Assembly: GCA_965661405.1 (NCBI GenBank)
Contig: CBFIDH010000006.1
Span: forward strand, 2,201 to 66,200
Reading direction: 5' to 3'
DNA: 64,000 bases
Origin: Candidatus Puniceispirillales bacterium
GTDB lineage: Bacteria > Pseudomonadota > Alphaproteobacteria > Puniceispirillales > UBA1172
The position numbers and the translations under genes were made by a program. The notes under the pieces were generated by a model. It was not told the DNA's origin. It was given only the letters and a program-made list of their open reading frames with translations, and ran no database searches. Position 1 is the first letter of the stretch. Each line of letters starts with the position of its first letter. This document shows positions 1-64,000 of this stretch, piece after piece.

Positions 1-294
1 GTCAATAGCGAGAACCATGTGTTTGTTGATTTACGCGATAATAATGAACAAGCACGCGGTATGATTCATGGGGCTATTGCCTCATCACGGGGGTTGATGG
101 AGTTTCATATTGATCCAGAAAGCCCTGTGCATAATCCGGCTTTCAATCAGGATAAAACTTATATCTTTTATTGTGCTTCTGGCGGTAGATCTGCTCTTGC
201 GGCAAAGGTCGCCACTGATATGGGGCTTTCTCCTGTATTGAATCTCTCTGGCGGTGTCGCCGCGTGGAAAAAATCTGGCGGTGAGTTGGAATAG
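1..294 (+). CDS. rhodanese-domain sulfurtransferase, 5'-truncated by window edge
   Basis: The frame is open from base 1 with no upstream stop. FYCASGGRSALAAKV and GGVAAWKKSGG resemble the rhodanese catalytic Cys loop and C-terminus. Confidence 0.7.
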   Translation, partial: VNSENHVFVDLRDNNEQARGMIHGAIASSRGLMEFHIDPESPVHNPAFNQDKTYIFYCASGGRSALAAKVATDMGLSPVLNLSGGVAAWKKSGGELE

Positions 295-306
295 GATGAT
301 CAAAGG

Positions 307-1686
307 GTGACTTCCTCCAAACATGATATCGCGATCAAAGTTCTAAGGCAGCGCTTTGGTGACAGGCTTTCGACCTCGGAAAGTGTGCGTCAGCATCACA
401 GCCACACGACGACCCAGATTGGGAGCCAATGGCCGGACGCAGTCGTCTTTGCCCATTCTACCGAGGATGTGGCAGAGATCGTATCCATCTGCCGTGAACA
501 TCGCTGTCCTATTATTCCTTTTGGTGTTGGCTCATCACTAGAAGGTCATGTGAACGCCCCGAAAGGCGGCGTTTCTATTGACATGAACGCCATGGATAAG
601 GTGCTGGCGGTACATGAGGATGATCTGGACACCGTGGTTCAACCGGGGGTAACGCGCGAGGCGCTAAATACCCATCTTCGTGATAAAGGTCTGTTCTTTC
701 CTATTGATCCGGGGGCTAATTCCAGCTTAGGCGGGATGGCGGCTACCCGTGCCTCTGGTACTAATGCGGTGCGCTACGGCACAATGAAGGATAACATCAT
801 TGCTATGGAAGCGGTCATGGCTGATGGCACCGTGGTTCGCACAGGTAGCCGAGCCAAGAAATCTTCCGCGGGATATGATTTGACAAGGCTTTTGATTGGC
901 TCCGAAGGCACGCTCGGCATCATCACGGAATTGACAGTCAAGCTCCATGGTATCCCCGAAGCTATCGCCGGCGGCACCTGTTCTTTCCCTAGCATTGAGG
1001 ATGCATGCAATGCGGTGATCAAAACCATCCAGTTTGGTATCCCAGTGGCACGGATCGAATTGCTTGACGCGGTGCAGGTAAGGGCCTGTAACCAATATTC
1101 GGGGTTGAACCTACCCGAAGCCCCCTTATTGCTGTTAGAGTTTCATGGCACCGAAAATAGCGTGCGTGAGCAATCAGAAATGTTTAGTGAGATCGCCGCC
1201 GAACATTCGCCGCATCCTTTCACTTGGACAACCGACCCCGAAGCACGCTCAAAACTATGGAAAGCGCGGCATGATGCGTTTTGGGCGGCAATGGCCCTGA
1301 TGCCCGGCGGCGAGATTATTTCAACCGATGTCTGTGTGCCGATCTCACGTCTGGCAGAATGTGTTGAGGAAACCCGCCGAGATATCGAAGACATAGGGAT
1401 TATCTCACCCATTGTTGGTCATGTCGGGGATGGCAATTTTCATACCCTTCCGATGGCGATGCCAGATGACGCCGAGGCTTGGGCAAAGATCAAAGGGTTT
1501 TCTGAACGGCTTTCCGAACGCGCCATTGCCATGGGCGGAACCTGTACAGGTGAACATGGAATTGGACAAGGCAAGATGACCTATCTGCGGCAGGAAATGG
1601 GCGCGGCGGTAGATGTCATGATGGCGATCAAAAAGGCACTAGACCCCGACGATATCCTCAACCCCGGAAAGTTGTTTTCAAGCTAG
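307..1686 (+). CDS. FAD-linked oxidase, D-lactate dehydrogenase (cytochrome)/GlcD family
   Basis: 459-aa ORF with GTG start. The N-terminal half is FAD-binding type (PIIPFGVGSSLEGH) and the C-terminus carries GEHGIGQGK, typical of the GlcD/Dld family. Confidence 0.8.
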   Translation: MTSSKHDIAIKVLRQRFGDRLSTSESVRQHHSHTTTQIGSQWPDAVVFAHSTEDVAEIVSICREHRCPIIPFGVGSSLEGHVNAPKGGVSIDMNAMDKVLAVHEDDLDTVVQPGVTREALNTHLRDKGLFFPIDPGANSSLGGMAATRASGTNAVRYGTMKDNIIAMEAVMADGTVVRTGSRAKKSSAGYDLTRLLIGSEGTLGIITELTVKLHGIPEAIAGGTCSFPSIEDACNAVIKTIQFGIPVARIELLDAVQVRACNQYSGLNLPEAPLLLLEFHGTENSVREQSEMFSEIAAEHSPHPFTWTTDPEARSKLWKARHDAFWAAMALMPGGEIISTDVCVPISRLAECVEETRRDIEDIGIISPIVGHVGDGNFHTLPMAMPDDAEAWAKIKGFSERLSERAIAMGGTCTGEHGIGQGKMTYLRQEMGAAVDVMMAIKKALDPDDILNPGKLFSS

Positions 1687-1701
1687 AATAAGCAGGGATA
1701 T

Positions 1702-2400
1702 TTATCCGCGAGATTCTAACCCGAATAAATGCCCGGTTTTGACATAAATGACTGCCCCGTCATCTTTGGTATAGGGGGTGTGTTCGCTCATATGTGGGCT
1801 TCGTAACCAGCTTCCCGCAGGATAGACGCCATGCTCATCATAAAAAGTGCCTTTAAGAACAAAGATTTCCTCACCGCCCCAATGTTTATGAGGTTTGAAT
1901 TGAGTGTTTGGCGCCCATCGGACAAGGGCAATATTCTCATCTCCATAGTGATGAAGCGGCATAACTGTTAACCCATCCACAAGCCCCGGTCGCCATGATT
2001 GGTTATTCGTATCCATGGTGAACTGGCTATCATCATCTTGATCAAATTGATGAAGTTTCACAAAGATGGTTGCCCCATCATCACCTATGACAGGCTGATG
2101 CTTTGTGCCAATAGGATTTCGGATATATGTTCCTTCTGGATACGCGCCATGCTCATCTCCAAAGACACCTTCCAGAACAAAAATCTCCTCACCGCCTGAA
2201 TGTTCATGTGGTGAAAATGTGCTGTTAGGTTCATACCGTACCAATGAGGTCGCTCGCGCGATCTCATCCCCGATGCGGTCAAGTTTCATGCGCTCAACAC
2301 CGGGCATTGGTGATGCTTCCCAGCTATAATCATCTGGCGTAACAACAACACGCTGAGAAAAATCAGCGTTAAGTTCAATAGATGTATCTATTTTGAACAC
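1702..2400 (-). CDS. bicupin protein, ChrR-like cupin family
   Basis: Two internally similar halves (H.H.GGEEIFVLEG/KG.F.DEHG.YP.G) suggest two cupin barrels. An AAGGAG SD lies about 10 nt upstream of the GTG. Confidence 0.6.
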   Translation of the reverse strand: MFKIDTSIELNADFSQRVVVTPDDYSWEASPMPGVERMKLDRIGDEIARATSLVRYEPNSTFSPHEHSGGEEIFVLEGVFGDEHGAYPEGTYIRNPIGTKHQPVIGDDGATIFVKLHQFDQDDDSQFTMDTNNQSWRPGLVDGLTVMPLHHYGDENIALVRWAPNTQFKPHKHWGGEEIFVLKGTFYDEHGVYPAGSWLRSPHMSEHTPYTKDDGAVIYVKTGHLFGLESRG

Positions 2401-2539
2401 TTTTGTATGGCTCCTTCATTCCAGCTTAATGATGCCAAAACGCTTTTATAGCATCACAATATAATGTATTTTTTCTCTGACTATTATTATAACTCTAATC
2501 CGTAGAACCATAATAAATATCATTTCAGAAAGAACCAAA

Positions 2540-3266
2540 ATGCTTCTCAGGTTATATTATTTTTTGGCAAGAATTTTCAGGATAATGCCAAAAACAAAAA
2601 CGTTATGTTTTCATAATATGAGAGGCAAGTTTTTTGTACCTGTTAATAATCACTATATTTGTGATGACCTTATTGATATCTCCAAACAACAAAGAGAACC
2701 GAAATTATACAAATGGTTAAATGATTTGGATGACGGTTCTGTTTTGTTTGATGTTGGCACAAGTTACGGACAAGAAGCAGTGTTAGCATCTTCTTTCAGC
2801 GATAAAAATATTTAAGTGTTTGGTTTTGATTGCAGCCTTTATCAAAGTCATTTCTGCGCTTTGAATAAGGCTCTCAATAAGGATAGCTTTAGATTTATCT
2901 TTGCGGCTGTTGGTCAAGAAAGCGGAAAACTCATCACCATGACCGCCAATTCGGATACTCATATCCCGTCACTTCATAAGAAAAATGTTCCTTATAACTA
3001 TGAAGTGATGACGCTGGCGTTAGATGATTTTTCCCAAAGCCAATCATATCACCCCAACACATTTAAAAATTGATGTTGATGGGGCAGAATATGATGTGCT
3101 TAAGGGTGCAAGTCATATCCTAACCTCAAAAACTATCAAAGATGTGTTTATTGAAATTGACGATGACAATCTTGCGGTTATCGACTTCATGAAATCCCAC
3201 CAATTTGATATCAATTGGCAGGTTAAGAAAAAGCATAATATTGATATCCTATTTTCAAAATCGTGA
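2540..3266 (+). pseudogene. FkbM-family methyltransferase, disrupted by an in-frame TAA and a frameshift
   Basis: ORFs 2540-2815, 2816-3073 and 3024-3266 read together as one FkbM-type protein (FDVGTSYGQEA, then LKIDVDGAEYDVLKGA). There is a TAA at 2813-2815 in frame, and the frame changes near 3035-3055. The patch is AT-rich. Confidence 0.7.
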
Positions 3267-3286
3267 TTAAAACATCGTGATTAAAA
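3260..3286. repeat. tandem duplication, ATCGTGATTAAAA x2, period 14
   Basis: Read directly. Copy 1 contains the TGA stop (3264-3266) of the FkbM remnant. Confidence 0.9.
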
Positions 3287-3317
3287 TGGGCCTAGCGTTT
3301 AAGAAAACCAACCTTGC

Positions 3318-3344
3318 AAAAATAAAGGCCGCGATAAAGCGGCC
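3318..3344 (-). terminator. rho-independent terminator candidate downstream of the DUF1989 gene
   Basis: On the minus strand, a GGCCGC-TTTATC-GCGGCC hairpin is followed by TTTATTTTT. Confidence 0.5.
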
Positions 3345-3455
3345 AAGTTGAGGGAGGAACTTAATACTATGGTAATGCACAAATCAGGGCGAATATTGCG
3401 CCTATGTGTTTTGCTCGTTCCTCGCCTTTGGTCTGTTAGGCTTGCCTATCCATTT

Positions 3456-4067
3456 TCACTCAACATGATAATGCACCTCTTTAACGATCATTTCTTCACC
3501 ATTGATTGGCACCATATCTTGAGGGCAGGTGGACATCACCACAATGACATCATGATGGGCGCGCAGACGAACCTGATCACCTGATTTTGACAAAGGCGGG
3601 CAAAACTCTGTCTTGCCATCAGAGTTAAAGGGAATGTTCATCCACAAGTTGAGTGGGGATGGGGTTTCCGCGATAGAGTGTCCGATTTCGGTCATAGCAG
3701 CGGCGAGATTATCAGTGCAATTATCGTGGTAATCCTCACACCCTAGCATTTGATAACGATAGATATCACAGGCGGCGAGCAAAGTATCGTGCCGCCCAGG
3801 TGAGGTATCTTCTTCTAAGGTCAAGAGGGGACGCCGATTGTTGCTGTATAGCGGTTGCCCAACTACCGGAAATACCGATTGCGAGACGCTTCTCTGGTGT
3901 TCCATCGACATGAACTCGCTAAGGTCATTGGCAAGAAAACACCATGTATCAACAACTTGCGTGCCATGGGTATTGATAATGGTAATGGCTTGATCTTTTT
4001 TAACATGAACCGCCTTGCCCTTTCTGGCAGGAACAGTGTGAAGGTCAGATGTTGTTTTGGTCATCAC
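3456..4067 (-). CDS. DUF1989 (urea carboxylase-associated) family protein
   Basis: 203 aa. The N-terminus (VPARKGKAVHVKKDQAITIINTHGTQVVDTW) and overall length are typical of DUF1989. Confidence 0.65.
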   Translation of the reverse strand: MMTKTTSDLHTVPARKGKAVHVKKDQAITIINTHGTQVVDTWCFLANDLSEFMSMEHQRSVSQSVFPVVGQPLYSNNRRPLLTLEEDTSPGRHDTLLAACDIYRYQMLGCEDYHDNCTDNLAAAMTEIGHSIAETPSPLNLWMNIPFNSDGKTEFCPPLSKSGDQVRLRAHHDVIVVMSTCPQDMVPINGEEMIVKEVHYHVE

Positions 4068-4105
4068 GGGGCCTCAATACAAATGAAAATATAAAACGAC
4101 AGAGA

Positions 4106-4124
4106 TGATCACCTCATGTGATCA
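4106..4124. promoter_or_regulatory. inverted repeat TGATCAC-N5-GTGATCA, candidate operator
   Basis: Perfect 7-bp arms, about 40 nt upstream of the DUF1989 start codon. Confidence 0.3.
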
Positions 4125-4260
4125 CTTCCCTTAAAGAATATTAACCGGAAATCTTATTTTTTGGGATTCAAATAATGCGGCTAGGGCATTTTGCGCTCTT
4201 AACACGCTTAGTCCTTTTCCATCACAGATTTACCAAGATAGGTTTATTAGGACGTAACCA

Positions 4261-5310
4261 TCAGAATGTGGCGGTATCAACACCTAGGTTTTGCGCCAAT
4301 TCAAGGATTTCCTGCCATGTCGCCGTGGGCAGACTGATTGGTTTATTCTGGTTGGCTTTCCGCGCCTCGCTCTCGCGCTCCCCCGGAACAAACACCCTAT
4401 CAAAACCTTGTGCTGGTGGACATTCGCGCAACTCCAGCAAAATTTCTTCCGCAATGGATTGAAAGGTTGAAGGGGTTTGGTAGAGGCTACAATCCAAGGC
4501 CAAAATCAGCCAATGACATTCCACAGTAACCGGGCCTAGCATCGCTTCAGCGATCATTTCGGCGGCGACCGCCAAAGCATAACCCTTGGCCCCGCCAGCA
4601 GGCAAAATCGCACCGCCAGAAAAATAAGCCTCCGGGTCTGTTGAGGCATTACCATCTTTGTCAATCAATACACCTTCAGGCAAAGTGGCTCCGGCAATTT
4701 TTGCCCCATAAACCCAGCCTGCGGCGGCCGCCGAAGTCGCAAAATCAGCAATAACCGGGCCTTCTTTCCCGCCCGGAATTCCGATAGCATAAGGATTGGT
4801 GGACATCAGCGCTTTACTGCCGCCATAAGGGGCAACTAATCGCCAATCCTTTCTGCCGCCACCACCAATAATAATCGCCAAACAGCCCTGATCCGCGGCG
4901 TATTCCGCATAGGAACCTAGCCGCCCTGTGTGACCAGCGTTCTGAATGGCGATAGCCGCTAATCCCTTATCCTTGGCACGGCTAACAACATCCTTAATGG
5001 CTAGATTCATAGCTGGAATACCAATCCCGCCATGACCTTCAACAAGCCACGCGCCTTTTGCGTTTTGTTTCAACTCAGGTCGGCTTGCCGCCTTCATGTA
5101 TCCGGATTGATAATATTTTGCATATTGGTGGATCCGCCAAATCCCATGAGATTCAACATCCGAGCAATCAGATTCCAGCAAGTGCAAAACCACATCTTGC
5201 GCGATATCAGAGGGAACAGACATGGCTTCTAGTATTTTAACAGCAACCTGTCTCGCTATGTTTTGATCTATCTCAAGGCGCGGCGTGTCTTTACTGTATT
5301 TGCTGGTCAT
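4261..5310 (-). CDS. Ldh_2 family (malate/L-lactate/ureidoglycolate-type) oxidoreductase
   Basis: 349 aa. Its length and motifs such as ESHGIWR and NAGHTGRLG fit the Ldh_2 family. Confidence 0.7.
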   Translation of the reverse strand: MTSKYSKDTPRLEIDQNIARQVAVKILEAMSVPSDIAQDVVLHLLESDCSDVESHGIWRIHQYAKYYQSGYMKAASRPELKQNAKGAWLVEGHGGIGIPAMNLAIKDVVSRAKDKGLAAIAIQNAGHTGRLGSYAEYAADQGCLAIIIGGGGRKDWRLVAPYGGSKALMSTNPYAIGIPGGKEGPVIADFATSAAAAGWVYGAKIAGATLPEGVLIDKDGNASTDPEAYFSGGAILPAGGAKGYALAVAAEMIAEAMLGPVTVECHWLILALDCSLYQTPSTFQSIAEEILLELRECPPAQGFDRVFVPGERESEARKANQNKPISLPTATWQEILELAQNLGVDTATF

Positions 5311-5490
5311 CGGGTTTTCCTTGCGCCTGATCTTCCTTATCTAGTCAAGAATACGCCAGCCGATACCACTGTCAACCAATCACCATCAGTCTAATCATAA
5401 GTTATAAACATTGCATTAAGCCTGTGGGGGGGGAAGCCCCATGATATGAGCCTAATAAAGAGGCCATACACACCGCATAAGAGAGGTGAC

Positions 5491-6165
5491 TTAAGAAAGG
5501 ATACCGTCAACCGCGGCAATATCTTTATAAAGTGCTTTTTCTTCAGGGTTTTCAGGAGTGAACTTTCCAACAATAATTTTTTGTTTAGCAAAGCAAAGCA
5601 ATTTTGCGTATCTGGCATAATGCTTGATAATGCGTTCAACTTCCTTACCTACCTTGGCGGCCTCTGGCCCGGCGATATATTCGTTACGAAGACCTGCCTG
5701 CACCTGTTGCACGGTTTGTGCCTTCACCATCATCAGGTTTTTTTCAAATCCCTTGCGCTTGGCGATAGTGGCATCGTTAAGCTCTAGTTTTTGATTCATG
5801 GTCATCGGCGGTAAAATGACAACAATCTTACTTTCGCTTGCCATATTTTTTACGTTCGTGAAACCTTTTTCCGTTTTAATGAGATTAATCAAACTTGCCG
5901 TAATATCTTCGTTCAAGGATACAATCTCAATCCGGTCAACAAATGTTTTCACCTCAATAAAATCAGAGAGGCGACGACTTTTGTTGTTAAGCAAGATGCG
6001 GTCAGCATGGAACATACTATCATATTCAGAATGACTGCCGAGATCATTAATCTCTTTAACATAAGTAATAAAACGATCTCTTGATCTCGATTCAAAAGAG
6101 TCGCTATAACTCAAAAGCTCTTCCGAAGTTTTAAAGAATAGTTTTTCTAAAGCAGCTTCGTTCAT
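5491..6165 (-). CDS. hypothetical protein (possible RRF-like fold) in AT-rich islet
   Basis: 224-aa ORF in AT-rich DNA with no family recognised. The segment KIVVILPPMTMNQKLEL plus the following helix resembles the RRF motif IRVPLPPLTEERRKDL by eye. Confidence 0.55.
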   Translation of the reverse strand: MNEAALEKLFFKTSEELLSYSDSFESRSRDRFITYVKEINDLGSHSEYDSMFHADRILLNNKSRRLSDFIEVKTFVDRIEIVSLNEDITASLINLIKTEKGFTNVKNMASESKIVVILPPMTMNQKLELNDATIAKRKGFEKNLMMVKAQTVQQVQAGLRNEYIAGPEAAKVGKEVERIIKHYARYAKLLCFAKQKIIVGKFTPENPEEKALYKDIAAVDGILS

Positions 6166-6386
6166 AATATCATCTTACTACTGATAAACACATAAGCTAT
6201 TTATATTAATGATATTATTTTTTTAATCAAAGAAAAGTTAATATAATACAATTTCTCACCACTAATGTAATAATTATATCAATTTCATATTTATTAATGT
6301 TTTCATATATGGTTACTATTACATTACATGAATTTAATACAAAACTGACTAATGAGATTTGAGATTAAACTTCAAAGGTTTTAGAT

Positions 6387-6683
6387 ATGCTGACCAAAAT
6401 ATTTATCAGAACATTTCCCTCGGATGAGGAATGTGAATTGTTTGAATCAATACTAAAAACCAGATGGCCAAGTCTATTAGAGGACGTCAAAGGGGTGAGG
6501 TTCAACGCCTATAAAAACGCATCCCAGCAAAATATTCTAACCGTTGTTTGGGAGTTTCCTAATATCGAAACACAGAAAAAGGTTGAGAAACTCATAGAGG
6601 AGAACATTACAAAGTTCACGAAGACTCTGTCACCAAAGACCATGAGCTTTACGGGTGAGCAGATTTTGCATATTTCAACATAA
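6387..6683 (+). CDS. hypothetical small protein
   Basis: 98-aa ORF after an AT-rich divergent promoter region. No family recognised. Confidence 0.45.
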   Translation: MLTKIFIRTFPSDEECELFESILKTRWPSLLEDVKGVRFNAYKNASQQNILTVVWEFPNIETQKKVEKLIEENITKFTKTLSPKTMSFTGEQILHIST

Positions 6684-6757
6684 TCATGTCATCACGAAAT
6701 GCTGACATTTTAGCTGGCAACGAAACAAGCCAGTTACCTTATGAAGCGGCCGATTTG

Positions 6758-6973
6758 TTAGTCAAAACGACCCTCAGTATGGGCTTTCCATACCTCAAGT
6801 AACAATTCTTCACACTCTTCATTAGAAAGAAACTGGGGTTTATTTTCAAATGTGTCGAAGACTTTTTTGACAAAATCATCCCCATCGGCACTATCAGCAA
6901 GCAGCCGTTCTGCCTTATGAAGAAAGATATGCATATCGGTAACGCGCTTGCGAGTTTCTTGATTAAATTGCAT
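6758..6973 (-). CDS. hypothetical small acidic protein
   Basis: 71-aa ORF, convergent with 6387-6683. No family recognised. Confidence 0.4.
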   Translation of the reverse strand: MQFNQETRKRVTDMHIFLHKAERLLADSADGDDFVKKVFDTFENKPQFLSNEECEELLLEVWKAHTEGRFD

Positions 6974-7043
6974 CTCTCATCCTTCTTGGTTTTCCTTTTA
7001 TTACTCTATGAGATTAATCCGAATTGGTAAAGATGGCTGTTAC

Positions 7044-7068
7044 AATGAGATCAGATAATGAGATCAGA
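7044..7068. repeat. tandem duplication, AATGAGATCAGA x2, period 13
   Basis: Read directly. It lies 7 nt downstream of the stop of the 7075-7686 gene. Confidence 0.9.
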
Positions 7069-7074
7069 CAAAAC

Positions 7075-7686
7075 TTACCGTATGTGATTATTTTGGCGAC
7101 TATATTGCTGGGAAACGGTGCGCCGTTCAAGATATCTGAATAAATACATCAGCATCAGCATGGATAAAATCAGCCCCGTGATATCGCCAATAATAAATCT
7201 GGTCATCACCCCCCAAATCTCCCCAGTGGCGATAACCTCGCTTTTTAGATACGACCCTGATAGCGAATTAAACACAGAAGCCAGCACCCCCGCTATAATA
7301 ACACCTATCCAGTTTGGCTTAGTCATTCGGTTGGGATAAACCTTATACCCCATCAAACGCAGAACTTCAAAAGCAAGCACCGCGCTGCTCGCGCTAAAAA
7401 TAGGGATAAAGAAAGAAAAATGGGCTTGGTATTGTAATCCCCAGACTGAATGGGTAATGAATTCCGCAGGGATCAAGGCAAATAATACCTTTGGGCCAAG
7501 CAACCAGCTTGACAGCACCCTGACGGCGTGAGGCAGAAAAATGGTGCTGGCGATAAGGGCTGTTTCTCCTAAAAAGTAATACTCAACCGGAAAAACCACA
7601 TGGCGACAAAACCAGAAAACACTCACATAAAGAATGATTACAAAACCTAGCCAATGTTGATAAAGCCCTACCAATAAATGCATCAA
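7075..7686 (-). CDS. hypothetical multi-pass membrane protein
   Basis: 203 aa with about 6 hydrophobic helices. It is co-directional with, and 91 nt downstream of, the wHTH gene. Confidence 0.55.
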   Translation of the reverse strand: MMHLLVGLYQHWLGFVIILYVSVFWFCRHVVFPVEYYFLGETALIASTIFLPHAVRVLSSWLLGPKVLFALIPAEFITHSVWGLQYQAHFSFFIPIFSASSAVLAFEVLRLMGYKVYPNRMTKPNWIGVIIAGVLASVFNSLSGSYLKSEVIATGEIWGVMTRFIIGDITGLILSMLMLMYLFRYLERRTVSQQYSRQNNHIR

Positions 7687-7777
7687 CTTAACCCTAGGTT
7701 GCGCCTATGCTCATAAAAAACAGAAATGAGAGTCATCATAAATAAATTCCTTATACTTATGATAACTCATATCAGGC

Positions 7778-8089
7778 TTAGGAAAATTGATCCGTATTTG
7801 GCATATAAAGACCAGAGCGTTCAGACCCCACCTTATCAATAAATCCTGATTTAATGAGAGTTTGAAATGCACGATAAAGTGATGGTTGCGGCATATTCTG
7901 AACCAAAGGATGATCACGCAATTGATCAAGGTGGATAGGTTCTTGCTGTTCTTGCGATAGCATGATTAACGCAGAAATCACCTTCTTTTCGATCTCTGTC
8001 AATGACGCGATAGAGAGATCTGTTTCCATTTGCATGATTAAATTGCGAAGTTGGGCATAATATTGAATCTGGTGCATGAACTTTCTCAA
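7778..8089 (-). CDS. small winged-helix DNA-binding protein
   Basis: 103 aa. The pattern LTEIEKKVISAL...LYRAFQTLIKSGFIDKV looks like a MarR/ArsR-type wHTH. Confidence 0.5.
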   Translation of the reverse strand: MRKFMHQIQYYAQLRNLIMQMETDLSIASLTEIEKKVISALIMLSQEQQEPIHLDQLRDHPLVQNMPQPSLYRAFQTLIKSGFIDKVGSERSGLYMPNTDQFS

Positions 8090-8235
8090 TTCTAAAAATT
8101 GTTTAGAGAGTAACTGTTAATTTTATATAATAAACATATATATGGTTTCAATGGATAAGTTGTCTTTATATTACAAAACCTGTTCAATTTTTACCGCTAT
8201 CTTTTTGGCATTAAGAATAGAGATGATCTGATCTA

Positions 8236-8649
8236 TCATGTGATCTTGCCATTACTCACCTTGCCATTACTCAGGGCATCCAGAATAGGGCAATCCGGGC
8301 GGTCATCGCCATCACATCCCGCCGCAAGGTGCGATAACTGATCCTTGAGGGACTCCAATTCCTTGATTTTCCCCTTAATTTGATCAATTTTTTGCATGGT
8401 AAGCATTTTCACATCATGACTGCTTCTGTTTCGATCCTCGTAAAGGGCTAGTAATTCTCGGCATTCATCAATAGAAAAATTAAAGCGGCGCGCCATGCCG
8501 ATAAATTGCAATTTGGCAAGATCACTTTCTGAATAATCCCTATATCCTGAAGACGGGTCTTGATAAGGCACAATCAGCCCGATATTGGCATAATACCTTA
8601 CCGTTTTGGTTGTCAAACCAGCTTGTTTCGCGGCTTTCCCGATATTCAT
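8236..8649 (-). CDS. cueR: MerR-family Cu(I)-responsive regulator, CueR type
   Basis: The N-terminus MNIGKAAKQAGLTTKTVRYYANIGL is a MerR HTH. The C-terminal CDGDDRPDC (C-x7-C) matches the CueR metal loop CPGDDSADC. Confidence 0.8.
   Translation of the reverse strand: MNIGKAAKQAGLTTKTVRYYANIGLIVPYQDPSSGYRDYSESDLAKLQFIGMARRFNFSIDECRELLALYEDRNRSSHDVKMLTMQKIDQIKGKIKELESLKDQLSHLAAGCDGDDRPDCPILDALSNGKVSNGKIT
8245..8273. repeat. tandem duplication, CTTGCCATTACTCA x2, period 15, inside the cueR 3' end
   Basis: Read directly. It encodes the SNGKV-SNGKI repeat just before the stop codon. Confidence 0.9.
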
Positions 8650-8681
8650 TTCCGTCTCCTTGAGCTATTTTGCTTTCACGC

Positions 8682-8712
8682 TTTACCTTGCCTTGGGGGG
8701 AAGGTTTATAGT
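8682..8712 (+). promoter_or_regulatory. MerR/CueR-type promoter-operator
   Basis: TTTACC (8682-8687), 19-bp spacer, TATAGT (8707-8712). The dyad ACCTTGC-N7-GGAAGGT (8685-8705) lies across the spacer, close to the E. coli copA operator ACCTTCC-N7-GGAAGGT. Confidence 0.75.
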
Positions 8713-8731
8713 GTATTTAATGAGGATAATT

Positions 8732-9178
8732 ATGGCAACACTGACAACACATTTTGGTATCAATTGGACCTGTCGTCATACATGGCGGCGATCATCATAT
8801 AACACCATGTGGTGTCTGATTGGCTGTTCCATTGGTGATTTTGGAACGATAGCCTTTTTTCAATATTCGGGTATTCCGTGGCCAACATTACATATCATGA
8901 CACTTGCCATCATTAACGGATTGCTGACCTCAATCATTCTGGAAACTTTTATCCTGTCGCGCCAGATGGCGTTAAAGATCGCGTTCAAAACCGCGATTGG
9001 GATGTCCTTTCTGTCCATGATCGCCATGGAAATAGCCATGAATCTAGTGGATGTTATCTTGACCGGGGGGGCAAAGTTGACGTGGTGGGTGATACCCTTA
9101 ATGCTGATAGCAGGCTTTATCACGCCCCTTCCCTATAATTATTGGCGGCTAAAAGCATTAGGGAAAGCGTGCCATTAA
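8732..9178 (+). CDS. DUF4396 family membrane protein
   Basis: Start taken at ATG 8732, with a GAGGA SD 5 nt upstream. The protein has 4 TM helices and the CLIGCSIGDFG motif, and is divergent from cueR. Confidence 0.65.
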   Translation: MATLTTHFGINWTCRHTWRRSSYNTMWCLIGCSIGDFGTIAFFQYSGIPWPTLHIMTLAIINGLLTSIILETFILSRQMALKIAFKTAIGMSFLSMIAMEIAMNLVDVILTGGAKLTWWVIPLMLIAGFITPLPYNYWRLKALGKACH

Positions 9179-9212
9179 TCCCCAAGATAAGGGGGCCTTA
9201 TTCGCGCCTCTA

Positions 9213-10091
9213 TCAGACACGAAGGCAGACGTCATCATAAGGATGGCGGCTGGTAATTTTACCGTCATAGGTAAAGATATCTAGCATGGCGTCATAGCCC
9301 TTATCCGTGATCGCCATATGGCGCGGCCAACACCCCATATCCTGATAAGCTTTGATACACTCCGCCAGCACCGCTTCGTCGGTATTGGGAAATAGCGGTT
9401 TTTGGGCGGCGGCGATATCGGTTGCAGAAGTATCATTCATGTAATCGCGTGTGTTTTGATAAGCACGGCAAAAGGCTTTGCCTTCATCTGTGGCTAACCA
9501 ATCTGGCATAGCCGCAAGGCTGGAAAAGGCGCATGGCTCGATCACTGGCCCAAGGGCCGCGACAACATAACCTGCTTTGTCTGCTTCAAGCTGTTGTGGG
9601 GCGGGGCCTTGTTGGTGGATATATTGGCCTTCGCCACGGCGAAAGGCGGCGTCCATCTCTTTGGCATTTCCAGCATCAATAATCTTGATTTTATTGATAT
9701 CAATACCAGCCTTATGACAAGCAAAGGTGAACATTGTCATAGGCTGACCACCATGATGAACCAGCACTTCTGCGCCCTCAAGATGTGACCATTTAAAGCT
9801 CGCATCAGGTTCGCGGCTAGTGATAAAAAACCCGTCCATATCGTTAATCAAGGCAAAATGACGCGATGTGTTCGGCTGACCTTTTTCCAAACGATTAAAC
9901 CCTTGGCTGATGGTGGATTGAACAACCTGTGCTGTGCCATCTTCAAGGGCGGCAATCGCCGAGGTGCCGGGGGCCGCAACACTCCAGTCATAGCTCAACC
10001 CTTCTTGTTCAAGAAAATCACCAGTCATCGTAGAAATCAGAGGCGAGTAGAAAGCCGAAAAAAGGGTAAATTGAATATGAATATGCGCCAT
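9213..10091 (-). CDS. NMT1/THI5-like (periplasmic-binding-fold) protein without a signal peptide
   Basis: 292 aa. The overall pattern resembles SsuA/NMT1-type binding proteins. This assignment is weak. Confidence 0.45.
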   Translation of the reverse strand: MAHIHIQFTLFSAFYSPLISTMTGDFLEQEGLSYDWSVAAPGTSAIAALEDGTAQVVQSTISQGFNRLEKGQPNTSRHFALINDMDGFFITSREPDASFKWSHLEGAEVLVHHGGQPMTMFTFACHKAGIDINKIKIIDAGNAKEMDAAFRRGEGQYIHQQGPAPQQLEADKAGYVVAALGPVIEPCAFSSLAAMPDWLATDEGKAFCRAYQNTRDYMNDTSATDIAAAQKPLFPNTDEAVLAECIKAYQDMGCWPRHMAITDKGYDAMLDIFTYDGKITSRHPYDDVCLRV

Positions 10092-10392
10092 AAGTGGTTT
10101 CCTTTATATGATTAGGCGACCGAATATGTTGATCTTAGGTGAACCAGACAGGTTGTCAACCTGACGCCCATCTAGGCATATGGTCAATCCTAAAGATCGC
10201 TTTCCTAGGCACGAGACTGAAATAGCCATCCCCAAAAGAGATTTTTCAGCAATTTAAATTTATCTGGCTTTTGGGCGCACAAAGTGCCATAAGCGGATAC
10301 CTTATCACGTTGATAAGGGGGTCAACGCTTTGCTTCTCTACAGAAAATGAAGTTGTTTGACGATTAGCAACTCACTTCTTAAGGAGAAGTTC

Positions 10393-10599
10393 ATGCCAAA
10401 TGGCACCGTAAAATGGTTCAACGAAACCAAAGGTTATGGGTTTATCGAACCCGAAGATAAGTCACAGGACATTTTTGTCCATATTTCCGCTGTGAAAAAT
10501 GCCGGAATGCAGACTCTTGCTGAAAACCAGCAGGTCAGCTTTGATGTTGAAACAGGCAAGAACGGCAAAAGCTCTGCTGTTAATCTTAGCGCTGTTTAA
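10393..10599 (+). CDS. cspA: cold-shock protein, CspA family
   Basis: MPNGTVKWFNETKGYGFIEPED...DIFVHISA contains the RNP1/RNP2 motifs. An AAGGAG SD is present. Confidence 0.95.
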   Translation: MPNGTVKWFNETKGYGFIEPEDKSQDIFVHISAVKNAGMQTLAENQQVSFDVETGKNGKSSAVNLSAV

Positions 10600-10621
10600 T
10601 CCATCATATCTTACATTTCTT

Positions 10622-10648
10622 AAAGCTGGCCTTCGGGCCAGCTTTTTT
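10622..10648 (+). terminator. rho-independent terminator after cspA
   Basis: AAAGCTGGCC-TTCG-GGCCAGCTTT hairpin followed by a T run. Confidence 0.8.
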
Positions 10649-10688
10649 AATGCCATCATTCATGATGATGACATCATGTGGAGTGGTT

Positions 10689-11642
10689 TTATCTAAGGCG
10701 GATTTTTATCACCAGAGGCATCTTACGTGCCTCTTCTCGAATAAAGATGACCATTCCGCACATCACAATCATGATCATGCCAACAATAGAATACCCATCT
10801 GGCACTTCACCAAAAGCAACATAGCCCATGATAATAGATACCACCAAAAGTGAGTATTCAAACGGCGCAATGATGGGCGGCTGTGCAATACGGTAGGCAG
10901 AGATGAGCAATAGCATCCCAATTGTGCCAACAACCGAAACCGTCATTATTGCCAATAAAATCGTGGCATCTGTGAATGACCATGCCCTGAAGACATATTC
11001 AAGCCCCTTCACCCCGTCAAAAGACAGACCAAACCAATTGACAACAAGAAGCATCAAAAGACCATAAAACAAACTGCCTAAATACATATGAATGGTCTGC
11101 TGAAACACCGTGTCCTTATCGCGCGTATGTTTGGCGATCATCATGGAAATAGCATAGGTTAGCGCAGTAACAATCGGCAGAAGATAAGCCCATTCAAAAT
11201 TAGTGGTGCTAGGTTTAACAATCAGAGCCGTGCCAATGAAACCAATAATAATTGCAACGACACGATATAACCCCACCTGATATTTTAAGAAAAACCACGA
11301 CAGAAGGGTGATAAATAGCGGGCTGATGAAAAAGATTGCCGTTGCCTCAGCGAGAGGCATAAGGGAAAGCGAGATATAAAAGCTCATAAAACCGATGAAA
11401 AAGAAGGTTGAGCGAATGAGCGTCAACAACGGATAGCCCGTGCTTAGTTTGATAGGCCGACCTGATAGATAGAGATAAGCCAGAATAACCATTCCGCCAA
11501 TAAAAGAGCGCAAAACATAAATCTGAAGCAATGACCCTTCTTCAGCCAACAGCTTAATCATCAAATCCTGAATGCTAAACAGTGACATTCCAACCATGAT
11601 CAGAATAATGCCTAACCTATCATGTGACATCACCGTCTCCAT
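10689..11642 (-). CDS. DMT superfamily (EamA) transporter
   Basis: About 10 TM helices in two EamA-like halves. The start may instead be ATG 11630. Confidence 0.8.
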   Translation of the reverse strand: METVMSHDRLGIILIMVGMSLFSIQDLMIKLLAEEGSLLQIYVLRSFIGGMVILAYLYLSGRPIKLSTGYPLLTLIRSTFFFIGFMSFYISLSLMPLAEATAIFFISPLFITLLSWFFLKYQVGLYRVVAIIIGFIGTALIVKPSTTNFEWAYLLPIVTALTYAISMMIAKHTRDKDTVFQQTIHMYLGSLFYGLLMLLVVNWFGLSFDGVKGLEYVFRAWSFTDATILLAIMTVSVVGTIGMLLLISAYRIAQPPIIAPFEYSLLVVSIIMGYVAFGEVPDGYSIVGMIMIVMCGMVIFIREEARKMPLVIKIRLR

Positions 11643-11787
11643 GGCTATTACTAGCTCTGAAGATCAGCTAAATTTTCAAACAAAACAAGGTATTAAATCA
11701 GAATGGTTTTGTCGCATTATGACTATTAATAAGTGTATTTGCGACCAAGTTTTCTGTTTCCGACAACTCCGGGAACATCACATCGCG

Positions 11788-12549
11788 TTACAGAATTGAG
11801 ATCAGGATCAACCGACATCCCATGATCAGAAAAAAGATCAGGATGAGGCGGCGAAACCATGGCTGTGAGATATACGCCCTTATGCGCTCACCGATGACAA
11901 AACCAGCTAGGGCAATGACCAAACCTGCAAGAGACTTGATCAGAATATCCATTGTCAGAACGCCATTAAGAATAAGAGCGCCAACAAGCGGTAAGCATCC
12001 AGCAAGGAACAGAAAGCCTGTCGCCCCTATGAACTCGTCCTTTTCCACATTACGCCCAAGCAGATACATGACAATTGGCGGTGAGAAAACCGAACTAAGA
12101 CCGCCAACAAACCCTGATGCGACACCGCCAAGAACTTGCCATCCTTGCCAAGAAGAAATCCGAACACTAAAGCCCGCGAGGGACTGCACCGAAAAAATTA
12201 CCATGGCAATACCCAGCACCAAGAGCAAAAGCGCTTCGGGAAAAGAGCGAACAAAATATCCAATGATAAAAATTGACGCTGATAAAGAACCGGCAAAAAG
12301 ACCGTAACGCCGGACAATAACGCCGCGATCTTTGGCGCGGTAAAGTTGCAGCATATTGACAATCATGGTGGGGGTTGCCGTTAATGGAATGGCGACCAGA
12401 GGCGGTAAGAATAAGGTCATCAACACCATACAAATCGCGGGCATTCCGATCCCGATCATGCCCTTAACCAATCCCGCCAGAAGAAAAATAAAACCAAGGG
12501 CAAACAGCACCCCGGTTTCCGTCTGGATGAGCATCATGGCATCATCCAT
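11788..12549 (-). CDS. TauE/SafE family sulfite/anion exporter
   Basis: Multi-TM with G-rich helices (LVKGMIGIGMP, GGLSSVFSPP). The start taken is the ATG at 12549, which shares one base with the upstream ORF's TAA (TAATG). Confidence 0.8.
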   Translation of the reverse strand: MDDAMMLIQTETGVLFALGFIFLLAGLVKGMIGIGMPAICMVLMTLFLPPLVAIPLTATPTMIVNMLQLYRAKDRGVIVRRYGLFAGSLSASIFIIGYFVRSFPEALLLLVLGIAMVIFSVQSLAGFSVRISSWQGWQVLGGVASGFVGGLSSVFSPPIVMYLLGRNVEKDEFIGATGFLFLAGCLPLVGALILNGVLTMDILIKSLAGLVIALAGFVIGERIRAYISQPWFRRLILIFFLIMGCRLILISIL

Positions 12550-12779
12550 TACACAGGAAACCCACAGAAACTGGCGATAGCACGAGCCATGTCTAGGCCG
12601 CGTGTGGTGAGAGGCAAAATCCCAATAGAAATCACAGCAATGATCAGCCAAACCGTCCAAATCCAGCGATCACCGCCAGATGACTTATGGGCGTTGTGAT
12701 CATCCTCTGCATGAGGCGTATCTTGAGCCGCCAGAGATTGATCAGGGTAACGGTCATGTGTTTTCGGTTGATCTGCCAT
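12549..12779 (-). CDS. small membrane protein, translationally coupled to the TauE gene
   Basis: 76 aa with one TM helix (WIWTVWLIIAVISIGILPL). An AAGGA SD lies upstream, and its stop overlaps the TauE start. Confidence 0.5.
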   Translation of the reverse strand: MADQPKTHDRYPDQSLAAQDTPHAEDDHNAHKSSGGDRWIWTVWLIIAVISIGILPLTTRGLDMARAIASFCGFPV

Positions 12780-12805
12780 AGGTGTTGATCCTTATGGAAA
12801 GCGGT

Positions 12806-12997
12806 TCAGGTGCGAACAACAAACTCCATCCCAGATTGATTGCCGACATAAATATTCGGCTTATGGCGATAGAGTTTTATGATCAGGTCGCCAAGGGCAA
12901 CATCAAATCCATCAGGTCTGATGCGAATAATCTTACCGGTGGCAGTGACATCCGTTTCTGTGCATACTACCGTAACTTTTTTATCAAGAGTCAGCAT
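12806..12997 (-). CDS. hypothetical 63-aa protein
   Basis: The ORF starts 2 nt after the DUF2237 stop and is co-directional with it. No family recognised. Confidence 0.45.
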   Translation of the reverse strand: MLTLDKKVTVVCTETDVTATGKIIRIRPDGFDVALGDLIIKLYRHKPNIYVGNQSGMEFVVRT

Positions 12998-12999
12998 TT

Positions 13000-13407
13000 T
13001 TATTCTCTTTCTGTTTGGTTTCCATCATCGGCGGCGGCCTTTAAATGCTCAAGCTGGCAGATATTGAGGCTTGCTAGATTAGTGGCCTCAAGTACGACTT
13101 TTGGAGCTTTGCCAGCTTGCCGGGCTTGCTCCCATCTGCCAGCACATAAACACCAGCGATCACCAGGTTTAAGACCTGCAAATCCATATTCCGGCCTTGG
13201 GGTAGAGAGGTCATTTCCTGCCGCTTTGCTGTAATTTAGAAACTCGGCTGTCATGACGGCGCAAACGGTGTGTGATCCAGCATCTTCTGGCCCCGTATCA
13301 CAACATCCGGTGCGATAAAACCCTGTCATAGGCTGTTCAGAACAACTGGCTAATACGCCGCCGATGACATTTCGCTGCCTGCCATTTCCGCCAGAATATC
13401 CATCCAT
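13000..13407 (-). CDS. DUF2237 family protein
   Basis: TGFYRTGCCDTGPEDAGSHTVCAVMT and GDRWCLCAGRW are typical DUF2237 motifs. Confidence 0.8.
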   Translation of the reverse strand: MDGYSGGNGRQRNVIGGVLASCSEQPMTGFYRTGCCDTGPEDAGSHTVCAVMTAEFLNYSKAAGNDLSTPRPEYGFAGLKPGDRWCLCAGRWEQARQAGKAPKVVLEATNLASLNICQLEHLKAAADDGNQTERE

Positions 13408-13440
13408 TGTATTTTCCTCATTCTCATGTGATCAGCTTGT

Positions 13441-14148
13441 CTATTTAGCCACAATCAATGTTTGACTTTCTGTTTCAATAGCCTCTTCCAGACGCTGCAT
13501 CAATTCTTGTCTGGACAGACCCGGCGGTATTGGCGGCAGAGTGCTGACAACAATCTCACCCGGCGTTTTGGCAATCGTGTCTTTCGGCCAAAAACACCCA
13601 GAGTTTAGCGCCACAGGCACAATCTCAAGCCCAGTCGCCGCGTATATCGCATAAATACCGCTATGATAGGGGTGTTCCTGCCCCGGCGCAAGTCTGGTAC
13701 CTTGTGGGAAAATCAAAAGGTTGCGGCCTGTGGCGGCGGCCTGTTTGCTGACCCGGATCATTTGTTTCAAGGCCGCTTTGCCTTGGCTTCGGTCAATGCC
13801 CATCACCCCGAACCGCAACAGATATAACCCAAAAATAGGTATCCATAAGAGAGACCGTTTCATCACCGTTACTGGCCTGCCAAACAATGCCAGCAAAACA
13901 ATAGTCTCCCATGCGGATTGATGCTTAACCGCATAGATGACCTGCCTGTCTGGTCTCTCACCTTCAAATCGTGAAGTGATACCGCAGATCAGCCACAGCA
14001 AAATCATCATCATCCGTGCCCATAACCATTGCCAGAAAAAGGTCGCGGCTTGCGGCAAGATCAGCAAAGGCAGGCCAAGGATTGCCATAACAATAGTGTT
14101 GCCGTAAAACAGAATAGAGAATATCAGACCACGGATAAAACGCATCAT
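13441..14148 (-). CDS. plsC: 1-acyl-sn-glycerol-3-phosphate acyltransferase
   Basis: KHQSAWE acyltransferase motif, FPQGTR block and an N-terminal TM helix. Start taken at MMRFIRG. Confidence 0.8.
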   Translation of the reverse strand: MMRFIRGLIFSILFYGNTIVMAILGLPLLILPQAATFFWQWLWARMMMILLWLICGITSRFEGERPDRQVIYAVKHQSAWETIVLLALFGRPVTVMKRSLLWIPIFGLYLLRFGVMGIDRSQGKAALKQMIRVSKQAAATGRNLLIFPQGTRLAPGQEHPYHSGIYAIYAATGLEIVPVALNSGCFWPKDTIAKTPGEIVVSTLPPIPPGLSRQELMQRLEEAIETESQTLIVAK

Positions 14149-14196
14149 GACACCAGACAATGATAGTTGGACTCTCATGAATGTCATACCATCATC

Positions 14197-14559
14197 ATGA
14201 CCTCCATTTCCACCACTGATCACCATTGGCAGAAAAAAGTTCTCGATATTCTGAGATCATTAGCCCAAAATCGCCAGATCATCACCTATGCTGATCTTGC
14301 TGATCTGGCGGCTATTCCCTCACCTCATCGTATTCATCAGCTCGCGGAATATCTTGAACATTTGATTGCCGAGGACGCTAGAGCAAAACGACCTTTGCGG
14401 GCGGCGGTTGTGATTAGCAAGACCGCACGCGCAATTCCGGCAGAGGGATTTTTTGATTGCTGTGAGGCGCATTTTATCTCGCGTCAAACTGGTGAAGATG
14501 CCGCCGCCATGCACGCGCGCTTATTAGCCGCCCTCTATCAAGCTGAGGCACAGATATAA
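14197..14559 (+). CDS. hypothetical protein
   Basis: About 120 aa from ATG 14197. No family recognised. Confidence 0.45.
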   Translation: MTSISTTDHHWQKKVLDILRSLAQNRQIITYADLADLAAIPSPHRIHQLAEYLEHLIAEDARAKRPLRAAVVISKTARAIPAEGFFDCCEAHFISRQTGEDAAAMHARLLAALYQAEAQI

Positions 14560-14904
14560 TCAGGCTTTGATAATAACAAAACGCAAAACACCATTTGCAT
14601 CTTCGGTCTGGTCGATGAGCTGATGCCCTCCCACCTCACAGAAATGGGCAAAATCTAATGGCGCGGCAGGATCATCCGCCAGCACCACCAATTGCTCACC
14701 ACTTCTGATGTCAGAGATGCGCCGCCGCGCTTTCAACACTGGTAACGGGCATTTCAACCCTGTGGCATCCAGCAGTTGTTCTAGGTTAACATCTGATGTC
14801 ATATTGGCGTTATTGCTCATGGCGTTATTGCTCATGAGGTTAGAAATAACAGTTTTCTCCATAAAGGCAACCTGACAAGCGGTTTCACCACCCCCTATGA
14901 TCAA
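14560..14904 (-). CDS. TusA/SirA-family sulfur carrier protein
   Basis: LDATGLKCPLPVLKARRR is the catalytic CPxP motif. The start is uncertain, with several in-frame ATGs (MSNNAMSNNANMTSD). Confidence 0.75.
   Translation of the reverse strand: MIIGGGETACQVAFMEKTVISNLMSNNAMSNNANMTSDVNLEQLLDATGLKCPLPVLKARRRISDIRSGEQLVVLADDPAAPLDFAHFCEVGGHQLIDQTEDANGVLRFVIIKA
14806..14835. repeat. tandem duplication, GGCGTTATTGCTCAT x2, period 15
   Basis: Read directly. It encodes MSNNA-MSNNA in the TusA N-terminal region. Confidence 0.9.
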
Positions 14905-14976
14905 TTCTATCCCAATGATGCGCTGATGATGCGGCTTTTGCTTGCCAAAAGTAAGGCGATTGCCTGATAACAGGGC

Positions 14977-15693
14977 ATGAGCATTTGGGTAACTATTCTG
15001 GGCGGAGCCGCCGGGCTTGCTATTGGCGGGCCTATTGGTGGTCTTATCGGCGCCCTAGCCGGACACGCGATTGACCATTATCGTGATGGACAGGATGAAC
15101 ATCTGCGCCAAAATGTTGCCTTTTCTGTCGCTTTGGTTGCTTTGTCGGCTAAAATGGCAAAATCGGATGGCAAGGTGACTTTGGATGAGGTTGTGGCCTT
15201 TCGGGAAAAGGTTGATATCGCTGATGAGGATATCGCCCATGTTGGCCAATTATGGGATTTAGCACGCCAAACGCCAGCCGGATATGAGGGCTATGCCCGG
15301 CAGTTACGGCAATTATTTGGGCCAAAGGCGGCTGTCTTTGAACACGTGATGGCGTTGCTCTTTCATATTGCTAACGCGGATGGAAAGATCACCGATAAGG
15401 AACATGAATATCTTTATCATGTCGCCATAGAATTAGGCTTTGATGAGGCCGCCTTTCAGCGTTTTGAAATGCTCTATCGGGATGATAGCGATAACCCCTA
15501 TCACATCTTGAATATCAGCCCTGATGCCGATATGACAGTGGTCAGGCAAGCGTGGCTCAAACTAGTCAGGCAACACCATCCCGATCATTTACAAGCCATG
15601 GGATTGCCAAAAGAGTTTATTCGTTCCGCCACAGAAAAGGTGGCTAATATCAACGCGGCCTATGAACGCATCAAAACCATGCGTGTGGGGTAA
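14977..15693 (+). CDS. djlA: DjlA-type co-chaperone (TM, TerB-like and J domains)
   Basis: G-rich N-terminal TM helix, TerB-like middle region, and a C-terminal J domain (YHILNISPDAD...HHPD). Confidence 0.75.
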   Translation: MSIWVTILGGAAGLAIGGPIGGLIGALAGHAIDHYRDGQDEHLRQNVAFSVALVALSAKMAKSDGKVTLDEVVAFREKVDIADEDIAHVGQLWDLARQTPAGYEGYARQLRQLFGPKAAVFEHVMALLFHIANADGKITDKEHEYLYHVAIELGFDEAAFQRFEMLYRDDSDNPYHILNISPDADMTVVRQAWLKLVRQHHPDHLQAMGLPKEFIRSATEKVANINAAYERIKTMRVG

Positions 15694-15696
15694 GGT

Positions 15697-17634
15697 ATGG
15701 CAGAAAACCTGCTTAGTGTTCATGATATTGGTGTCAATCTGGGTGACCGATGGTTGTTGCGTGGGGTAGATGTCAGCCTTGAGGTTGGTGACAGATTATG
15801 TCTGGTTGGCCGCAATGGCGCGGGTAAGTCCACCTTGATGAAAATCATGGCCGGGCTTGCCGAAACCGATGAAGGATCACTGTGGGTTGCCCCCGGCAAA
15901 ACGGTATCCTATCTGCCGCAAGCCCCAGCGCTTCCCAAAGGGATGAGCCTATCCAGCATTGTTCAGCACGGTACCGGAAGTGATGGAGACAGCGTTATTC
16001 CGCCACATAAAGCCGATGCCTATCTGACCAGAATGGGCATGGACCCCAACCGATTAAGTGATGGGCTTTCGGGTGGAGAATCTCGGCGTGTTGCGCTGGC
16101 ACGGGCATTAGTAAAAGAGCCTGATGTTCTGCTGATGGATGAACCGACCAATCACCTTGATCTGCCCACTATCACTTGGATGGAAGATCTGTTGACGACA
16201 CATACCGGAGCATTGGTAGTGATTAGCCATGACCGCGCCTTTCTTAAGCGCATTGGCAGCGGCACATTATGGATTGATAATGGCAAGTGCCGTCGCCGCC
16301 AAGGTGGATTTGATGGCTTTGACGAATGGGCCGAAGTGATTCTAGCCGAAGAACAGGTGCGGCGCGAAAAACTGGATAAACGGATTTCATCAGAAACAAG
16401 ATGGTCACGCGAAGGCATCAGCGCCAGACGCAAAAGAAACCAAGGGCGGATGCGTGAATTGCAAGAAATGCGGCAAACCAGAGCAACCATGGCCGCGGGC
16501 GCCGGACGCAGTGGCCGCATGATGACTGCCAGCACCGAAGGCGGCGGCCAGATTGTCCTTGAGGCCATTGACTTAACGGCTAGCGTTCCTGCACCAGCAA
16601 CCCTTGCCAGCACATCTGTTACCGCCGGATCACCACAGACAGTTGAGAAAGCATCATCGGGTCAAGCATCATCGGGTCAACCTGCACGGCGAACCTTGTT
16701 TAAGCATTTTAATCAGATTATCCGCAAAGGTGATCGTATCGGTATCATTGGCCCCAATGGGGCTGGAAAATCAACATTGGTAAAAATCCTCCTTGATCAG
16801 CTTGCCCCCGATGCAGGCAGGGTGAAGGTGGGATATGGGCTTGAAGCCTCTTATTTTGATCAGCAGCGTGAAGCCCTCAGCCCAGATCAAACCCCATGGC
16901 AGGTGCTTTGCCCCGATGGTGGTGACACTGTGGAACGGCAAGGCAGAACAGTTCATGTCAAACGCTATCTGCAAGATTTCCTTTTTGACGAATATAAAGT
17001 TACGCAAAGGGTACGAACACTCTCCGGCGGTGAACAAAACCGCCTTTTGCTAGCGCGGCTTTTTGTTGAACAACACAATATGCTTGTGCTGGATGAACCG
17101 ACTAATGATTTGGATATGGAAACCTTGGAATTGCTGCAAGAGGTGATCGCCGATTATAAAGGGACTATCATTATCATCAGCCATGACCGTGATTTCATTG
17201 ATCGCACCGTCACCGCGGTGATGGCGTTTGAAGATGATGGGCGCATCATTACCCATGCTGGCGGCTATTCCGACTATCTGGCTCGGCGACAAAAACAGCA
17301 CAGCCGAAAGACAGACCTATCATCAAGCAAACCTAAAGCGGCACAAAAACCCAAGCGTCCCGACAGGCCGCATGACCGCAAGCTGAGTTTCAAAGATAAA
17401 CACGCCTTAGAAACCCTGCCCGCAGAAATGGCATCATTAGAAAAAAGCATCCGCGCCACTGAGGAAAAACTGGCTGACCCTGATCTGTTTAGCCGTGATG
17501 CTGATTTGTTTCAGTTGCTGGTCAATCAGCTTAGCAGTGAACGCGAATTGCTGGCTCGGCAAGAAGAACGATGGCTCGAAGCCGCGCTCTTGCAACAAGA
17601 GATTGAGGAAAGTGACAGCGACGATGCCATATGA
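15697..17634 (+). CDS. uup: ABC-F family ATPase, Uup-like
   Basis: Two ABC cassettes (GRNGAGKST / LSGGE, and GPNGAGKST / LSGGEQNR), no TM domain, and a coiled C-terminal tail. Confidence 0.85.
   Translation: MAENLLSVHDIGVNLGDRWLLRGVDVSLEVGDRLCLVGRNGAGKSTLMKIMAGLAETDEGSLWVAPGKTVSYLPQAPALPKGMSLSSIVQHGTGSDGDSVIPPHKADAYLTRMGMDPNRLSDGLSGGESRRVALARALVKEPDVLLMDEPTNHLDLPTITWMEDLLTTHTGALVVISHDRAFLKRIGSGTLWIDNGKCRRRQGGFDGFDEWAEVILAEEQVRREKLDKRISSETRWSREGISARRKRNQGRMRELQEMRQTRATMAAGAGRSGRMMTASTEGGGQIVLEAIDLTASVPAPATLASTSVTAGSPQTVEKASSGQASSGQPARRTLFKHFNQIIRKGDRIGIIGPNGAGKSTLVKILLDQLAPDAGRVKVGYGLEASYFDQQREALSPDQTPWQVLCPDGGDTVERQGRTVHVKRYLQDFLFDEYKVTQRVRTLSGGEQNRLLLARLFVEQHNMLVLDEPTNDLDMETLELLQEVIADYKGTIIIISHDRDFIDRTVTAVMAFEDDGRIITHAGGYSDYLARRQKQHSRKTDLSSSKPKAAQKPKRPDRPHDRKLSFKDKHALETLPAEMASLEKSIRATEEKLADPDLFSRDADLFQLLVNQLSSERELLARQEERWLEAALLQQEIEESDSDDAI
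16651..16680. repeat. tandem duplication, GCATCATCGGGTCAA x2, period 15
   Basis: Read directly. It encodes ASSGQ-ASSGQ in the inter-cassette linker of the ABC-F protein. Confidence 0.9.
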
Positions 17635-17650
17635 TCCACAGTCACCTTGC

Positions 17651-17679
17651 TTGACATCAATAGCCCCGCGACATAGAAA
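17651..17679 (+). promoter_or_regulatory. candidate promoter of rnpB
   Basis: TTGACA (17651-17656), 17 nt, TAGAAA (17674-17679), about 6 nt before the predicted RNA 5' end. Confidence 0.35.
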
Positions 17680-17685
17680 AAGATC

Positions 17686-18052
17686 GGGTCAGATGGTCGG
17701 ATGATCGCTGTTTCGGCAGAGGAAAGTCCGGGCTCCAGAAAACCACGGTGCCGGATAACATCCGGCGAGGGCGACCTTAGGGAAAGTGCCACAGAAAACA
17801 AACCGCCGTCTTATGACGGTAAGGGTGAAACGGTGCGGTACGAGCGCACCGCGGTTTCGGTAACGAAACTGGCAGGGAAAACCCCACCGGGAGCAAGACC
17901 AGATAGGAACAGGATGCCCTTGAGGCAAGGGATGGTTTTCTCTCTATGTTCGGGTAGGTCGCATGAGGCGCGAAGGTAACTTCCGTCCAAGATGAATGAT
18001 CATCCTACCGCCTTGGCGGTGGACAGAACCCGGCTTATAGACCATCTGACCC
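17686..18052 (+). ncRNA. rnpB: RNase P RNA, bacterial type A
   Basis: GAGGAAAGTCCGGGCTCC (17719-17736) and ACAGAACCCGGCTTA (18022-18036) are the P4 strands. The terminal helix GGGTCAGATGGTC / GACCATCTGACCC closes P1. Confidence 0.9.
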
Positions 18053-18154
18053 ATTCCTATTTTGGGAATATCATCTTTTCTGCGCCGCCTTAAACATTTA
18101 TTAAGAAGATCACGATAGACTGTTCCGTGAGATTAAAACGGAGCTGATATCATC

Positions 18155-18694
18155 ATGACCTATTGCAACCGATTCCTTGCTGGCCTCTTTGGCATTGTTA
18201 ACCTGTTTGCCATCATTCCTATTAGCATGATCAGTTATGTGATGGGGGTAAGGTTTTGTTTTGATGGGCTTGGCATTGATCTGTCGGTGTCGCTGATCTT
18301 AGGGTTTATTTTTATGATCGTGGCGGTGGGATTAGTCAATGGATTGGCGGCTCTGTTTCTGTCCATCCTTGATCGGTTGAACGAGATGCGCCATAACCGC
18401 GAGGCTATCCTAGAGGCCTTGCACCAAATCCGGGATATCACGCATAATCAAAATATACATCAAGATGCTAATCGGGACGCTAATCGGCCATATTCAAATA
18501 TGAGCAAAAATGAAGCCTCCATCGCGGTCACCGCAGAACCAAAACCTGTGGCGAGAGCAAAACCCGTTGCCTCGAAAAAAGCGAAACCCAAAATCAGCAC
18601 TAAGACAGCCGCGCGCCAAACCCCTAATAAGAGAAAAACGGCTAAAGCGGCAACATTAGGCAAAGCCAAAGCGAGACCAAAGGCAAAAGCCTAA
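18155..18694 (+). CDS. hypothetical membrane protein with Lys/Ala/Pro-rich basic tail
   Basis: Two or three N-terminal TM helices, then AKPVARAKPVASKKAKPK...KAKARPKAKA. Confidence 0.5.
   Translation: MTYCNRFLAGLFGIVNLFAIIPISMISYVMGVRFCFDGLGIDLSVSLILGFIFMIVAVGLVNGLAALFLSILDRLNEMRHNREAILEALHQIRDITHNQNIHQDANRDANRPYSNMSKNEASIAVTAEPKPVARAKPVASKKAKPKISTKTAARQTPNKRKTAKAATLGKAKARPKAKA
18464..18487. repeat. tandem duplication, GAYGCTAATCGG x2, period 12
   Basis: Read directly. It encodes DANR-DANR, with one mismatch between copies. Confidence 0.85.
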
Positions 18695-18722
18695 TCTCTC
18701 ACCCTACCTAATCTCTCACCCT
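18690..18722. repeat. tandem duplication, CCTAATCTCTCACCCT x2, period 17
   Basis: Read directly. Copy 1 contains the TAA stop (18692-18694) of the upstream gene. Confidence 0.9.
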
Positions 18723-18762
18723 GTTTTATCCGCTTCTTCTGATCTGATAACGATTTCCCAAA

Positions 18763-18783
18763 TCGTCACCAAGTCGTCACCAA
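18763..18783. repeat. tandem duplication, TCGTCACCAA x2, period 11
   Basis: Read directly. Intergenic. Confidence 0.85.
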
Positions 18784-19006
18784 ATCATCAAATGGGCAGC
18801 AAGTCATATCTCTGCCCCTGACCTCCCCCTGATCTGAAAGGCGCTACCATAAATTGCGATTCGCCAAGCTAAGATATTGATTTCAAAAGAGAACATATCA
18901 TGAACAAATAAGAATATTGTTATTTTTCAATGACTAAGCAAATGATCTTAATTTTTAATGCTAACTATATGAAATAATTATGTTTTTTTAGATATTCTTG
19001 GCATTT

Positions 19007-19052
19007 CCCATTGACAGCCCATGAATTCCCATGATATCCCATATTATCCCAA
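19007..19052. promoter_or_regulatory. phased CCCAT (ATGGG) repeat array, candidate MraZ operator overlapping a TTGACA -35
   Basis: CCCAT at 19007, 19018, 19028 and 19038, and CCCAA at 19048 (spacing 11, 10, 10, 10). TTGACA at 19011-19016. The array lies about 75-115 nt upstream of mraZ. Confidence 0.55.
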
Positions 19053-19123
19053 AAAGTCTTTTTTGCTTTGTGGGGGCTGTTGCCGAGGTTGGTAACAGAG
19101 GTAAATAAAGAAAGGGTGACGCC

Positions 19124-19594
19124 GTGGAATTGTTCACGTCGACATACGAAAACAAGATTGACCGAAAGGGGCGGGTTTCGGTTCCTGCTAAGTTTCGGGC
19201 CATTCTTGAACACCGCAACGAACCGCTTATTCTGACGCGGTCGTTGACTCATGCTTGCCTTGAGGGAATGTCTTCAGAGCGCATGAATCAAATCGCTGAT
19301 GCGATTGATGGCATGGATGCCTTTTCCAATGATGCCGAAATGTTACAGATGATTATTGCCAGCGCACAAGAAATGCGCCCCGATAGCGAGGGCCGCATTG
19401 TCCTGCCTGAGGAGTTTCTTACCCACGCCAAGATTGATGAGATGGTTTTGTTTGCCGGGATTGGGCGTTCCTTTCAGCTTTGGGACCCCACCAGTTTTAG
19501 AGCTCGTGAAACAAACAGCCGTGCCGCCGCGAGAGATGGCCAGATGCCAAAACTAATCCTCAAACCGCGCGGCCCATCAGGAGCAGGGCAATGA
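19124..19594 (+). CDS. mraZ: transcriptional regulator MraZ
   Basis: NKIDRKGRVSVPAKFR and DSEGRIVLPEEF are the two SpoVT/AbrB-like MraZ repeats. The stop overlaps the next ATG (ATGA). Confidence 0.9.
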   Translation: MELFTSTYENKIDRKGRVSVPAKFRAILEHRNEPLILTRSLTHACLEGMSSERMNQIADAIDGMDAFSNDAEMLQMIIASAQEMRPDSEGRIVLPEEFLTHAKIDEMVLFAGIGRSFQLWDPTSFRARETNSRAAARDGQMPKLILKPRGPSGAGQ

Positions 19595-21720
19595 TCACGC
19601 ATCCGGAACATCACCCCGTTCTGGTTATTGAAGTCGTAGAAGCCTTGTCACCAAAATCAGGCGCGGTGTATCTGGACGCCACTTTTGGCCGAGGCGGTTA
19701 TAGTCGCGCCATTCTTGACGCCGCCCCTTGTCAGGTTGTTGCCATTGACCGTGATCCCGATGCCATCGCCGCCGGACAAGACATGATATCCGAATATCAA
19801 GGGCGATTGACGCTGATGGAAGGCCGGTTTTCTGATCTGAAAGATATCCTCCACCACCTCACACTTCCCGCGGTAGACGGCATTGTCTTTGATTTTGGGG
19901 TTTCCTCCCCCCAACTAGACCAAGCCGACCGCGGGTTTTCTTTTCGTCAGGATGGGCCACTGGATATGCGGATGGAGAAATCTGGCATCAGCGCAAAAGA
20001 CTTCATCAACTCCGCGACAGAAAAAGATATCGCCGATGTGTTATGGCGGTTTGGTGAGGAACGCGCTTCCCGGCGGATTGCTCGTGCCATTATCAAAGCG
20101 CGCGACGAAAGCCCAATTAGCACGACTTTTGAATTGGCCCACATTATTCGCGGGATTTTGCCGCGTCCTAAGCCCGGACAGATTGACCCTGCCACCCGCA
20201 GATTTCAAGCCATCCGAATTCATATCAATGATGAACTGGCAGAAATTGACGATGAAAGAATAACAGCTCTCATGGCTGATTCTGCTATGTCGCGCTGGTC
20301 ACCATGGGTGCGTCTTGTGCGTGCCTTCCGCAAGCATCAGCTTTCGCTTGAAATGGAAACCATGCTGATTGACCGTCAACCATCAGGCCGCGGCGCATGG
20401 ATCAGACTTTTTGATGAAATGTCTTCAAGCCTAAGTTTTCCTATTGATGATCGTCATGTGACGGAAGCAGAAATCCTTGATATGATGAGTGATCCTGATC
20501 CTCAGATGAGACGCAAAGCAGGGATGTCGCGCTCACAGGTGCTAACAGATAACAGCCGCACCATGGGGCTTATTCTCAACACCATTGCTAAAGACAAACA
20601 AGTGGATGACAAATGGCGCAAATTTTCGCGTCCCGTGTCATCACGCAATCTGGCTAATGATGTCGAAGATGAAGTCGTGGATCAACTGGCGGATAGCGTG
20701 ACCAATGCTATGCCAAAACTCAGCCACCGTTACTATGCGCTTAAGGCGCGGTGGATGGGGGTAGATCAGCTCAACTGGTGGGATCGCAATGCCCCTGTTC
20801 CCGGTGAGGATGACCGCATTTTTTCGTGGGACGAAGCCCGGCACATGATCCATGATGCGTTCGGGGCGTTTGATCCCGGATTCGCAACTATGGCGGATTG
20901 GTTTTTTGACCGTAATTGGATTGATGCCCCCACACGTCCGGGTAAGGCTTCTGGTGCCTTCTCGCATCCGACAGTGCCTTCAGCGCATCCCTATATCCTG
21001 ATGAATTATCATGGCAAGGTGCGGGATGTCATGACACTGGCACATGAACTCGGTCACGGTATTCATCAGATTTTGGCGGCGGATCAAGGTCATTTAATGT
21101 GTTCAACACCATTGACACTGGCGGAAACAGCATCGGTATTTGGTGAAATGCTGGTGTTTAATCGCCTGATGACGCAAACCGAAAACCCTGAACATCGCCG
21201 CGCGTTGTTGGCAGGTAAAATTGAAGATATGTTGAACACGGTGGTGCGGCAGATCGGGTTTCATAATTTTGAAACGCAAATCCACACGGCCCGACAACAT
21301 TCTGAGCTTACGGTTCATGAGATTAGCGATATTTGGATGGAAACCCAAAGGGCGGCGCTTGGCCCGGCGATAAAGCTGGATGAGAGTTATCGACCGTTAT
21401 GGGGTTTTATTCCGCATTTTATTCATGTCCCATTTTATGTTTATGCCTATGCATTTGGTGATGGGTTGGTTGGTGCGCTTTGGCAAAAATATCAGCTTGC
21501 CAAAACCGAGACAGAACAGGGCGCGTTTGTTTTGGCCTATCAACAATTATTGCGCGCAGGTGGCACGCGTCGTCATGATGAGGCATTAGCACCATTTGGC
21601 CTTGATGCAAAACAACCTGAATTCTGGTCGCTTGGTCTGGATATGATATCGGGAATGATTGATCAATTAGAAGCCGAACTGCAGGACAGTGGTTCTTTTC
21701 AAGCGTCTGACAAGGGATAG
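19591..21720 (+). CDS. chimeric ORF: RsmH (16S rRNA m4C1402 methyltransferase) residues ~1-220 fused in frame to an M3 oligoendopeptidase F lacking its N-terminus
   Basis: RsmH motifs are DATFGRGGYS, GVSSPQLD, FSFRQDGPLDMRM and ATRRFQAIRIHINDELAEI. From about nt 20250 the same frame reads as PepF (RWSPWVRLVRAFRKHQLS; HELGH at 21043-21057). The RsmH C-terminal SFHSLEDR block is absent. Confidence 0.8.
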   Translation: MITHPEHHPVLVIEVVEALSPKSGAVYLDATFGRGGYSRAILDAAPCQVVAIDRDPDAIAAGQDMISEYQGRLTLMEGRFSDLKDILHHLTLPAVDGIVFDFGVSSPQLDQADRGFSFRQDGPLDMRMEKSGISAKDFINSATEKDIADVLWRFGEERASRRIARAIIKARDESPISTTFELAHIIRGILPRPKPGQIDPATRRFQAIRIHINDELAEIDDERITALMADSAMSRWSPWVRLVRAFRKHQLSLEMETMLIDRQPSGRGAWIRLFDEMSSSLSFPIDDRHVTEAEILDMMSDPDPQMRRKAGMSRSQVLTDNSRTMGLILNTIAKDKQVDDKWRKFSRPVSSRNLANDVEDEVVDQLADSVTNAMPKLSHRYYALKARWMGVDQLNWWDRNAPVPGEDDRIFSWDEARHMIHDAFGAFDPGFATMADWFFDRNWIDAPTRPGKASGAFSHPTVPSAHPYILMNYHGKVRDVMTLAHELGHGIHQILAADQGHLMCSTPLTLAETASVFGEMLVFNRLMTQTENPEHRRALLAGKIEDMLNTVVRQIGFHNFETQIHTARQHSELTVHEISDIWMETQRAALGPAIKLDESYRPLWGFIPHFIHVPFYVYAYAFGDGLVGALWQKYQLAKTETEQGAFVLAYQQLLRAGGTRRHDEALAPFGLDAKQPEFWSLGLDMISGMIDQLEAELQDSGSFQASDKG

Positions 21721-21725
21721 CCAAT

Positions 21726-23102
21726 ATGGCAGATGAATCATCAGGGCTTGGCGGGCGTTTTCGGCGATATGCACGGGTCACAGGAACGATGGGAAATCTG
21801 GCGCTCAAGATGGCAGGAGAACGCTATCTAGGCATAAAGATTGACCGTGAGGAACACGCCGCGAAACTTCGTGATGCGTTGGGCGGCCTAAAAGGGCCGC
21901 TTATGAAAGTTGCGCAAATTCTTGCCACTATCCCCGAAGCTTTACCTCGTGAATATGCCGAACAACTGGCCAATCTTCAAACCGATGCCCCATCTATGGG
22001 CTGGCTTTTCGTGAAGCGCCGTATGGCGGCCGAACTTGGCCCGGAATGGCAATCGCGTTTTGCTGATTTTGAAAAAACAGCTTCCGCCGCCGCCTCGCTT
22101 GGTCAGGTGCATCGCGCCACAAGCCATGACGGTGTTAAGCTGGCCTGTAAGCTGCAATATCCGGATATGGCCTCGGCGGTGCAGGCTGATCTGCGTCAGC
22201 TTAAGCTGATTTTCTCGCTTTATGAACGCTATGATAAAGCCATATCGACCTCTGATATTCATTCCGAGCTTGCTGAGCGCCTTGAAGAAGAACTCAATTA
22301 TAAGCGTGAGGCTGCCAATATGCGGCTATACCGTGATATGTTGGAAGGTGTGGACGGTGCCCATGTGCCGGATACTATTGATGATCTTTCCAGTGAGCGA
22401 CTGTTGACGATGACATGGGCGGATGGCATCAAACTAAAAACCTTTATTGAAGACAACGAAGATCAGGACAGCCGCAACCGTGTGGCGGAAAATATGTTTC
22501 GCACATGGTATATCCCATTTTATTATTATGGGGTGATACATGGTGATCCGCATCCGGGAAATTATACGATCACTTCTGATGGCGGTGTAAATCTGCTTGA
22601 TTATGGCTGTATTCGGCTGTTCAGACCTGATTTTGTTCGGGGAGTGATTGAACTTTATAAGGCCCTGAGGGATGAGAACGAAGAACAGGCTGTGGCGGCG
22701 TATGAATATTGGGGCTTCAAAGGACTTGATCGTGAAACCGTTAATGTCTTGAACATATGGGCACGTTTCATTTACACTCCATGACTCGAAGATCGGGCAC
22801 GACCAATTCAAGAAATGCGTGGCGGCGCTCATGGGCGCGAATTGGCTATGCAGGTACACGCTGAACTCAAGCGGATTGGCGGCGTAAAGCCGCCGCGTGA
22901 GTTTGTTCTTATGGATCGCGCCGCGCTTGGTCTTGGTTCTGTGTTCATGCATTTGAAGGCAGAGGTAAATTGGCATCGCCTGTTTGAAGGGATGATTGAT
23001 GATTTTGATGTTGATGTGTTGCGCCAACGTCAGATCAAGGCCGCCGAAAAGGCTGGCTTGCCAAGTTACCTTTGGCAATATGATGAAGACCAGCAACATT
23101 AA
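21726..23102 (+). pseudogene. ABC1/UbiB-family atypical kinase interrupted by one in-frame TGA
   Basis: ORFs 21726-22784 and 22815-23102 are in the same frame. The TGA at 22782-22784 sits between IWARFIYTP and LEDRARPIQE. The N-terminal part has KVAQILATIP and the kinase core; the C-terminal part has PREFVLMDRAALGLGSVF. Confidence 0.75.
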
Positions 23103-23131
23103 GCTGAAGCAAGAATGATGAGGGATAAAGA

Positions 23132-24304
23132 ATGATTATTGGCGTTCCAAAAGAAACACAAAAGGATGAAAGCCGAGTTGCCGCCGTTCCGGAAACGGTC
23201 AAAAAGCTGATCGCTTTGGGATTTGAGGTGGTAGTGGAAAAAGGGGCTGGCGATGGCGCGCTGATCCCGGATAGTGCGTTTGAAAGCGCAGGCGCATCCA
23301 TGGTCACAAATGCAAAGGCACTTGGCTCAGAGCTGGTGTTCAAAGTTCGGCCACCATCGGGTGATGAGATTGGCAAATTGACCAAAGGTGCAACGGTGAT
23401 CAGCCTGATGGAACCGTATAGTAATAATGACGTCGCCAAGAAACTTGACGCGGCAGGCGTTCATGGCTTTGGTCTTGAATTGGTGCCGCGCATCACACGG
23501 GCGCAGTCAATGGATGTGCTATCAAGTCAGGCGAACTTGGCAGGATATCGCGCTGTGCTTGAAGCGAGTGCCGTGTTCACGCGCGCCTTTCCGATGATGA
23601 TGACCGCCGCCGGAACCGTGCCACCTGCGAAAGTGCTGGTGATGGGTGCTGGGGTGGCGGGATTGCAGGCGATTGCCACCGCTAAACGTCTTGGCGCGGT
23701 TGTTTCTGCTACGGATGTTCGTCCCGCTGTTAAGGAACAGGTCGAATCGCTAGGCGGTAAGTTTGTTGCCGTTGAGGATGAGGAGTTCAAAGCTGCTGAA
23801 ACTTCTGGTGGTTATGCCAAGGAAATGAGTGATGCCTACAAAGCTAAGCAGGCCCAGCTCATTGCCGATACTATTAAAACTCAGGATATCATTATCACTA
23901 CTGCGCTGATCCCTGGTCGGGCGGCGCCTGTGCTTGTCACCGAAGACATGGTCAAGACCATGAAGCCGGGGTCGGTCATTGTTGATCTGGCGGTGGAACA
24001 GGGCGGCAACTGCCCGATTAGTGAGGCAGGCGAAGTGGTGGTCAAACATGGGGTGACATTGGTTGGATATACCAATATGGCAGGAAGACTGGCTGAAGTG
24101 GCTTCGATGCTTTATGCCAAGAACCTGCTCAATTTCCTGACTAATCTATGGGATGCTGAGGGCAAGACCCTAAAAATGGACAGCGATGATGAGATTATCA
24201 CCAGCAGTCTGATTACCAAAAACACATCCGCGGCTAAAAAGCCAGCCGCAAAGAAAGAAGACATGGATAAGAAAGAAGAAGAGGAAACAACTAATGGCGA
24301 GTGA
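23132..24304 (+). CDS. pntAA: NAD(P) transhydrogenase subunit alpha part 1
   Basis: MIIGVPKETQKDESRVAA, GAGVAGLQA Rossmann motif, and a K/E-rich C-terminal tail. Confidence 0.9.
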   Translation: MIIGVPKETQKDESRVAAVPETVKKLIALGFEVVVEKGAGDGALIPDSAFESAGASMVTNAKALGSELVFKVRPPSGDEIGKLTKGATVISLMEPYSNNDVAKKLDAAGVHGFGLELVPRITRAQSMDVLSSQANLAGYRAVLEASAVFTRAFPMMMTAAGTVPPAKVLVMGAGVAGLQAIATAKRLGAVVSATDVRPAVKEQVESLGGKFVAVEDEEFKAAETSGGYAKEMSDAYKAKQAQLIADTIKTQDIIITTALIPGRAAPVLVTEDMVKTMKPGSVIVDLAVEQGGNCPISEAGEVVVKHGVTLVGYTNMAGRLAEVASMLYAKNLLNFLTNLWDAEGKTLKMDSDDEIITSSLITKNTSAAKKPAAKKEDMDKKEEEETTNGE

Positions 24305-24713
24305 TGATCTGCTTTTGCAAGCAAAAACCCTGTCCGGACAGGCCGAGGCACTTCTGACAGAAAGCCAAGCCTTGGAGCAATCCATCGTGGCTTTGAGCAG
24401 TGAGACGGTGGCAAATGGTCATGCCGGGGTGGAGCCACTTTACTTTGGTATTACGGTGCTGATTCTGGCGTGTTTTGTTGGCTATTATGTGGTTTGGCGC
24501 GTGACGCCAGCTTTGCACTCGCCGTTGATGGGTGTGACCAATGCCATCTCATCGGTGATTATTGTCGGGGCGCTGATCGCGGCAGGCCCGGCAGATTTTG
24601 GATTTGCCCAGATGATGGGTTTCCTTGGAATTGTCCTCGCCTCCATTAATATTTTTGGCGGTTTTATTGTTACCCAGCGGATGCTGGCCATGTTTAAGCG
24701 TAAAGGGAGATAG
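24294..24713 (+). CDS. pntAB: NAD(P) transhydrogenase subunit alpha part 2 (membrane)
   Basis: 139 aa with 3-4 TM helices. It overlaps the pntAA end by 11 nt and is followed by pntB. Confidence 0.85.
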   Translation: MASDDLLLQAKTLSGQAEALLTESQALEQSIVALSSETVANGHAGVEPLYFGITVLILACFVGYYVVWRVTPALHSPLMGVTNAISSVIIVGALIAAGPADFGFAQMMGFLGIVLASINIFGGFIVTQRMLAMFKRKGR

Positions 24714-24715
24714 AG

Positions 24716-26116
24716 ATGGGCGCTTCAATTTCGGCATATCTTTATCTGGTCGCGGCGGTCATGTTTATCATGGCCTTGCGCGGCTTATCATCACCAGATA
24801 CAGCCCGGATGGGTAATTTCTATGGTATGGGCGGGATGGCAATTGCCATTATCACCACAATCTCAATGCCTAATGTCGTCAGCTATGGGCTGATCCTAGC
24901 AGGTATTGTTATTGGTGGCGGTATCGGCAGTTTTATTGCGATGCGGATACAAATGACTGCCTTGCCGCAACTGGTGGCGGCGTTTCACTCGCTGGTAGGT
25001 TTAGCGGCCTGTGCCGTGGCGGCGGCCGCGTTTTATAATCCGACCCCTTATGGCATTGGTGTACCCGGTAATATTGCCTTTGGCAGTCTGATTGAAATGT
25101 CTATTGGTTTGGCTATTGGTGCTATTACCTTTACAGGCTCGATCATCGCCTTTGGTAAATTGCAAGGGTTGATCAGTGGCAAGCCAGTCACCTTTCCGGG
25201 GCAACATATTCTCAATGCTGGGCTTGGTATTTTGCTGATTTTACTGGTGAGCTGGTTGGCGGCAAGCAACAGTATGATTGCCTTTTGGCTGCTCTTTATC
25301 GTGGCGCTGGTTGCTGGTGTGTTGATCATTATTCCGATTGGCGGTGCGGATATGCCTGTGGTGATATCCATGCTGAACTCCTATTCCGGATGTGCGGCGG
25401 CAGGCATTGGCTTTACCCTAGGCAATCCGCTTTTGATTATCACTGGCTCATTAGTTGGGGCAAGCGGCGCTATCCTTTCCTATATTATGTGTAAAGGCAT
25501 GAACCGTTCCTTTTTCAATGTGATTCTTGGTGGGTTTGGCGGTGAAACCACAGGCGGCCCCGGAGCAGATACTGGCGATAAGGTTGTCAAGCAAGGCAGT
25601 GCAGATGACGCCAGTTTTATTATGGGGAACGCCTCATCGGTCATTATTGTCCCCGGTTACGGGATGGCAGTGGCACAGGCTCAGCACGCTCTGCGTGAGA
25701 TGGGTGATATGCTTAAGGCCGAAGGGGTGCAGGTGCGTTATGCTATTCACCCGGTGGCAGGCCGGATGCCAGGGCATATGAATGTTCTGCTGGCGGAAGC
25801 GAATGTGCCGTATGATGACGTACAGGAGCTGGACGAGATTAACCGTGATTTCGCCCAAACAGATGTGGCGTTTGTTATTGGTGCTAATGATGTGACGAAT
25901 CCGCTGGCAAAAACCGATCCAACCTCACCGATTTATGGTATGCCCATCCTTGATGTGGAAAAGGCCAAAACCGTGCTGTTTGTTAAACGGTCAATGGCAT
26001 CGGGCTACGCTGGTGTTGATAATCCTCTCTTTTTCAATGACAACACCATGATGCTGTTTGGTGATGCCAAGAAGGTCTGTGAGGAAGTGATCCAAGCCAT
26101 GTCAGGTGGTCACTAA
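24716..26116 (+). CDS. pntB: NAD(P) transhydrogenase subunit beta
   Basis: Multi-TM N-terminal domain, and a C-terminal dIII domain (GYGMAVAQAQH, PVAGRMPGHMNVLLAEA). Confidence 0.95.
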   Translation: MGASISAYLYLVAAVMFIMALRGLSSPDTARMGNFYGMGGMAIAIITTISMPNVVSYGLILAGIVIGGGIGSFIAMRIQMTALPQLVAAFHSLVGLAACAVAAAAFYNPTPYGIGVPGNIAFGSLIEMSIGLAIGAITFTGSIIAFGKLQGLISGKPVTFPGQHILNAGLGILLILLVSWLAASNSMIAFWLLFIVALVAGVLIIIPIGGADMPVVISMLNSYSGCAAAGIGFTLGNPLLIITGSLVGASGAILSYIMCKGMNRSFFNVILGGFGGETTGGPGADTGDKVVKQGSADDASFIMGNASSVIIVPGYGMAVAQAQHALREMGDMLKAEGVQVRYAIHPVAGRMPGHMNVLLAEANVPYDDVQELDEINRDFAQTDVAFVIGANDVTNPLAKTDPTSPIYGMPILDVEKAKTVLFVKRSMASGYAGVDNPLFFNDNTMMLFGDAKKVCEEVIQAMSGGH

Positions 26117-26190
26117 AAGAACAGGATCAGGCAATCTGGCAAAGGGTTGCCTGATCATACGTGCTTTTTGGTGAGTCTAAATCTAAACGG

Positions 26191-26232
26191 AATAAAAAAT
26201 AAAGCCACCTTCAAGCGAGGTGGCTTTTGTTA
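26191..26232. terminator. bidirectional rho-independent terminator between pntB and rpsU
   Basis: AAGCCACCT-TCAAGCG-AGGTGGCTT hairpin, flanked by an A run upstream and a T run downstream. Confidence 0.75.
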
Positions 26233-26279
26233 TGATATCGCCAATCATGACAAAGAATGGCGGTTATGATGGGGCTGGA

Positions 26280-26483
26280 CTAAAAGCCTTCACGCTCCAT
26301 CCGCTTCCGCATCAACTTACGCACCCGGCGGGTAGATTCGGCAGTTTCACGAGCCCGTCTTTCCGATGGCTTCTCGTAGCTCCGGCGGTTTTTCATTTCA
26401 CGGAACAGACCTTCACGCTGCATCTTCTTTTTGAGGACGCGCAGAGCCTGATCAACATTATTATCCCTGACAGTTACAAACAC
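26280..26483 (-). CDS. rpsU: 30S ribosomal protein S21
   Basis: [25 protein letters not shown] is a near-canonical S21 N-terminus. Confidence 0.95.
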
Positions 26484-26675
26484 TTCGCCATGTTTCCTTT
26501 CAGTAGAGTTTCTTTACCTGTTCGAGCAATCCCGATACAAGGAAGTTGAGCGTATAACACACTTCCGTAATGGTGAAAAGCCCAAAGACGGATATCATGC
26601 TCTAAATGGTGATTTTGATCGTCAGGGGCTTTGCTTATGGCAAAATCTTGCCTATATAAGAGGAAAGGAAACGCC

Positions 26676-27329
26676 ATGACTATTGAAACCGATAAAAATG
26701 ATGTGATCCGTGCCATGCTTGTCCATGTGCCTTTTGATGGCTGGACAGAACAGGCTATGGCGGCGACGGCTGATGATCTGGGTATTGATCTGGCGGCGGT
26801 ATCTGCCCTTTTCCCTAAAGGCGCGGCGAGCGCTATTGATGCGTTTGTTGCCATGAGCGATGAAGACATGGTGCGTGCCTTTGCTGAGCTTGAGGAGCAG
26901 CCCCAAGGGGTAACAGCAACGATCAAATCATTAATCATGATCAGGCTAGACGGTGCCGCCCCTTATCGTGAGGCGGTTTCTATGGCGCTTAAGACATTGG
27001 GCCGTCCCCAACACGCGGCACTGGCGCTAAGTACCCTTTATCGCACGGTTGACCGGATGTGGCGTCTGGCAGGTGATCGTTCGGTTGATTTCAATTTCTA
27101 TTCCAAGCGCGCCCTGTTGGCAGGGGTTTATAGCGCTAGCCTTGCCTATTGGGTTGCAAATCCATCGGCAGACCGCGAAAAGCTAGAACGCTTTGTCTCC
27201 CAGCGTCTGCGCGAAGTCGCTTTCCTTCCCAAGGTAACGGCACCTGCTCGCAAAGCTGCCACCGTAGGGGTTCAGATGGTAGGGCGAATGATTGGGCGGC
27301 TGTCGCCGCCTTGGGTTCGCCCGTCCTGA
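26676..27329 (+). CDS. COQ9-family protein (the rpsU-divergently transcribed type)
   Basis: Divergent from rpsU, as is typical in alphaproteobacteria. AGGAAAGGA SD before ATG 26676, and the sequence pattern is COQ9-like. Confidence 0.65.
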   Translation: MTIETDKNDVIRAMLVHVPFDGWTEQAMAATADDLGIDLAAVSALFPKGAASAIDAFVAMSDEDMVRAFAELEEQPQGVTATIKSLIMIRLDGAAPYREAVSMALKTLGRPQHAALALSTLYRTVDRMWRLAGDRSVDFNFYSKRALLAGVYSASLAYWVANPSADREKLERFVSQRLREVAFLPKVTAPARKAATVGVQMVGRMIGRLSPPWVRPS

Positions 27330-27370
27330 TATCGTTCCCCCTTCGTTTGTAGCATCTAAGGAATTATACC

Positions 27371-28312
27371 GTGCCAATTAAGATTCAATCTGATCTTCCC
27401 GCCCGTGAAGTGTTGGAAAAGGAAAATGTAGACCTGATTCTTAGCGACCGCGCAAAGACACAGGATATCCGCCCTATTCGTCTCTTGTTTCTCAATCTCA
27501 TGCCAAAGAAAAAGGAAACTGAGATTCAGTTTGCCAGGCTTCTTGGCAATAGCCCACTTCAGATTGAGCTGACGCTGATGACAACGGCAAGCTATACCCC
27601 GCGCAACACTGAACCGGGTTATTTGCGGCGGTTTTATCGGCATCTTGCTGATGTAAAGGATGATTATTTTGATGGCTTGATCATTACCGGCGCGCCAGTT
27701 GAAACTCTGCCATTTGCTGAGGTTGATTACTGGCAAGAACTGGTTGAGATCATGGAATGGTCTCGCAAACATTGTTTCCGCCGCATGGGAATTTGCTGGG
27801 GCGGACAGGCCATGCTCTATCATTTCTATCATATTGATAAGCATATGATCGGCGAAAAGCGTTTTGGCATCTATAATCATGTGTTGAACGATAACTCAAC
27901 ACGATTAATGAATGGCTTTACCGATTCTTTTCCGATGCCAGTATCACGCTATACCGAAAATCTGTCTGAGGAAATCAGCAACATACCAATGCTAGAGGTG
28001 CTGGCAGAAAGTCCCGAAACTGGCCCCGGTATTGTCCGGCATAGCCAGTCTGGTGATCTTTATGTTCTTAACCATCTGGAATATGATGCAGAGACTTTGG
28101 CGGCAGAATATGCGCGAGATCAGGAAACTGGTCTTAACACTGCGCTTCCGGCTAATTATTTTCCTGATAATGATCCCAGCAAAACACCGATGAACTATTG
28201 GCGGCCTTTTGCCTTTCTCTTTATCACTAACTGGATTCATGATCTGTATCAGGCGACTCCGTTTGATCTGGCAGAGTTAGGCCATCAGACAGAGCCGGAA
28301 AATGAGGATTAG
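27371..28312 (+). CDS. metA: homoserine O-acyltransferase, MetA family
   Basis: MPIKIQSDLPAREVLEKENV and LNLMPKK are typical, and the catalytic ICWG region is present. GTG start. Confidence 0.9.
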   Translation: MPIKIQSDLPAREVLEKENVDLILSDRAKTQDIRPIRLLFLNLMPKKKETEIQFARLLGNSPLQIELTLMTTASYTPRNTEPGYLRRFYRHLADVKDDYFDGLIITGAPVETLPFAEVDYWQELVEIMEWSRKHCFRRMGICWGGQAMLYHFYHIDKHMIGEKRFGIYNHVLNDNSTRLMNGFTDSFPMPVSRYTENLSEEISNIPMLEVLAESPETGPGIVRHSQSGDLYVLNHLEYDAETLAAEYARDQETGLNTALPANYFPDNDPSKTPMNYWRPFAFLFITNWIHDLYQATPFDLAELGHQTEPENED

Positions 28313-29388
28313 CCTATGCGCTGATTCAGATGTGCCATTTTGCGCCCCGGTCTTGCCTCGGCCTTGCCATAACGGTGAATATATACGCCGGGCTCGGCGA
28401 TAGCGGCATCTAGCATTGGCATATCCTCACCCAGAATATTTGTCATGCGCCAACGACCAGTGGCATGGACGCGCCCCATAGGTAACCCTGCGGCGATCCG
28501 GACTAACTGGCTAAATTGGCTGGTTTCTGTGCCTTCAATCGTCCAGTGAAAAGAATTATGAGGACGCGGGGCAATCTCATTAAAAAGCAGATCACCGCCA
28601 CGGCTGATAAACATTTCTGCTGCTAACACTCCGGTTAATTCTAAATCTTCCGCTATGGCAATAACGGCGGCAGTGCCTTTATCCAGCAAGGCAGGGGTAA
28701 GGATGTCTTCTGTTGCCGGGGCTTCGGAGAGATGGAGAATACCGTTTCGATGCTGGTTGATACTGGCAGGCCAGACACAAATCTCACCCTTTTTGTCCCT
28801 TGCCACAAGAAAACTGGCCTCGGCTGTAAAATCTACTATCTCTTCTAAGATCAGATCGTCATTACCAAGATGAGCAAGCGCATTCGCAGGATCGGCATCC
28901 TTGGCAAGTCGCATCTGTCCTTTGCCGTCATATCCCATGCGGCAGGTTTTAAGGATGCCGCCACCAAAACGAGATAAAGCATCTGCTAGACTGGCGCTGT
29001 CATTCACCGCGGCATAGCGCGGTGTTGGAATACCAAGGGCGCGAGCTTTATCTTTTTCGGCTAGGCGGTGCTGTGCCGCGCCCAGGGCTTTGCTTCCGGG
29101 GCAAACCGGAACATAAGAAGCCAATTTATCCATAGCCTCAACAGGGACATTTTCAAACTCACAAACAACGCTATCAACGCTATTGGCAAAGGCGGTCAGG
29201 GCGGCGGTGTCGGTGTAATCAGCGCGCGTGGTGGCGGCGGCAATATCGCTGGCCGGAGCATCACCTTCAGGGGCAAAAACATGGCAACGATAGCCAAGGG
29301 CAGAGGCTGCCTCAATCGTCATCCGGCCAAGTTGACCACCGCCTAATATTCCAATGATGGCCTTTTCCGGTAGCATAGTCATGATCAT
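28309..29388 (-). CDS. purK: N5-carboxyaminoimidazole ribonucleotide synthase
   Basis: IGILGGGQLGRM N-terminus and ATP-grasp architecture, immediately downstream of purE. The start may instead be ATG 29376. Confidence 0.9.
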   Translation of the reverse strand: MIMTMLPEKAIIGILGGGQLGRMTIEAASALGYRCHVFAPEGDAPASDIAAATTRADYTDTAALTAFANSVDSVVCEFENVPVEAMDKLASYVPVCPGSKALGAAQHRLAEKDKARALGIPTPRYAAVNDSASLADALSRFGGGILKTCRMGYDGKGQMRLAKDADPANALAHLGNDDLILEEIVDFTAEASFLVARDKKGEICVWPASINQHRNGILHLSEAPATEDILTPALLDKGTAAVIAIAEDLELTGVLAAEMFISRGGDLLFNEIAPRPHNSFHWTIEGTETSQFSQLVRIAAGLPMGRVHATGRWRMTNILGEDMPMLDAAIAEPGVYIHRYGKAEARPGRKMAHLNQRIG

Positions 29389-29397
29389 CTTTCGGGG

Positions 29398-29925
29398 TTA
29401 ATCTTTTGGGGTATGGGCGACATTTTCAGTGATATTCTGACGCCAGCTTTCCAATCGCGCGGCTAACTCTGGATCAGAAAGTGCCAGAATAGCGGCGGCC
29501 ATTAACCCAGCGTTACTGGCCCCGGCCTTACCAATAGCAAGCGTCCCCACGGGAATCCCTGCTGGCATCTGGACAATAGAAAGGAGAGAGTCCATGCCTT
29601 TGAGAGCTTGGCTTTCCACAGGTACCCCAAGCACAGGCAAAACCGTATTTGCGGCTAGCATTCCGGGCAAATGCGCCGCCCCGCCAGCCCCGGCAACAAT
29701 TACTTTAATGCCGCGTTCAAGTGCCGTATCAGCATATTCCTTGAGCCGATCAGGGGTCCGGTGCGCGGAGACAATCCGGCTTTCATAAGATATCCCCAGT
29801 TGATCCAGAATCTCTGCCGTGTGGGTCATGGTGGGCCAGTCGGATTGACTTCCCATACAAATGCCAACAACGGGTGTCCCTAAGCTAGATGAGGAACTAG
29901 ATGGTGAACGCGATTGTGAGCTCAT
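29398..29925 (-). CDS. purE: N5-CAIR mutase
   Basis: [18 protein letters not shown] and [10 protein letters not shown] motifs. Confidence 0.9.
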
Positions 29926-29961
29926 GTTTTTTATCCTTTTTAACCTACTATCAGGCCGCGA

Positions 29962-30189
29962 TCAGGCGATAATGTCAGGAAGAAGTTTGTGATGAATAGC
30001 CCTGATTTCATCCTTGATAGCCAATTTACGCTTCTTGAAGCGTTGAAGGCGGAGGATATCCGCCATAGGTTCAGACCCCATCTGGAAAATGACCTCATCC
30101 AGATCTCTGTGTTCGAGGGTCAACTGTTCCAGTCTTTTGATGAGCTGGGCTTGTCCCTCGTCCGTATCGTCCTTGTCCCTGCCGCTCAT
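29962..30189 (-). CDS. DUF465 (YdcH-like) protein
   Basis: 75-aa coiled protein with EHRDLD and RLKKRKLAIKDEI-type motifs. Confidence 0.7.
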   Translation of the reverse strand: MSGRDKDDTDEGQAQLIKRLEQLTLEHRDLDEVIFQMGSEPMADILRLQRFKKRKLAIKDEIRAIHHKLLPDIIA

Positions 30190-30255
30190 GTCATATAACC
30201 AGTTAAAATCCTTAGTCTAAATGGTCTGCTCTAACATCTTTGCCATGTTATCGTG

Positions 30256-30822
30256 TTACGGCAGTTCTGATAGACCTTGAACCTGTTCAGATGGAGATTT
30301 CACATCATCACCAGTTTTGGTGATAGCCTCATCAAGGGCAATTTGGGTGCAGAGACCAAGCATCACAGGATGCTTAGCGGTAATGTTAGCAATATTCCAA
30401 TGCGAGCGATCACGAATTTTTGTGATGGTGTCGCGCGTGGTTCCAACCAATTTTGAAATGACGCTGTCTTTCATGTTTGGGTGATGCTTTACCAGCCAAG
30501 CAATGCCATCAGGCTTATCACCGCGTTTTGCCAGAGGGATATAGGTTGGCCCTTTGGTGCGGTTGGTTGGTTCAGGCAAAACCGATGATGAACGAACCAG
30601 AGTTGCGCTTGCATCTGCTTCGCAACGTTCGATTTCTTCTTGTGTCAGTTGTTTGTTGAGGACGGGATCATAGCCGCGGATACCACCGCCAACATCACCA
30701 TCAGCGATGGCCTGAACCTCAAGATCATGTAAGGAACAAAAATCAGCAATCTGGGAAAAGGTCAGGGCCGTGTTGTCGATCAGCCAAACGGCGGTCGCTT
30801 TGGGCATCAGTAAGTCGGTCAT
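30256..30822 (-). CDS. DUF1013 family protein
   Basis: MPKATAVWLIDNTALTFSQIADFC is the typical N-terminus of this alphaproteobacterial family. Confidence 0.75.
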   Translation of the reverse strand: MTDLLMPKATAVWLIDNTALTFSQIADFCSLHDLEVQAIADGDVGGGIRGYDPVLNKQLTQEEIERCEADASATLVRSSSVLPEPTNRTKGPTYIPLAKRGDKPDGIAWLVKHHPNMKDSVISKLVGTTRDTITKIRDRSHWNIANITAKHPVMLGLCTQIALDEAITKTGDDVKSPSEQVQGLSELP

Positions 30823-30975
30823 CTTGCCTCCAGATCATAAGTCAGAAAAGAAAAACAATCGGCCTCTTAACCAAAACAGGTGAGAGGCGAAAGATTTCCA
30901 GAATCCGTTAAAGCTAACCATGACATCTTTGTCATGTTCACTACACCTTTTCCATACGCCGAAACTACGCTGAAA

Positions 30976-31839
30976 TCAAGCCTTTATGGTGGAAATGGGC
31001 GGCAATAACGGGCTAATAGTCGTATCTGCTGCTGTCAGGGGCTTGCCGCTTTCCATGGCATCAAGCCGGATATTTGCAAGTCCAGTCCAGCCATCGGCAT
31101 CTTTGGCTAGCCCTAACACCTCTCCCACAGGTCTGCCATCACAGATAATATCTGCCGGAATGGGAAAGCTGGTCTTGGCCGTGAAGGGCGCATAGCGCCG
31201 TTTTAATAGCCCCCGATAACGTGTTCGGGCGGTGACTTCTTGGCCGATAAAGCACCCTTTATCAAAACTGATCGCTCCAAGGTCATCCCATCTGGCCTCT
31301 AGTGGCAGAGCTTTTTCGGATGGCAATTCCATATTGCCTTCGGCGATAGCAAGCCGATATCGCGCCGCCCGATAGGTGTCTTCTGTCATCTGATGGTCTG
31401 CCGTGTGATTTGGGGGCAAGTCACCATAACGCCGCCATGCCTGATTTTCACTACCGGCAGAATGAAATCGCGTATCTTTCAGCCAACCAGCACCTTCAAC
31501 CTCGCCAAACGCGGCAAAAACAATGTCTTCAAAAGGCGCAATATCAACAGGACGCCGCAATCGATAAAGGCGCAGCTTCTGCATTAGCGCAGGCATAAGA
31601 TCAGCATCACATTCCACGCGATAGCCATCATCTGTCTGGCTGATCATGAGATCAAAAAGCATCCGGCCTTGCGGGGTTAATAACGCCGCTGGAGACACTT
31701 GATCCGCATCAATATTCGCGATGTTAAGGGTCAGGAGGTCATTTAGGAAATCCAGCGCCTCATCACCTGTTATCACAAGCCCCGCGCGCCGCGAAAGGGG
31801 AAAGATCAAAGTGTTATGTTCATCTCGATTATCTGGCAT
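30976..31839 (-). CDS. ygfZ: folate-binding Fe-S cluster repair/tRNA modification protein YgfZ
   Basis: KGCFIGQEVTARTRYRG is the YgfZ signature. Start taken at ATG 31839 (MPDNRDEH). Confidence 0.8.
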   Translation of the reverse strand: MPDNRDEHNTLIFPLSRRAGLVITGDEALDFLNDLLTLNIANIDADQVSPAALLTPQGRMLFDLMISQTDDGYRVECDADLMPALMQKLRLYRLRRPVDIAPFEDIVFAAFGEVEGAGWLKDTRFHSAGSENQAWRRYGDLPPNHTADHQMTEDTYRAARYRLAIAEGNMELPSEKALPLEARWDDLGAISFDKGCFIGQEVTARTRYRGLLKRRYAPFTAKTSFPIPADIICDGRPVGEVLGLAKDADGWTGLANIRLDAMESGKPLTAADTTISPLLPPISTIKA

Positions 31840-31870
31840 GGTCTGATTACCTGCTATTTTTGGCATTATC

Positions 31871-31900
31871 CGGATATCACCGGATATCACCGGATATCAA
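31871..31900. repeat. CGGATATCAC x3 (third copy ends in A), period 10
   Basis: Read directly, 32 nt upstream of the ygfZ start. Each unit contains the palindrome GATATC. Confidence 0.9.
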
Positions 31901-31978
31901 ATGATATGGCGTTATTTGATCTCATCTTCAAGGGATTGCGCCTTTTAAGGGATTTAACCTTTTCAAGAATTCTCGTCT

Positions 31979-33205
31979 TTATGGGCGTGACGGCCTTGTT
32001 CCAAAATAACCCAAAATACCAGCCAGGATTGGCACTGCCCCCAACACCATCAGGGTTTGCGCCAGAGAATATCCTGCATCAATCATCAATCCAATTCCTG
32101 CCGGGGATAAAGCTGAGGCAAAAACCATCATCGCGTGCATGATGGCTTTGATACTGCCGAGATAGCGACTGCCATAAAGCTCAGCCCAGATTGGCGTCAC
32201 AACGGCATATACCGCGCCTTGCACCAGACCAAAGATGGCAAAATAGACCCAGATCAGATGGGCAGGCTCAATCCAGCCCAGCATCAGAACAGGCAAGCTC
32301 AAAGCCATGACAATAGGCGAGGCGATGTTAATGGCGCTGAAACGGTCAACCATCATGCCGCCAATCAGGCTACCAAAAATGCTACACACAGCATAAATAG
32401 GATAGCCGCCCGTCCAGATAATTAGTGATATCCCCTTAGTGTCGGCAAAGTGGATTTGATGGAAAAATAATCCTGTTGAGGTGAAGGCAGGCGCTAATAC
32501 AAGCCCAGCTAAAAGCATAAACCGCCAATGAAAAACCACCTCTGAACTAGTCCAATGTTGCCCGTCTCTGCCAGTAGCGAGATCTTCGACACCGCCGCCA
32601 TCTTGCCCGTCTTGTCGACCTGATAACAAAAGACACGCCGGCACCATGATCACTAACACTAGGATAGATGTGATTTGCCAAGCTTGCCGCCAATCAACAC
32701 TAAGCAACAGAAACAGGATCAGCGCAGGCATAATCACCTCAGACAACGGATGACCTTGGGTGGCAATGGCAACGGCCCGCCCACGTTCAGCAACATAGCG
32801 CCGACTCATCGCGGTGGCATAAAGATGACTCATCATTCCTTGCCCGGTGAGGCGCAAAAAAAAGACGCCAAGCGCCAATGTTAACACCGATGAGATGATG
32901 GAAAAAAAGGCGGCGGCCATGGCTAAACCAACCACAATAATAAGCGAGATTGTCTTTAGACGGATGACATCAACAAGCCGCCCAAGAAAGATGATTACGG
33001 CGGCGCTGACCAAAGTGCCAATGGCATAAATCACGCCAAAATCCCCGTGGCTTAGCTGTAATTCTGATCTGATTTTTGCCGAAAATAGGGAAATGAAAAA
33101 GGTTTGCCCCGGTGATGAGAAAAACGCCAGCAATAAGCCAAATAAGAGAAAACGCCACTGGCTTTTGACAAAGGTGATATTGGCGCCGAGGCTGAATGAG
33201 GACAT
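31979..33205 (-). CDS. MFS transporter
   Basis: 408 aa with about 12 TM helices and an MFS loop 2-3-like motif (GRLVDVIRLK). Confidence 0.8.
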   Translation of the reverse strand: MSSFSLGANITFVKSQWRFLLFGLLLAFFSSPGQTFFISLFSAKIRSELQLSHGDFGVIYAIGTLVSAAVIIFLGRLVDVIRLKTISLIIVVGLAMAAAFFSIISSVLTLALGVFFLRLTGQGMMSHLYATAMSRRYVAERGRAVAIATQGHPLSEVIMPALILFLLLSVDWRQAWQITSILVLVIMVPACLLLSGRQDGQDGGGVEDLATGRDGQHWTSSEVVFHWRFMLLAGLVLAPAFTSTGLFFHQIHFADTKGISLIIWTGGYPIYAVCSIFGSLIGGMMVDRFSAINIASPIVMALSLPVLMLGWIEPAHLIWVYFAIFGLVQGAVYAVVTPIWAELYGSRYLGSIKAIMHAMMVFASALSPAGIGLMIDAGYSLAQTLMVLGAVPILAGILGYFGTRPSRP

Positions 33206-33288
33206 GGATGGGCTCAGATCATTAAAGACATGATCATCTTGGCCTCATCATGGCTTTTGTCAATCCTGTTGAAAGGAACTCAAACCAC

Positions 33289-33317
33289 AAAAAAATATCC
33301 CCGGAAAACCGGGGATA
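33289..33317 (-). terminator. rho-independent terminator after the 33344-33754 gene
   Basis: On the minus strand, a TATCCCCGG-TTTT-CCGGGGATA hairpin is followed by TTTTTTT. Confidence 0.8.
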
Positions 33318-33343
33318 CTTAAAAATAATGATTTATTAAATAC

Positions 33344-33754
33344 TTAGGCAACTGCCTGTTGTTTTGGTGGAGCCACAACAGCAAGAATACCACCGATAAC
33401 ACCGAGGATGAGACCAATGATAGCTGCTAAGCCACCAGTAAACAGCGAAATGCCACAGCATACCAAAATAACAATTCCAGCCATCTTTGCAGATTTCTGT
33501 GCCAAAGCCATAATTCCAGCAACGAACATGATAATTGATACCAACAACCAGATCAAAAACATCGTTGCATAACCATCTGCCGCGCCTGCAATTTCGTTTG
33601 CAGCAGCAGCTTCAAGAGCAGTGGCGGATACATCTGATACATACTCAGCCCCTGCGCTAGCTACAGATGCAATTGCGTAAGCACCCCAAGCAAAAATTGC
33701 GTTTAAAACTCCACCAATGATCGCTAATACTCCACCAGCTACTTTCATAGTCAT
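33344..33754 (-). CDS. hypothetical small membrane protein (Gly/Ala-rich TM helices)
   Basis: 136 aa with 4 TM helices and A/T-ending codon usage. A very AT-rich upstream region separates it from tRNA-Thr. Confidence 0.6.
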   Translation of the reverse strand: MTMKVAGGVLAIIGGVLNAIFAWGAYAIASVASAGAEYVSDVSATALEAAAANEIAGAADGYATMFLIWLLVSIIMFVAGIMALAQKSAKMAGIVILVCCGISLFTGGLAAIIGLILGVIGGILAVVAPPKQQAVA

Positions 33755-33965
33755 CTCCTAATACAATAATGAAAACCTAATATTATGCCTTATTAATATT
33801 AAATATATATTAATGCAATTATTAATTTTTAATTACAAAACCCATCTTTGATTTACCATTTTAGCCAATGTTTATAAACGAAATGGAAAGATATCGGCAT
33901 TCCCGTATTGGGATTGCTCATGATCTCATGGCGGCGTCTATCAACCATGAGAGAAAAAATAGTGA

Positions 33966-33993
33966 GAGGGTAAAAATGGTGGGAGGGTAAAAA

Positions 33994-33998
<5 letters not shown>
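33966..33998. repeat. tandem duplication, GAGGGTAAAAATGGTG x2, period 17, overlapping the tRNA-Thr 3' end
   Basis: Read directly. Copy 2 ends in TGGTG, the complement of the tRNA's CACCA 3' end. Copy 1 repeats it 17 nt further downstream of the tRNA. Confidence 0.9.
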
Positions 33999-34069
<71 letters not shown>

Positions 34070-34080
34070 CCAATAACCGA

Positions 34081-34110
34081 TTTATACCTGTAAATACAGC
34101 TCTTTGGCAA
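34081..34110 (-). promoter_or_regulatory. candidate promoter of tRNA-Thr
   Basis: On the minus strand: TTGCCA, 18 nt, TATAAA, about 11 nt before the tRNA 5' end. Confidence 0.4.
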
Positions 34111-34360
34111 GTGATTGTGGCGCATAGAACCAAAGTGGCTAAAGCCAGATCATAGCGCCAATATTGTTTTCAGTCATGCGATAAACATTTGCAAATAGCG
34201 GTCGTTTATATAGCTATGATGATGTCCACGCTAAATGCTATTGATAAGCAACTCGGCCATACTATGCAACAGCCCTGGTCAAAGGCTAAGAGCAGAAATA
34301 ACCTCGCGGATATCCATCCTTCACTTGGTTTTCTCTATCTGGTGGAAAAGCAGGATTTTA

Positions 34361-34380
34361 TGCCAATTCATGCCAATTAT
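34361..34380. repeat. tandem duplication, TGCCAATTMW x2, period 10
   Basis: Read directly. Intergenic, about 50 nt beyond the hemY stop. Confidence 0.8.
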
Positions 34381-34430
34381 AAGCATACAACGCTGGAATG
34401 GATGGCGGGAATGCAGCGCCTCAAACAAGT

Positions 34431-35699
34431 TTAGCGCCACGTCATCTGGGCAAAAGCAGAACAATTTGGGCAAATGGCATGATAGTCTTCCATCTGGCTG
34501 TGGCAAGCTTGGCAGGTCCAGCCGGGAGGTCGCGGGGCCAATGCCGCTTGCCGTAAAATTGAGACGCTGGTTTCGCCCTCAACGCTATCGGATACAGGGT
34601 GATGATCGGCGATATCGGCTAGTAACTGCCAGATACGGGCATCTCTGACTTCTGTGGGGATGGCCCTAGCCAAGCGTTCAGCCTCTCCCCAAAGCTGTTG
34701 ATCAAATGCCATGCTAGCGGCGGCAAATAAGGCTTCTTTTTGCTCGCCTCCTTTTTCGGCTAATTTGATTAGTCTAGCCAGTTTCTTGGCAGGTGGCCCC
34801 GACCAATGTGACATTAGTTTTTCTGCCAACATGGGGTGAGGTGACGTCAAAAACGCCCGTTCAAGCAAGGCTGTCGCCTTTCGGGTTTTGTTTTCATCAA
34901 GATAGAGTTCGGCTTGTGCCAGCACGGCAGGAAGAAAATTGCTATCCGCCTTTAGGGCGCGGGCAAGGATTTTCGTTTTTTCAGACACGGTATTTGCTAA
35001 TCTGGCGCGTTCGAGCAGGATCGCCGCCTCAGCCTGATGTGACGCTGGCAGATCACCTTTAGATGCAATTCGCAAGGCAGACTCTGCCTCTGCCCAGTTG
35101 CCTTGCTTGGCCTCCATCACAAAAATAGCATTGGCAATACTGGTTGAGCGAGGCTTGAGTTTTAGCGCCTCACGCCCTGCCGCTAGAGCTGTTTTTTCGT
35201 CTTTGGCTTCAAGCGCCAGTCGCATATGTCCGATATGTCCAAAATATGCGGTATCGGAGTTGGTCTTGAGTGCATCGAAATACCGTTGAGCAGATTTGGT
35301 GTTACCGCTTAGGCTTGAAGCCTGTGCCATAAGCAAGTCGGTCATCACATTATGGCCCAGAAAATGAACGGATTTACGAGCGTGTTTGATGGCGTCACGG
35401 CCCTCACCTGCCGCCGCCGCCGCCATACCAAGGGCAAGCGCCCTCTGACCAAGGCGTCCACGCCGAGATGAAAATCCGCCACTAATCCGCCGTGGAATAT
35501 TCGCAAGAAAACTCAGCAAGCGATCCAGAATAAGCACGGCCCAGATTAAGGCCAGCATACCTGCGATGATCAGGCTGGTTGGGGCGGTAATACGCCAACC
35601 AAGCCAGTCAATTTGTGTTGATCCTCTCTGGACGGCCAGAAAATGCGCCACCGCTGCAATAATCATTATCCAGATAATTAAACTCACGATGCGGCGCAT
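34431..35699 (-). CDS. hemY: HemY-like TPR membrane protein with C-terminal zinc ribbon
   Basis: Two N-terminal TM helices (HemY_N type), TPR-like repeats, and C-terminal CQAC...CPNC. It is the last gene of the hemC-hemD-x-hemY cluster. Confidence 0.75.
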   Translation of the reverse strand: MRRIVSLIIWIMIIAAVAHFLAVQRGSTQIDWLGWRITAPTSLIIAGMLALIWAVLILDRLLSFLANIPRRISGGFSSRRGRLGQRALALGMAAAAAGEGRDAIKHARKSVHFLGHNVMTDLLMAQASSLSGNTKSAQRYFDALKTNSDTAYFGHIGHMRLALEAKDEKTALAAGREALKLKPRSTSIANAIFVMEAKQGNWAEAESALRIASKGDLPASHQAEAAILLERARLANTVSEKTKILARALKADSNFLPAVLAQAELYLDENKTRKATALLERAFLTSPHPMLAEKLMSHWSGPPAKKLARLIKLAEKGGEQKEALFAAASMAFDQQLWGEAERLARAIPTEVRDARIWQLLADIADHHPVSDSVEGETSVSILRQAALAPRPPGWTCQACHSQMEDYHAICPNCSAFAQMTWR

Positions 35700-35700
35700 A

Positions 35701-36915
35701 TTATTTACCTAATGTTATGATCAGATTGGCGATGGCTTGGTCAAGGTCTTGCCTTTGATCAAACTGCATCTGCCATGCGGCGGCCCATGCTGATATGTCA
35801 TTGGTTTCATCAGACCAAGTGGTGAGCGCGGCAATCGCGGCCATATGATCACGCTGTTCCAGCGCGGCAACAAATTGCGCTTTTGCTTCGCTTGCAGGGT
35901 CAATGGGGGCAATGGTTACCGCCTCAGACAAAGGTGAAGTCAGCCATGACCACCAACTGCTATCGCTTTCCTCCGGTGCTGGGTCAGGTGATGGGCTGTC
36001 AGCGAAAACCATATCACCCTGTGCTGTTAATTCTCGCCATAAATCATCATGCGCTGGTGGCGGGTTTTCCGCCCATGGCTTTAGCGTTTCCCAACGGGCA
36101 TCGGCATTGATGGCTGATGGCAGGAGGTTGGCAAATCCCTGACCTTGGCGCGCGGCGCTGATAATGGCATCGCTAAGCACCGATAATTCTGCTGGGCTGT
36201 TACTGATGGGCGCGGTGGATGACCCGGTATCTTCCCCGGTATTTTCCCCGGTATCTTGCCCGGTATCTTTGGGTGCTGATGCCTCATCATCTCTGTCTGG
36301 ATCAGCAGAAGGTGAGCGAAGCTGGGCTTCAAGTTCAAGGATACGCTGGTCCATTTCTGCTAATTGTTGGGCTAGGATCATGATATCAGGGTCAGCATCG
36401 GGGCTTGGTCTCTCGGCTGGCTGATCTTGCGTTTGTGTGATGATCTCATCTAGGCGGGCGACCTGATCTTCGATAAGGCTTAGCCGTGATGGAATATCGT
36501 CAAGAAGTTCAGCATTATCGCCTTGGGTGTTTTGGCTTTGCTGAACGGCATCACGGAGACTGGCAAGTTCACCTTCAAGGGCGGCAAGGACGGTTTCAAT
36601 AAGGATGGTACGGCTATTGATATCTTGAGCCGCGCTTGCGTCTTGTTGCTGGGTGATGAGCAATCGGTTGCTAAGTGAAAGTCCAGCCGCCGCCAACCCT
36701 GCGACAATGCCCAAAAATAAAATCACTAACCAGAGAAAACGGCCAAGACGCCGCCATGCCAATCGTGCTGGTCTTGGCTTAGCTTTTGTTTCAGGTTGAT
36801 CTGATGGGCTGGCCTTGTCCGTCATATCGTCATGGATACGCTCGGCCGTTCCCTCAATGATGATCTCATCATCTGTGGCTGGATTATCGCCAGAATGTTT
36901 TGGTTTTCTTGGCAT
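35701..36915 (-). CDS. mitofilin/Mic60-like membrane protein (alphaproteobacterial type; HemX position)
   Basis: One N-terminal TM helix (WLVILFLGIVAGLAAAGL) and a coiled, acidic middle region. It sits between hemD and hemY, where alphaproteobacterial Mic60 homologues are encoded. Confidence 0.55.
   Translation of the reverse strand: MPRKPKHSGDNPATDDEIIIEGTAERIHDDMTDKASPSDQPETKAKPRPARLAWRRLGRFLWLVILFLGIVAGLAAAGLSLSNRLLITQQQDASAAQDINSRTILIETVLAALEGELASLRDAVQQSQNTQGDNAELLDDIPSRLSLIEDQVARLDEIITQTQDQPAERPSPDADPDIMILAQQLAEMDQRILELEAQLRSPSADPDRDDEASAPKDTGQDTGENTGEDTGSSTAPISNSPAELSVLSDAIISAARQGQGFANLLPSAINADARWETLKPWAENPPPAHDDLWRELTAQGDMVFADSPSPDPAPEESDSSWWSWLTSPLSEAVTIAPIDPASEAKAQFVAALEQRDHMAAIAALTTWSDETNDISAWAAAWQMQFDQRQDLDQAIANLIITLGK
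36223..36270. repeat. 12-bp tandem repeat CCCGGTATCTTS x4 (imperfect)
   Basis: Read directly. It encodes DTGQ-DTGE-NTGE-DTGS in the Mic60-like protein. Confidence 0.9.
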
Positions 36916-36942
36916 TTTCTCTTTGGTTATCCTGTTATTATA

Positions 36943-37713
36943 TCAATCCAGTGGTCTGATCATCCGGATGGAGTGATCAGTATCCGCAGGGGAAATACCT
37001 GCCAAATCAAACGCCTTCGCCAGCATGAGTGACCTAAGAGGCGATGGCATGACATGGATTCTATGCCATCCCTGCCCACAAAGTCCAGCCGCACGCGAAC
37101 TGATTACAACCAATTGCATAAACTGGCGGTATTCAGACAAATCATGCTGATCCAGCAAATGGCTAAACTGTTCACCCGCTCGGCCCGAATGTATCAAAAT
37201 GATCATCGGTCTGGTGGAACGGATATGATGGATGGCGGCGTCATCCAGCTCATCTTCTGTTACCGCCTCATAAACGATTATCCTCTCCACCTGCTTGTTG
37301 CTATTGGCCTCAAGCGCGGTTTTGATATCAAAACCGGAATGTGTTGCGCTCGGCCAGCAAAACCGCTGATAAGGTGTTTTCTCTAGTAACGCTAATAATG
37401 CGTTGCCATCACCGGCGGCGATATGGATATCATCAAACCCCGCCCTTTGCGCGGCGCGGGCTGTTGCCTCACCCACAACAAAACAGGGTTTCTTGATAAT
37501 GGCCTGATCGGTAATTTGGCTGGCGGCGTGACGGCTGGTGAGAATAATACCATCTACATGATCGGGGATGTCAGAAAGACCAATCTGTTGCCGCGTTTCA
37601 ATCCTAAGGGTAGGAACGGCAATGGCCTCCAGCCCCCCAGTTTTGAGATAGCGGCAATCCTCAAGCGCATCGCTCCTTGGCCTTGTGGTCATGGCAATCG
37701 GGGCGCTGATCAC
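36943..37713 (-). CDS. hemD: uroporphyrinogen-III synthase
   Basis: 256 aa with HEM4-like two-domain pattern. It overlaps the hemC stop by 4 nt. Confidence 0.7.
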   Translation of the reverse strand: MISAPIAMTTRPRSDALEDCRYLKTGGLEAIAVPTLRIETRQQIGLSDIPDHVDGIILTSRHAASQITDQAIIKKPCFVVGEATARAAQRAGFDDIHIAAGDGNALLALLEKTPYQRFCWPSATHSGFDIKTALEANSNKQVERIIVYEAVTEDELDDAAIHHIRSTRPMIILIHSGRAGEQFSHLLDQHDLSEYRQFMQLVVISSRAAGLCGQGWHRIHVMPSPLRSLMLAKAFDLAGISPADTDHSIRMIRPLD

Positions 37714-38702
37714 TTTTCGGCCTTATCAGCTTGCAAGAGAAAATCATGTCCTCCTGCTTTTTCCAGCAGAAGTAAAGCCATCTCTCTTGCCATGTTTGGG
37801 GCATCATCTGCTGGCACTGTGGCCTCATCAGCGAAACACTGGCGACCATCGGGTGAGGAGATCATGCCGCGAAAATGAAGCTGTCCGTTATTGAGATACG
37901 CACTTGCGGCGATTGGGGTTCGGCATGATCCATCCAGCGTTTCAAGAAACAAGCGCTCTGCCAGAACCTCTGCCCCGGTAACGGCATCATGAATCTTGTT
38001 TAGCGCGGTCAGCACTTGGCGGCGCCTTTTGTTCTCGCCATCTTCTGTCTGTGCGGTGCGTGCTTGAATAATAATCGCGCCTTGGGCCACCGCAGGCAAC
38101 ATCACCTCCTCGGAAATAGGGTGAACATCTGCCGTAATCCCAAGGCGATTTAATCCTGCCATGGCAAGAATAATAGCGTCATATTCCCCAGCCTTGAGGG
38201 CGTTAAGACGTGTGTTAACACTGCCGCGCAATAACACAGGTTTTAGATCAGGTCGGTGGTGGCATATGATCGCCGCACGTCTGACAGAAGCGGTGCCAAT
38301 CTTTGCGCCATGAGGCAATTCATCAAGATTGGCATAACTGCCAATCAACGCATCACGGCGATCGGCGCGCGGTAAAATCGCCGCCAGTTCTGTTCCTGGA
38401 GCTAATACCGTTTCCATGTCTTTGCCAGAATGAACCGCCGCGTCTGCTTTGCCTTCTAGCAGAATCTGTTCAAGGTATTTAACAAATAGCCCTTTGCCGC
38501 CTATTGCGGCTAGTGGTCTATCAAGCACTTCATCTCCGCGTGTGGAAAAGGTGGCTCTGTCTGAATGGATTGGGGAGAGCCTTGACTGAACTTCTTCGGT
38601 CTGGGCAACAGCAAGCGGGGACGCCCGGCTAGCCAGAACGAGAGGGGTTTCTGCTATATCGGAAAAGTTCTGATCCTTGTTCATAATATGTTCTTTACGC
38701 AT
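37710..38702 (-). CDS. hemC: hydroxymethylbilane synthase
   Basis: LASRASPLAVAQT, GTASVRR and the RGSVNTRL motif. The start may instead be ATG 38684. Confidence 0.9.
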   Translation of the reverse strand: MRKEHIMNKDQNFSDIAETPLVLASRASPLAVAQTEEVQSRLSPIHSDRATFSTRGDEVLDRPLAAIGGKGLFVKYLEQILLEGKADAAVHSGKDMETVLAPGTELAAILPRADRRDALIGSYANLDELPHGAKIGTASVRRAAIICHHRPDLKPVLLRGSVNTRLNALKAGEYDAIILAMAGLNRLGITADVHPISEEVMLPAVAQGAIIIQARTAQTEDGENKRRRQVLTALNKIHDAVTGAEVLAERLFLETLDGSCRTPIAASAYLNNGQLHFRGMISSPDGRQCFADEATVPADDAPNMAREMALLLLEKAGGHDFLLQADKAEK

Positions 38703-38777
38703 AAACAGGCCATGTTGCCAAGTCCTAACCCTATAAAATCTGCTGACCTGAGGGTGGATTTACGCTAAAACAGAAAT

Positions 38778-39857
38778 ATGACCAAGCTTATTCTAGGTAT
38801 TGAAACCAGTTGTGATGAAACGGCGGCGGCGCTGGTGGATAGTGATGGAAACATCCATGCCAATCAGATTTCTTCACAGATCAGCGAGCATCAGCGCCAT
38901 GGCGGTGTTGTGCCAGAGATTGCCGCACGTGCGCATATTGACCGCATTCGAGGGGTAATTTCTGCCGCGATGGCTGAGGCTGGGGCAAAACGTAGTGATT
39001 TGGGGGCTATTGCCGCAACGGCTGGGCCGGGGTTGATTGGCGGCGTTGTTGTGGGAACAGTGACCGCTAAGGCTATGGCCGCCGCTATGGGTCTGCCTTA
39101 TTATGCTATTAACCATTTGGAAGGCCATGCGCTTACCGCGCGGCTAACGCATCCGGTGCAATTTCCCTTTTTGCTGTTACTGGTGTCGGGGGGACATAGC
39201 CAAATCTTAGTGGTCGAAGGTCCGGGGCAATATCGGCTTTATGGGGCGACGCTTGATGATGCCGCGGGTGAGGCTTTTGATAAATCTGCCAAAGTCATGG
39301 GTCTGCCTATGCCAGGTGGCCCGAATATTGAGAAATTGGCAAAACAAGGTGATGCCAGTCGTTTTGATTTGCCGCGCCCGATGATCAGAAAACCGGGCTG
39401 TGCCATGTCTTTTTCCGGTCTCAAGACAGCTGTGATTCAGGCATGGGAAAATGGGGGGAAAGCCGCATCCGAGGCGCCACATCTGGCGGCCTCTCTGCAA
39501 CAGGCTATCGCGGATTGTCTGGTCAACCGTAGCCGCAATGCTATGCGCCAATTTCGGTCAGATTTTAACATAGTTGCCCCTAATATTGCCCCTAATATTG
39601 TCCCTGATATTGTTGTATCCGGAGGTGTTGCCGCTAATCAGGTGATCCGCCATGGGCTTGAAACTCTGGCTGAGGCTGAGGGCTTCCGTTTTCATGCTCC
39701 GCCTATCGCGCTTTGCACGGATAACGCGGTCATGATTGCTTGGGCGGCGGCGGAATATATTAACGCTGGCCTTGCGGCTTCACCGCGTGATTTTGCCCCG
39801 CGACCGCGCTGGCCTCTGGCAGAAATGTCAGACCCGTCATGGAGTGCGGCATCATGA
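38778..39857 (+). CDS. tsaD: tRNA N6-adenosine threonylcarbamoyltransferase
   Basis: ILGIETSCDETAAALV, NHLEGHAL and VSGGVAAN motifs. Confidence 0.9.
   Translation: MTKLILGIETSCDETAAALVDSDGNIHANQISSQISEHQRHGGVVPEIAARAHIDRIRGVISAAMAEAGAKRSDLGAIAATAGPGLIGGVVVGTVTAKAMAAAMGLPYYAINHLEGHALTARLTHPVQFPFLLLLVSGGHSQILVVEGPGQYRLYGATLDDAAGEAFDKSAKVMGLPMPGGPNIEKLAKQGDASRFDLPRPMIRKPGCAMSFSGLKTAVIQAWENGGKAASEAPHLAASLQQAIADCLVNRSRNAMRQFRSDFNIVAPNIAPNIVPDIVVSGGVAANQVIRHGLETLAEAEGFRFHAPPIALCTDNAVMIAWAAAEYINAGLAASPRDFAPRPRWPLAEMSDPSWSAAS
39575..39610. repeat. 12-bp tandem repeat TGCCCCTAATAT x3 (third copy diverged)
   Basis: Read directly. It encodes APNI-APNI-VPDI just before the VSGGVAAN motif of TsaD. Confidence 0.9.
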
Positions 39858-40831
39858 GTAAAGTAACAGTCATTGGCGGCGGCGCATGGGGGAGTGCGCT
39901 GGCCTCGGTTTTGGCAGGGCAAGACCATGATGTGACGGTACTGGTTCGCAGACAGGACATGGCCGATGCCTTGATGAAAGGGATATCACCGCGTCTGGAT
40001 GATCAGCCGATCACAGCGCCGCGCTTGGCGACCACTGATGCGGCTAAAGCCCTAACTGGCGCTGATGCGGTGCTGGTGGTTGTTCCCGTTGCCGCCACGA
40101 GTGATGCCTTGATCCTGATTAAGAAACACGCCCCATCAGGGGCAATGGTGGCCTTGACCGCCAAAGGTCTTGATGCCGAAACTGGAGCATTGCAAACCGA
40201 ATTGGCAGATCAACATCTGGGCCGTGATATCGTCATGCTTTGTGGGCCAAGTTTTGCGGATGAGACGGCGGCAAATAAGCCATGTTGTCTGGTGGCGGCA
40301 TCACAAAACCCTGAACTGGCGCAAGGGGTAGCAGGGCTATTTCACGCCAGCACGGTTCGTGTTTATACGAGCAATGATCCCATTGGGGTTGCGGTGGCGT
40401 CATCCACGAAAAATGTCATTGCGATTGCCGCTGGAATTACGGCCGCGCTTGGGTTGGGTGATAATGCTCGCGCGGCCTTGATCGTTCGCGGTTTAGCGGA
40501 ATCAACGCGACTTGCCCTTGCTCTAGGCGGTCAGCAACAGACGCTCTTTGGGCTGGCTGGTGTTGGTGATATGATACTGACTTGTACGGATACGCATTCG
40601 CGGAATTATTCTTATGGGGCGGCGTTGGGATCAGGTCAGGCTCCGGGTGCGGTTCTGGCAGAAGGCGCACGATCAGCCGCCAGTCTTGCTCGCCGTGCCG
40701 AAAGCATCGGTGTTGAAACGCCGATTATTTCGGCTATTAACCGGGTCGTTAATGATGGCGCGGATATTAAAATAGAGATTCAGGGCTTACTGGCACGACC
40801 AGTGGATCAGGAATGGATCAAGACCGATTAA
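39854..40831 (+). CDS. gpsA: NAD(P)H-dependent glycerol-3-phosphate dehydrogenase
   Basis: VIGGGAWGSALA Rossmann motif and GPSFADE. Its ATG overlaps the tsaD stop (ATGA). Confidence 0.9.
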   Translation: MSKVTVIGGGAWGSALASVLAGQDHDVTVLVRRQDMADALMKGISPRLDDQPITAPRLATTDAAKALTGADAVLVVVPVAATSDALILIKKHAPSGAMVALTAKGLDAETGALQTELADQHLGRDIVMLCGPSFADETAANKPCCLVAASQNPELAQGVAGLFHASTVRVYTSNDPIGVAVASSTKNVIAIAAGITAALGLGDNARAALIVRGLAESTRLALALGGQQQTLFGLAGVGDMILTCTDTHSRNYSYGAALGSGQAPGAVLAEGARSAASLARRAESIGVETPIISAINRVVNDGADIKIEIQGLLARPVDQEWIKTD

Positions 40832-40870
40832 CTCACGAACCAGATACCCTACGACAACACGAGGATGATA

Positions 40871-41290
40871 ATGAAAACTTGGCTCTTTAAATCCGAACCT
40901 TCTACATGGTCATGGCAGGATCAGCTTGACGCTGGCGAAAAAGGAACAGGCTGGGATGGGGTGCGAAACTATCAGGCTTCCAACAACATGAAGGCGATGG
41001 CGTTAGGTGATCTGGGGTTTTTCTATCATTCCGTCAATGAAAAACGCATTGTTGGTATTGTTGAGGTGATTGCCCTCTATCATCCCGATCATACCGATGC
41101 CAGTGGCCGTTTTGGAATGGTGGATGTGAAGGCGGTCAAGACGGTGAATACGCCTGTCACTTTGGCTGAGATCAAAGCAAACCCCCATCTAGCCGAACTG
41201 GCGCTTATTCGTCAGTCACGGCTTTCTGTGGTGCCAGTATCAGCAGAACATTGGGCCGAATTGTTGCGGATGACAGAAACCAAGCTTTAA
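40871..41290 (+). CDS. EVE (DUF55) domain protein
   Basis: MKTWLFKSEPSTWSW is the typical N-terminus. A GAGGA SD lies before ATG 40871. Confidence 0.8.
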   Translation: MKTWLFKSEPSTWSWQDQLDAGEKGTGWDGVRNYQASNNMKAMALGDLGFFYHSVNEKRIVGIVEVIALYHPDHTDASGRFGMVDVKAVKTVNTPVTLAEIKANPHLAELALIRQSRLSVVPVSAEHWAELLRMTETKL

Positions 41291-41308
41291 TCGGCATAAG
41301 GGTGATGT

Positions 41309-41701
41309 TTATTCCGTGTCTTCCGGGGCGTTGCGCCGACGATCCCTTGAGACAAAATAGAGATTGCGCAGATAAATAAACAATCCCAAGCCCTGACCAA
41401 AAATAATCACCGGGTCTTGACGCCAGATAGCGTACAACAACAAAACCATGCCGCCGCCAATGGAAAAATACCAAAAGGCGATAGGAATAACACTGCGGTT
41501 TTCACGCTCTGAGGTGATCCACTGAATAATAAACCTCATGGCGAATAAAAACTGTCCGCCAAAGCCAATGACAATCATAATGGTTTCGGGATGTTCCGGC
41601 AGGCTTTCCGGCAAAAATGGAAAAATGGTGATCAATGCCCATGATAAGCCGATGGCAAAGCTCTCAATTGATGCTGAAAGGACAGAGATAAACTCAAACA
41701 T
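41309..41701 (-). CDS. small membrane protein with lipid-A-biosynthesis N-terminal (LAB_N) domain
   Basis: GGQFLFAMRFIIQWITSE and IPIAFWYFSIGGG are LAB_N-type repeats. Confidence 0.65.
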   Translation of the reverse strand: MFEFISVLSASIESFAIGLSWALITIFPFLPESLPEHPETIMIVIGFGGQFLFAMRFIIQWITSERENRSVIPIAFWYFSIGGGMVLLLYAIWRQDPVIIFGQGLGLFIYLRNLYFVSRDRRRNAPEDTE

Positions 41702-41707
41702 ATGATG

Positions 41708-42445
41708 CTATTCCAATTCTTCGCTTTTTAAGGATTTGGGACTGCGGCGGATGAGCCACCAAACCCCCAGAATATCCGATATGCCAACGATGAGGCGATC
41801 AAGAATCCGATATTTTGATACCCCCACTTGTCGGGCGGCGTGACCAACAGGAACCGCCAATACGGTGGCTCCTTCACGATTTGCCAAGGCTGGCATAAAG
41901 CGGTGGATATGATTAAAATACGGCAAACGCAAAAACAATTCCCGATCAAAAACTTTAATTCCACAGCCACTGTCGGGGTGCTGGTCTTTTAACATCCATG
42001 CCCTAATCCGCTTTGCCCAACGTGAGGCAATACGCTTGCCCAAACTGTCTTGGCGGTTTTGGCGCACGCCTGCGGCCATTACCAATCCGCCAAAGTTTGC
42101 TTTCTCTGACTGCCATGCGGTTTCCAGCGTCACCAAATCAGCAGGGAGATTCTGACCGTCTCCATCAAGCGTTGCGATAAGGTCGGCGCGCGCCGCCAGA
42201 ATTCCGGTGCGAAGCGCGGCGCTCTGACCTGAACGGCGGCTATGTGTGATGGCCCTTAAACAGCTATGCTTGGCTTTTTCTGCAACCAATTCGGCATAGG
42301 TAGCGTCGTTGCTAGCATCATTGACATAGATGATTTCAATCTGCCGCCCGGCAAATGCCGAAACAATATCCGTAATAAGTGGCTCAATATTTCCTGCTTC
42401 ATTCATCACAGGCACAATGACACTGATTTCAGGTTGTTTTGACAT
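41708..42445 (-). CDS. GT2 polyprenyl-phosphate glycosyltransferase (ArnC/DPM1-like)
   Basis: SVIVPVMNEAGNI and the DGDGQN (DxD) motif. An AGGAAAG SD lies before ATG 42445. Confidence 0.8.
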   Translation of the reverse strand: MSKQPEISVIVPVMNEAGNIEPLITDIVSAFAGRQIEIIYVNDASNDATYAELVAEKAKHSCLRAITHSRRSGQSAALRTGILAARADLIATLDGDGQNLPADLVTLETAWQSEKANFGGLVMAAGVRQNRQDSLGKRIASRWAKRIRAWMLKDQHPDSGCGIKVFDRELFLRLPYFNHIHRFMPALANREGATVLAVPVGHAARQVGVSKYRILDRLIVGISDILGVWWLIRRSPKSLKSEELE

Positions 42446-42538
42446 ATGAACACTTTCCTGAGGCAAGAGACACGATGATTGCCTTATGGCGTTAATACTG
42501 GAGCAACTCGCTGGCGTCAATTACTGGTATGATAGATG

Positions 42539-44254
42539 TTATTGTTGGCGGCGATAAATCCCTATTCTGGCAGGTTTGCCGCGAGAATAGTTAAACCCTT
42601 CAATGACCCCAACAGCAGTAACAGTAATATTCATTTGCCCCAAGAAATCTAAAAACTCTGGTGCTGCCTTTGCCTCAACCAAGGCGGTACCATTCGGGGC
42701 TTCAACCAGAAACAGCGCGGTTTGTTCTGCCGTGAACAAAAGCACATCTTCACCCAAGGCAAAGACAAGTGACGGTTCATGGTATCCGGCGGCGGCTATC
42801 GGCGCTTCTAGAGCATCCAAACGCTGTAATTCCGCCTTGATGCGCGGAGCCAGATGCAATCCGTTCATCCCCGGCAGAACACCTCCCAAGGTCACGGCAT
42901 GAAAACAAGCCCCCAAAATAAGCATGGCGGTCAAATGCGAAGACTTGCCGCTTGGTCGTCGCCAAAACCATCCCATCACCGCTGTTGCAATACCGAGCCC
43001 CAGAACAAGACTAGCCAATATCATCGGGCCATCATAAAGGCTGGCAATAACAAAAATAACGCCGCCGAGAAGCGGCCCGATCAATAGGCGAAGATACTCA
43101 AGAACAATGACCATTGTTGAAGGTTTTAGAATGGCGAGGATGATGGATAATACCCTTGGGTTCTTGCCATGGCCAGAGACCGTAGGCAAGCAAAACACTG
43201 GGGCTTTGGCTTGCCAGCCAAAACAGGCTACCAATAGCGCCAGCGCAGGCAAAACTGGTAGGCTGTAATGCGGCAATTTAGTGGGGGTAATTTCAATAAT
43301 CAGCCAAAAGGGAAGAAGCCATGCCAGCAGAAAGCGGGTAGATGGGGTTTTCCGATGCATCCATATCCCGCTAATAGCACGGCCTATCAACAGACTGCCG
43401 GGCCAGAAAACAATAGCTAACAGCATGAGATGAGTGCCAAATGGCATCCCGTGGGATTCCTGCCCGGTTTCCAGTTTATTGAGAAAATCACCTTTAATAG
43501 CGGTATTCAAAAAGGCGCCGTCTGTGGCGGCTGTCACCAGCAACACCCATGGCAAGACCATTAAAGTGACGACAACCAATCCCATCAGAGGACGTGTCGC
43601 AAGAACCCAATTCACACGTCTTTCTAGTATCATAAACCCTAGAATGGTCAGGATCAGAATAGCAGGGGCAATCGGCCCCTTGACCAGAATGGCAAACGCC
43701 AGTGCCACCCAAAGCATAAGCGCCCAGCGCCCGGATACATAGCGGCTGTTTCGATCCAGATGAATAATACGCCATAGCGCATATTGTTGAACCATGATCA
43801 AAAACGTCAGCATAGCATCAGTTTTGGCAAGGCGGCTTTCTGTGACCATGACCAGACTGACACCAATTAGCGCGGCGGCAAGCAAGGCTTGGGGCGGCGA
43901 CATCATACGACTGGCAAAGGCAAGGGTCATCAGCGCGACACCAAATCCGGCAAGGATACTAGGCAGACGATAAGAACCGGGATTATCGGCCCCAAAGAGG
44001 GCGGCGGATGCAGATTGCAACCAATAGATTCCAGCAGGTTTTTTGGCGCGCAGTTCATCTTGAAAGCGGATGGTAATGATATCACCACTATCCAGCATCT
44101 GATGACTTGCCTGCATATATCTGGCTTCGTCCCGATCCATGGGAGGTAGTTGCGTTACCCCCGGAAGAACCGCCACAGCCATAACAAGCATCAGCAGGAA
44201 AAAGGTAGGGTGTTTCCGCCATAATTGCGTTATAGAAGTGAGGTAAGTCATCAT
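42539..44254 (-). CDS. GT-C family glycosyltransferase (ArnT/PMT_2-like)
   Basis: 571 aa with more than 10 TM helices. The N-terminal periplasmic-loop motif is PPMDRDEARY, and there is a C-terminal soluble domain. Confidence 0.75.
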   Translation of the reverse strand: MMTYLTSITQLWRKHPTFFLLMLVMAVAVLPGVTQLPPMDRDEARYMQASHQMLDSGDIITIRFQDELRAKKPAGIYWLQSASAALFGADNPGSYRLPSILAGFGVALMTLAFASRMMSPPQALLAAALIGVSLVMVTESRLAKTDAMLTFLIMVQQYALWRIIHLDRNSRYVSGRWALMLWVALAFAILVKGPIAPAILILTILGFMILERRVNWVLATRPLMGLVVVTLMVLPWVLLVTAATDGAFLNTAIKGDFLNKLETGQESHGMPFGTHLMLLAIVFWPGSLLIGRAISGIWMHRKTPSTRFLLAWLLPFWLIIEITPTKLPHYSLPVLPALALLVACFGWQAKAPVFCLPTVSGHGKNPRVLSIILAILKPSTMVIVLEYLRLLIGPLLGGVIFVIASLYDGPMILASLVLGLGIATAVMGWFWRRPSGKSSHLTAMLILGACFHAVTLGGVLPGMNGLHLAPRIKAELQRLDALEAPIAAAGYHEPSLVFALGEDVLLFTAEQTALFLVEAPNGTALVEAKAAPEFLDFLGQMNITVTAVGVIEGFNYSRGKPARIGIYRRQQ

Positions 44255-44309
44255 GCTGGCACTATATCGCTAAAAGATGACACTGAAAACATCAACCTGA
44301 CTGATCTTT

Positions 44310-45692
44310 ATGACTAATCCTGTTTCACCTGATACGCCTGAGCGCAAACTGGATCATCTTGACGGCAACAATCGCAAAGCGATTCGCCGCCAAGCATGGC
44401 GTATCGCCATTCCCGTCATTGTCGCTAACAGCTCAATTCCTTTGGTGGCGATTGTCGATACGGCGGTGATGGGGCATCTGGATCACGCGCATTATATCGG
44501 CTCTGTGGCGATGGGCAGTTTTATTTTCAGCCTTATTCTGGCGGCTTTTGGGTTTTTGCGCATGGCTACCACTGGTTTTGTGGCACAGGCCGCCGGAGCT
44601 CAAGATGGCAAGTTGGTGGTTGCACATTTCTGGCGTGCGATGGTGATTGCCTTGATCCTTGGCGGATTGACGATGCTCCTAACGCCGCTGATTATTTTAT
44701 TGTCCGTCATGACCTTGACCTTAAGTGATGATGTGGCAAGCGGCATGACCATTTATCTCAGCATTGTTTGTCTTGCTGCCCCGGCGATTACGGTAAATAT
44801 GGTGATTATTGGCGTTTTGTTTGGTCTCTGGCGTGTTAAGGCTACGGTGATACAATTGATGACCGTTAATATCATTAACATCATCGGCAATTTGGTGTTG
44901 GTCTATGGCTATGGTATGCGGGTTGAGGGGGTGGCATTAGCCACGGCGATTGCCCATTACGCTGGTTTGCTGGTGACCTTGCCATTGGTTCTTGCGGCTA
45001 TTCGTTCGGTGGCGCCACTGAAATGGCCTGATTTTTTTGTTGTCTTTGATCTGGCGGCAATGCGGCGTTATCTATCGCTTGGCTTTGATCTCACCATCCG
45101 TACCAGTTGTATTATCTTATCGGAATTAATTGTCCTTAACGCGGCATCAGGAATTGATGATGTCTCCCTCGCGGCATCACAAATCGGCTTTGTTATTTTT
45201 GGCGCGATTGCCTATCCGCTAGATGGCTTTGCCCACGCGGCAGAGGCCTTAACAGGTTCAGCCATTGGACGCCGTAACCCGATCATGTTCAACCACACCT
45301 TGCGCGAAACCACATGGCTTGCTGTGATTATGGCGGTGCTGATGGCGGTTGGGCTTGTGCTGATTGGGCCGTTAATCATTGGCGTTTTGACAAGCATTCC
45401 TTCGGTGATAGAAACCAGTTACCACATCTTGCCGATCTTGGTGATCATGCCCATTGTATCGGTATTTGCCTTTCAGATGGATGGTGTGTTTGTTGGTGCT
45501 ACTATGGGCCGTGATATGCGTAATGCTATGTTGGTATCCATGGCCTTATTCATACCATTGGTTTATGTGCTTGGTCTGTGGTTTGGATTAATCGGGGTCT
45601 GGGTTGCCTTTTTGTTTCTTCTTGGGTTAAGAGGGGCAACATTATGGATGCGACTTGATCATGTTCGGGCCTCTGCCGAGGCCAAAGGTTAG
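44310..45692 (+). CDS. MATE family efflux transporter
   Basis: 460 aa with 12 TM helices. The N-terminus IAIPVIVANSSIPLVAIVDTAVMGHL is typical of MATE. Confidence 0.85.
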   Translation: MTNPVSPDTPERKLDHLDGNNRKAIRRQAWRIAIPVIVANSSIPLVAIVDTAVMGHLDHAHYIGSVAMGSFIFSLILAAFGFLRMATTGFVAQAAGAQDGKLVVAHFWRAMVIALILGGLTMLLTPLIILLSVMTLTLSDDVASGMTIYLSIVCLAAPAITVNMVIIGVLFGLWRVKATVIQLMTVNIINIIGNLVLVYGYGMRVEGVALATAIAHYAGLLVTLPLVLAAIRSVAPLKWPDFFVVFDLAAMRRYLSLGFDLTIRTSCIILSELIVLNAASGIDDVSLAASQIGFVIFGAIAYPLDGFAHAAEALTGSAIGRRNPIMFNHTLRETTWLAVIMAVLMAVGLVLIGPLIIGVLTSIPSVIETSYHILPILVIMPIVSVFAFQMDGVFVGATMGRDMRNAMLVSMALFIPLVYVLGLWFGLIGVWVAFLFLLGLRGATLWMRLDHVRASAEAKG

Positions 45693-45697
45693 CCGCG

Positions 45698-45717
45698 ATT
45701 TGTGCGCAATTTGTGCG
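45698..45717. repeat. tandem duplication, ATTTGTGCG x2, period 11
   Basis: Read directly. It starts 6 nt after the MATE stop codon. Confidence 0.85.
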
Positions 45718-45753
45718 TATGGGACAGAAATAGAATGTTGAGGGGATTTTTAA

Positions 45754-47130
45754 ATGGATAACCATCACCTGATTAAAGACAAAGATGATACTAGCCGCCC
45801 GATTATCCGTCTCAAAAAGGCATCGTGGCAGGAATGGCGAGAAAGCTCACCTAACCGCTGGCTAAATTGGCTGGATAGTCACCAGTTTAGCCTGCGCAAA
45901 AACGCCATGATAGCTTTGCCTAGTGCGGATTTTGAGGTTGAGGCGGTTCTGCAATCAGCGTCTGATAAGGCTTTTGCTGACGGGGCAAGGGCAAGCAAAT
46001 TATCCCCCGGCACTTATCATTTGGCGGCGGCTCAAGCAGATGAGGTTGAGGCTTTTGCCCTTGGCTGGGCGTTAGAAAATTATGATTTTTCAAGTTATCG
46101 GAAAGCCACTTCCGCGCCATCACCAAAGGCAATATTGGCGGTTGGTGATGCGTCGATTTTTGATCGTGTGGAGGCATTGGCGTCATCAACAGCATTGGTG
46201 CGTGATCTGATCAACACGCCTGCCAATATTCTCACCCCGGCAGGGCTAGAGGACGCGGCGCGTGATCTGGCAGACACCTTTGGTGCAAAGATTAATGTCA
46301 CGATGGGTGATGATCTAGCTAAGCATTTCCCCGCTATTCATATCGTGGGTCGCGCCGCAGAAGTCCCGCCAAGGCTGATTGATCTGACATGGGGGGATGC
46401 TGGCCCGCGCATCACTCTTATTGGTAAAGGCATCACTTTTGATAGTGGGGGGCTGGATATCAAACCATCTTCGGGAATGGAAATTATGAAAAAGGATATG
46501 GGCGGGGCGGCCCATGTTCTAGGGCTGGCAAGGGCGGTGATGGCAACAGCTTTGCCAGTTCGTTTGCGGGTGTTAATTCCTGCCGCTGAAAATGCAATCT
46601 CGGCGCTATCCATGCGGCCATTAGATATTATTGATACCGCCGCAGGTATTCCGGTTGAGGTTGGTAATACCGATGCCGAAGGGCGGTTGGTGCTGGCAGA
46701 TGCAATCCATCTGGCAACGCAAGAGGATAATGATGTGCTGATTGATTTTGCCACCCTAACAGGTGCGGCAAGGGTGGCGCTTGGCACGGGGCTTCCGGCA
46801 CTGTTCTGTAATGATCAAGATTTAAGCAGGCGGTTGATGGAACATGGGCATAAAACCGATGATCCGATGTGGGCATTGCCGCTTCATGCCCCTTATGACA
46901 AACAGCTTGATCAAGGTCACGCGGCGCTGTCTAGCACAGGGTCTTCACGTTATGGCGGCGCCATTACGGCGGCTTTGTTCCTGCAACGGTTTCTTAGCAA
47001 ACCGCAACCATGGGCGCATTTTGATGTCATGGCGTGGAATCTGTCGGCGCGCCCCGGGCATCCTAAGGGCGGTGAGGCGATGGCAATGCGAGCAGTGTTT
47101 AGCTTGATCAGAGAGATGGCTGAAACCTGA
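45754..47130 (+). CDS. M17 leucyl aminopeptidase family protein
   Basis: GKGITFDSGG and NTDAEGRLVLADA catalytic motifs. Confidence 0.85.
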   Translation: MDNHHLIKDKDDTSRPIIRLKKASWQEWRESSPNRWLNWLDSHQFSLRKNAMIALPSADFEVEAVLQSASDKAFADGARASKLSPGTYHLAAAQADEVEAFALGWALENYDFSSYRKATSAPSPKAILAVGDASIFDRVEALASSTALVRDLINTPANILTPAGLEDAARDLADTFGAKINVTMGDDLAKHFPAIHIVGRAAEVPPRLIDLTWGDAGPRITLIGKGITFDSGGLDIKPSSGMEIMKKDMGGAAHVLGLARAVMATALPVRLRVLIPAAENAISALSMRPLDIIDTAAGIPVEVGNTDAEGRLVLADAIHLATQEDNDVLIDFATLTGAARVALGTGLPALFCNDQDLSRRLMEHGHKTDDPMWALPLHAPYDKQLDQGHAALSSTGSSRYGGAITAALFLQRFLSKPQPWAHFDVMAWNLSARPGHPKGGEAMAMRAVFSLIREMAET

Positions 47131-47141
47131 TACCCCCCCCC

Positions 47142-48083
47142 TTAATAACCTCTAGAAATATTGACGGGATTAACAGGCGGTTTGCCCTCGCGGATAGCCA
47201 TGATGGAATCAAAGACCTGTGTGGCGGCGGTGATAGGATTTGTCTGCGCCGACACATGGGGCCATATTGTCACCTTGGGATGATCCCATAAGGCATGATC
47301 TTGCGGCAGTGGCTCAACCCGAAACACATCAAGACAGGCCCCTGACAGATGACCGCTATCAAGCGCGGCGATCAGGGCATCTTCGTCAACCTGCATCCCG
47401 CGCCCGCAATTAATGAAAAATGCTCCCGGCTTCATCTTGGCAAAACTATCTGCATTATAGATATTTTGTGTGTCCTCGGTGAGGGGAAGCACAGATACAA
47501 CATAATCCGCTTCAGCAAGGCATCTTGTAAAACCATCTGTTCCGGTCAAACTAGTGACGCCGGAAATGGATTTCTCATTCCTTGACCACCCCAGCACAGA
47601 AAATCCAAAACCAGCTACTTTTTCAGCAACATGACCACCAATCGCGCCGATACCCATCACCGATACGGTGAAGTCTTCGGGTATTTTGGGAATGATTTTT
47701 ATCCATTCCTTGCGCTCGGCGGCGGCCTGATAAAGCGCATCGTCACGATGTTCTTTCAACATTGCCAGCAAAACCCACTCTGCCATGGATTGTGACATAA
47801 AGGGATCAATAAGCCGACCAATCATCAGATTCTGCGGCAAGGTGGGATCAGACAAAAGATGATCAACACCTTGGGCAAGTGAGATCACACCTTTCAGATT
47901 GCTTAATCCGGCAATGGCTCCTTTTGGCGGGTTCCATGTGACCATGACCTCTGCCATGCTTGCCTCTGGCGCATCAAGCGGCACCAGTTTGATCCGAGAT
48001 GACAGTTTATCAAGCCATTCCTGCCAATAGGTCATGGGATAATCGGAGCTGTGATAGATGACAATGATATCTTTTTCGGTCAT
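47142..48083 (-). CDS. D-2-hydroxyacid dehydrogenase (glyoxylate/hydroxypyruvate reductase A-like)
   Basis: MGIGAIGGHVA NAD-binding motif, CGRG, and the catalytic H in WPHVSAQT. Confidence 0.7.
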   Translation of the reverse strand: MTEKDIIVIYHSSDYPMTYWQEWLDKLSSRIKLVPLDAPEASMAEVMVTWNPPKGAIAGLSNLKGVISLAQGVDHLLSDPTLPQNLMIGRLIDPFMSQSMAEWVLLAMLKEHRDDALYQAAAERKEWIKIIPKIPEDFTVSVMGIGAIGGHVAEKVAGFGFSVLGWSRNEKSISGVTSLTGTDGFTRCLAEADYVVSVLPLTEDTQNIYNADSFAKMKPGAFFINCGRGMQVDEDALIAALDSGHLSGACLDVFRVEPLPQDHALWDHPKVTIWPHVSAQTNPITAATQVFDSIMAIREGKPPVNPVNISRGY

Positions 48084-48097
48084 GTCGTCTTTTCCTT

Positions 48098-48892
48098 TTA
48101 GGCTAGCTTTGTGATGGCGGCGGTATGAAGTTCTGCTGTCGCGGCGGCGAGAATGGTTCCGTCAAAATGATCAAGGGTTATGGCCTTGCCATCCCACTGG
48201 GTGACGACCCCACCTGCCGCGGTAATGACAGGCACAACAGCCATAATATCATAGGCGTTAAGGTTAGCCTCAACAACCAAATCACACCAGCCACTTGCCA
48301 GATGCGCGTAATTGGCGCAATCACCGCCGTAATTTACTACCCGGCAGGCCTCAGCAAGGCGTTCAAATCGCGGCAGTCCTGTCTCACCCAAAAGCGTTGA
48401 GCTGGTGGTGGTAATCCGGGCTTCTGCTAATTGATGTGTTTGGGCGGTGGAACAAGGGTCAGAATTACACCAACTGCCTTTTCCCATTTGTCCGATCCAG
48501 CGCTGTTCTAACGCAGGCAGATCAATCACGCCGATTTTTGGTTGTCCATGTTCTAAGATGCCAATCAAAGTCCCAAAAAGGGGATTGCCCGTGCTAAAGG
48601 CGCGAGTGCCATCAATGGGATCAATCACCCAAGTAAAGATAGCGTCCCCGTGATGTTGGGCTTCTTCTTCGCCAATGATGCTATGATCGGGATATCGGGA
48701 AAGAATAGCGCGGCGTAGCACGCGCTCAACACGCTCATCAGCGACAGTAACAGGGGATTTATCCTGTTTTTGTTTGATGATCGGCTGTTGCCGAAAATGG
48801 TGATGGATAATGGAACGGGTAAGGTCTGTCAGAGTCGCCGCAAAATTTGTGATCTCGTCAATAATGGCTGGCGACTCTGTCATGATTGGCAT
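48098..48892 (-). CDS. inositol monophosphatase family protein (HisN-type histidinol phosphatase likely)
   Basis: WVIDPIDGTRAF and GGDCANY-type motifs. 264 aa. Confidence 0.7.
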   Translation of the reverse strand: MPIMTESPAIIDEITNFAATLTDLTRSIIHHHFRQQPIIKQKQDKSPVTVADERVERVLRRAILSRYPDHSIIGEEEAQHHGDAIFTWVIDPIDGTRAFSTGNPLFGTLIGILEHGQPKIGVIDLPALEQRWIGQMGKGSWCNSDPCSTAQTHQLAEARITTTSSTLLGETGLPRFERLAEACRVVNYGGDCANYAHLASGWCDLVVEANLNAYDIMAVVPVITAAGGVVTQWDGKAITLDHFDGTILAAATAELHTAAITKLA

Positions 48893-48895
48893 CGT

Positions 48896-49441
48896 TTAAG
48901 GCAGTGGAGTGGGATCGTCTGATAATGTGCGCATCCAAGCGATGATATTTGCCCGGTCTTGTGGACTTTTTAGACCAGCAAAGTTCATCTTTGTGCCACT
49001 CACCCATTTTTTAGGTTTATGGAGGAAACCATTGAGTTCTTCATAGCTCCACGCCCCGCCATGATCTGTCAGAGCGCCGGAATATTTGAAATCCGCGACC
49101 GAGGCAACATCGCGGCTAACGATATTATAAAGGTTGGGGCCAACCTTATTTGGACCATCTGCATTAAAGACATGACAAGCCGTACATTTCTTGGATAAAG
49201 CCTGACCCGCGGCGATATCTGCGCTAGCCAGCAGAGCAAGAATAGGCTCAGGCCCAGCGTCTTGTTCAACTTGGGTTGAGCCATCACCATCACCTGATGC
49301 TTCAGCCACCTCAAAAGGATAGGCGTTTTCCTCAAGCTCTTGATGCGGCAATAAGATTTCGCCTGCCTTAATTCCAGCCATGAGCAAAAGCCCACCACAC
49401 AGAACACCAGCCGCGATTTTGTTAAAATTCAGATTATCCAT
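48896..49441 (-). CDS. membrane-anchored c-type cytochrome
   Basis: N-terminal TM anchor, acidic linker, the CTACH haem-binding site, and a downstream Met ligand region. Confidence 0.8.
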   Translation of the reverse strand: MDNLNFNKIAAGVLCGGLLLMAGIKAGEILLPHQELEENAYPFEVAEASGDGDGSTQVEQDAGPEPILALLASADIAAGQALSKKCTACHVFNADGPNKVGPNLYNIVSRDVASVADFKYSGALTDHGGAWSYEELNGFLHKPKKWVSGTKMNFAGLKSPQDRANIIAWMRTLSDDPTPLP

Positions 49442-49629
49442 AGTAAGTATCCTTAATCTTTCCCCCTTGCGCGATCCAATGTTTGTATATCCCTAATATG
49501 CTATTATCAGCGTCATACCCCAGAGATCACATCCATTTGGCGCGTCCAAAGAATGTCACTATATGATGGTAACATCCAATGATCTAGTCATAATATGTTT
49601 AGCGTGATAAAGACAGATATTTCCAACAG

Positions 49630-50415
49630 GTGAAGACGACCATGCGACAGAATGTCCCTGATACTTTGACCATTATTCCAGCACGGATGGCGGCAACACG
49701 CCTGCCGGGTAAGCCGATGCGTCTGATCGGCGCTAAGCCCATGATTGTTCAGGTATGGGAACGCGCCATGATGGCAGATATTGGGCGTGTGATTGTTGCC
49801 TGTGACGGGGATGAAATTGCAAATGCCATCCATGCCGAAGGCGGGGAGGCCGTGATTACCGACCCGGCTTTACCATCGGGGTCTGACCGTGTGGCGGCGG
49901 CCTTGGCAATGATTGACCCCAACAAAACCATCGCTAAGGTGATTAATCTGCAAGGTGATCTGCCAGAAATGAAACCAGATATGCTAGCGGCGTTAGCGGC
50001 GGCAATGGCCTTATCTGATGCTGATATTATTACGCCTGTTGCCCCGTTAAAGCGCGAAGAAGTACCGCTAGATCAAGTGGTTAAGGCGGTGGTGTCTTGG
50101 CCGGATGGCGATGGAGTTGGCATTGGCCGCGCCCATTATTTTAGCCGCGCGGGGATACCTCATGGCGGTCTTTGTGCGGATGAGGCAGGTGAGGCCGCCA
50201 GAATGTGGCATCATGTCGGTGTTTATGGCTGGCGGCGTAAGGCGCTGGACAGGTTTGTGGATTTGCCGCCATCACCTCTTGAAAAAGCCGAAAAACTAGA
50301 ACAATTACGAGCCTTAGAGGCAGGAATGCAGATTGCCGCTATCGCGGTTGACAATGCTATTACTGGCATTGATACTGAAACAGATTTGAATGCCGCTACT
50401 CGGCGGATATCATGA
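49630..50415 (+). CDS. kdsB: 3-deoxy-manno-octulosonate cytidylyltransferase
   Basis: IIPARMAATRLPGKP N-terminal motif and the NLQGD motif. The start is GTG 49630 or ATG 49642. Confidence 0.85.
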   Translation: MKTTMRQNVPDTLTIIPARMAATRLPGKPMRLIGAKPMIVQVWERAMMADIGRVIVACDGDEIANAIHAEGGEAVITDPALPSGSDRVAAALAMIDPNKTIAKVINLQGDLPEMKPDMLAALAAAMALSDADIITPVAPLKREEVPLDQVVKAVVSWPDGDGVGIGRAHYFSRAGIPHGGLCADEAGEAARMWHHVGVYGWRRKALDRFVDLPPSPLEKAEKLEQLRALEAGMQIAAIAVDNAITGIDTETDLNAATRRIS

Positions 50416-50469
50416 TGTATCACCCCGTTTATTAATGGATTTTATGGATTAACAGTACCGATCATACCT

Positions 50470-51351
50470 ATGCCCTCATCTTTAACACCATCTGATCAGA
50501 GCCAGACTCTACCTATTGCCTATCAAGGGATTCCTGGGGCTTATTCGCATCTGGCGTGCCGAAATTGCTTTCCTGAACTAGAGGCGTTGGCTTGTCCTTC
50601 CTTTGAAGATATGCTTCAAGCCGTGGTTGATGGTGACGCTGGGCTTGCCATGGTGCCAGTGGAAAACTCTGTCGCTGGTCGTGTGGCAGATATCCATCAT
50701 CTGTTGCCATCGTCAGGGTTATCAATCACGGGTGAGCATTTTCAACCAGTGAACCATCATCTTTTAGGCGTTAAAGGTGCCAAGCTTGAGCAGTTAACAT
50801 CTGTCAAAAGCCATGCTCAAGGTCTGGCGCAATGCCGTATAGCGCTTCGTCAACTTGGTCTGCAACGCGTCATTCATCCGGATACCGCGGGCGCGGCGGC
50901 AGAAGTGGCAGAGATTGGTGATCCCTCGGTTGGGGCTATTGCCTCATCACTAGCGGCGGAAATCTATGGTTTGGATATTCTCAACGCAAAGATGGAGGAT
51001 GCCGCCAGCAACACCACACGAATGTTGATTATGTCGCGCACGCCTAGCTATCCTGAGGATATTTCCACCCCTTGCATCACAACATTAATCTTTCGCCTGC
51101 GATCGGTGCCAGCGGCCTTATATAAAGCGCTTGGCGGATTTGCAACCAATGGTATTAATCTGACCAAGCTTGAAAGCTATATGCTTGATGGTCATTTTAC
51201 CGCCGCGCAATTCTATATTGATGCTGAAACCCATATTCATAGCGATGCTTTTCAGAACGCATTAGAAGAATTACAATTCTATTGCCCGAAAGACGCGGTT
51301 AATATTTTGGGGTGTTATCCGGCGGGTGACGCCCGATATCAGAACAACTAA
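50470..51351 (+). CDS. pheA: prephenate dehydratase
   Basis: IAYQGIPGAYSH, an NTTRMLIM region, and a C-terminal ACT domain. Confidence 0.85.
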   Translation: MPSSLTPSDQSQTLPIAYQGIPGAYSHLACRNCFPELEALACPSFEDMLQAVVDGDAGLAMVPVENSVAGRVADIHHLLPSSGLSITGEHFQPVNHHLLGVKGAKLEQLTSVKSHAQGLAQCRIALRQLGLQRVIHPDTAGAAAEVAEIGDPSVGAIASSLAAEIYGLDILNAKMEDAASNTTRMLIMSRTPSYPEDISTPCITTLIFRLRSVPAALYKALGGFATNGINLTKLESYMLDGHFTAAQFYIDAETHIHSDAFQNALEELQFYCPKDAVNILGCYPAGDARYQNN

Positions 51352-51410
51352 CTATATAAACCTCAAGGGAGGGCTTGCGCTTTGTGCAAGAATATCCCAT
51401 ACAGGAAGAA

Positions 51411-51500
51411 GGAAGGCTGGGTGGACGGTCACCCTGTTTAACCGGTCAGGTCCGAAAGGAAGCAGCCAAAGCATGGCTCGATCGGGTTGCTCAGTCTTCC
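51411..51500 (+). ncRNA. ffs: signal recognition particle RNA (4.5S, small type)
   Basis: The conserved core GGTCAGGTCCGAAAGGAAGCAGCC is present. The closing helix GGAAGGCTGGGT / GCTCAGTCTTCC pairs with G-U wobbles. It lies directly upstream of dnaX, as in many bacteria. Confidence 0.8.
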
Positions 51501-51555
51501 GCTGATTGACCGTCACAGATGACAACCTAAATTGTGCCAACAATCCAAGTGAGCG

Positions 51556-53448
51556 ATGCCAGAAGAGACCCCATCAAAGGATCAGAACACCGCCACCGCA
51601 ACAGCCACTTATCGTGTGCTGGCCAGAAAGTATCGCCCGAATACGGTGGATGAGCTTATTGGTCAGGAAAGCCTAGTTCAAACCCTAAGCAATGCGCTCG
51701 AAATGGGGAGGTTGGCCCATGCCTTTATTCTCACCGGGCTTCGCGGAATTGGCAAAACAACGACCGCACGGATTATTGCCAAGGGGTTAAATTGCATTGG
51801 TGCGGATGGCAATGGTAAGCCAACCTTGAAACCTTGTGGGGCGTGTACCCATTGCAAGGATATATCCGAAGGCCGTCATGTTGATGTGTTGGAAATGGAC
51901 GCCGCCAGCAACACAGGCGTAGATGATGTCAGAGAGATTATTGAAGGCGTACATTACGCCCCGCTTTCCGCACGTTTCAAAGTCTATATCATTGATGAGG
52001 TGCATATGTTGTCGAAAAGCGCATTTAATGCGCTTCTGAAAACATTGGAAGAACCGCCAGAGGCCGTTAAGTTCGTTTTTGCCACGACTGAGATTAGAAA
52101 AGTTCCTGTTACCGTATTATCACGCTGTCAGCGTTTTGATTTGCGGCGTGTGCCCACGGAAATGATGGCTAAGCATCTCAAATCCATTGCCGAAAAAGAG
52201 ACCATCACCATAGATGAAGCGGCGTTACTGCGGTTAGCGCGGGCGGCTGAGGGTTCTGTTCGGGATGCGTTGTCTTTGCTGGATCAGGCCGCCGCCCTCA
52301 CCAGTGATACTATTCGTGATGATGCTGTTGCCGCCATGTTAGGTCAGGCGGGCCGCATGGATGCTATTCAGATCATGTCGGCGGCTCTCACGGGGGATAC
52401 CAAGGCCGCGATTGATGGCCTTGCGGGCGCGGTCAGAAGTGGGGCAGAACCTGTGATGGTTATGGCGGATATGCTGGACTTTATCCATTTAGCCAGCCGT
52501 CAAGCGGCAGGGGGGACATTAACGGATTTGCCAGATGCTGAGAGCGATGCCTTGGTAAAGATAGGACAAGAGGTTGCCATTTCGCGGCTTGCCCGTGCTT
52601 GGCAACTTATGCTCAAAGGCCATGCTGAGGTTAATCTGGCACCTAATCCGCACGCCGCGGCAGATATGGTTCTCATTCGCCTGTCGCATATGGCGAATAT
52701 GCCAACACCAGCGGATTTAGTGCGAAAGCTCAAGGATGTTCCAACAGGTGATTTTACCGCTACCCCATCACCACAGCCAGAAACACCTGACGCGCCTCAT
52801 CAGCCAGACACCGCCGAAGGACAAATCACGACTGAGATCAGGGATGAGGTTAAGATATCAGATGGTTTTGTGGAGCCGCCTATGATGCCACAACCAATGG
52901 AAGATGAGGCTCCGCCGCCAGCGCAAGATTCTATGATGACAGAAATTATGGATGATGGCGCGTCTAGGGCAACAGAATCTCATGCCCCTGCCAGCTTACC
53001 GATACCGGAAACGATTCGCGATATGGTGAGGTTGTTTGAAAGTCAGGGGGAGTTGATTATCGCTGGATTACTAACGACACGAATTAAACCAGTGTTGTTA
53101 AAACCAGGTCGGTTTGAGTTTTCTGCCGATCCGCTATTAGATGACACTATCCCCGGCAAGATTGGCAACTGCCTTAGCGAATGGACAGGGATCAGATGGA
53201 CGGTTTCGGTAACATCTGCGGTTGGCGGCGATACGTTGGATGAATTGGATGTTAAAGCCAACGCCGCGCTTAAGGAAAAATTGCTTGCTGACCCGATGCT
53301 GAAAGAGGCTATGGCCGCGTTTCCGGGGTCGGATATCCATAGCATCATACCCCTCACCGGGATGATTAGCGTTGATGAAGATCACTCTGATGAAGATGCT
53401 CCACATGATCAATCGGCCCCTCAAGATAAGGCGGCAGATCATGCGTAA
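51556..53448 (+). CDS. dnaX: DNA polymerase III subunits gamma/tau
   Basis: GLRGIGKTTTARI Walker A, the CGACTHC zinc module, and YIIDEVHMLS. Confidence 0.95.
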   Translation: MPEETPSKDQNTATATATYRVLARKYRPNTVDELIGQESLVQTLSNALEMGRLAHAFILTGLRGIGKTTTARIIAKGLNCIGADGNGKPTLKPCGACTHCKDISEGRHVDVLEMDAASNTGVDDVREIIEGVHYAPLSARFKVYIIDEVHMLSKSAFNALLKTLEEPPEAVKFVFATTEIRKVPVTVLSRCQRFDLRRVPTEMMAKHLKSIAEKETITIDEAALLRLARAAEGSVRDALSLLDQAAALTSDTIRDDAVAAMLGQAGRMDAIQIMSAALTGDTKAAIDGLAGAVRSGAEPVMVMADMLDFIHLASRQAAGGTLTDLPDAESDALVKIGQEVAISRLARAWQLMLKGHAEVNLAPNPHAAADMVLIRLSHMANMPTPADLVRKLKDVPTGDFTATPSPQPETPDAPHQPDTAEGQITTEIRDEVKISDGFVEPPMMPQPMEDEAPPPAQDSMMTEIMDDGASRATESHAPASLPIPETIRDMVRLFESQGELIIAGLLTTRIKPVLLKPGRFEFSADPLLDDTIPGKIGNCLSEWTGIRWTVSVTSAVGGDTLDELDVKANAALKEKLLADPMLKEAMAAFPGSDIHSIIPLTGMISVDEDHSDEDAPHDQSAPQDKAADHA

Positions 53449-53773
53449 CTTTGCCTCAATGCTAAAAAAAGCCAAAGAGGCCCAAGACAAGCTCGCGGTT
53501 GTAAAAGCGGAGTTAGCAGAAATTATCTGCACGGGTGAGGCGGCAGGCGGCGTGATCAAGGTTGAGGTCACGGGTGATGGCCGGATCATCTCGCTTGATA
53601 TTCACCCCGATGCCGCGGGAGCTAATCAGCCTGATGATATCCGGATGCTAGAAGACCTGATCGTTGTTGCCATGCGTGATGCTCAGGACAAGGCCGCCGC
53701 CATTAAGGCAGAGCGAATGAAAGAGGTGACTGGTGATTTGCCCTTACCGCCGGGGCTTGATCTGCCTTTCTAA
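53441..53773 (+). CDS. ybaB: nucleoid-associated protein YbaB/EbfC
   Basis: MRNFASMLKKAKEAQDKL. ATG 53441 overlaps the dnaX stop. Confidence 0.85.
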   Translation: MRNFASMLKKAKEAQDKLAVVKAELAEIICTGEAAGGVIKVEVTGDGRIISLDIHPDAAGANQPDDIRMLEDLIVVAMRDAQDKAAAIKAERMKEVTGDLPLPPGLDLPF

Positions 53774-53841
53774 TTTGGAATGCCTTGAATGGTGTTGATA
53801 AAGCGCCAACATGAGGGAAATGAACAGATGAAGCTAGTGGC

Positions 53842-54438
53842 ATGACGATCAACCCGATTGAACAATTGATCAAACGATTAGCTCGTCTGCCGGGACTTGG
53901 CCCAAGGTCGGCACGCCGCGCCGCGCTTCACTTGATCAATAATCGGGATAGCCAAATGCTACCTCTGGCCGAAGATATGATGGCGGTTTCTCATGCTATT
54001 CGGCGTTGTACAGAATGTGGCAATCTGGATATGAACAGCATCTGCGGTATTTGTCAGGATGCAAATCGCGGCAATGGGCGGCTATGTATTGTTGAGAATG
54101 TTGCCGATCTTTGGGCGATGGAACGGGCGGCGGTATTTTTGGGACGGTATCATGTCCTTGGCGGTGTGCTTAGTGCCATTGACGGGGTAGGCCCGGATGC
54201 CTTGAGGCTTGACTATTTGGTGGAACGCGTCCGCAATAATGATATCGAAGAAGTGATCTTGGCTTTATCGGCAACGGTCGATGGACAAGCCACCGCGCAT
54301 TATATTGCCGATCGGCTGGCAGGGCTATCTGCAAAAATTACTCGTCTTGCCCATGGTGTTCCTGTTGGTGGTGAGCTGGATTATTTGGATGATGGCACCC
54401 TCGCCCAAGCGATGAAGGCACGTCAGCAGATGACATGA
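53842..54438 (+). CDS. recR: recombination protein RecR
   Basis: LPGLGPRSARR HhH motif, the CTECGN...CGIC zinc finger, and a Toprim domain. Confidence 0.95.
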   Translation: MTINPIEQLIKRLARLPGLGPRSARRAALHLINNRDSQMLPLAEDMMAVSHAIRRCTECGNLDMNSICGICQDANRGNGRLCIVENVADLWAMERAAVFLGRYHVLGGVLSAIDGVGPDALRLDYLVERVRNNDIEEVILALSATVDGQATAHYIADRLAGLSAKITRLAHGVPVGGELDYLDDGTLAQAMKARQQMT

Positions 54439-54460
54439 CGTGCTGTCTGCCCTGATGATT

Positions 54461-55543
54461 TTATTCAGGTGTCTGGTTTGGCGGCGGCGGTGTGATCAGA
54501 TCACTTGTGCTATCTGATGCTGATGAGGTTGCAACATCATCGGTTTCGATTTGTTCGATTTTCTCACCTGTTCGGCTAATGGCACGGGTAGATTTACTGA
54601 TATCGTCGATATCCTGTTGAGCAAGATGGAAATGACGATCAAGTTTGCCCACACGATCATTCAGGCGTTCAATATCTTTCAGCAGTTTGCCCACTTGTTC
54701 TTGAATAAACGCCGCTTGCTGGCGCATACGAACATCTCTCAACACCGCGCGGACAGTGTTAAGGATAGCCATCAGCGTAGTGGGTGAGACAACATAAACC
54801 CGCTTGGCAAAACTCATATCCAGCGCCTTTGAAAGGTGGCTGTGCAATTCGGCGTAAATCGCCTCAGACGGAATAAACATCAGCGCGCTTTCGGCGGTAT
54901 GACCGGGGATAATATACCGATCCGCGATATCGGAAACGTGCTTTATCAAGGCCGCTTCCAATGCTTTTCTGGCCTTTGCTTTTTCCTGATCATCATTTGC
55001 TTGGCCTAACGCATACCAAGATTCGAGAGGGAACTTAGCATCAATCGCAATCGGCCCCGGCGGATTTGGCAGTTGCAATAGGCAATCGGCGCGGCGGTTA
55101 TTAGGCAGACTATGTTGAAAAGAATAGGCGCTTGATGGCAACATCTGTGTAATCAGATTTTCTAGCTGGATTTCACCGTAAGCCCCGCGTGCCTGATTAT
55201 TCGCCAGCACATTTTCAAGTCTGGTGGTTTGAAGTGACAGGGCCTTGAGCTGTTCTTGGGCGCGATCAATCACCGCCAGTCTCTCGTTGAGGTTACCAAG
55301 TTTCAGGCTGGTGGTCTCGGCCTGTTGACGCAAGGTTTCGTTCAGAGCCTGTTGGTGGGTTTGAAAACTGTTCACCATATTGGTTTGAAGGGTGGCGGTT
55401 GTTTGGCCGATTGCTTCAAGCTGACCTTTTAGTTCAGCGATTCCTGTGTGATCTTGCTGAACAGGTTTAGGGCGCAGAAACAGTGCCACACCAATTCCGA
55501 GACCAATACCAATGATGAGAAAAATAAGGACAAGCGGATCCAT
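54461..55543 (-). CDS. rmuC: DNA recombination protein RmuC
   Basis: N-terminal TM helix, long coiled coil, and a C-terminal RmuC nuclease-like domain. An AAGAAGG SD lies before ATG 55543. Confidence 0.85.
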   Translation of the reverse strand: MDPLVLIFLIIGIGLGIGVALFLRPKPVQQDHTGIAELKGQLEAIGQTTATLQTNMVNSFQTHQQALNETLRQQAETTSLKLGNLNERLAVIDRAQEQLKALSLQTTRLENVLANNQARGAYGEIQLENLITQMLPSSAYSFQHSLPNNRRADCLLQLPNPPGPIAIDAKFPLESWYALGQANDDQEKAKARKALEAALIKHVSDIADRYIIPGHTAESALMFIPSEAIYAELHSHLSKALDMSFAKRVYVVSPTTLMAILNTVRAVLRDVRMRQQAAFIQEQVGKLLKDIERLNDRVGKLDRHFHLAQQDIDDISKSTRAISRTGEKIEQIETDDVATSSASDSTSDLITPPPPNQTPE

Positions 55544-55648
55544 GAAACCTTCTTTATGATGGGTTATTGCGACCATTTCTATCTTGACCTAATGTGACGG
55601 TTCTTTTACCCCAATGGCAAGAGATTTTATTAGCAGGAGCAAAACGCC

Positions 55649-56170
55649 ATGACGGCAAAACCTCTGTCTTTTCTTCCTGATCCCGTATTGCGGCAGGTGG
55701 CTGAGCCTGTGACGGCGGTCACGGACGCGGTTCGTGCGCTGATGGATGACATGGTTGATACCATGCGCGAGGAACATGGGCTAGGGCTTGCCGCACCGCA
55801 AATTGGCCTATCCACGCGTGTTATTGTGATGGATTGCAGTGAAGAAGACGATTCTGATCCGGTCATCTGGAAAATGGCTAACCCTGAGATCATTGAGACC
55901 TCGGATGAGATGGCCAGTATGGAAGAAGGATGCCTCTCTATTCCGGGATATCGGGGTGAGGTCACACGTCCCGCTAGCGTTACGGTGCGTTATCTGGACG
56001 CTGACGGCAAAGAGCAGAATATGCAGGCAAGTGGTCTTCTGGCGGCTTGTGTCCAGCATGAGATTGATCACCTGAATGGACGACTTTTTATTGATTATTT
56101 ATCACGAGTGAAACGCGATATGATTATTCGTAAAATGGCCAAGGATGCCCGGCTTGAACGCGATGACTAA
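55649..56170 (+). CDS. def: peptide deformylase
   Basis: GLAAPQIG, EGCLS and HEIDHL motifs. Confidence 0.95.
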   Translation: MTAKPLSFLPDPVLRQVAEPVTAVTDAVRALMDDMVDTMREEHGLGLAAPQIGLSTRVIVMDCSEEDDSDPVIWKMANPEIIETSDEMASMEEGCLSIPGYRGEVTRPASVTVRYLDADGKEQNMQASGLLAACVQHEIDHLNGRLFIDYLSRVKRDMIIRKMAKDARLERDD

Positions 56171-57131
56171 AGCCGCGGCCCCGCGATTGGTGTTTATGGG
56201 GACGCCTGATTTTGCCGTTCCTTCCTTACAGATGCTGGCTGATGATTATGATATTGTTGCCGCGTATTGTCAGCCGCCCAGACCGAAAGGCCGAGGGATG
56301 CGCCTGTCGCCGCAACCTGTTCATTTGGCAGCTGAAGATCTGAATATTCTGGTCAAAACGCCAACCCATTTTGATGATGTGGCGGTGGATGAACTAGCAG
56401 CGCTTGCGCCAGATTTGCTGGTGGTGGTGGCGTATGGATTGATTCTACCGCAACGCGTGTTGTCCCTGCCGCGACTTGGTGCGGTTAATGGTCATGCGTC
56501 TCTGTTACCGCGTTGGCGCGGGGCGGCGCCTATCCACCGGGCTATTGCCGCAGGTGATAAGGAAACCGGTGTCTCAGTGATGATGATGGAAAAGGGTTTA
56601 GATACTGGCCCGGTGATATTGGAAAAACGTCTGGCGATAGCGCATGATGATACTATGGGGCATCTGCATGATGTTCTGGCTGATCTTACCGCCGCCGCGC
56701 TAAGCGAAGCCATACCCTTAATTATCCAAGGTTGTGCCGAGCCTAAACCCCAAGATCACGCGAGTGCAACCTATGCCCATAAGATTACTGATGCTGAGGC
56801 AGAATTAGATTTCACAAAGGACAAGGATAGCTTGCTCAATCACATTCGGGCTTTTTCACCGTGGCCTTCGGCGTGGCTGATGGCAAGGACGCCTGATAAG
56901 CCTGATCCTCATCGGTTGAATTGTCTTGCTGCGATAGCTGCTGAAGGCACTGGTAAAGCAGGGCAGTTTCTGGGCAAAGGTCAACAAGGTGGGCCTGTCA
57001 TTGCCACAGGTAATGGGGCGATTGAAGTGATTATATTAAAACCCGCGGGCAAGCCTATGATGTCAGGGCGTGATTATCTCAATGGTTATGCTATGCCTGA
57101 TCAGGTTGTTCCCTCTGTTGGGCGGCCCTAG
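56163..57131 (+). CDS. fmt: methionyl-tRNA formyltransferase
   Basis: LVFMGTPDFAVPSL and HASLLPRWRGAAPI motifs. The ATG overlaps the def 3' end. Confidence 0.95.
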   Translation: MTKAAAPRLVFMGTPDFAVPSLQMLADDYDIVAAYCQPPRPKGRGMRLSPQPVHLAAEDLNILVKTPTHFDDVAVDELAALAPDLLVVVAYGLILPQRVLSLPRLGAVNGHASLLPRWRGAAPIHRAIAAGDKETGVSVMMMEKGLDTGPVILEKRLAIAHDDTMGHLHDVLADLTAAALSEAIPLIIQGCAEPKPQDHASATYAHKITDAEAELDFTKDKDSLLNHIRAFSPWPSAWLMARTPDKPDPHRLNCLAAIAAEGTGKAGQFLGKGQQGGPVIATGNGAIEVIILKPAGKPMMSGRDYLNGYAMPDQVVPSVGRP

Positions 57132-57134
57132 CCA

Positions 57135-57887
57135 ATGCCGCGCTATTTCATCACCATAGAATATGATGGCGGCGGTTATGTTGGCTGGCAACGCCAGAAT
57201 AACGGTGCCTCTATTCAAGGCCATCTGGAGATGGCGGCAAGCGCAATTTTGGGTCAGCGCCAAGAGGTGATGATGCAAGGCGCTGGACGCACCGATGCCG
57301 GTGTTCATGCCACAGGTCAGGTGGCCCATTGTGATTTGCCGTCTGGATTTGCCGATGCCCAATTACCCTTAGCGCTAAATGCCTATTTGCCGCCAGATAT
57401 CAGGGTGATTTCGGCGCATCAGGTGGCGGATGATGCCCATGCCAGATTTGATGCCATTCGCCGTGCCTATCGATATCGGATTTTTGCGCGCAAAATAGCC
57501 CCTGCCCTGTTAGACGGGCGCGTTTGGCATTTGCCTTATGAGCTTGATGTGGATGCCATGGCAGAGGCGGCAAAACGGCTGATTGGTAAGCATGATTTTA
57601 CCAGCTTTCGTGCCACCCATTGTCAGGCCAAGAGCCCGATTCGCACGCTTGACACCCTTGATATCAAGCGGCATGGAGATGAGATTATCCTTACGGTTTC
57701 GGCGCGGTCATTTCTCCACCATCAGGTGCGAAATATCACCGGATCACTGGTTATGGTAGGTCAGGGAAAATGGACTCCGGGTGATATCAGCGATGTGTTG
57801 GCGGCAAAGAACAGATCGGCGGCTGGTCAGACAGCACCGCCAGAAGGCCTATATTTAACAGAGGTCAATTATCCTGATCCTCTATGA
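57135..57887 (+). CDS. truA: tRNA pseudouridine(38-40) synthase
   Basis: GAGRTDAGVHA catalytic Asp motif and the FLHHQVR region. Confidence 0.95.
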   Translation: MPRYFITIEYDGGGYVGWQRQNNGASIQGHLEMAASAILGQRQEVMMQGAGRTDAGVHATGQVAHCDLPSGFADAQLPLALNAYLPPDIRVISAHQVADDAHARFDAIRRAYRYRIFARKIAPALLDGRVWHLPYELDVDAMAEAAKRLIGKHDFTSFRATHCQAKSPIRTLDTLDIKRHGDEIILTVSARSFLHHQVRNITGSLVMVGQGKWTPGDISDVLAAKNRSAAGQTAPPEGLYLTEVNYPDPL

Positions 57888-58457
57888 AGTGACAACACTG
57901 GCTTGTGAGATGGTCATTAACATATAGGCCATCAGATGCACCGTGATCAAAAGCGCCAGCATCAAAAGCCCAGTCCAGCCACTAGCACGCAAAGCCTGTG
58001 TGCCGCCACGCCAAAACGCCCAAAGCATCCAGAACGCTACGGGCGTTAATATCATCAGCAACCCGTTGAGTTGCGCTGAATTAAACGCCAGCACCAATAC
58101 TAAAACCAGCACTTCCCTGAAATTATTGATCCAAGTCATAGTGACGATAAAGGGCGCGTAACGATGCTGAAACCCAAGCCATGCCAGCACATAATAACTG
58201 AACACCGGATATAGCATGGTGATCAAGAGAGAGACGGTGACAAATGACAACAACTGATCAAGGCTTCCCCATAAGCCAAGCATAGGTACACCAATCATCA
58301 ATGAGATCAGCCAACTGGCCCAGAGCGCATCCCATACCGCAGGAACATCTTGAGGATGATCTGCTTCTTCCCCTGCCTTCACCTGAGCAGAGGCAACACG
58401 CATACCATAAAGCAACCCGTTGAGGATTTTCGCAAAGCCGGGAGGTTTCGGGATCAT
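57882..58457 (-). CDS. hypothetical membrane protein
   Basis: 191 aa with about 5 TM helices. No family recognised. Confidence 0.5.
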   Translation of the reverse strand: MIPKPPGFAKILNGLLYGMRVASAQVKAGEEADHPQDVPAVWDALWASWLISLMIGVPMLGLWGSLDQLLSFVTVSLLITMLYPVFSYYVLAWLGFQHRYAPFIVTMTWINNFREVLVLVLVLAFNSAQLNGLLMILTPVAFWMLWAFWRGGTQALRASGWTGLLMLALLITVHLMAYMLMTISQASVVTS

Positions 58458-58460
58458 GGC

Positions 58461-59618
58461 TTAGCTATCCTGATCAAAATATTGGTTAAGAATACGGCAA
58501 TAGATATCAGTCAGCAGAGTGAGATCATCAAGGGCAACGGCTTCATCAACCTTGTGCATAGATTGGCCAACCAGACCGAATTCTATCACTTCGGTGAAAG
58601 GGGCAAAAAACCTCGCATCAGAAGTGCCGCCAGAGGTAGAAAGCTGTGGCTGTTTCCCTGTGGCATCCATGATAGCCGCCGCCACAAGATCGGTAAAACG
58701 ACCTTTGGGTGTCACGAAAGGTTCTGCCGATAACTGGAACGCGGCATCGTAATCTCCGCCGACAGTATCGAAATGTTGGCGAAGCCATGCCTCAAGTCCG
58801 GTGGCGGTTTGGGCTGTGCCAAAACGAATATTAAACCTCGCCTCTGCTCTGGCCGGGATAACATTTCCCGCGGTGTTGCCAGTATCTATGCTGGTGATTG
58901 CGACGGTCGTAGGGTCAAACACATCATTGCCTTCGTCCAGAACACCACTGGTTAAGGGGGCTAGCATCTGCATCATCCGGTGGAGGGGATTATTAGCTAA
59001 ATGCGGATAGGCGACATGGCCTTGCTCACCAGTCACGGTTAAGTGACATGATAATGACCCGCGCCGTCCATGTTTAATGGTATCACCAATTTTTTCAGGG
59101 TTCGTTGGCTCACCAACAAGAACCGCATCTGGCATTTGGTTTGTCTCGTTCAGCCATTCCACAACGGGACGCGTGCCATTAATAGCAGGGCCTTCTTCGT
59201 CACAGGTGATGACAAGGCTAATACTGCCATCAAAGGACGGATGCGTTTTATGCCAGTTGGCTATGGCGGCGGCAAAACAGGCAATAGCGCCTTTCATATC
59301 TACTGCCCCACGACCAATAATATGATCATTGATCACGGTTGCGGAAAACGGTCCGGATTGCCAGTCATCCGGATTTCCAGCAGGCACAACATCAACATGA
59401 CCAGCAAAACAGAAATGCGGTGATCCGGTGCCTAATCTGGCAAAAAGATTATCGACCTGATCGTCGCCTTCACCAAAAGGCAGTCTGGTGATAGCAAAGC
59501 CCAATTCGCCCAAAACTTCAGCCAGCAAATCCAGCGTTCCGGCTTCTGCCGGGGTCACCGATGGACACTGGATCAGTTTAATTGCCAGCTCATGTTCTGT
59601 TTGAGAGGCTTTGGTCAT
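58461..59618 (-). CDS. dapE: succinyl-diaminopimelate desuccinylase
   Basis: M20 family motifs (FAGHVDVVP, EEG) and adjacency to dapD. Confidence 0.85.
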   Translation of the reverse strand: MTKASQTEHELAIKLIQCPSVTPAEAGTLDLLAEVLGELGFAITRLPFGEGDDQVDNLFARLGTGSPHFCFAGHVDVVPAGNPDDWQSGPFSATVINDHIIGRGAVDMKGAIACFAAAIANWHKTHPSFDGSISLVITCDEEGPAINGTRPVVEWLNETNQMPDAVLVGEPTNPEKIGDTIKHGRRGSLSCHLTVTGEQGHVAYPHLANNPLHRMMQMLAPLTSGVLDEGNDVFDPTTVAITSIDTGNTAGNVIPARAEARFNIRFGTAQTATGLEAWLRQHFDTVGGDYDAAFQLSAEPFVTPKGRFTDLVAAAIMDATGKQPQLSTSGGTSDARFFAPFTEVIEFGLVGQSMHKVDEAVALDDLTLLTDIYCRILNQYFDQDS

Positions 59619-59624
59619 AAGGCG

Positions 59625-60479
59625 TTAGTCTCGCAAAAGATCATTGATTGAGGTTTTTGAACGCGTGCGTTCATCCACTTGCTTGATGATAACAGCGCAG
59701 GAAAGATGAGGGCCGGGTGAACCATCTGGCAGAGCCTTGCCCGGCATAGACCCCGGCACAATAACCGAATAAGCAGGCACTCGGCCCATGTGGACCTCTC
59801 CCGTTTCCCGATTAATGATTTTGGTTGATGCACCGATGAAAACCCCCATGGACAACACAGATCCGCGTTCTACCACGACACCTTCCACCACCTCAGACCT
59901 TGCCCCGATAAAACAGTCATCTTCAATAATAACAGGCCCGGCTTGAAGCGGCTCAAGTACGCCGCCAATTCCAGCACCTCCTGAGAGATGAACATTCTTG
60001 CCAATCTGGGCGCAAGACCCCACTGTGGCCCAAGTATCAATCATAGTGCCACTATCAACATAGGCCCCAAGATTAACAAAACTTGGCATAATAACAACGC
60101 TAGGGGCGATATGGGCGGAGTGACGCACATAGCATCCGGGGACAGCGCGAAAGCCTGCGGATTTAAATTGATCTTCACTCCAGCCAGCGAATTTTGACGG
60201 CACTTTATCCCACCACATCGCCTCACCCTGACGGGAATAAGTGGTGCCACTAGGGATGGTTTCCATGTCATTGAGCCGAAAGCTAAGCAGGACAGCTTTT
60301 TTCAGCCATTGGTTGACAGTCCATTTCCCTTGGCTTTGCTGTTCCGCTACTCTGGCGTGGCCACTATCAAGCTGATTTAACGCCTCACTAACAGCGTCAC
60401 GAATATCGCCTGTGGTGCTTGCTGACACGTCATCACGGTTTTCCCAAGCGTCATTAATAATGGTTTCAAGATCAGTCAT
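59625..60479 (-). CDS. dapD: tetrahydrodipicolinate N-succinyltransferase
   Basis: Hexapeptide-repeat beta-helix region and a DapD-type N-terminal domain. Confidence 0.9.
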
Positions 60480-60558
60480 GCGAAAGGCCCCCTTATCTGA
60501 TGATATGGTTCTGATGATATCATCCTGATGATATGGTTTTTTTTAACAGGATGGAAAA

Positions 60559-61257
60559 TCATTTGTTTGTATAAGACAAAAAATGTTTGAGGTCACGGGC
60601 AATGTAATGGATATGCGACAGATCATCTGTCCTTCCTTCGGATGGAATATCCTCATCGGGATGATCCAGCCATAAAGTCGTGATGCCAAGCTCATACGCA
60701 GGCAAGAGATTGACGGACATATCCTCAACCATCACGGCGGCATGGGGGTTGATATCGGCCTTTTTGATAAAGTCCTGATAGGTTTGCATTTCTGGCTTTG
60801 GTAAAAAATTGGCAGAAAAGATATCATAAGAAAAATCGAAATGATGCCGGATGCCATAAGCATCAAGAATGCGTTCAGCGTGATGATTGGATCCGTTGGT
60901 AAAGATAACCTTGCGGCCCGGCAAAGCGGCAATCCCCTCATCCAAGACCACATCATAGCCAAGCGTTGACAGATCAATATCATGAACAAAATCCATGAAA
61001 TGATGGGGGTCTGTGCCATGTTCCACCATCAGCCCTTTCATGGTGGTACGGTGACGAAGAAACAAATCTCTTTGCATGGCTTTGGCGGCGTCACGATCAA
61101 GGGTAAAGTGATGCTGAATATAATCAGTCATGCGATATCGCACCTGATCAAACAATCTTGAGGCGGCAGGATAGATCGTATTATCTAAATCAAATATCCA
61201 TGTGTCGATGCCGTCTAATTTCGGGGGATTGTTTTCGATATGCGCCATGATGATCAT
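60559..61257 (-). CDS. HAD-IA pyrimidine 5'-nucleotidase family protein
   Basis: WIFDLDNTIY DxDxT motif and the FTNGS motif. The start may instead be ATG 61248. Confidence 0.75.
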   Translation of the reverse strand: MIIMAHIENNPPKLDGIDTWIFDLDNTIYPAASRLFDQVRYRMTDYIQHHFTLDRDAAKAMQRDLFLRHRTTMKGLMVEHGTDPHHFMDFVHDIDLSTLGYDVVLDEGIAALPGRKVIFTNGSNHHAERILDAYGIRHHFDFSYDIFSANFLPKPEMQTYQDFIKKADINPHAAVMVEDMSVNLLPAYELGITTLWLDHPDEDIPSEGRTDDLSHIHYIARDLKHFLSYTNK

Positions 61258-61278
61258 ATACCTCTGAAATAAATATTA

Positions 61279-61305
61279 TTGGCCTTTATCAAACAAAAAG
61301 GCCAA
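61279..61305 (-). terminator. hairpin downstream of argB, weak terminator candidate
   Basis: TTGGCCTTT ... AAAGGCCAA 9-bp stem. The following minus-strand tract is only moderately T-rich. Confidence 0.35.
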
Positions 61306-61329
61306 ATCTTAAAACACCGGACTTGTGGC

Positions 61330-62235
61330 TTAGTTGTCATCTTTGGTGATGATAGTGCCGATACCATGTTCGGTAAAGAGCTCCACCAGAACGGCGTGCG
61401 CTTCTCTGCCATCCAGTATCACCGCGGCCTCTGCCCCGCCCTCAACAGCGTCAATACAAGTCTGAACTTTGGGAATCATCCCACCACTGATAGTGCCATC
61501 TTTGATCAAATCCTTTGCCTTAGGAACAGAAATTTTAGGAATGACCTGACCGTTTTTGTCCATAATTCCCGGCACATCACTCAACAGCAAGAGTCTTGTG
61601 GCCTGCATCGCCGCAGAGATTGCACCGCTTACGGTATCGGCATTGATGTTTAATGTCTCGCCTTCTTTGCCGCGTGCCAATGGGGCAATCACCGGAATCA
61701 ACTCGGCAGCGATAAGGGCATTAATCACCGAAATATCCACCAGTGACGGCTCACCAACAAAACCTAGATCAATGTCAGATTTCAGCCGGGTGGCGCGGAT
61801 TAAATCCGCATCTTTACCAGAGATGCCAACCGCTTTGGCGCCTGCGTCATTGATGGCTGATACGAGGGATTTGTTAATGGCACCACTAAGCACCATTTCA
61901 ACAACCGATACCGTGTCGGCATCGGTGACGCGCAGACCATTGATAAAATCGCTTTTGATGTTGAGTTTATCAAGCATAGCCCCGATCTGAGGGCCGCCAC
62001 CATGCACAATAACAGGTTTTGCCCCAACTTGACGCAATAGCACCATGTCTTGAGCAAAGCGGCGAATATAGCTATCTTCACCCATGGCGTGACCGCCAAA
62101 TTTTACAACAATCGGATGACCGGAATACTGCCGCATAAAAGGCAAAGCTTCTGCCAAGACACCTGCCTTAGCCAGCCATTCCATCCGATCTGTCTGGGTT
62201 ACGCTTTCCATCATCATCTTCCTCTGTTCTTTCAA
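61330..62235 (-). CDS. argB: acetylglutamate kinase
   Basis: VVKFGGHAM and VHGGGPQI motifs. Confidence 0.95.
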
Positions 62236-62280
62236 TGCCCGAAATCTGGCAAAAGGGCAACCCTTCCAGAGTCTTGCAGA

Positions 62281-62919
62281 TCAGGTTAGTGAGATAATAT
62301 GCGCCCGAATATCATCCAGTCCAATGCGTTTTTCGGCAGAACTGATAAAAATGCCGGGCCATGCCGCAACATGGCGTGCCGCTTCTTCCTCAACTTTGGT
62401 GATGATGTTTTGCTGTTCGGTGGCAGAGAGTTTATCAATTTTAGTCAAGACCACGGCCCATGCCACGGCAGATTGATCAAACAAGGTCATAATCTCGCGG
62501 TCTTTATCGCCAATACCGCGGCGACTATCAATCAATAACATGACGCGTTTAAGGGTGGCGCGACCTTTGAGAAAATTAAGCGTTAATTTTGTCCAAGCTT
62601 TAACATCACTTTTCGGGGCCTTGGCATAACCGTAACCTGGCAAATCGACCAGCTGGACAACACCGTCACAATCAAAAAAATTAAGCTGGCGTGTTCGCCC
62701 CGGCGTCTGTGAGGTTTTAGCCAGTGACTTCTGATTAGTCAGGGCATTGATCAGCGAAGACTTCCCAACATTTGACCTCCCCGCAAACGCCACTTCAGGA
62801 AGCGTGGCGTCAGGCAGTTGACTTGCCGTCATAGCGCCCGCAACAAACTGGCACGGGCGGAGAAAAAGCTTTCGCCCTTGCTCAATCAGTTCAGGATCAG
62901 CCGCCATTTCGTCTGTCAT
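62281..62919 (-). CDS. engB: ribosome biogenesis GTPase YihA/EngB
   Basis: AGRSNVGKSSLINAL G1 motif, DLPGYG G3 and TKIDK G4. Its start overlaps the yidC stop. Confidence 0.95.
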   Translation of the reverse strand: MTDEMAADPELIEQGRKLFLRPCQFVAGAMTASQLPDATLPEVAFAGRSNVGKSSLINALTNQKSLAKTSQTPGRTRQLNFFDCDGVVQLVDLPGYGYAKAPKSDVKAWTKLTLNFLKGRATLKRVMLLIDSRRGIGDKDREIMTLFDQSAVAWAVVLTKIDKLSATEQQNIITKVEEEAARHVAAWPGIFISSAEKRIGLDDIRAHIISLT

Positions 62920-64000
62920 GATTTGTTTTTGGCTAGACTCTCAAGCCTGACATTGCGCGTGATATACATCTGCTGAAGGATGGTCAGCAAATTGTTCCAA
63001 GTCCAATAGATCACCAGCCCCACCGGGAAAGTCGCCAGAAGGAAGGTGAACATCACCGGCATATAACGAAAAATCTGTGCCTGAATAGGATCAGGTGGTG
63101 GCGGGTTAAGCGACATCTGAACATACATGGTGATCCCCATGAGGATAGGCCAGATGCCAACATTAATAATATCAGGCGCAAAACCAGTGCCGTAAGGCAA
63201 CAGCCCAAACAGATTAATAATGGAGGTAGGGTCAAGCGCAGACAGGTCAGTCACCCAACCAAAAAACGGCGCGTGCCGCATCTCAATCGTCACATAAAGC
63301 ACCTTATAAAGCGCAAAGAAGACAGGAATCTGAAGCAGAATAGGCAAGCACCCTGCGGCAGGGTTGACCTTTTCCTTGCGGTAAAGGCCCATCATTTCTT
63401 GTTGCTGGCGCTGGCGATCATCACCAAAGCGTTCACGCAGTTCTTTTACCTTTGGCGCCAATTCGCGCATCTTTGCCATAGACCGATAGGATTTATTGGC
63501 GAGGGGAAAGAAGATCATCTTAATGCCAATGGTCATAATAAGAATAGCGATACCAAAATTGCTGACATACTGGTTCAGCCAGACGAGAACAATCAGCATC
63601 GGTTTAGCGATAACTTCAAACCAGCCCCAATCAATCGCGCTGGTCAGGCGTGGAATATTCTGATTGTCCTGATAATCATTAAGCACGGTGTATTTTTTCG
63701 GGCCTGCAAAAATATCAACGCTCCAGCTCATGCTTTCACCGGCGGCAAGTTCTATTGGCCTTTGGCTACTTGATATCTCTGTCGGGCGCCCATCACCTTC
63801 GAATTTATTGCCAGTCCTGATCTGATCAATTTCTGCCAAAGTCGCCTCATCAAGTTGAAGCCTGATCGTTTCAAAATCAGGGGCAGGAACAGGCCGCATT
63901 AAAAACTCGCTATTGGTATTTTCAGCAGGAATAATAGCGGCTAGCCAGTCCTTATCAGAGATAGCCACCCATGATCGTAACCCATCTTCTACACAGAAGC
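62916..64000 (-). CDS. yidC: membrane protein insertase YidC, N-terminus beyond window edge
   Basis: C-terminal 60-kDa insertase core (MAKMRELAPKVKELRERF, GCLPILLQIPVFFALY). The frame stays open upstream of the listed GTG to base 64000. Confidence 0.9.
   Translation of the reverse strand, partial: FCVEDGLRSWVAISDKDWLAAIIPAENTNSEFLMRPVPAPDFETIRLQLDEATLAEIDQIRTGNKFEGDGRPTEISSSQRPIELAAGESMSWSVDIFAGPKKYTVLNDYQDNQNIPRLTSAIDWGWFEVIAKPMLIVLVWLNQYVSNFGIAILIMTIGIKMIFFPLANKSYRSMAKMRELAPKVKELRERFGDDRQRQQQEMMGLYRKEKVNPAAGCLPILLQIPVFFALYKVLYVTIEMRHAPFFGWVTDLSALDPTSIINLFGLLPYGTGFAPDIINVGIWPILMGITMYVQMSLNPPPPDPIQAQIFRYMPVMFTFLLATFPVGLVIYWTWNNLLTILQQMYITRNVRLESLAKNKS

Follow-up and report, generated by a model that had tools for sequence, protein, structure and literature searches.

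An open reading frame of 709 amino acids on the forward strand (positions 19591-21720 of the window, that is, the whole 64,000-nucleotide stretch of DNA that was analyzed) combines residues 1-220 of RsmH, in frame, with residues 110-604 of an oligoendopeptidase of the PepF type. Most likely the fusion arose as a chimera during assembly or amplification, at a repeat of 21 nt, and we infer that it is technical rather than biological.

Architecture of the fused gene and its genomic context

The N-terminal part of the open reading frame matches two profiles of the RsmH/MraW family of 16S rRNA m4C1402 methyltransferases, namely PF01795 (6.4e-71, 239.8 bits; residues 6-221 aligned with model positions 3-221 of 309) and TIGR00006 (231.4 bits, with a cut-off of 154.3; residues 3-220 aligned with positions 3-222 of 310), in agreement with a reading of residues 1 to about 220 as RsmH that had been made from the sequence alone. 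The N-terminal SAM-dependent methyltransferase fold is present and scores above the TIGR00006 cut-off; the full profile is not covered, given that the match ends at position 222, and the C-terminal third of the model with its (V/I)xFHSLEDR block, already noted as missing in the sequence-only reading, is absent. The same frame runs on into an M3 family oligoendopeptidase, as that reading had also stated: residues 200-694 match TIGR02290 (M3_fam_3) at model positions 92-585 of 587, residues 215-283 match PF08439, and residues 298-680 match PF01432 (2.5e-46, model positions 2-452 of 457). The zinc-binding motif HELGH of the M3 domain is read from the sequence and its translation at 21043-21057 on the forward strand, and the fused frame accordingly contains both the HEXXH zinc site and the M3 catalytic domain. 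The TIGR02290 score (551.4 bits) is just under the curated NCBIfam cut-off of 561.7 and the match is not full-length, with approximately the first 91 positions of the model unmatched.

For residue bookkeeping we used conspecific parents, the RsmH proteins P0259 and P0121 (318 amino acids) and the PepF protein P0242 (604 amino acids). The fusion retains residues 1-220 of RsmH, which are 98-99.5% identical to those of the two parents, and has lost residues 221-318 including the HGRLAVVAFHSLEDRLVK block; it retains residues 110-604 of PepF and has lost the first 109, within the range of roughly 100-130 missing residues that had been estimated beforehand. Fusion residues 221-709 are identical in amino acid sequence to residues 116-604 of P0242, and the peptide E-L-A-E-I-D is common to the RsmH and PepF parents. 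The profile searches reveal two truncated families, not one continuous known architecture.

The gene order, as derived from the open reading frames and profiles, is mraZ, fusion, ABC1, pntAA, pntAB and pntB, and the absence of the ftsL-ftsI-mur genes after the truncated rsmH, remarked upon earlier, is thereby borne out. The mraZ gene (19124-19594, forward strand) encodes an intact protein of 156 amino acids (PF02381, 1.8e-20; NF001477, 9e-40) with no nonsynonymous differences from the conspecific contigs. Its stop codon overlaps the start of the fused frame, an arrangement that is usual for rsmH, the second gene of the dcw/mra cluster, whereas downstream of the fusion the dcw context is lost and pepF'-ABC1-pntAB take the place of ftsL-ftsI. 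Conversely, the ABC1-pntAB-rpsU-COQ9… order that follows pepF is conserved at the fusion: an ABC1/UbiB-like kinase gene (21726-23102, forward strand), which in comparison with conspecific contigs carries a private in-frame TGA at 22782-22784, is followed by pntAA-pntAB-pntB (23132-26116, forward strand), the usual downstream neighbors of pepF-ABC1 in the conspecific gene order. The gene for class A RNase P RNA, rnpB (RF00010, 311.9 bits), maps upstream, at 17689-18053 on the same strand.

A 21-nucleotide repeat at the joint

Collinearity with the intact genes of conspecifics extends, on the forward strand, as far as 20251 for the 5' part of rsmH (19591-20251) and begins at 20231 for the 3' part of pepF (20231-21720, encoding PepF residues 110-604). 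The overlap is an exact 21-nt repeat, ATGAACTGGCAGAAATTGACG (20231-20251, forward strand), which conspecific genomes carry in frame in both intact genes; because the repeat sits in the same reading frame in both, the fusion product is in frame. This alignment-based placement overlaps the interval of 20240-20256 in which the joint had been suspected, and the microhomology that had been considered possible on account of a shared peptide turns out to be an exact identity over 21 nt. The intact rsmH junction reads ...AATGATGAACTGGCAGAAATTGACGCCGCGCTT, the intact pepF junction reads ...TTGAACATGAACTGGCAGAAATTGACGATGAAAG, and the corresponding reciprocal joint (pepF 5' part, core, rsmH 3' part) would read TTTTTATTGAACATGAACTGGCAGAAATTGACGCCGCGCTTCC.

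Within the window the core occurs in one copy only. A search of a collection of genomes from 185,579 species yielded no matches to it, and a scan of a metagenome collection yielded a single, unrelated match; in the rsmH genes of the same genus, the sequence departs from the core by synonymous changes. The breakpoint lies, as it does in chimeras, within an exact repeat common to two true loci. Nevertheless, the anatomy of the junction does not discriminate between the explanations, since recombination in vivo at short homology would use the same repeat. A length of 21 nt equals the lowest k that SPAdes/metaSPAdes and MEGAHIT use by default. It is also shorter than the final k of the usual multi-k assemblies, a point on the other side of the ledger, and a graph chimera therefore requires that both true paths be locally missing.

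Parental arrangements in conspecific contigs

The comparison with relatives showed that all 26 conspecific contigs, which come from more than 10 samples, keep the parental arrangements, and none of them carries the fused joint. Intact mraZ-rsmH-ftsL-ftsI… is found in 14 contigs (L006-L013 and L101-L106; 96.5-99.5% nucleotide identity), which continue rsmH with ftsL-ftsI-murE… and whose alignments with the window, 14 of 14, end at 20251. The intact 604-amino acid pepF is found in 12 others (L014-L019, L107, L109-L112 and L115; 98.0-99.7%), and all 12 alignments start at 20231. In five samples both intact genes are present on separate contigs, for example in ERZ23491603, on scaffold_11 (221 kb) and scaffold_1606. 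On the 221-kb conspecific scaffold pepF is absent, being located on another scaffold there, so that its distance from rsmH exceeds 31 kb and 190 kb. Assemblies made independently from the same population thus contain the unjoined parental loci and do not reproduce the joint. Contig ends close to the core were considered as a possible signal, with L115 beginning 70 nt upstream of it, and were dismissed as no more than is expected by chance.

Populations that are close to one flank of the joint are about as close to the other (98.24% vs 98.42% for contigs of the ERZ247946xx series; 99.1-99.5% vs 99.5-99.7% for KOPF15-1 contigs), and elsewhere the collinearity of the window with its conspecifics holds from 9587 to 39265, which argues for a single intragenomic misjoin and against a mosaic. 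The 64-kb window is free of gaps and contains no Ns; this speaks against generally low coverage and, to that extent, against a chimera. Among species-representative genomes there is no FtsI with more than 92% identity, and the best one, at 92%, belongs to the same genus and has rsmH-ftsL intact.

Searches for the products of the join were equally negative. Neither the fused nor the reciprocal protein is present among 5.8 billion clusters; the protein collection holds no record of the exact 709-amino acid fusion or of a reciprocal PepF-N::RsmH-C protein; and the matches to the whole open reading frame include no two-domain RsmH+PepF protein. Exact look-ups of the truncated ABC1 allele, of hyp179 and of the 292- and 141-amino acid proteins likewise found none on record, so that the collection does not contain this very strain.

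The two halves were also inspected for relaxed selection, and no signal of decay was detected. From six contigs the pepF part differs by 9-13 synonymous changes and by 0 nonsynonymous ones, which implies that the join either is private and very recent or is non-biological; the pN/pS of the rsmH part is an ordinary 0.16. As judged from these sequences, neither half has spent any time as part of a broken gene, and the event is private and without evolutionary trace.

Private lesions in the window

Hard lesions account for 4 of the 40 private changes in the window vs 0 of 224 in the 26 control contigs (p=4.6e-4). One is a stop codon that interrupts ABC1; the other three lie in rnpB, within 71 nt, and break the consensus. 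Codon 353 of ABC1 is a private TGA in the window and TTA (Leu) in 11 conspecific contigs, and apart from this stop the gene is under strong constraint. The rnpB changes are private transversions at 17841, 17878 and 17912, each of which violates the RF00010 family consensus or a base pair. Such a pattern of hard lesions is expected of a thinly supported consensus and not of a viable free-living lineage.

A private T>A at 20202 (forward strand), 29 nt 5' of the core, replaces with arginine the serine that is found in 14 of 14 conspecific contigs (RsmH S204R); the proximity of this substitution to the joint is not significant (p about 0.09), and the change could be repair-associated, which would count against a chimera. 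Another private change, G>T at 25393, results in PntB W226C. With respect to the synonymous/nonsynonymous and transition/transversion make-up, the private changes of the window are not abnormal in comparison with the controls, and the hard lesions alone stand out. The unfiltered use of private transversions as an indicator of error (p=0.007) was dropped, approximately 50% of the private coding transversions in the controls being nonsynonymous as well, and GC skew across the joint was uninformative because it is confounded by gene strand.

Origin of the join

Metagenome-assembled genomes are known to suffer from chimeras and from local errors of assembly (PMC7111523). Under the chimeric origin that we favor, two separate loci of one species of the SAR116 clade (Puniceispirillales), the mraZ-rsmH-ftsL-ftsI… division cluster and pepF-ABC1-pntAB, would have been joined within the perfect 21-nt repeat that by chance occurs in both genes. 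The join could have arisen by either of two routes: an assembler may have threaded through the common 21-mer where the true continuations were without support, or, when the whole genome or the library was amplified, a polymerase may have switched templates at the repeat. The sequence-only reading had left the choice open between an assembly chimera and a real rearrangement; the position of the join in the repeat, the parental contigs, the unrelaxed selection on the peptidase part, the private lesions and the lack of a fused or reciprocal product on record favor the former and weaken the latter.

That the joint reflects genuine recent recombination, for instance an inversion, we consider rather unlikely overall. 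If the join is real, RsmH(1-220)::PepF(110-604) would be expressed from the mraZ promoter, the division genes would have moved under the pepF promoter, and the cell would have to survive the loss of RsmH and PepF along with the damaging mutations nearby, a combination that seems improbable. In its most specific form, to which we give a slightly lower probability still, this is a very recent inversion or other reciprocal exchange in one lineage between inverted 21-bp repeats, the second joint of which would be PepF(1-109)::RsmH(221-318)-ftsL-ftsI… driven from the pepF promoter. The crossover within a perfect in-frame repeat, the derivation of both flanks from the same lineage at equal divergence, the long and gap-free contig that is collinear elsewhere, and the private substitution 29 nt from the joint all fit such an event, and the distances of more than 31 kb and more than 190 kb between rsmH and pepF make a large inversion geometrically possible; furthermore, RsmH and PepF are each dispensable in model bacteria. 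However, recombination at 21 bp over a long distance is rare, the joint is seen in 0 of 26 conspecific contigs, the reciprocal product is not on record in the protein collection, and neither half shows relaxed selection. An inversion would also cut the essential ftsL-ftsI-mur genes off from mraZ and Pmra and destroy two conserved genes, for which, as the E. coli Pmra indicates, a high fitness cost is to be expected, and it would have to coexist with the ABC1 stop and three changes in the essential rnpB within 5 kb, an implausible load for a free-living cell.

The viability problem would disappear, and the absence of a selection signal would be accounted for, if the joint were that of a large tandem duplication or a translocated copy, with intact rsmH-ftsL… and pepF persisting elsewhere, so that the rearrangement would be nearly harmless. 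Of the rearrangements that arise spontaneously in bacteria, duplications are the commonest, and their joints form at short repeats. We nonetheless see only a slim chance of this origin: direct support is lacking, a duplication of more than about 64 kb would be required, and three-way branching at the core should break a short-read assembly, so that a contig extending 20 kb to one side and 44 kb to the other would not result. Slimmer still is the chance of an inter-strain, inter-genome or binning chimera, or of an evolved bifunctional methyltransferase-peptidase gene. Metagenome assemblers do create joins between strains, and the left flank is slightly less similar than the right one to some contigs of the same sample; yet both flanks match one species at an equal level. 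A cross-species chimera had been suspected, given that the best RsmH match was 98% and the best PepF match 91%, and was ruled out by P0242, in which the PepF part is identical, and by the KOPF15-1 contigs, which are equally close on both flanks. An evolved fusion was rejected as well, considering that the domains are truncated at conserved cores, no homologous architecture exists and the closest relatives have separate genes.

Comparison with known cases and implications

The join resembles the chimeric contigs described for metagenome-assembled or single-cell genomes (PMC7111523) in its short perfect repeat, in the presence of the parental loci in all relatives, in being private to one assembly and in the other unsupported-looking bases nearby; it differs in that the repeat is merely 21 nt, the lower limit of graph collapse at k=21, and in the long, gap-free contig. 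With microhomology-mediated in-frame fusions it shares a junction within identical sequence and the preserved frame; unlike these, it has no reciprocal or independent copy on record and no evolutionary persistence, and its expected cost is high.

A true rearrangement would mean that, in a marine alphaproteobacterium not yet cultured, the operon for division and the cell wall has naturally been uncoupled from mraZ and the mraZ promoter, which would be moderately interesting with regard to how dcw is regulated; even then it would be a private variant, probably deleterious and soon lost, and no novel type of system. As an artefact, the join would be of practical value, because it provides a clean worked example of a 21-nt misjoin that gives a plausible in-frame two-domain protein, such that an annotation pipeline would deposit a novel fusion and report a dcw cluster without ftsL-ftsI. 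The contig is flagged for further doubtful bases, namely the ABC1 stop, the rnpB changes and PntB W226C.

The fused open reading frame and its relatives

The 709-codon ORF at 19591-21720 (+), the start of which overlaps the stop codon of mraZ (19124-19594), located directly upstream, combines an RsmH half with a PepF-like M3 half. In profile searches, residues 3-221 matched RsmH (PF01795, 6.4e-71; TIGR00006, 231 bits against a cut-off of 154), with only positions 3-222 of the 310 in the RsmH model covered, and residues 200-694 matched the PepF-like M3 oligoendopeptidase family TIGR02290 (551.4 bits, slightly below the cut-off of 561.7) in an alignment that opens at model position 92 of 587. 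PF08439 (residues 215-283) and PF01432 (residues 298-680) were both found as well, and the HELGH motif is encoded within the M3 part (21043-21057). Both halves are ordinary representatives of their families, each cut short at a conserved core; taken as a whole, the fusion does not qualify as a full-length member of either the RsmH or the M3 family. Downstream, the ORF is followed by an ABC1/UbiB-like gene and by pntAA, pntAB and pntB. The sequence-only reading, which had described an in-frame joining of truncated RsmH and truncated M3 peptidase and this downstream gene order, and had proposed the profile search of both halves, is correct in all these particulars; the possibility of one continuous known architecture gives way to two truncated families.

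The top matches to the whole ORF are ordinary M3 peptidases of 596-605 aa; this search detected no natural RsmH-M3 architecture, none of the 5.8 billion protein clusters contains a protein covering both halves, and the exact 709-aa product has no record in the protein collection. Source names on related proteins give the affiliation as the SAR116 clade (Candidatus Puniceispirillales). Compared with intact conspecific RsmH proteins of 318 aa, the RsmH half is 98% identical to one (P0121) and differs from another (P0259) by a single residue, S204R, whereas the amino acids of the PepF half are identical to residues 116-604 of an intact conspecific PepF (P0242, 604 aa). The truncated ABC1 allele, an indel-variable 179-aa protein encoded upstream of mraZ and two other proteins from the window gave no match in exact look-ups, so this exact strain is absent from the collections.

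Parental loci and the repeat at the joint

To the left of the joint, the window aligns with 14 conspecific contigs from ENA, JGI and Logan assemblies (96.5-99.5% DNA identity), in which the gene order is DjlA, ABC-F, the rnpB region, a hypothetical gene, mraZ, rsmH (318 aa), ftsL, ftsI, murE, murF, mraY, murD, ftsW, murG and murC. To the right, it aligns with 12 contigs (98.0-99.7% identity) with the order RraA-like, cupin and dehydrogenase genes, then pepF (604 aa), ABC1 (458 aa), pntAA, pntAB, pntB, rpsU, COQ9, HTS, purK and purE. Both intact loci are present, on separate contigs, in five individual samples; in ERZ23491603, for example, rsmH is on scaffold_11 (221 kb) and pepF on scaffold_1606. 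Intact rsmH followed by ftsL and ftsI was found also in three species-representative genomes of the same genus.

All left-hand contigs lose the match to the window at exactly 20251, and all right-hand contigs begin to match at exactly 20231. The 21 nt between these positions, ATGAACTGGCAGAAATTGACG, are identical and in the same frame in intact rsmH (entered in the codon GAT after AAT, left in GCC) and intact pepF (entered in CAT after GAA, left in GAT), which bears out the microhomology suspected at the breakpoint. Because the frame is shared, the fusion is in frame and selection need not be invoked. The repeat is specific to this species: the corresponding sites differ in rsmH of same-genus genomes (GAGTTGGCGGAAATTGAC) and in pepF of an 84%-identical relative (GAATTGGCAGAAATAGATGAC), and the 21-mer has no occurrence in a collection of genomes from 185,579 species and a single one, of unrelated context, in a metagenome collection. 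The core is polymorphic within the population: one conspecific rsmH contig (L008) encodes the same RsmH protein without the exact 21-mer, and in two RsmH variants (P0260 and P0261) the last core codon gives ELAEIE instead of ELAEID.

Divergence and private changes

The joint aside, 9587-39265 is collinear with conspecific contigs. Divergence on the two sides is equal, with identities of 98.24% (left) and 98.42% (right) to the ERZ247946xx contigs, and 99.1-99.5% and 99.5-99.7%, respectively, to the KOPF15-1 contigs; the halves therefore come from one lineage, and an origin from two organisms is rejected. The pepF part shows 9-13 synonymous and no nonsynonymous differences from six conspecific contigs, and the pN/pS of the rsmH part (0.16) is unremarkable and similar to that of its neighbours. 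The private branch of the window is short (about 0.15%), so all that these data show is a join that either arose recently and is private or has no biological origin; they do rule out a fusion gene that is established and evolving.

We define private changes as window positions that differ from all aligned conspecific contigs. There are 40 of these in 24.3 kb, most of them ordinary, including 21 synonymous transitions. In the ABC1/UbiB-like gene (21726-23102, +), which otherwise is under strong purifying selection (pN/pS 0-0.05), a private TTA>TGA change (base 22783) creates an in-frame stop at codon 353 (22782-22784); 11 conspecific contigs have TTA (Leu) at this codon, and a less close relative has CTA. 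In pntB (24716-26116, +), a private G>T at 25393 results in W226C within the NSYSGW stretch, where Trp is present in 9 of 9 conspecific contigs. The RsmH change S204R (20202) is 29 nt away from the core. A class A RNase P RNA gene, rnpB (17689-18053, +; RF00010, 311.9 bits), is flanked by the genes for the ABC-F ATPase and for the hypothetical protein encoded upstream of mraZ; it carries three private transversions within 71 nt (17841, 17878 and 17912), one of them in the conserved GUAAGAG loop and two at positions marked as non-canonical pairs in the covariance-model alignment. Private transversions as such were rejected as an unfiltered class of errors: about 50% of private coding transversions are nonsynonymous in the controls as well. 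Hard lesions, that is, stop codons or changes in RNA genes, account for 4 of the 40 private changes in the window vs 0 of 224 in 26 control contigs (p=4.6e-4). Under mutation-selection balance, such a load in 1% of the genome would not be expected for a free-living cell; a thinly supported consensus sequence would carry such lesions.

Origin of the joint

The anatomy of the junction cannot by itself decide its origin because any homology-driven process would join exactly at the repeat; candidates are in vivo recombination, template switching by a polymerase in an amplification step, and a 21-mer node common to both loci in a de Bruijn graph. We consider a technical origin probable, given that the whole population, near-identical strains and the same samples included, has the parental arrangement, and that the joint is confined to this one sequence and left no evolutionary trace. 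Furthermore, the join would destroy two conserved genes and sever the essential ftsL-ftsI-mur genes from mraZ and its promoter, which in E. coli is required for the proximal dcw genes, and the same contig has further private, error-like lesions. The length of 21 nt is also the exact minimum for a repeat to be collapsed in a k=21 graph, and k=21 is the default first k in SPAdes/metaSPAdes and MEGAHIT. According to the OMDB methods, contigs named in the style of the closest relatives apparently were made with SPAdes in metagenomic mode, which may apply to the assembly of the window as well. A technical origin is favoured also by the known occurrence of chimeras and local assembly errors in metagenome-assembled genomes (PMC7111523).

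The window, however, is long and gap-free, and assembly at higher k resolves a 21-nt repeat as long as the true paths have local support; both points count against a technical origin. A real recent inversion is therefore an alternative, though a less likely one, and a joint formed by duplication or translocation an improbable one. A search of the protein collection for the reciprocal product, PepF(1-115) joined to RsmH(221-318), gave no counterpart; the matches span one half or the other. Of the two explanations originally offered, the assembly chimera gains and the real rearrangement loses ground. A real joint would amount to a private rearrangement mediated by microhomology and would not represent a new kind of system. 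The feature is best filed as a probable chimeric join; it serves chiefly to caution annotators and to mark bases of this contig as doubtful.

Other features of the window

Upstream of mraZ, 18155-18694 (+) encodes a hypothetical membrane protein with a Lys/Ala-rich tail and no Pfam match; in-frame indel polymorphism among conspecifics results in lengths of 179, 183 or 187 aa. GC is low at about 2000-9000 (0.34-0.43 vs about 0.50 elsewhere). ORFs are sparse in two gaps of this block (2400-3456 and 6165-7075), and its ORF at 7078-7686 (-) has only a partial match to the MASE1 sensor domain (model positions 29-187 of 299), below the cut-off; a variable island or a remnant of a gene may be present here. 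The parent contig of one rsmH contig (L006) ends, by arithmetic, near 6455. The tRNA-Thr(CGT) gene at 33994-34069 (-) adjoins a low-GC stretch (33000-34400, GC 0.41); the termination of four conspecific contigs, each from a different assembly, at 33811-34043 points to assemblies repeatedly breaking at this tRNA or to variability of the region. Two others (L110 and L116) are collinear straight through it. A bacterial small SRP RNA (RF00169, 46.4 bits) is located at 51410-51504 (+), just upstream of a 630-aa ORF (51556-53448).
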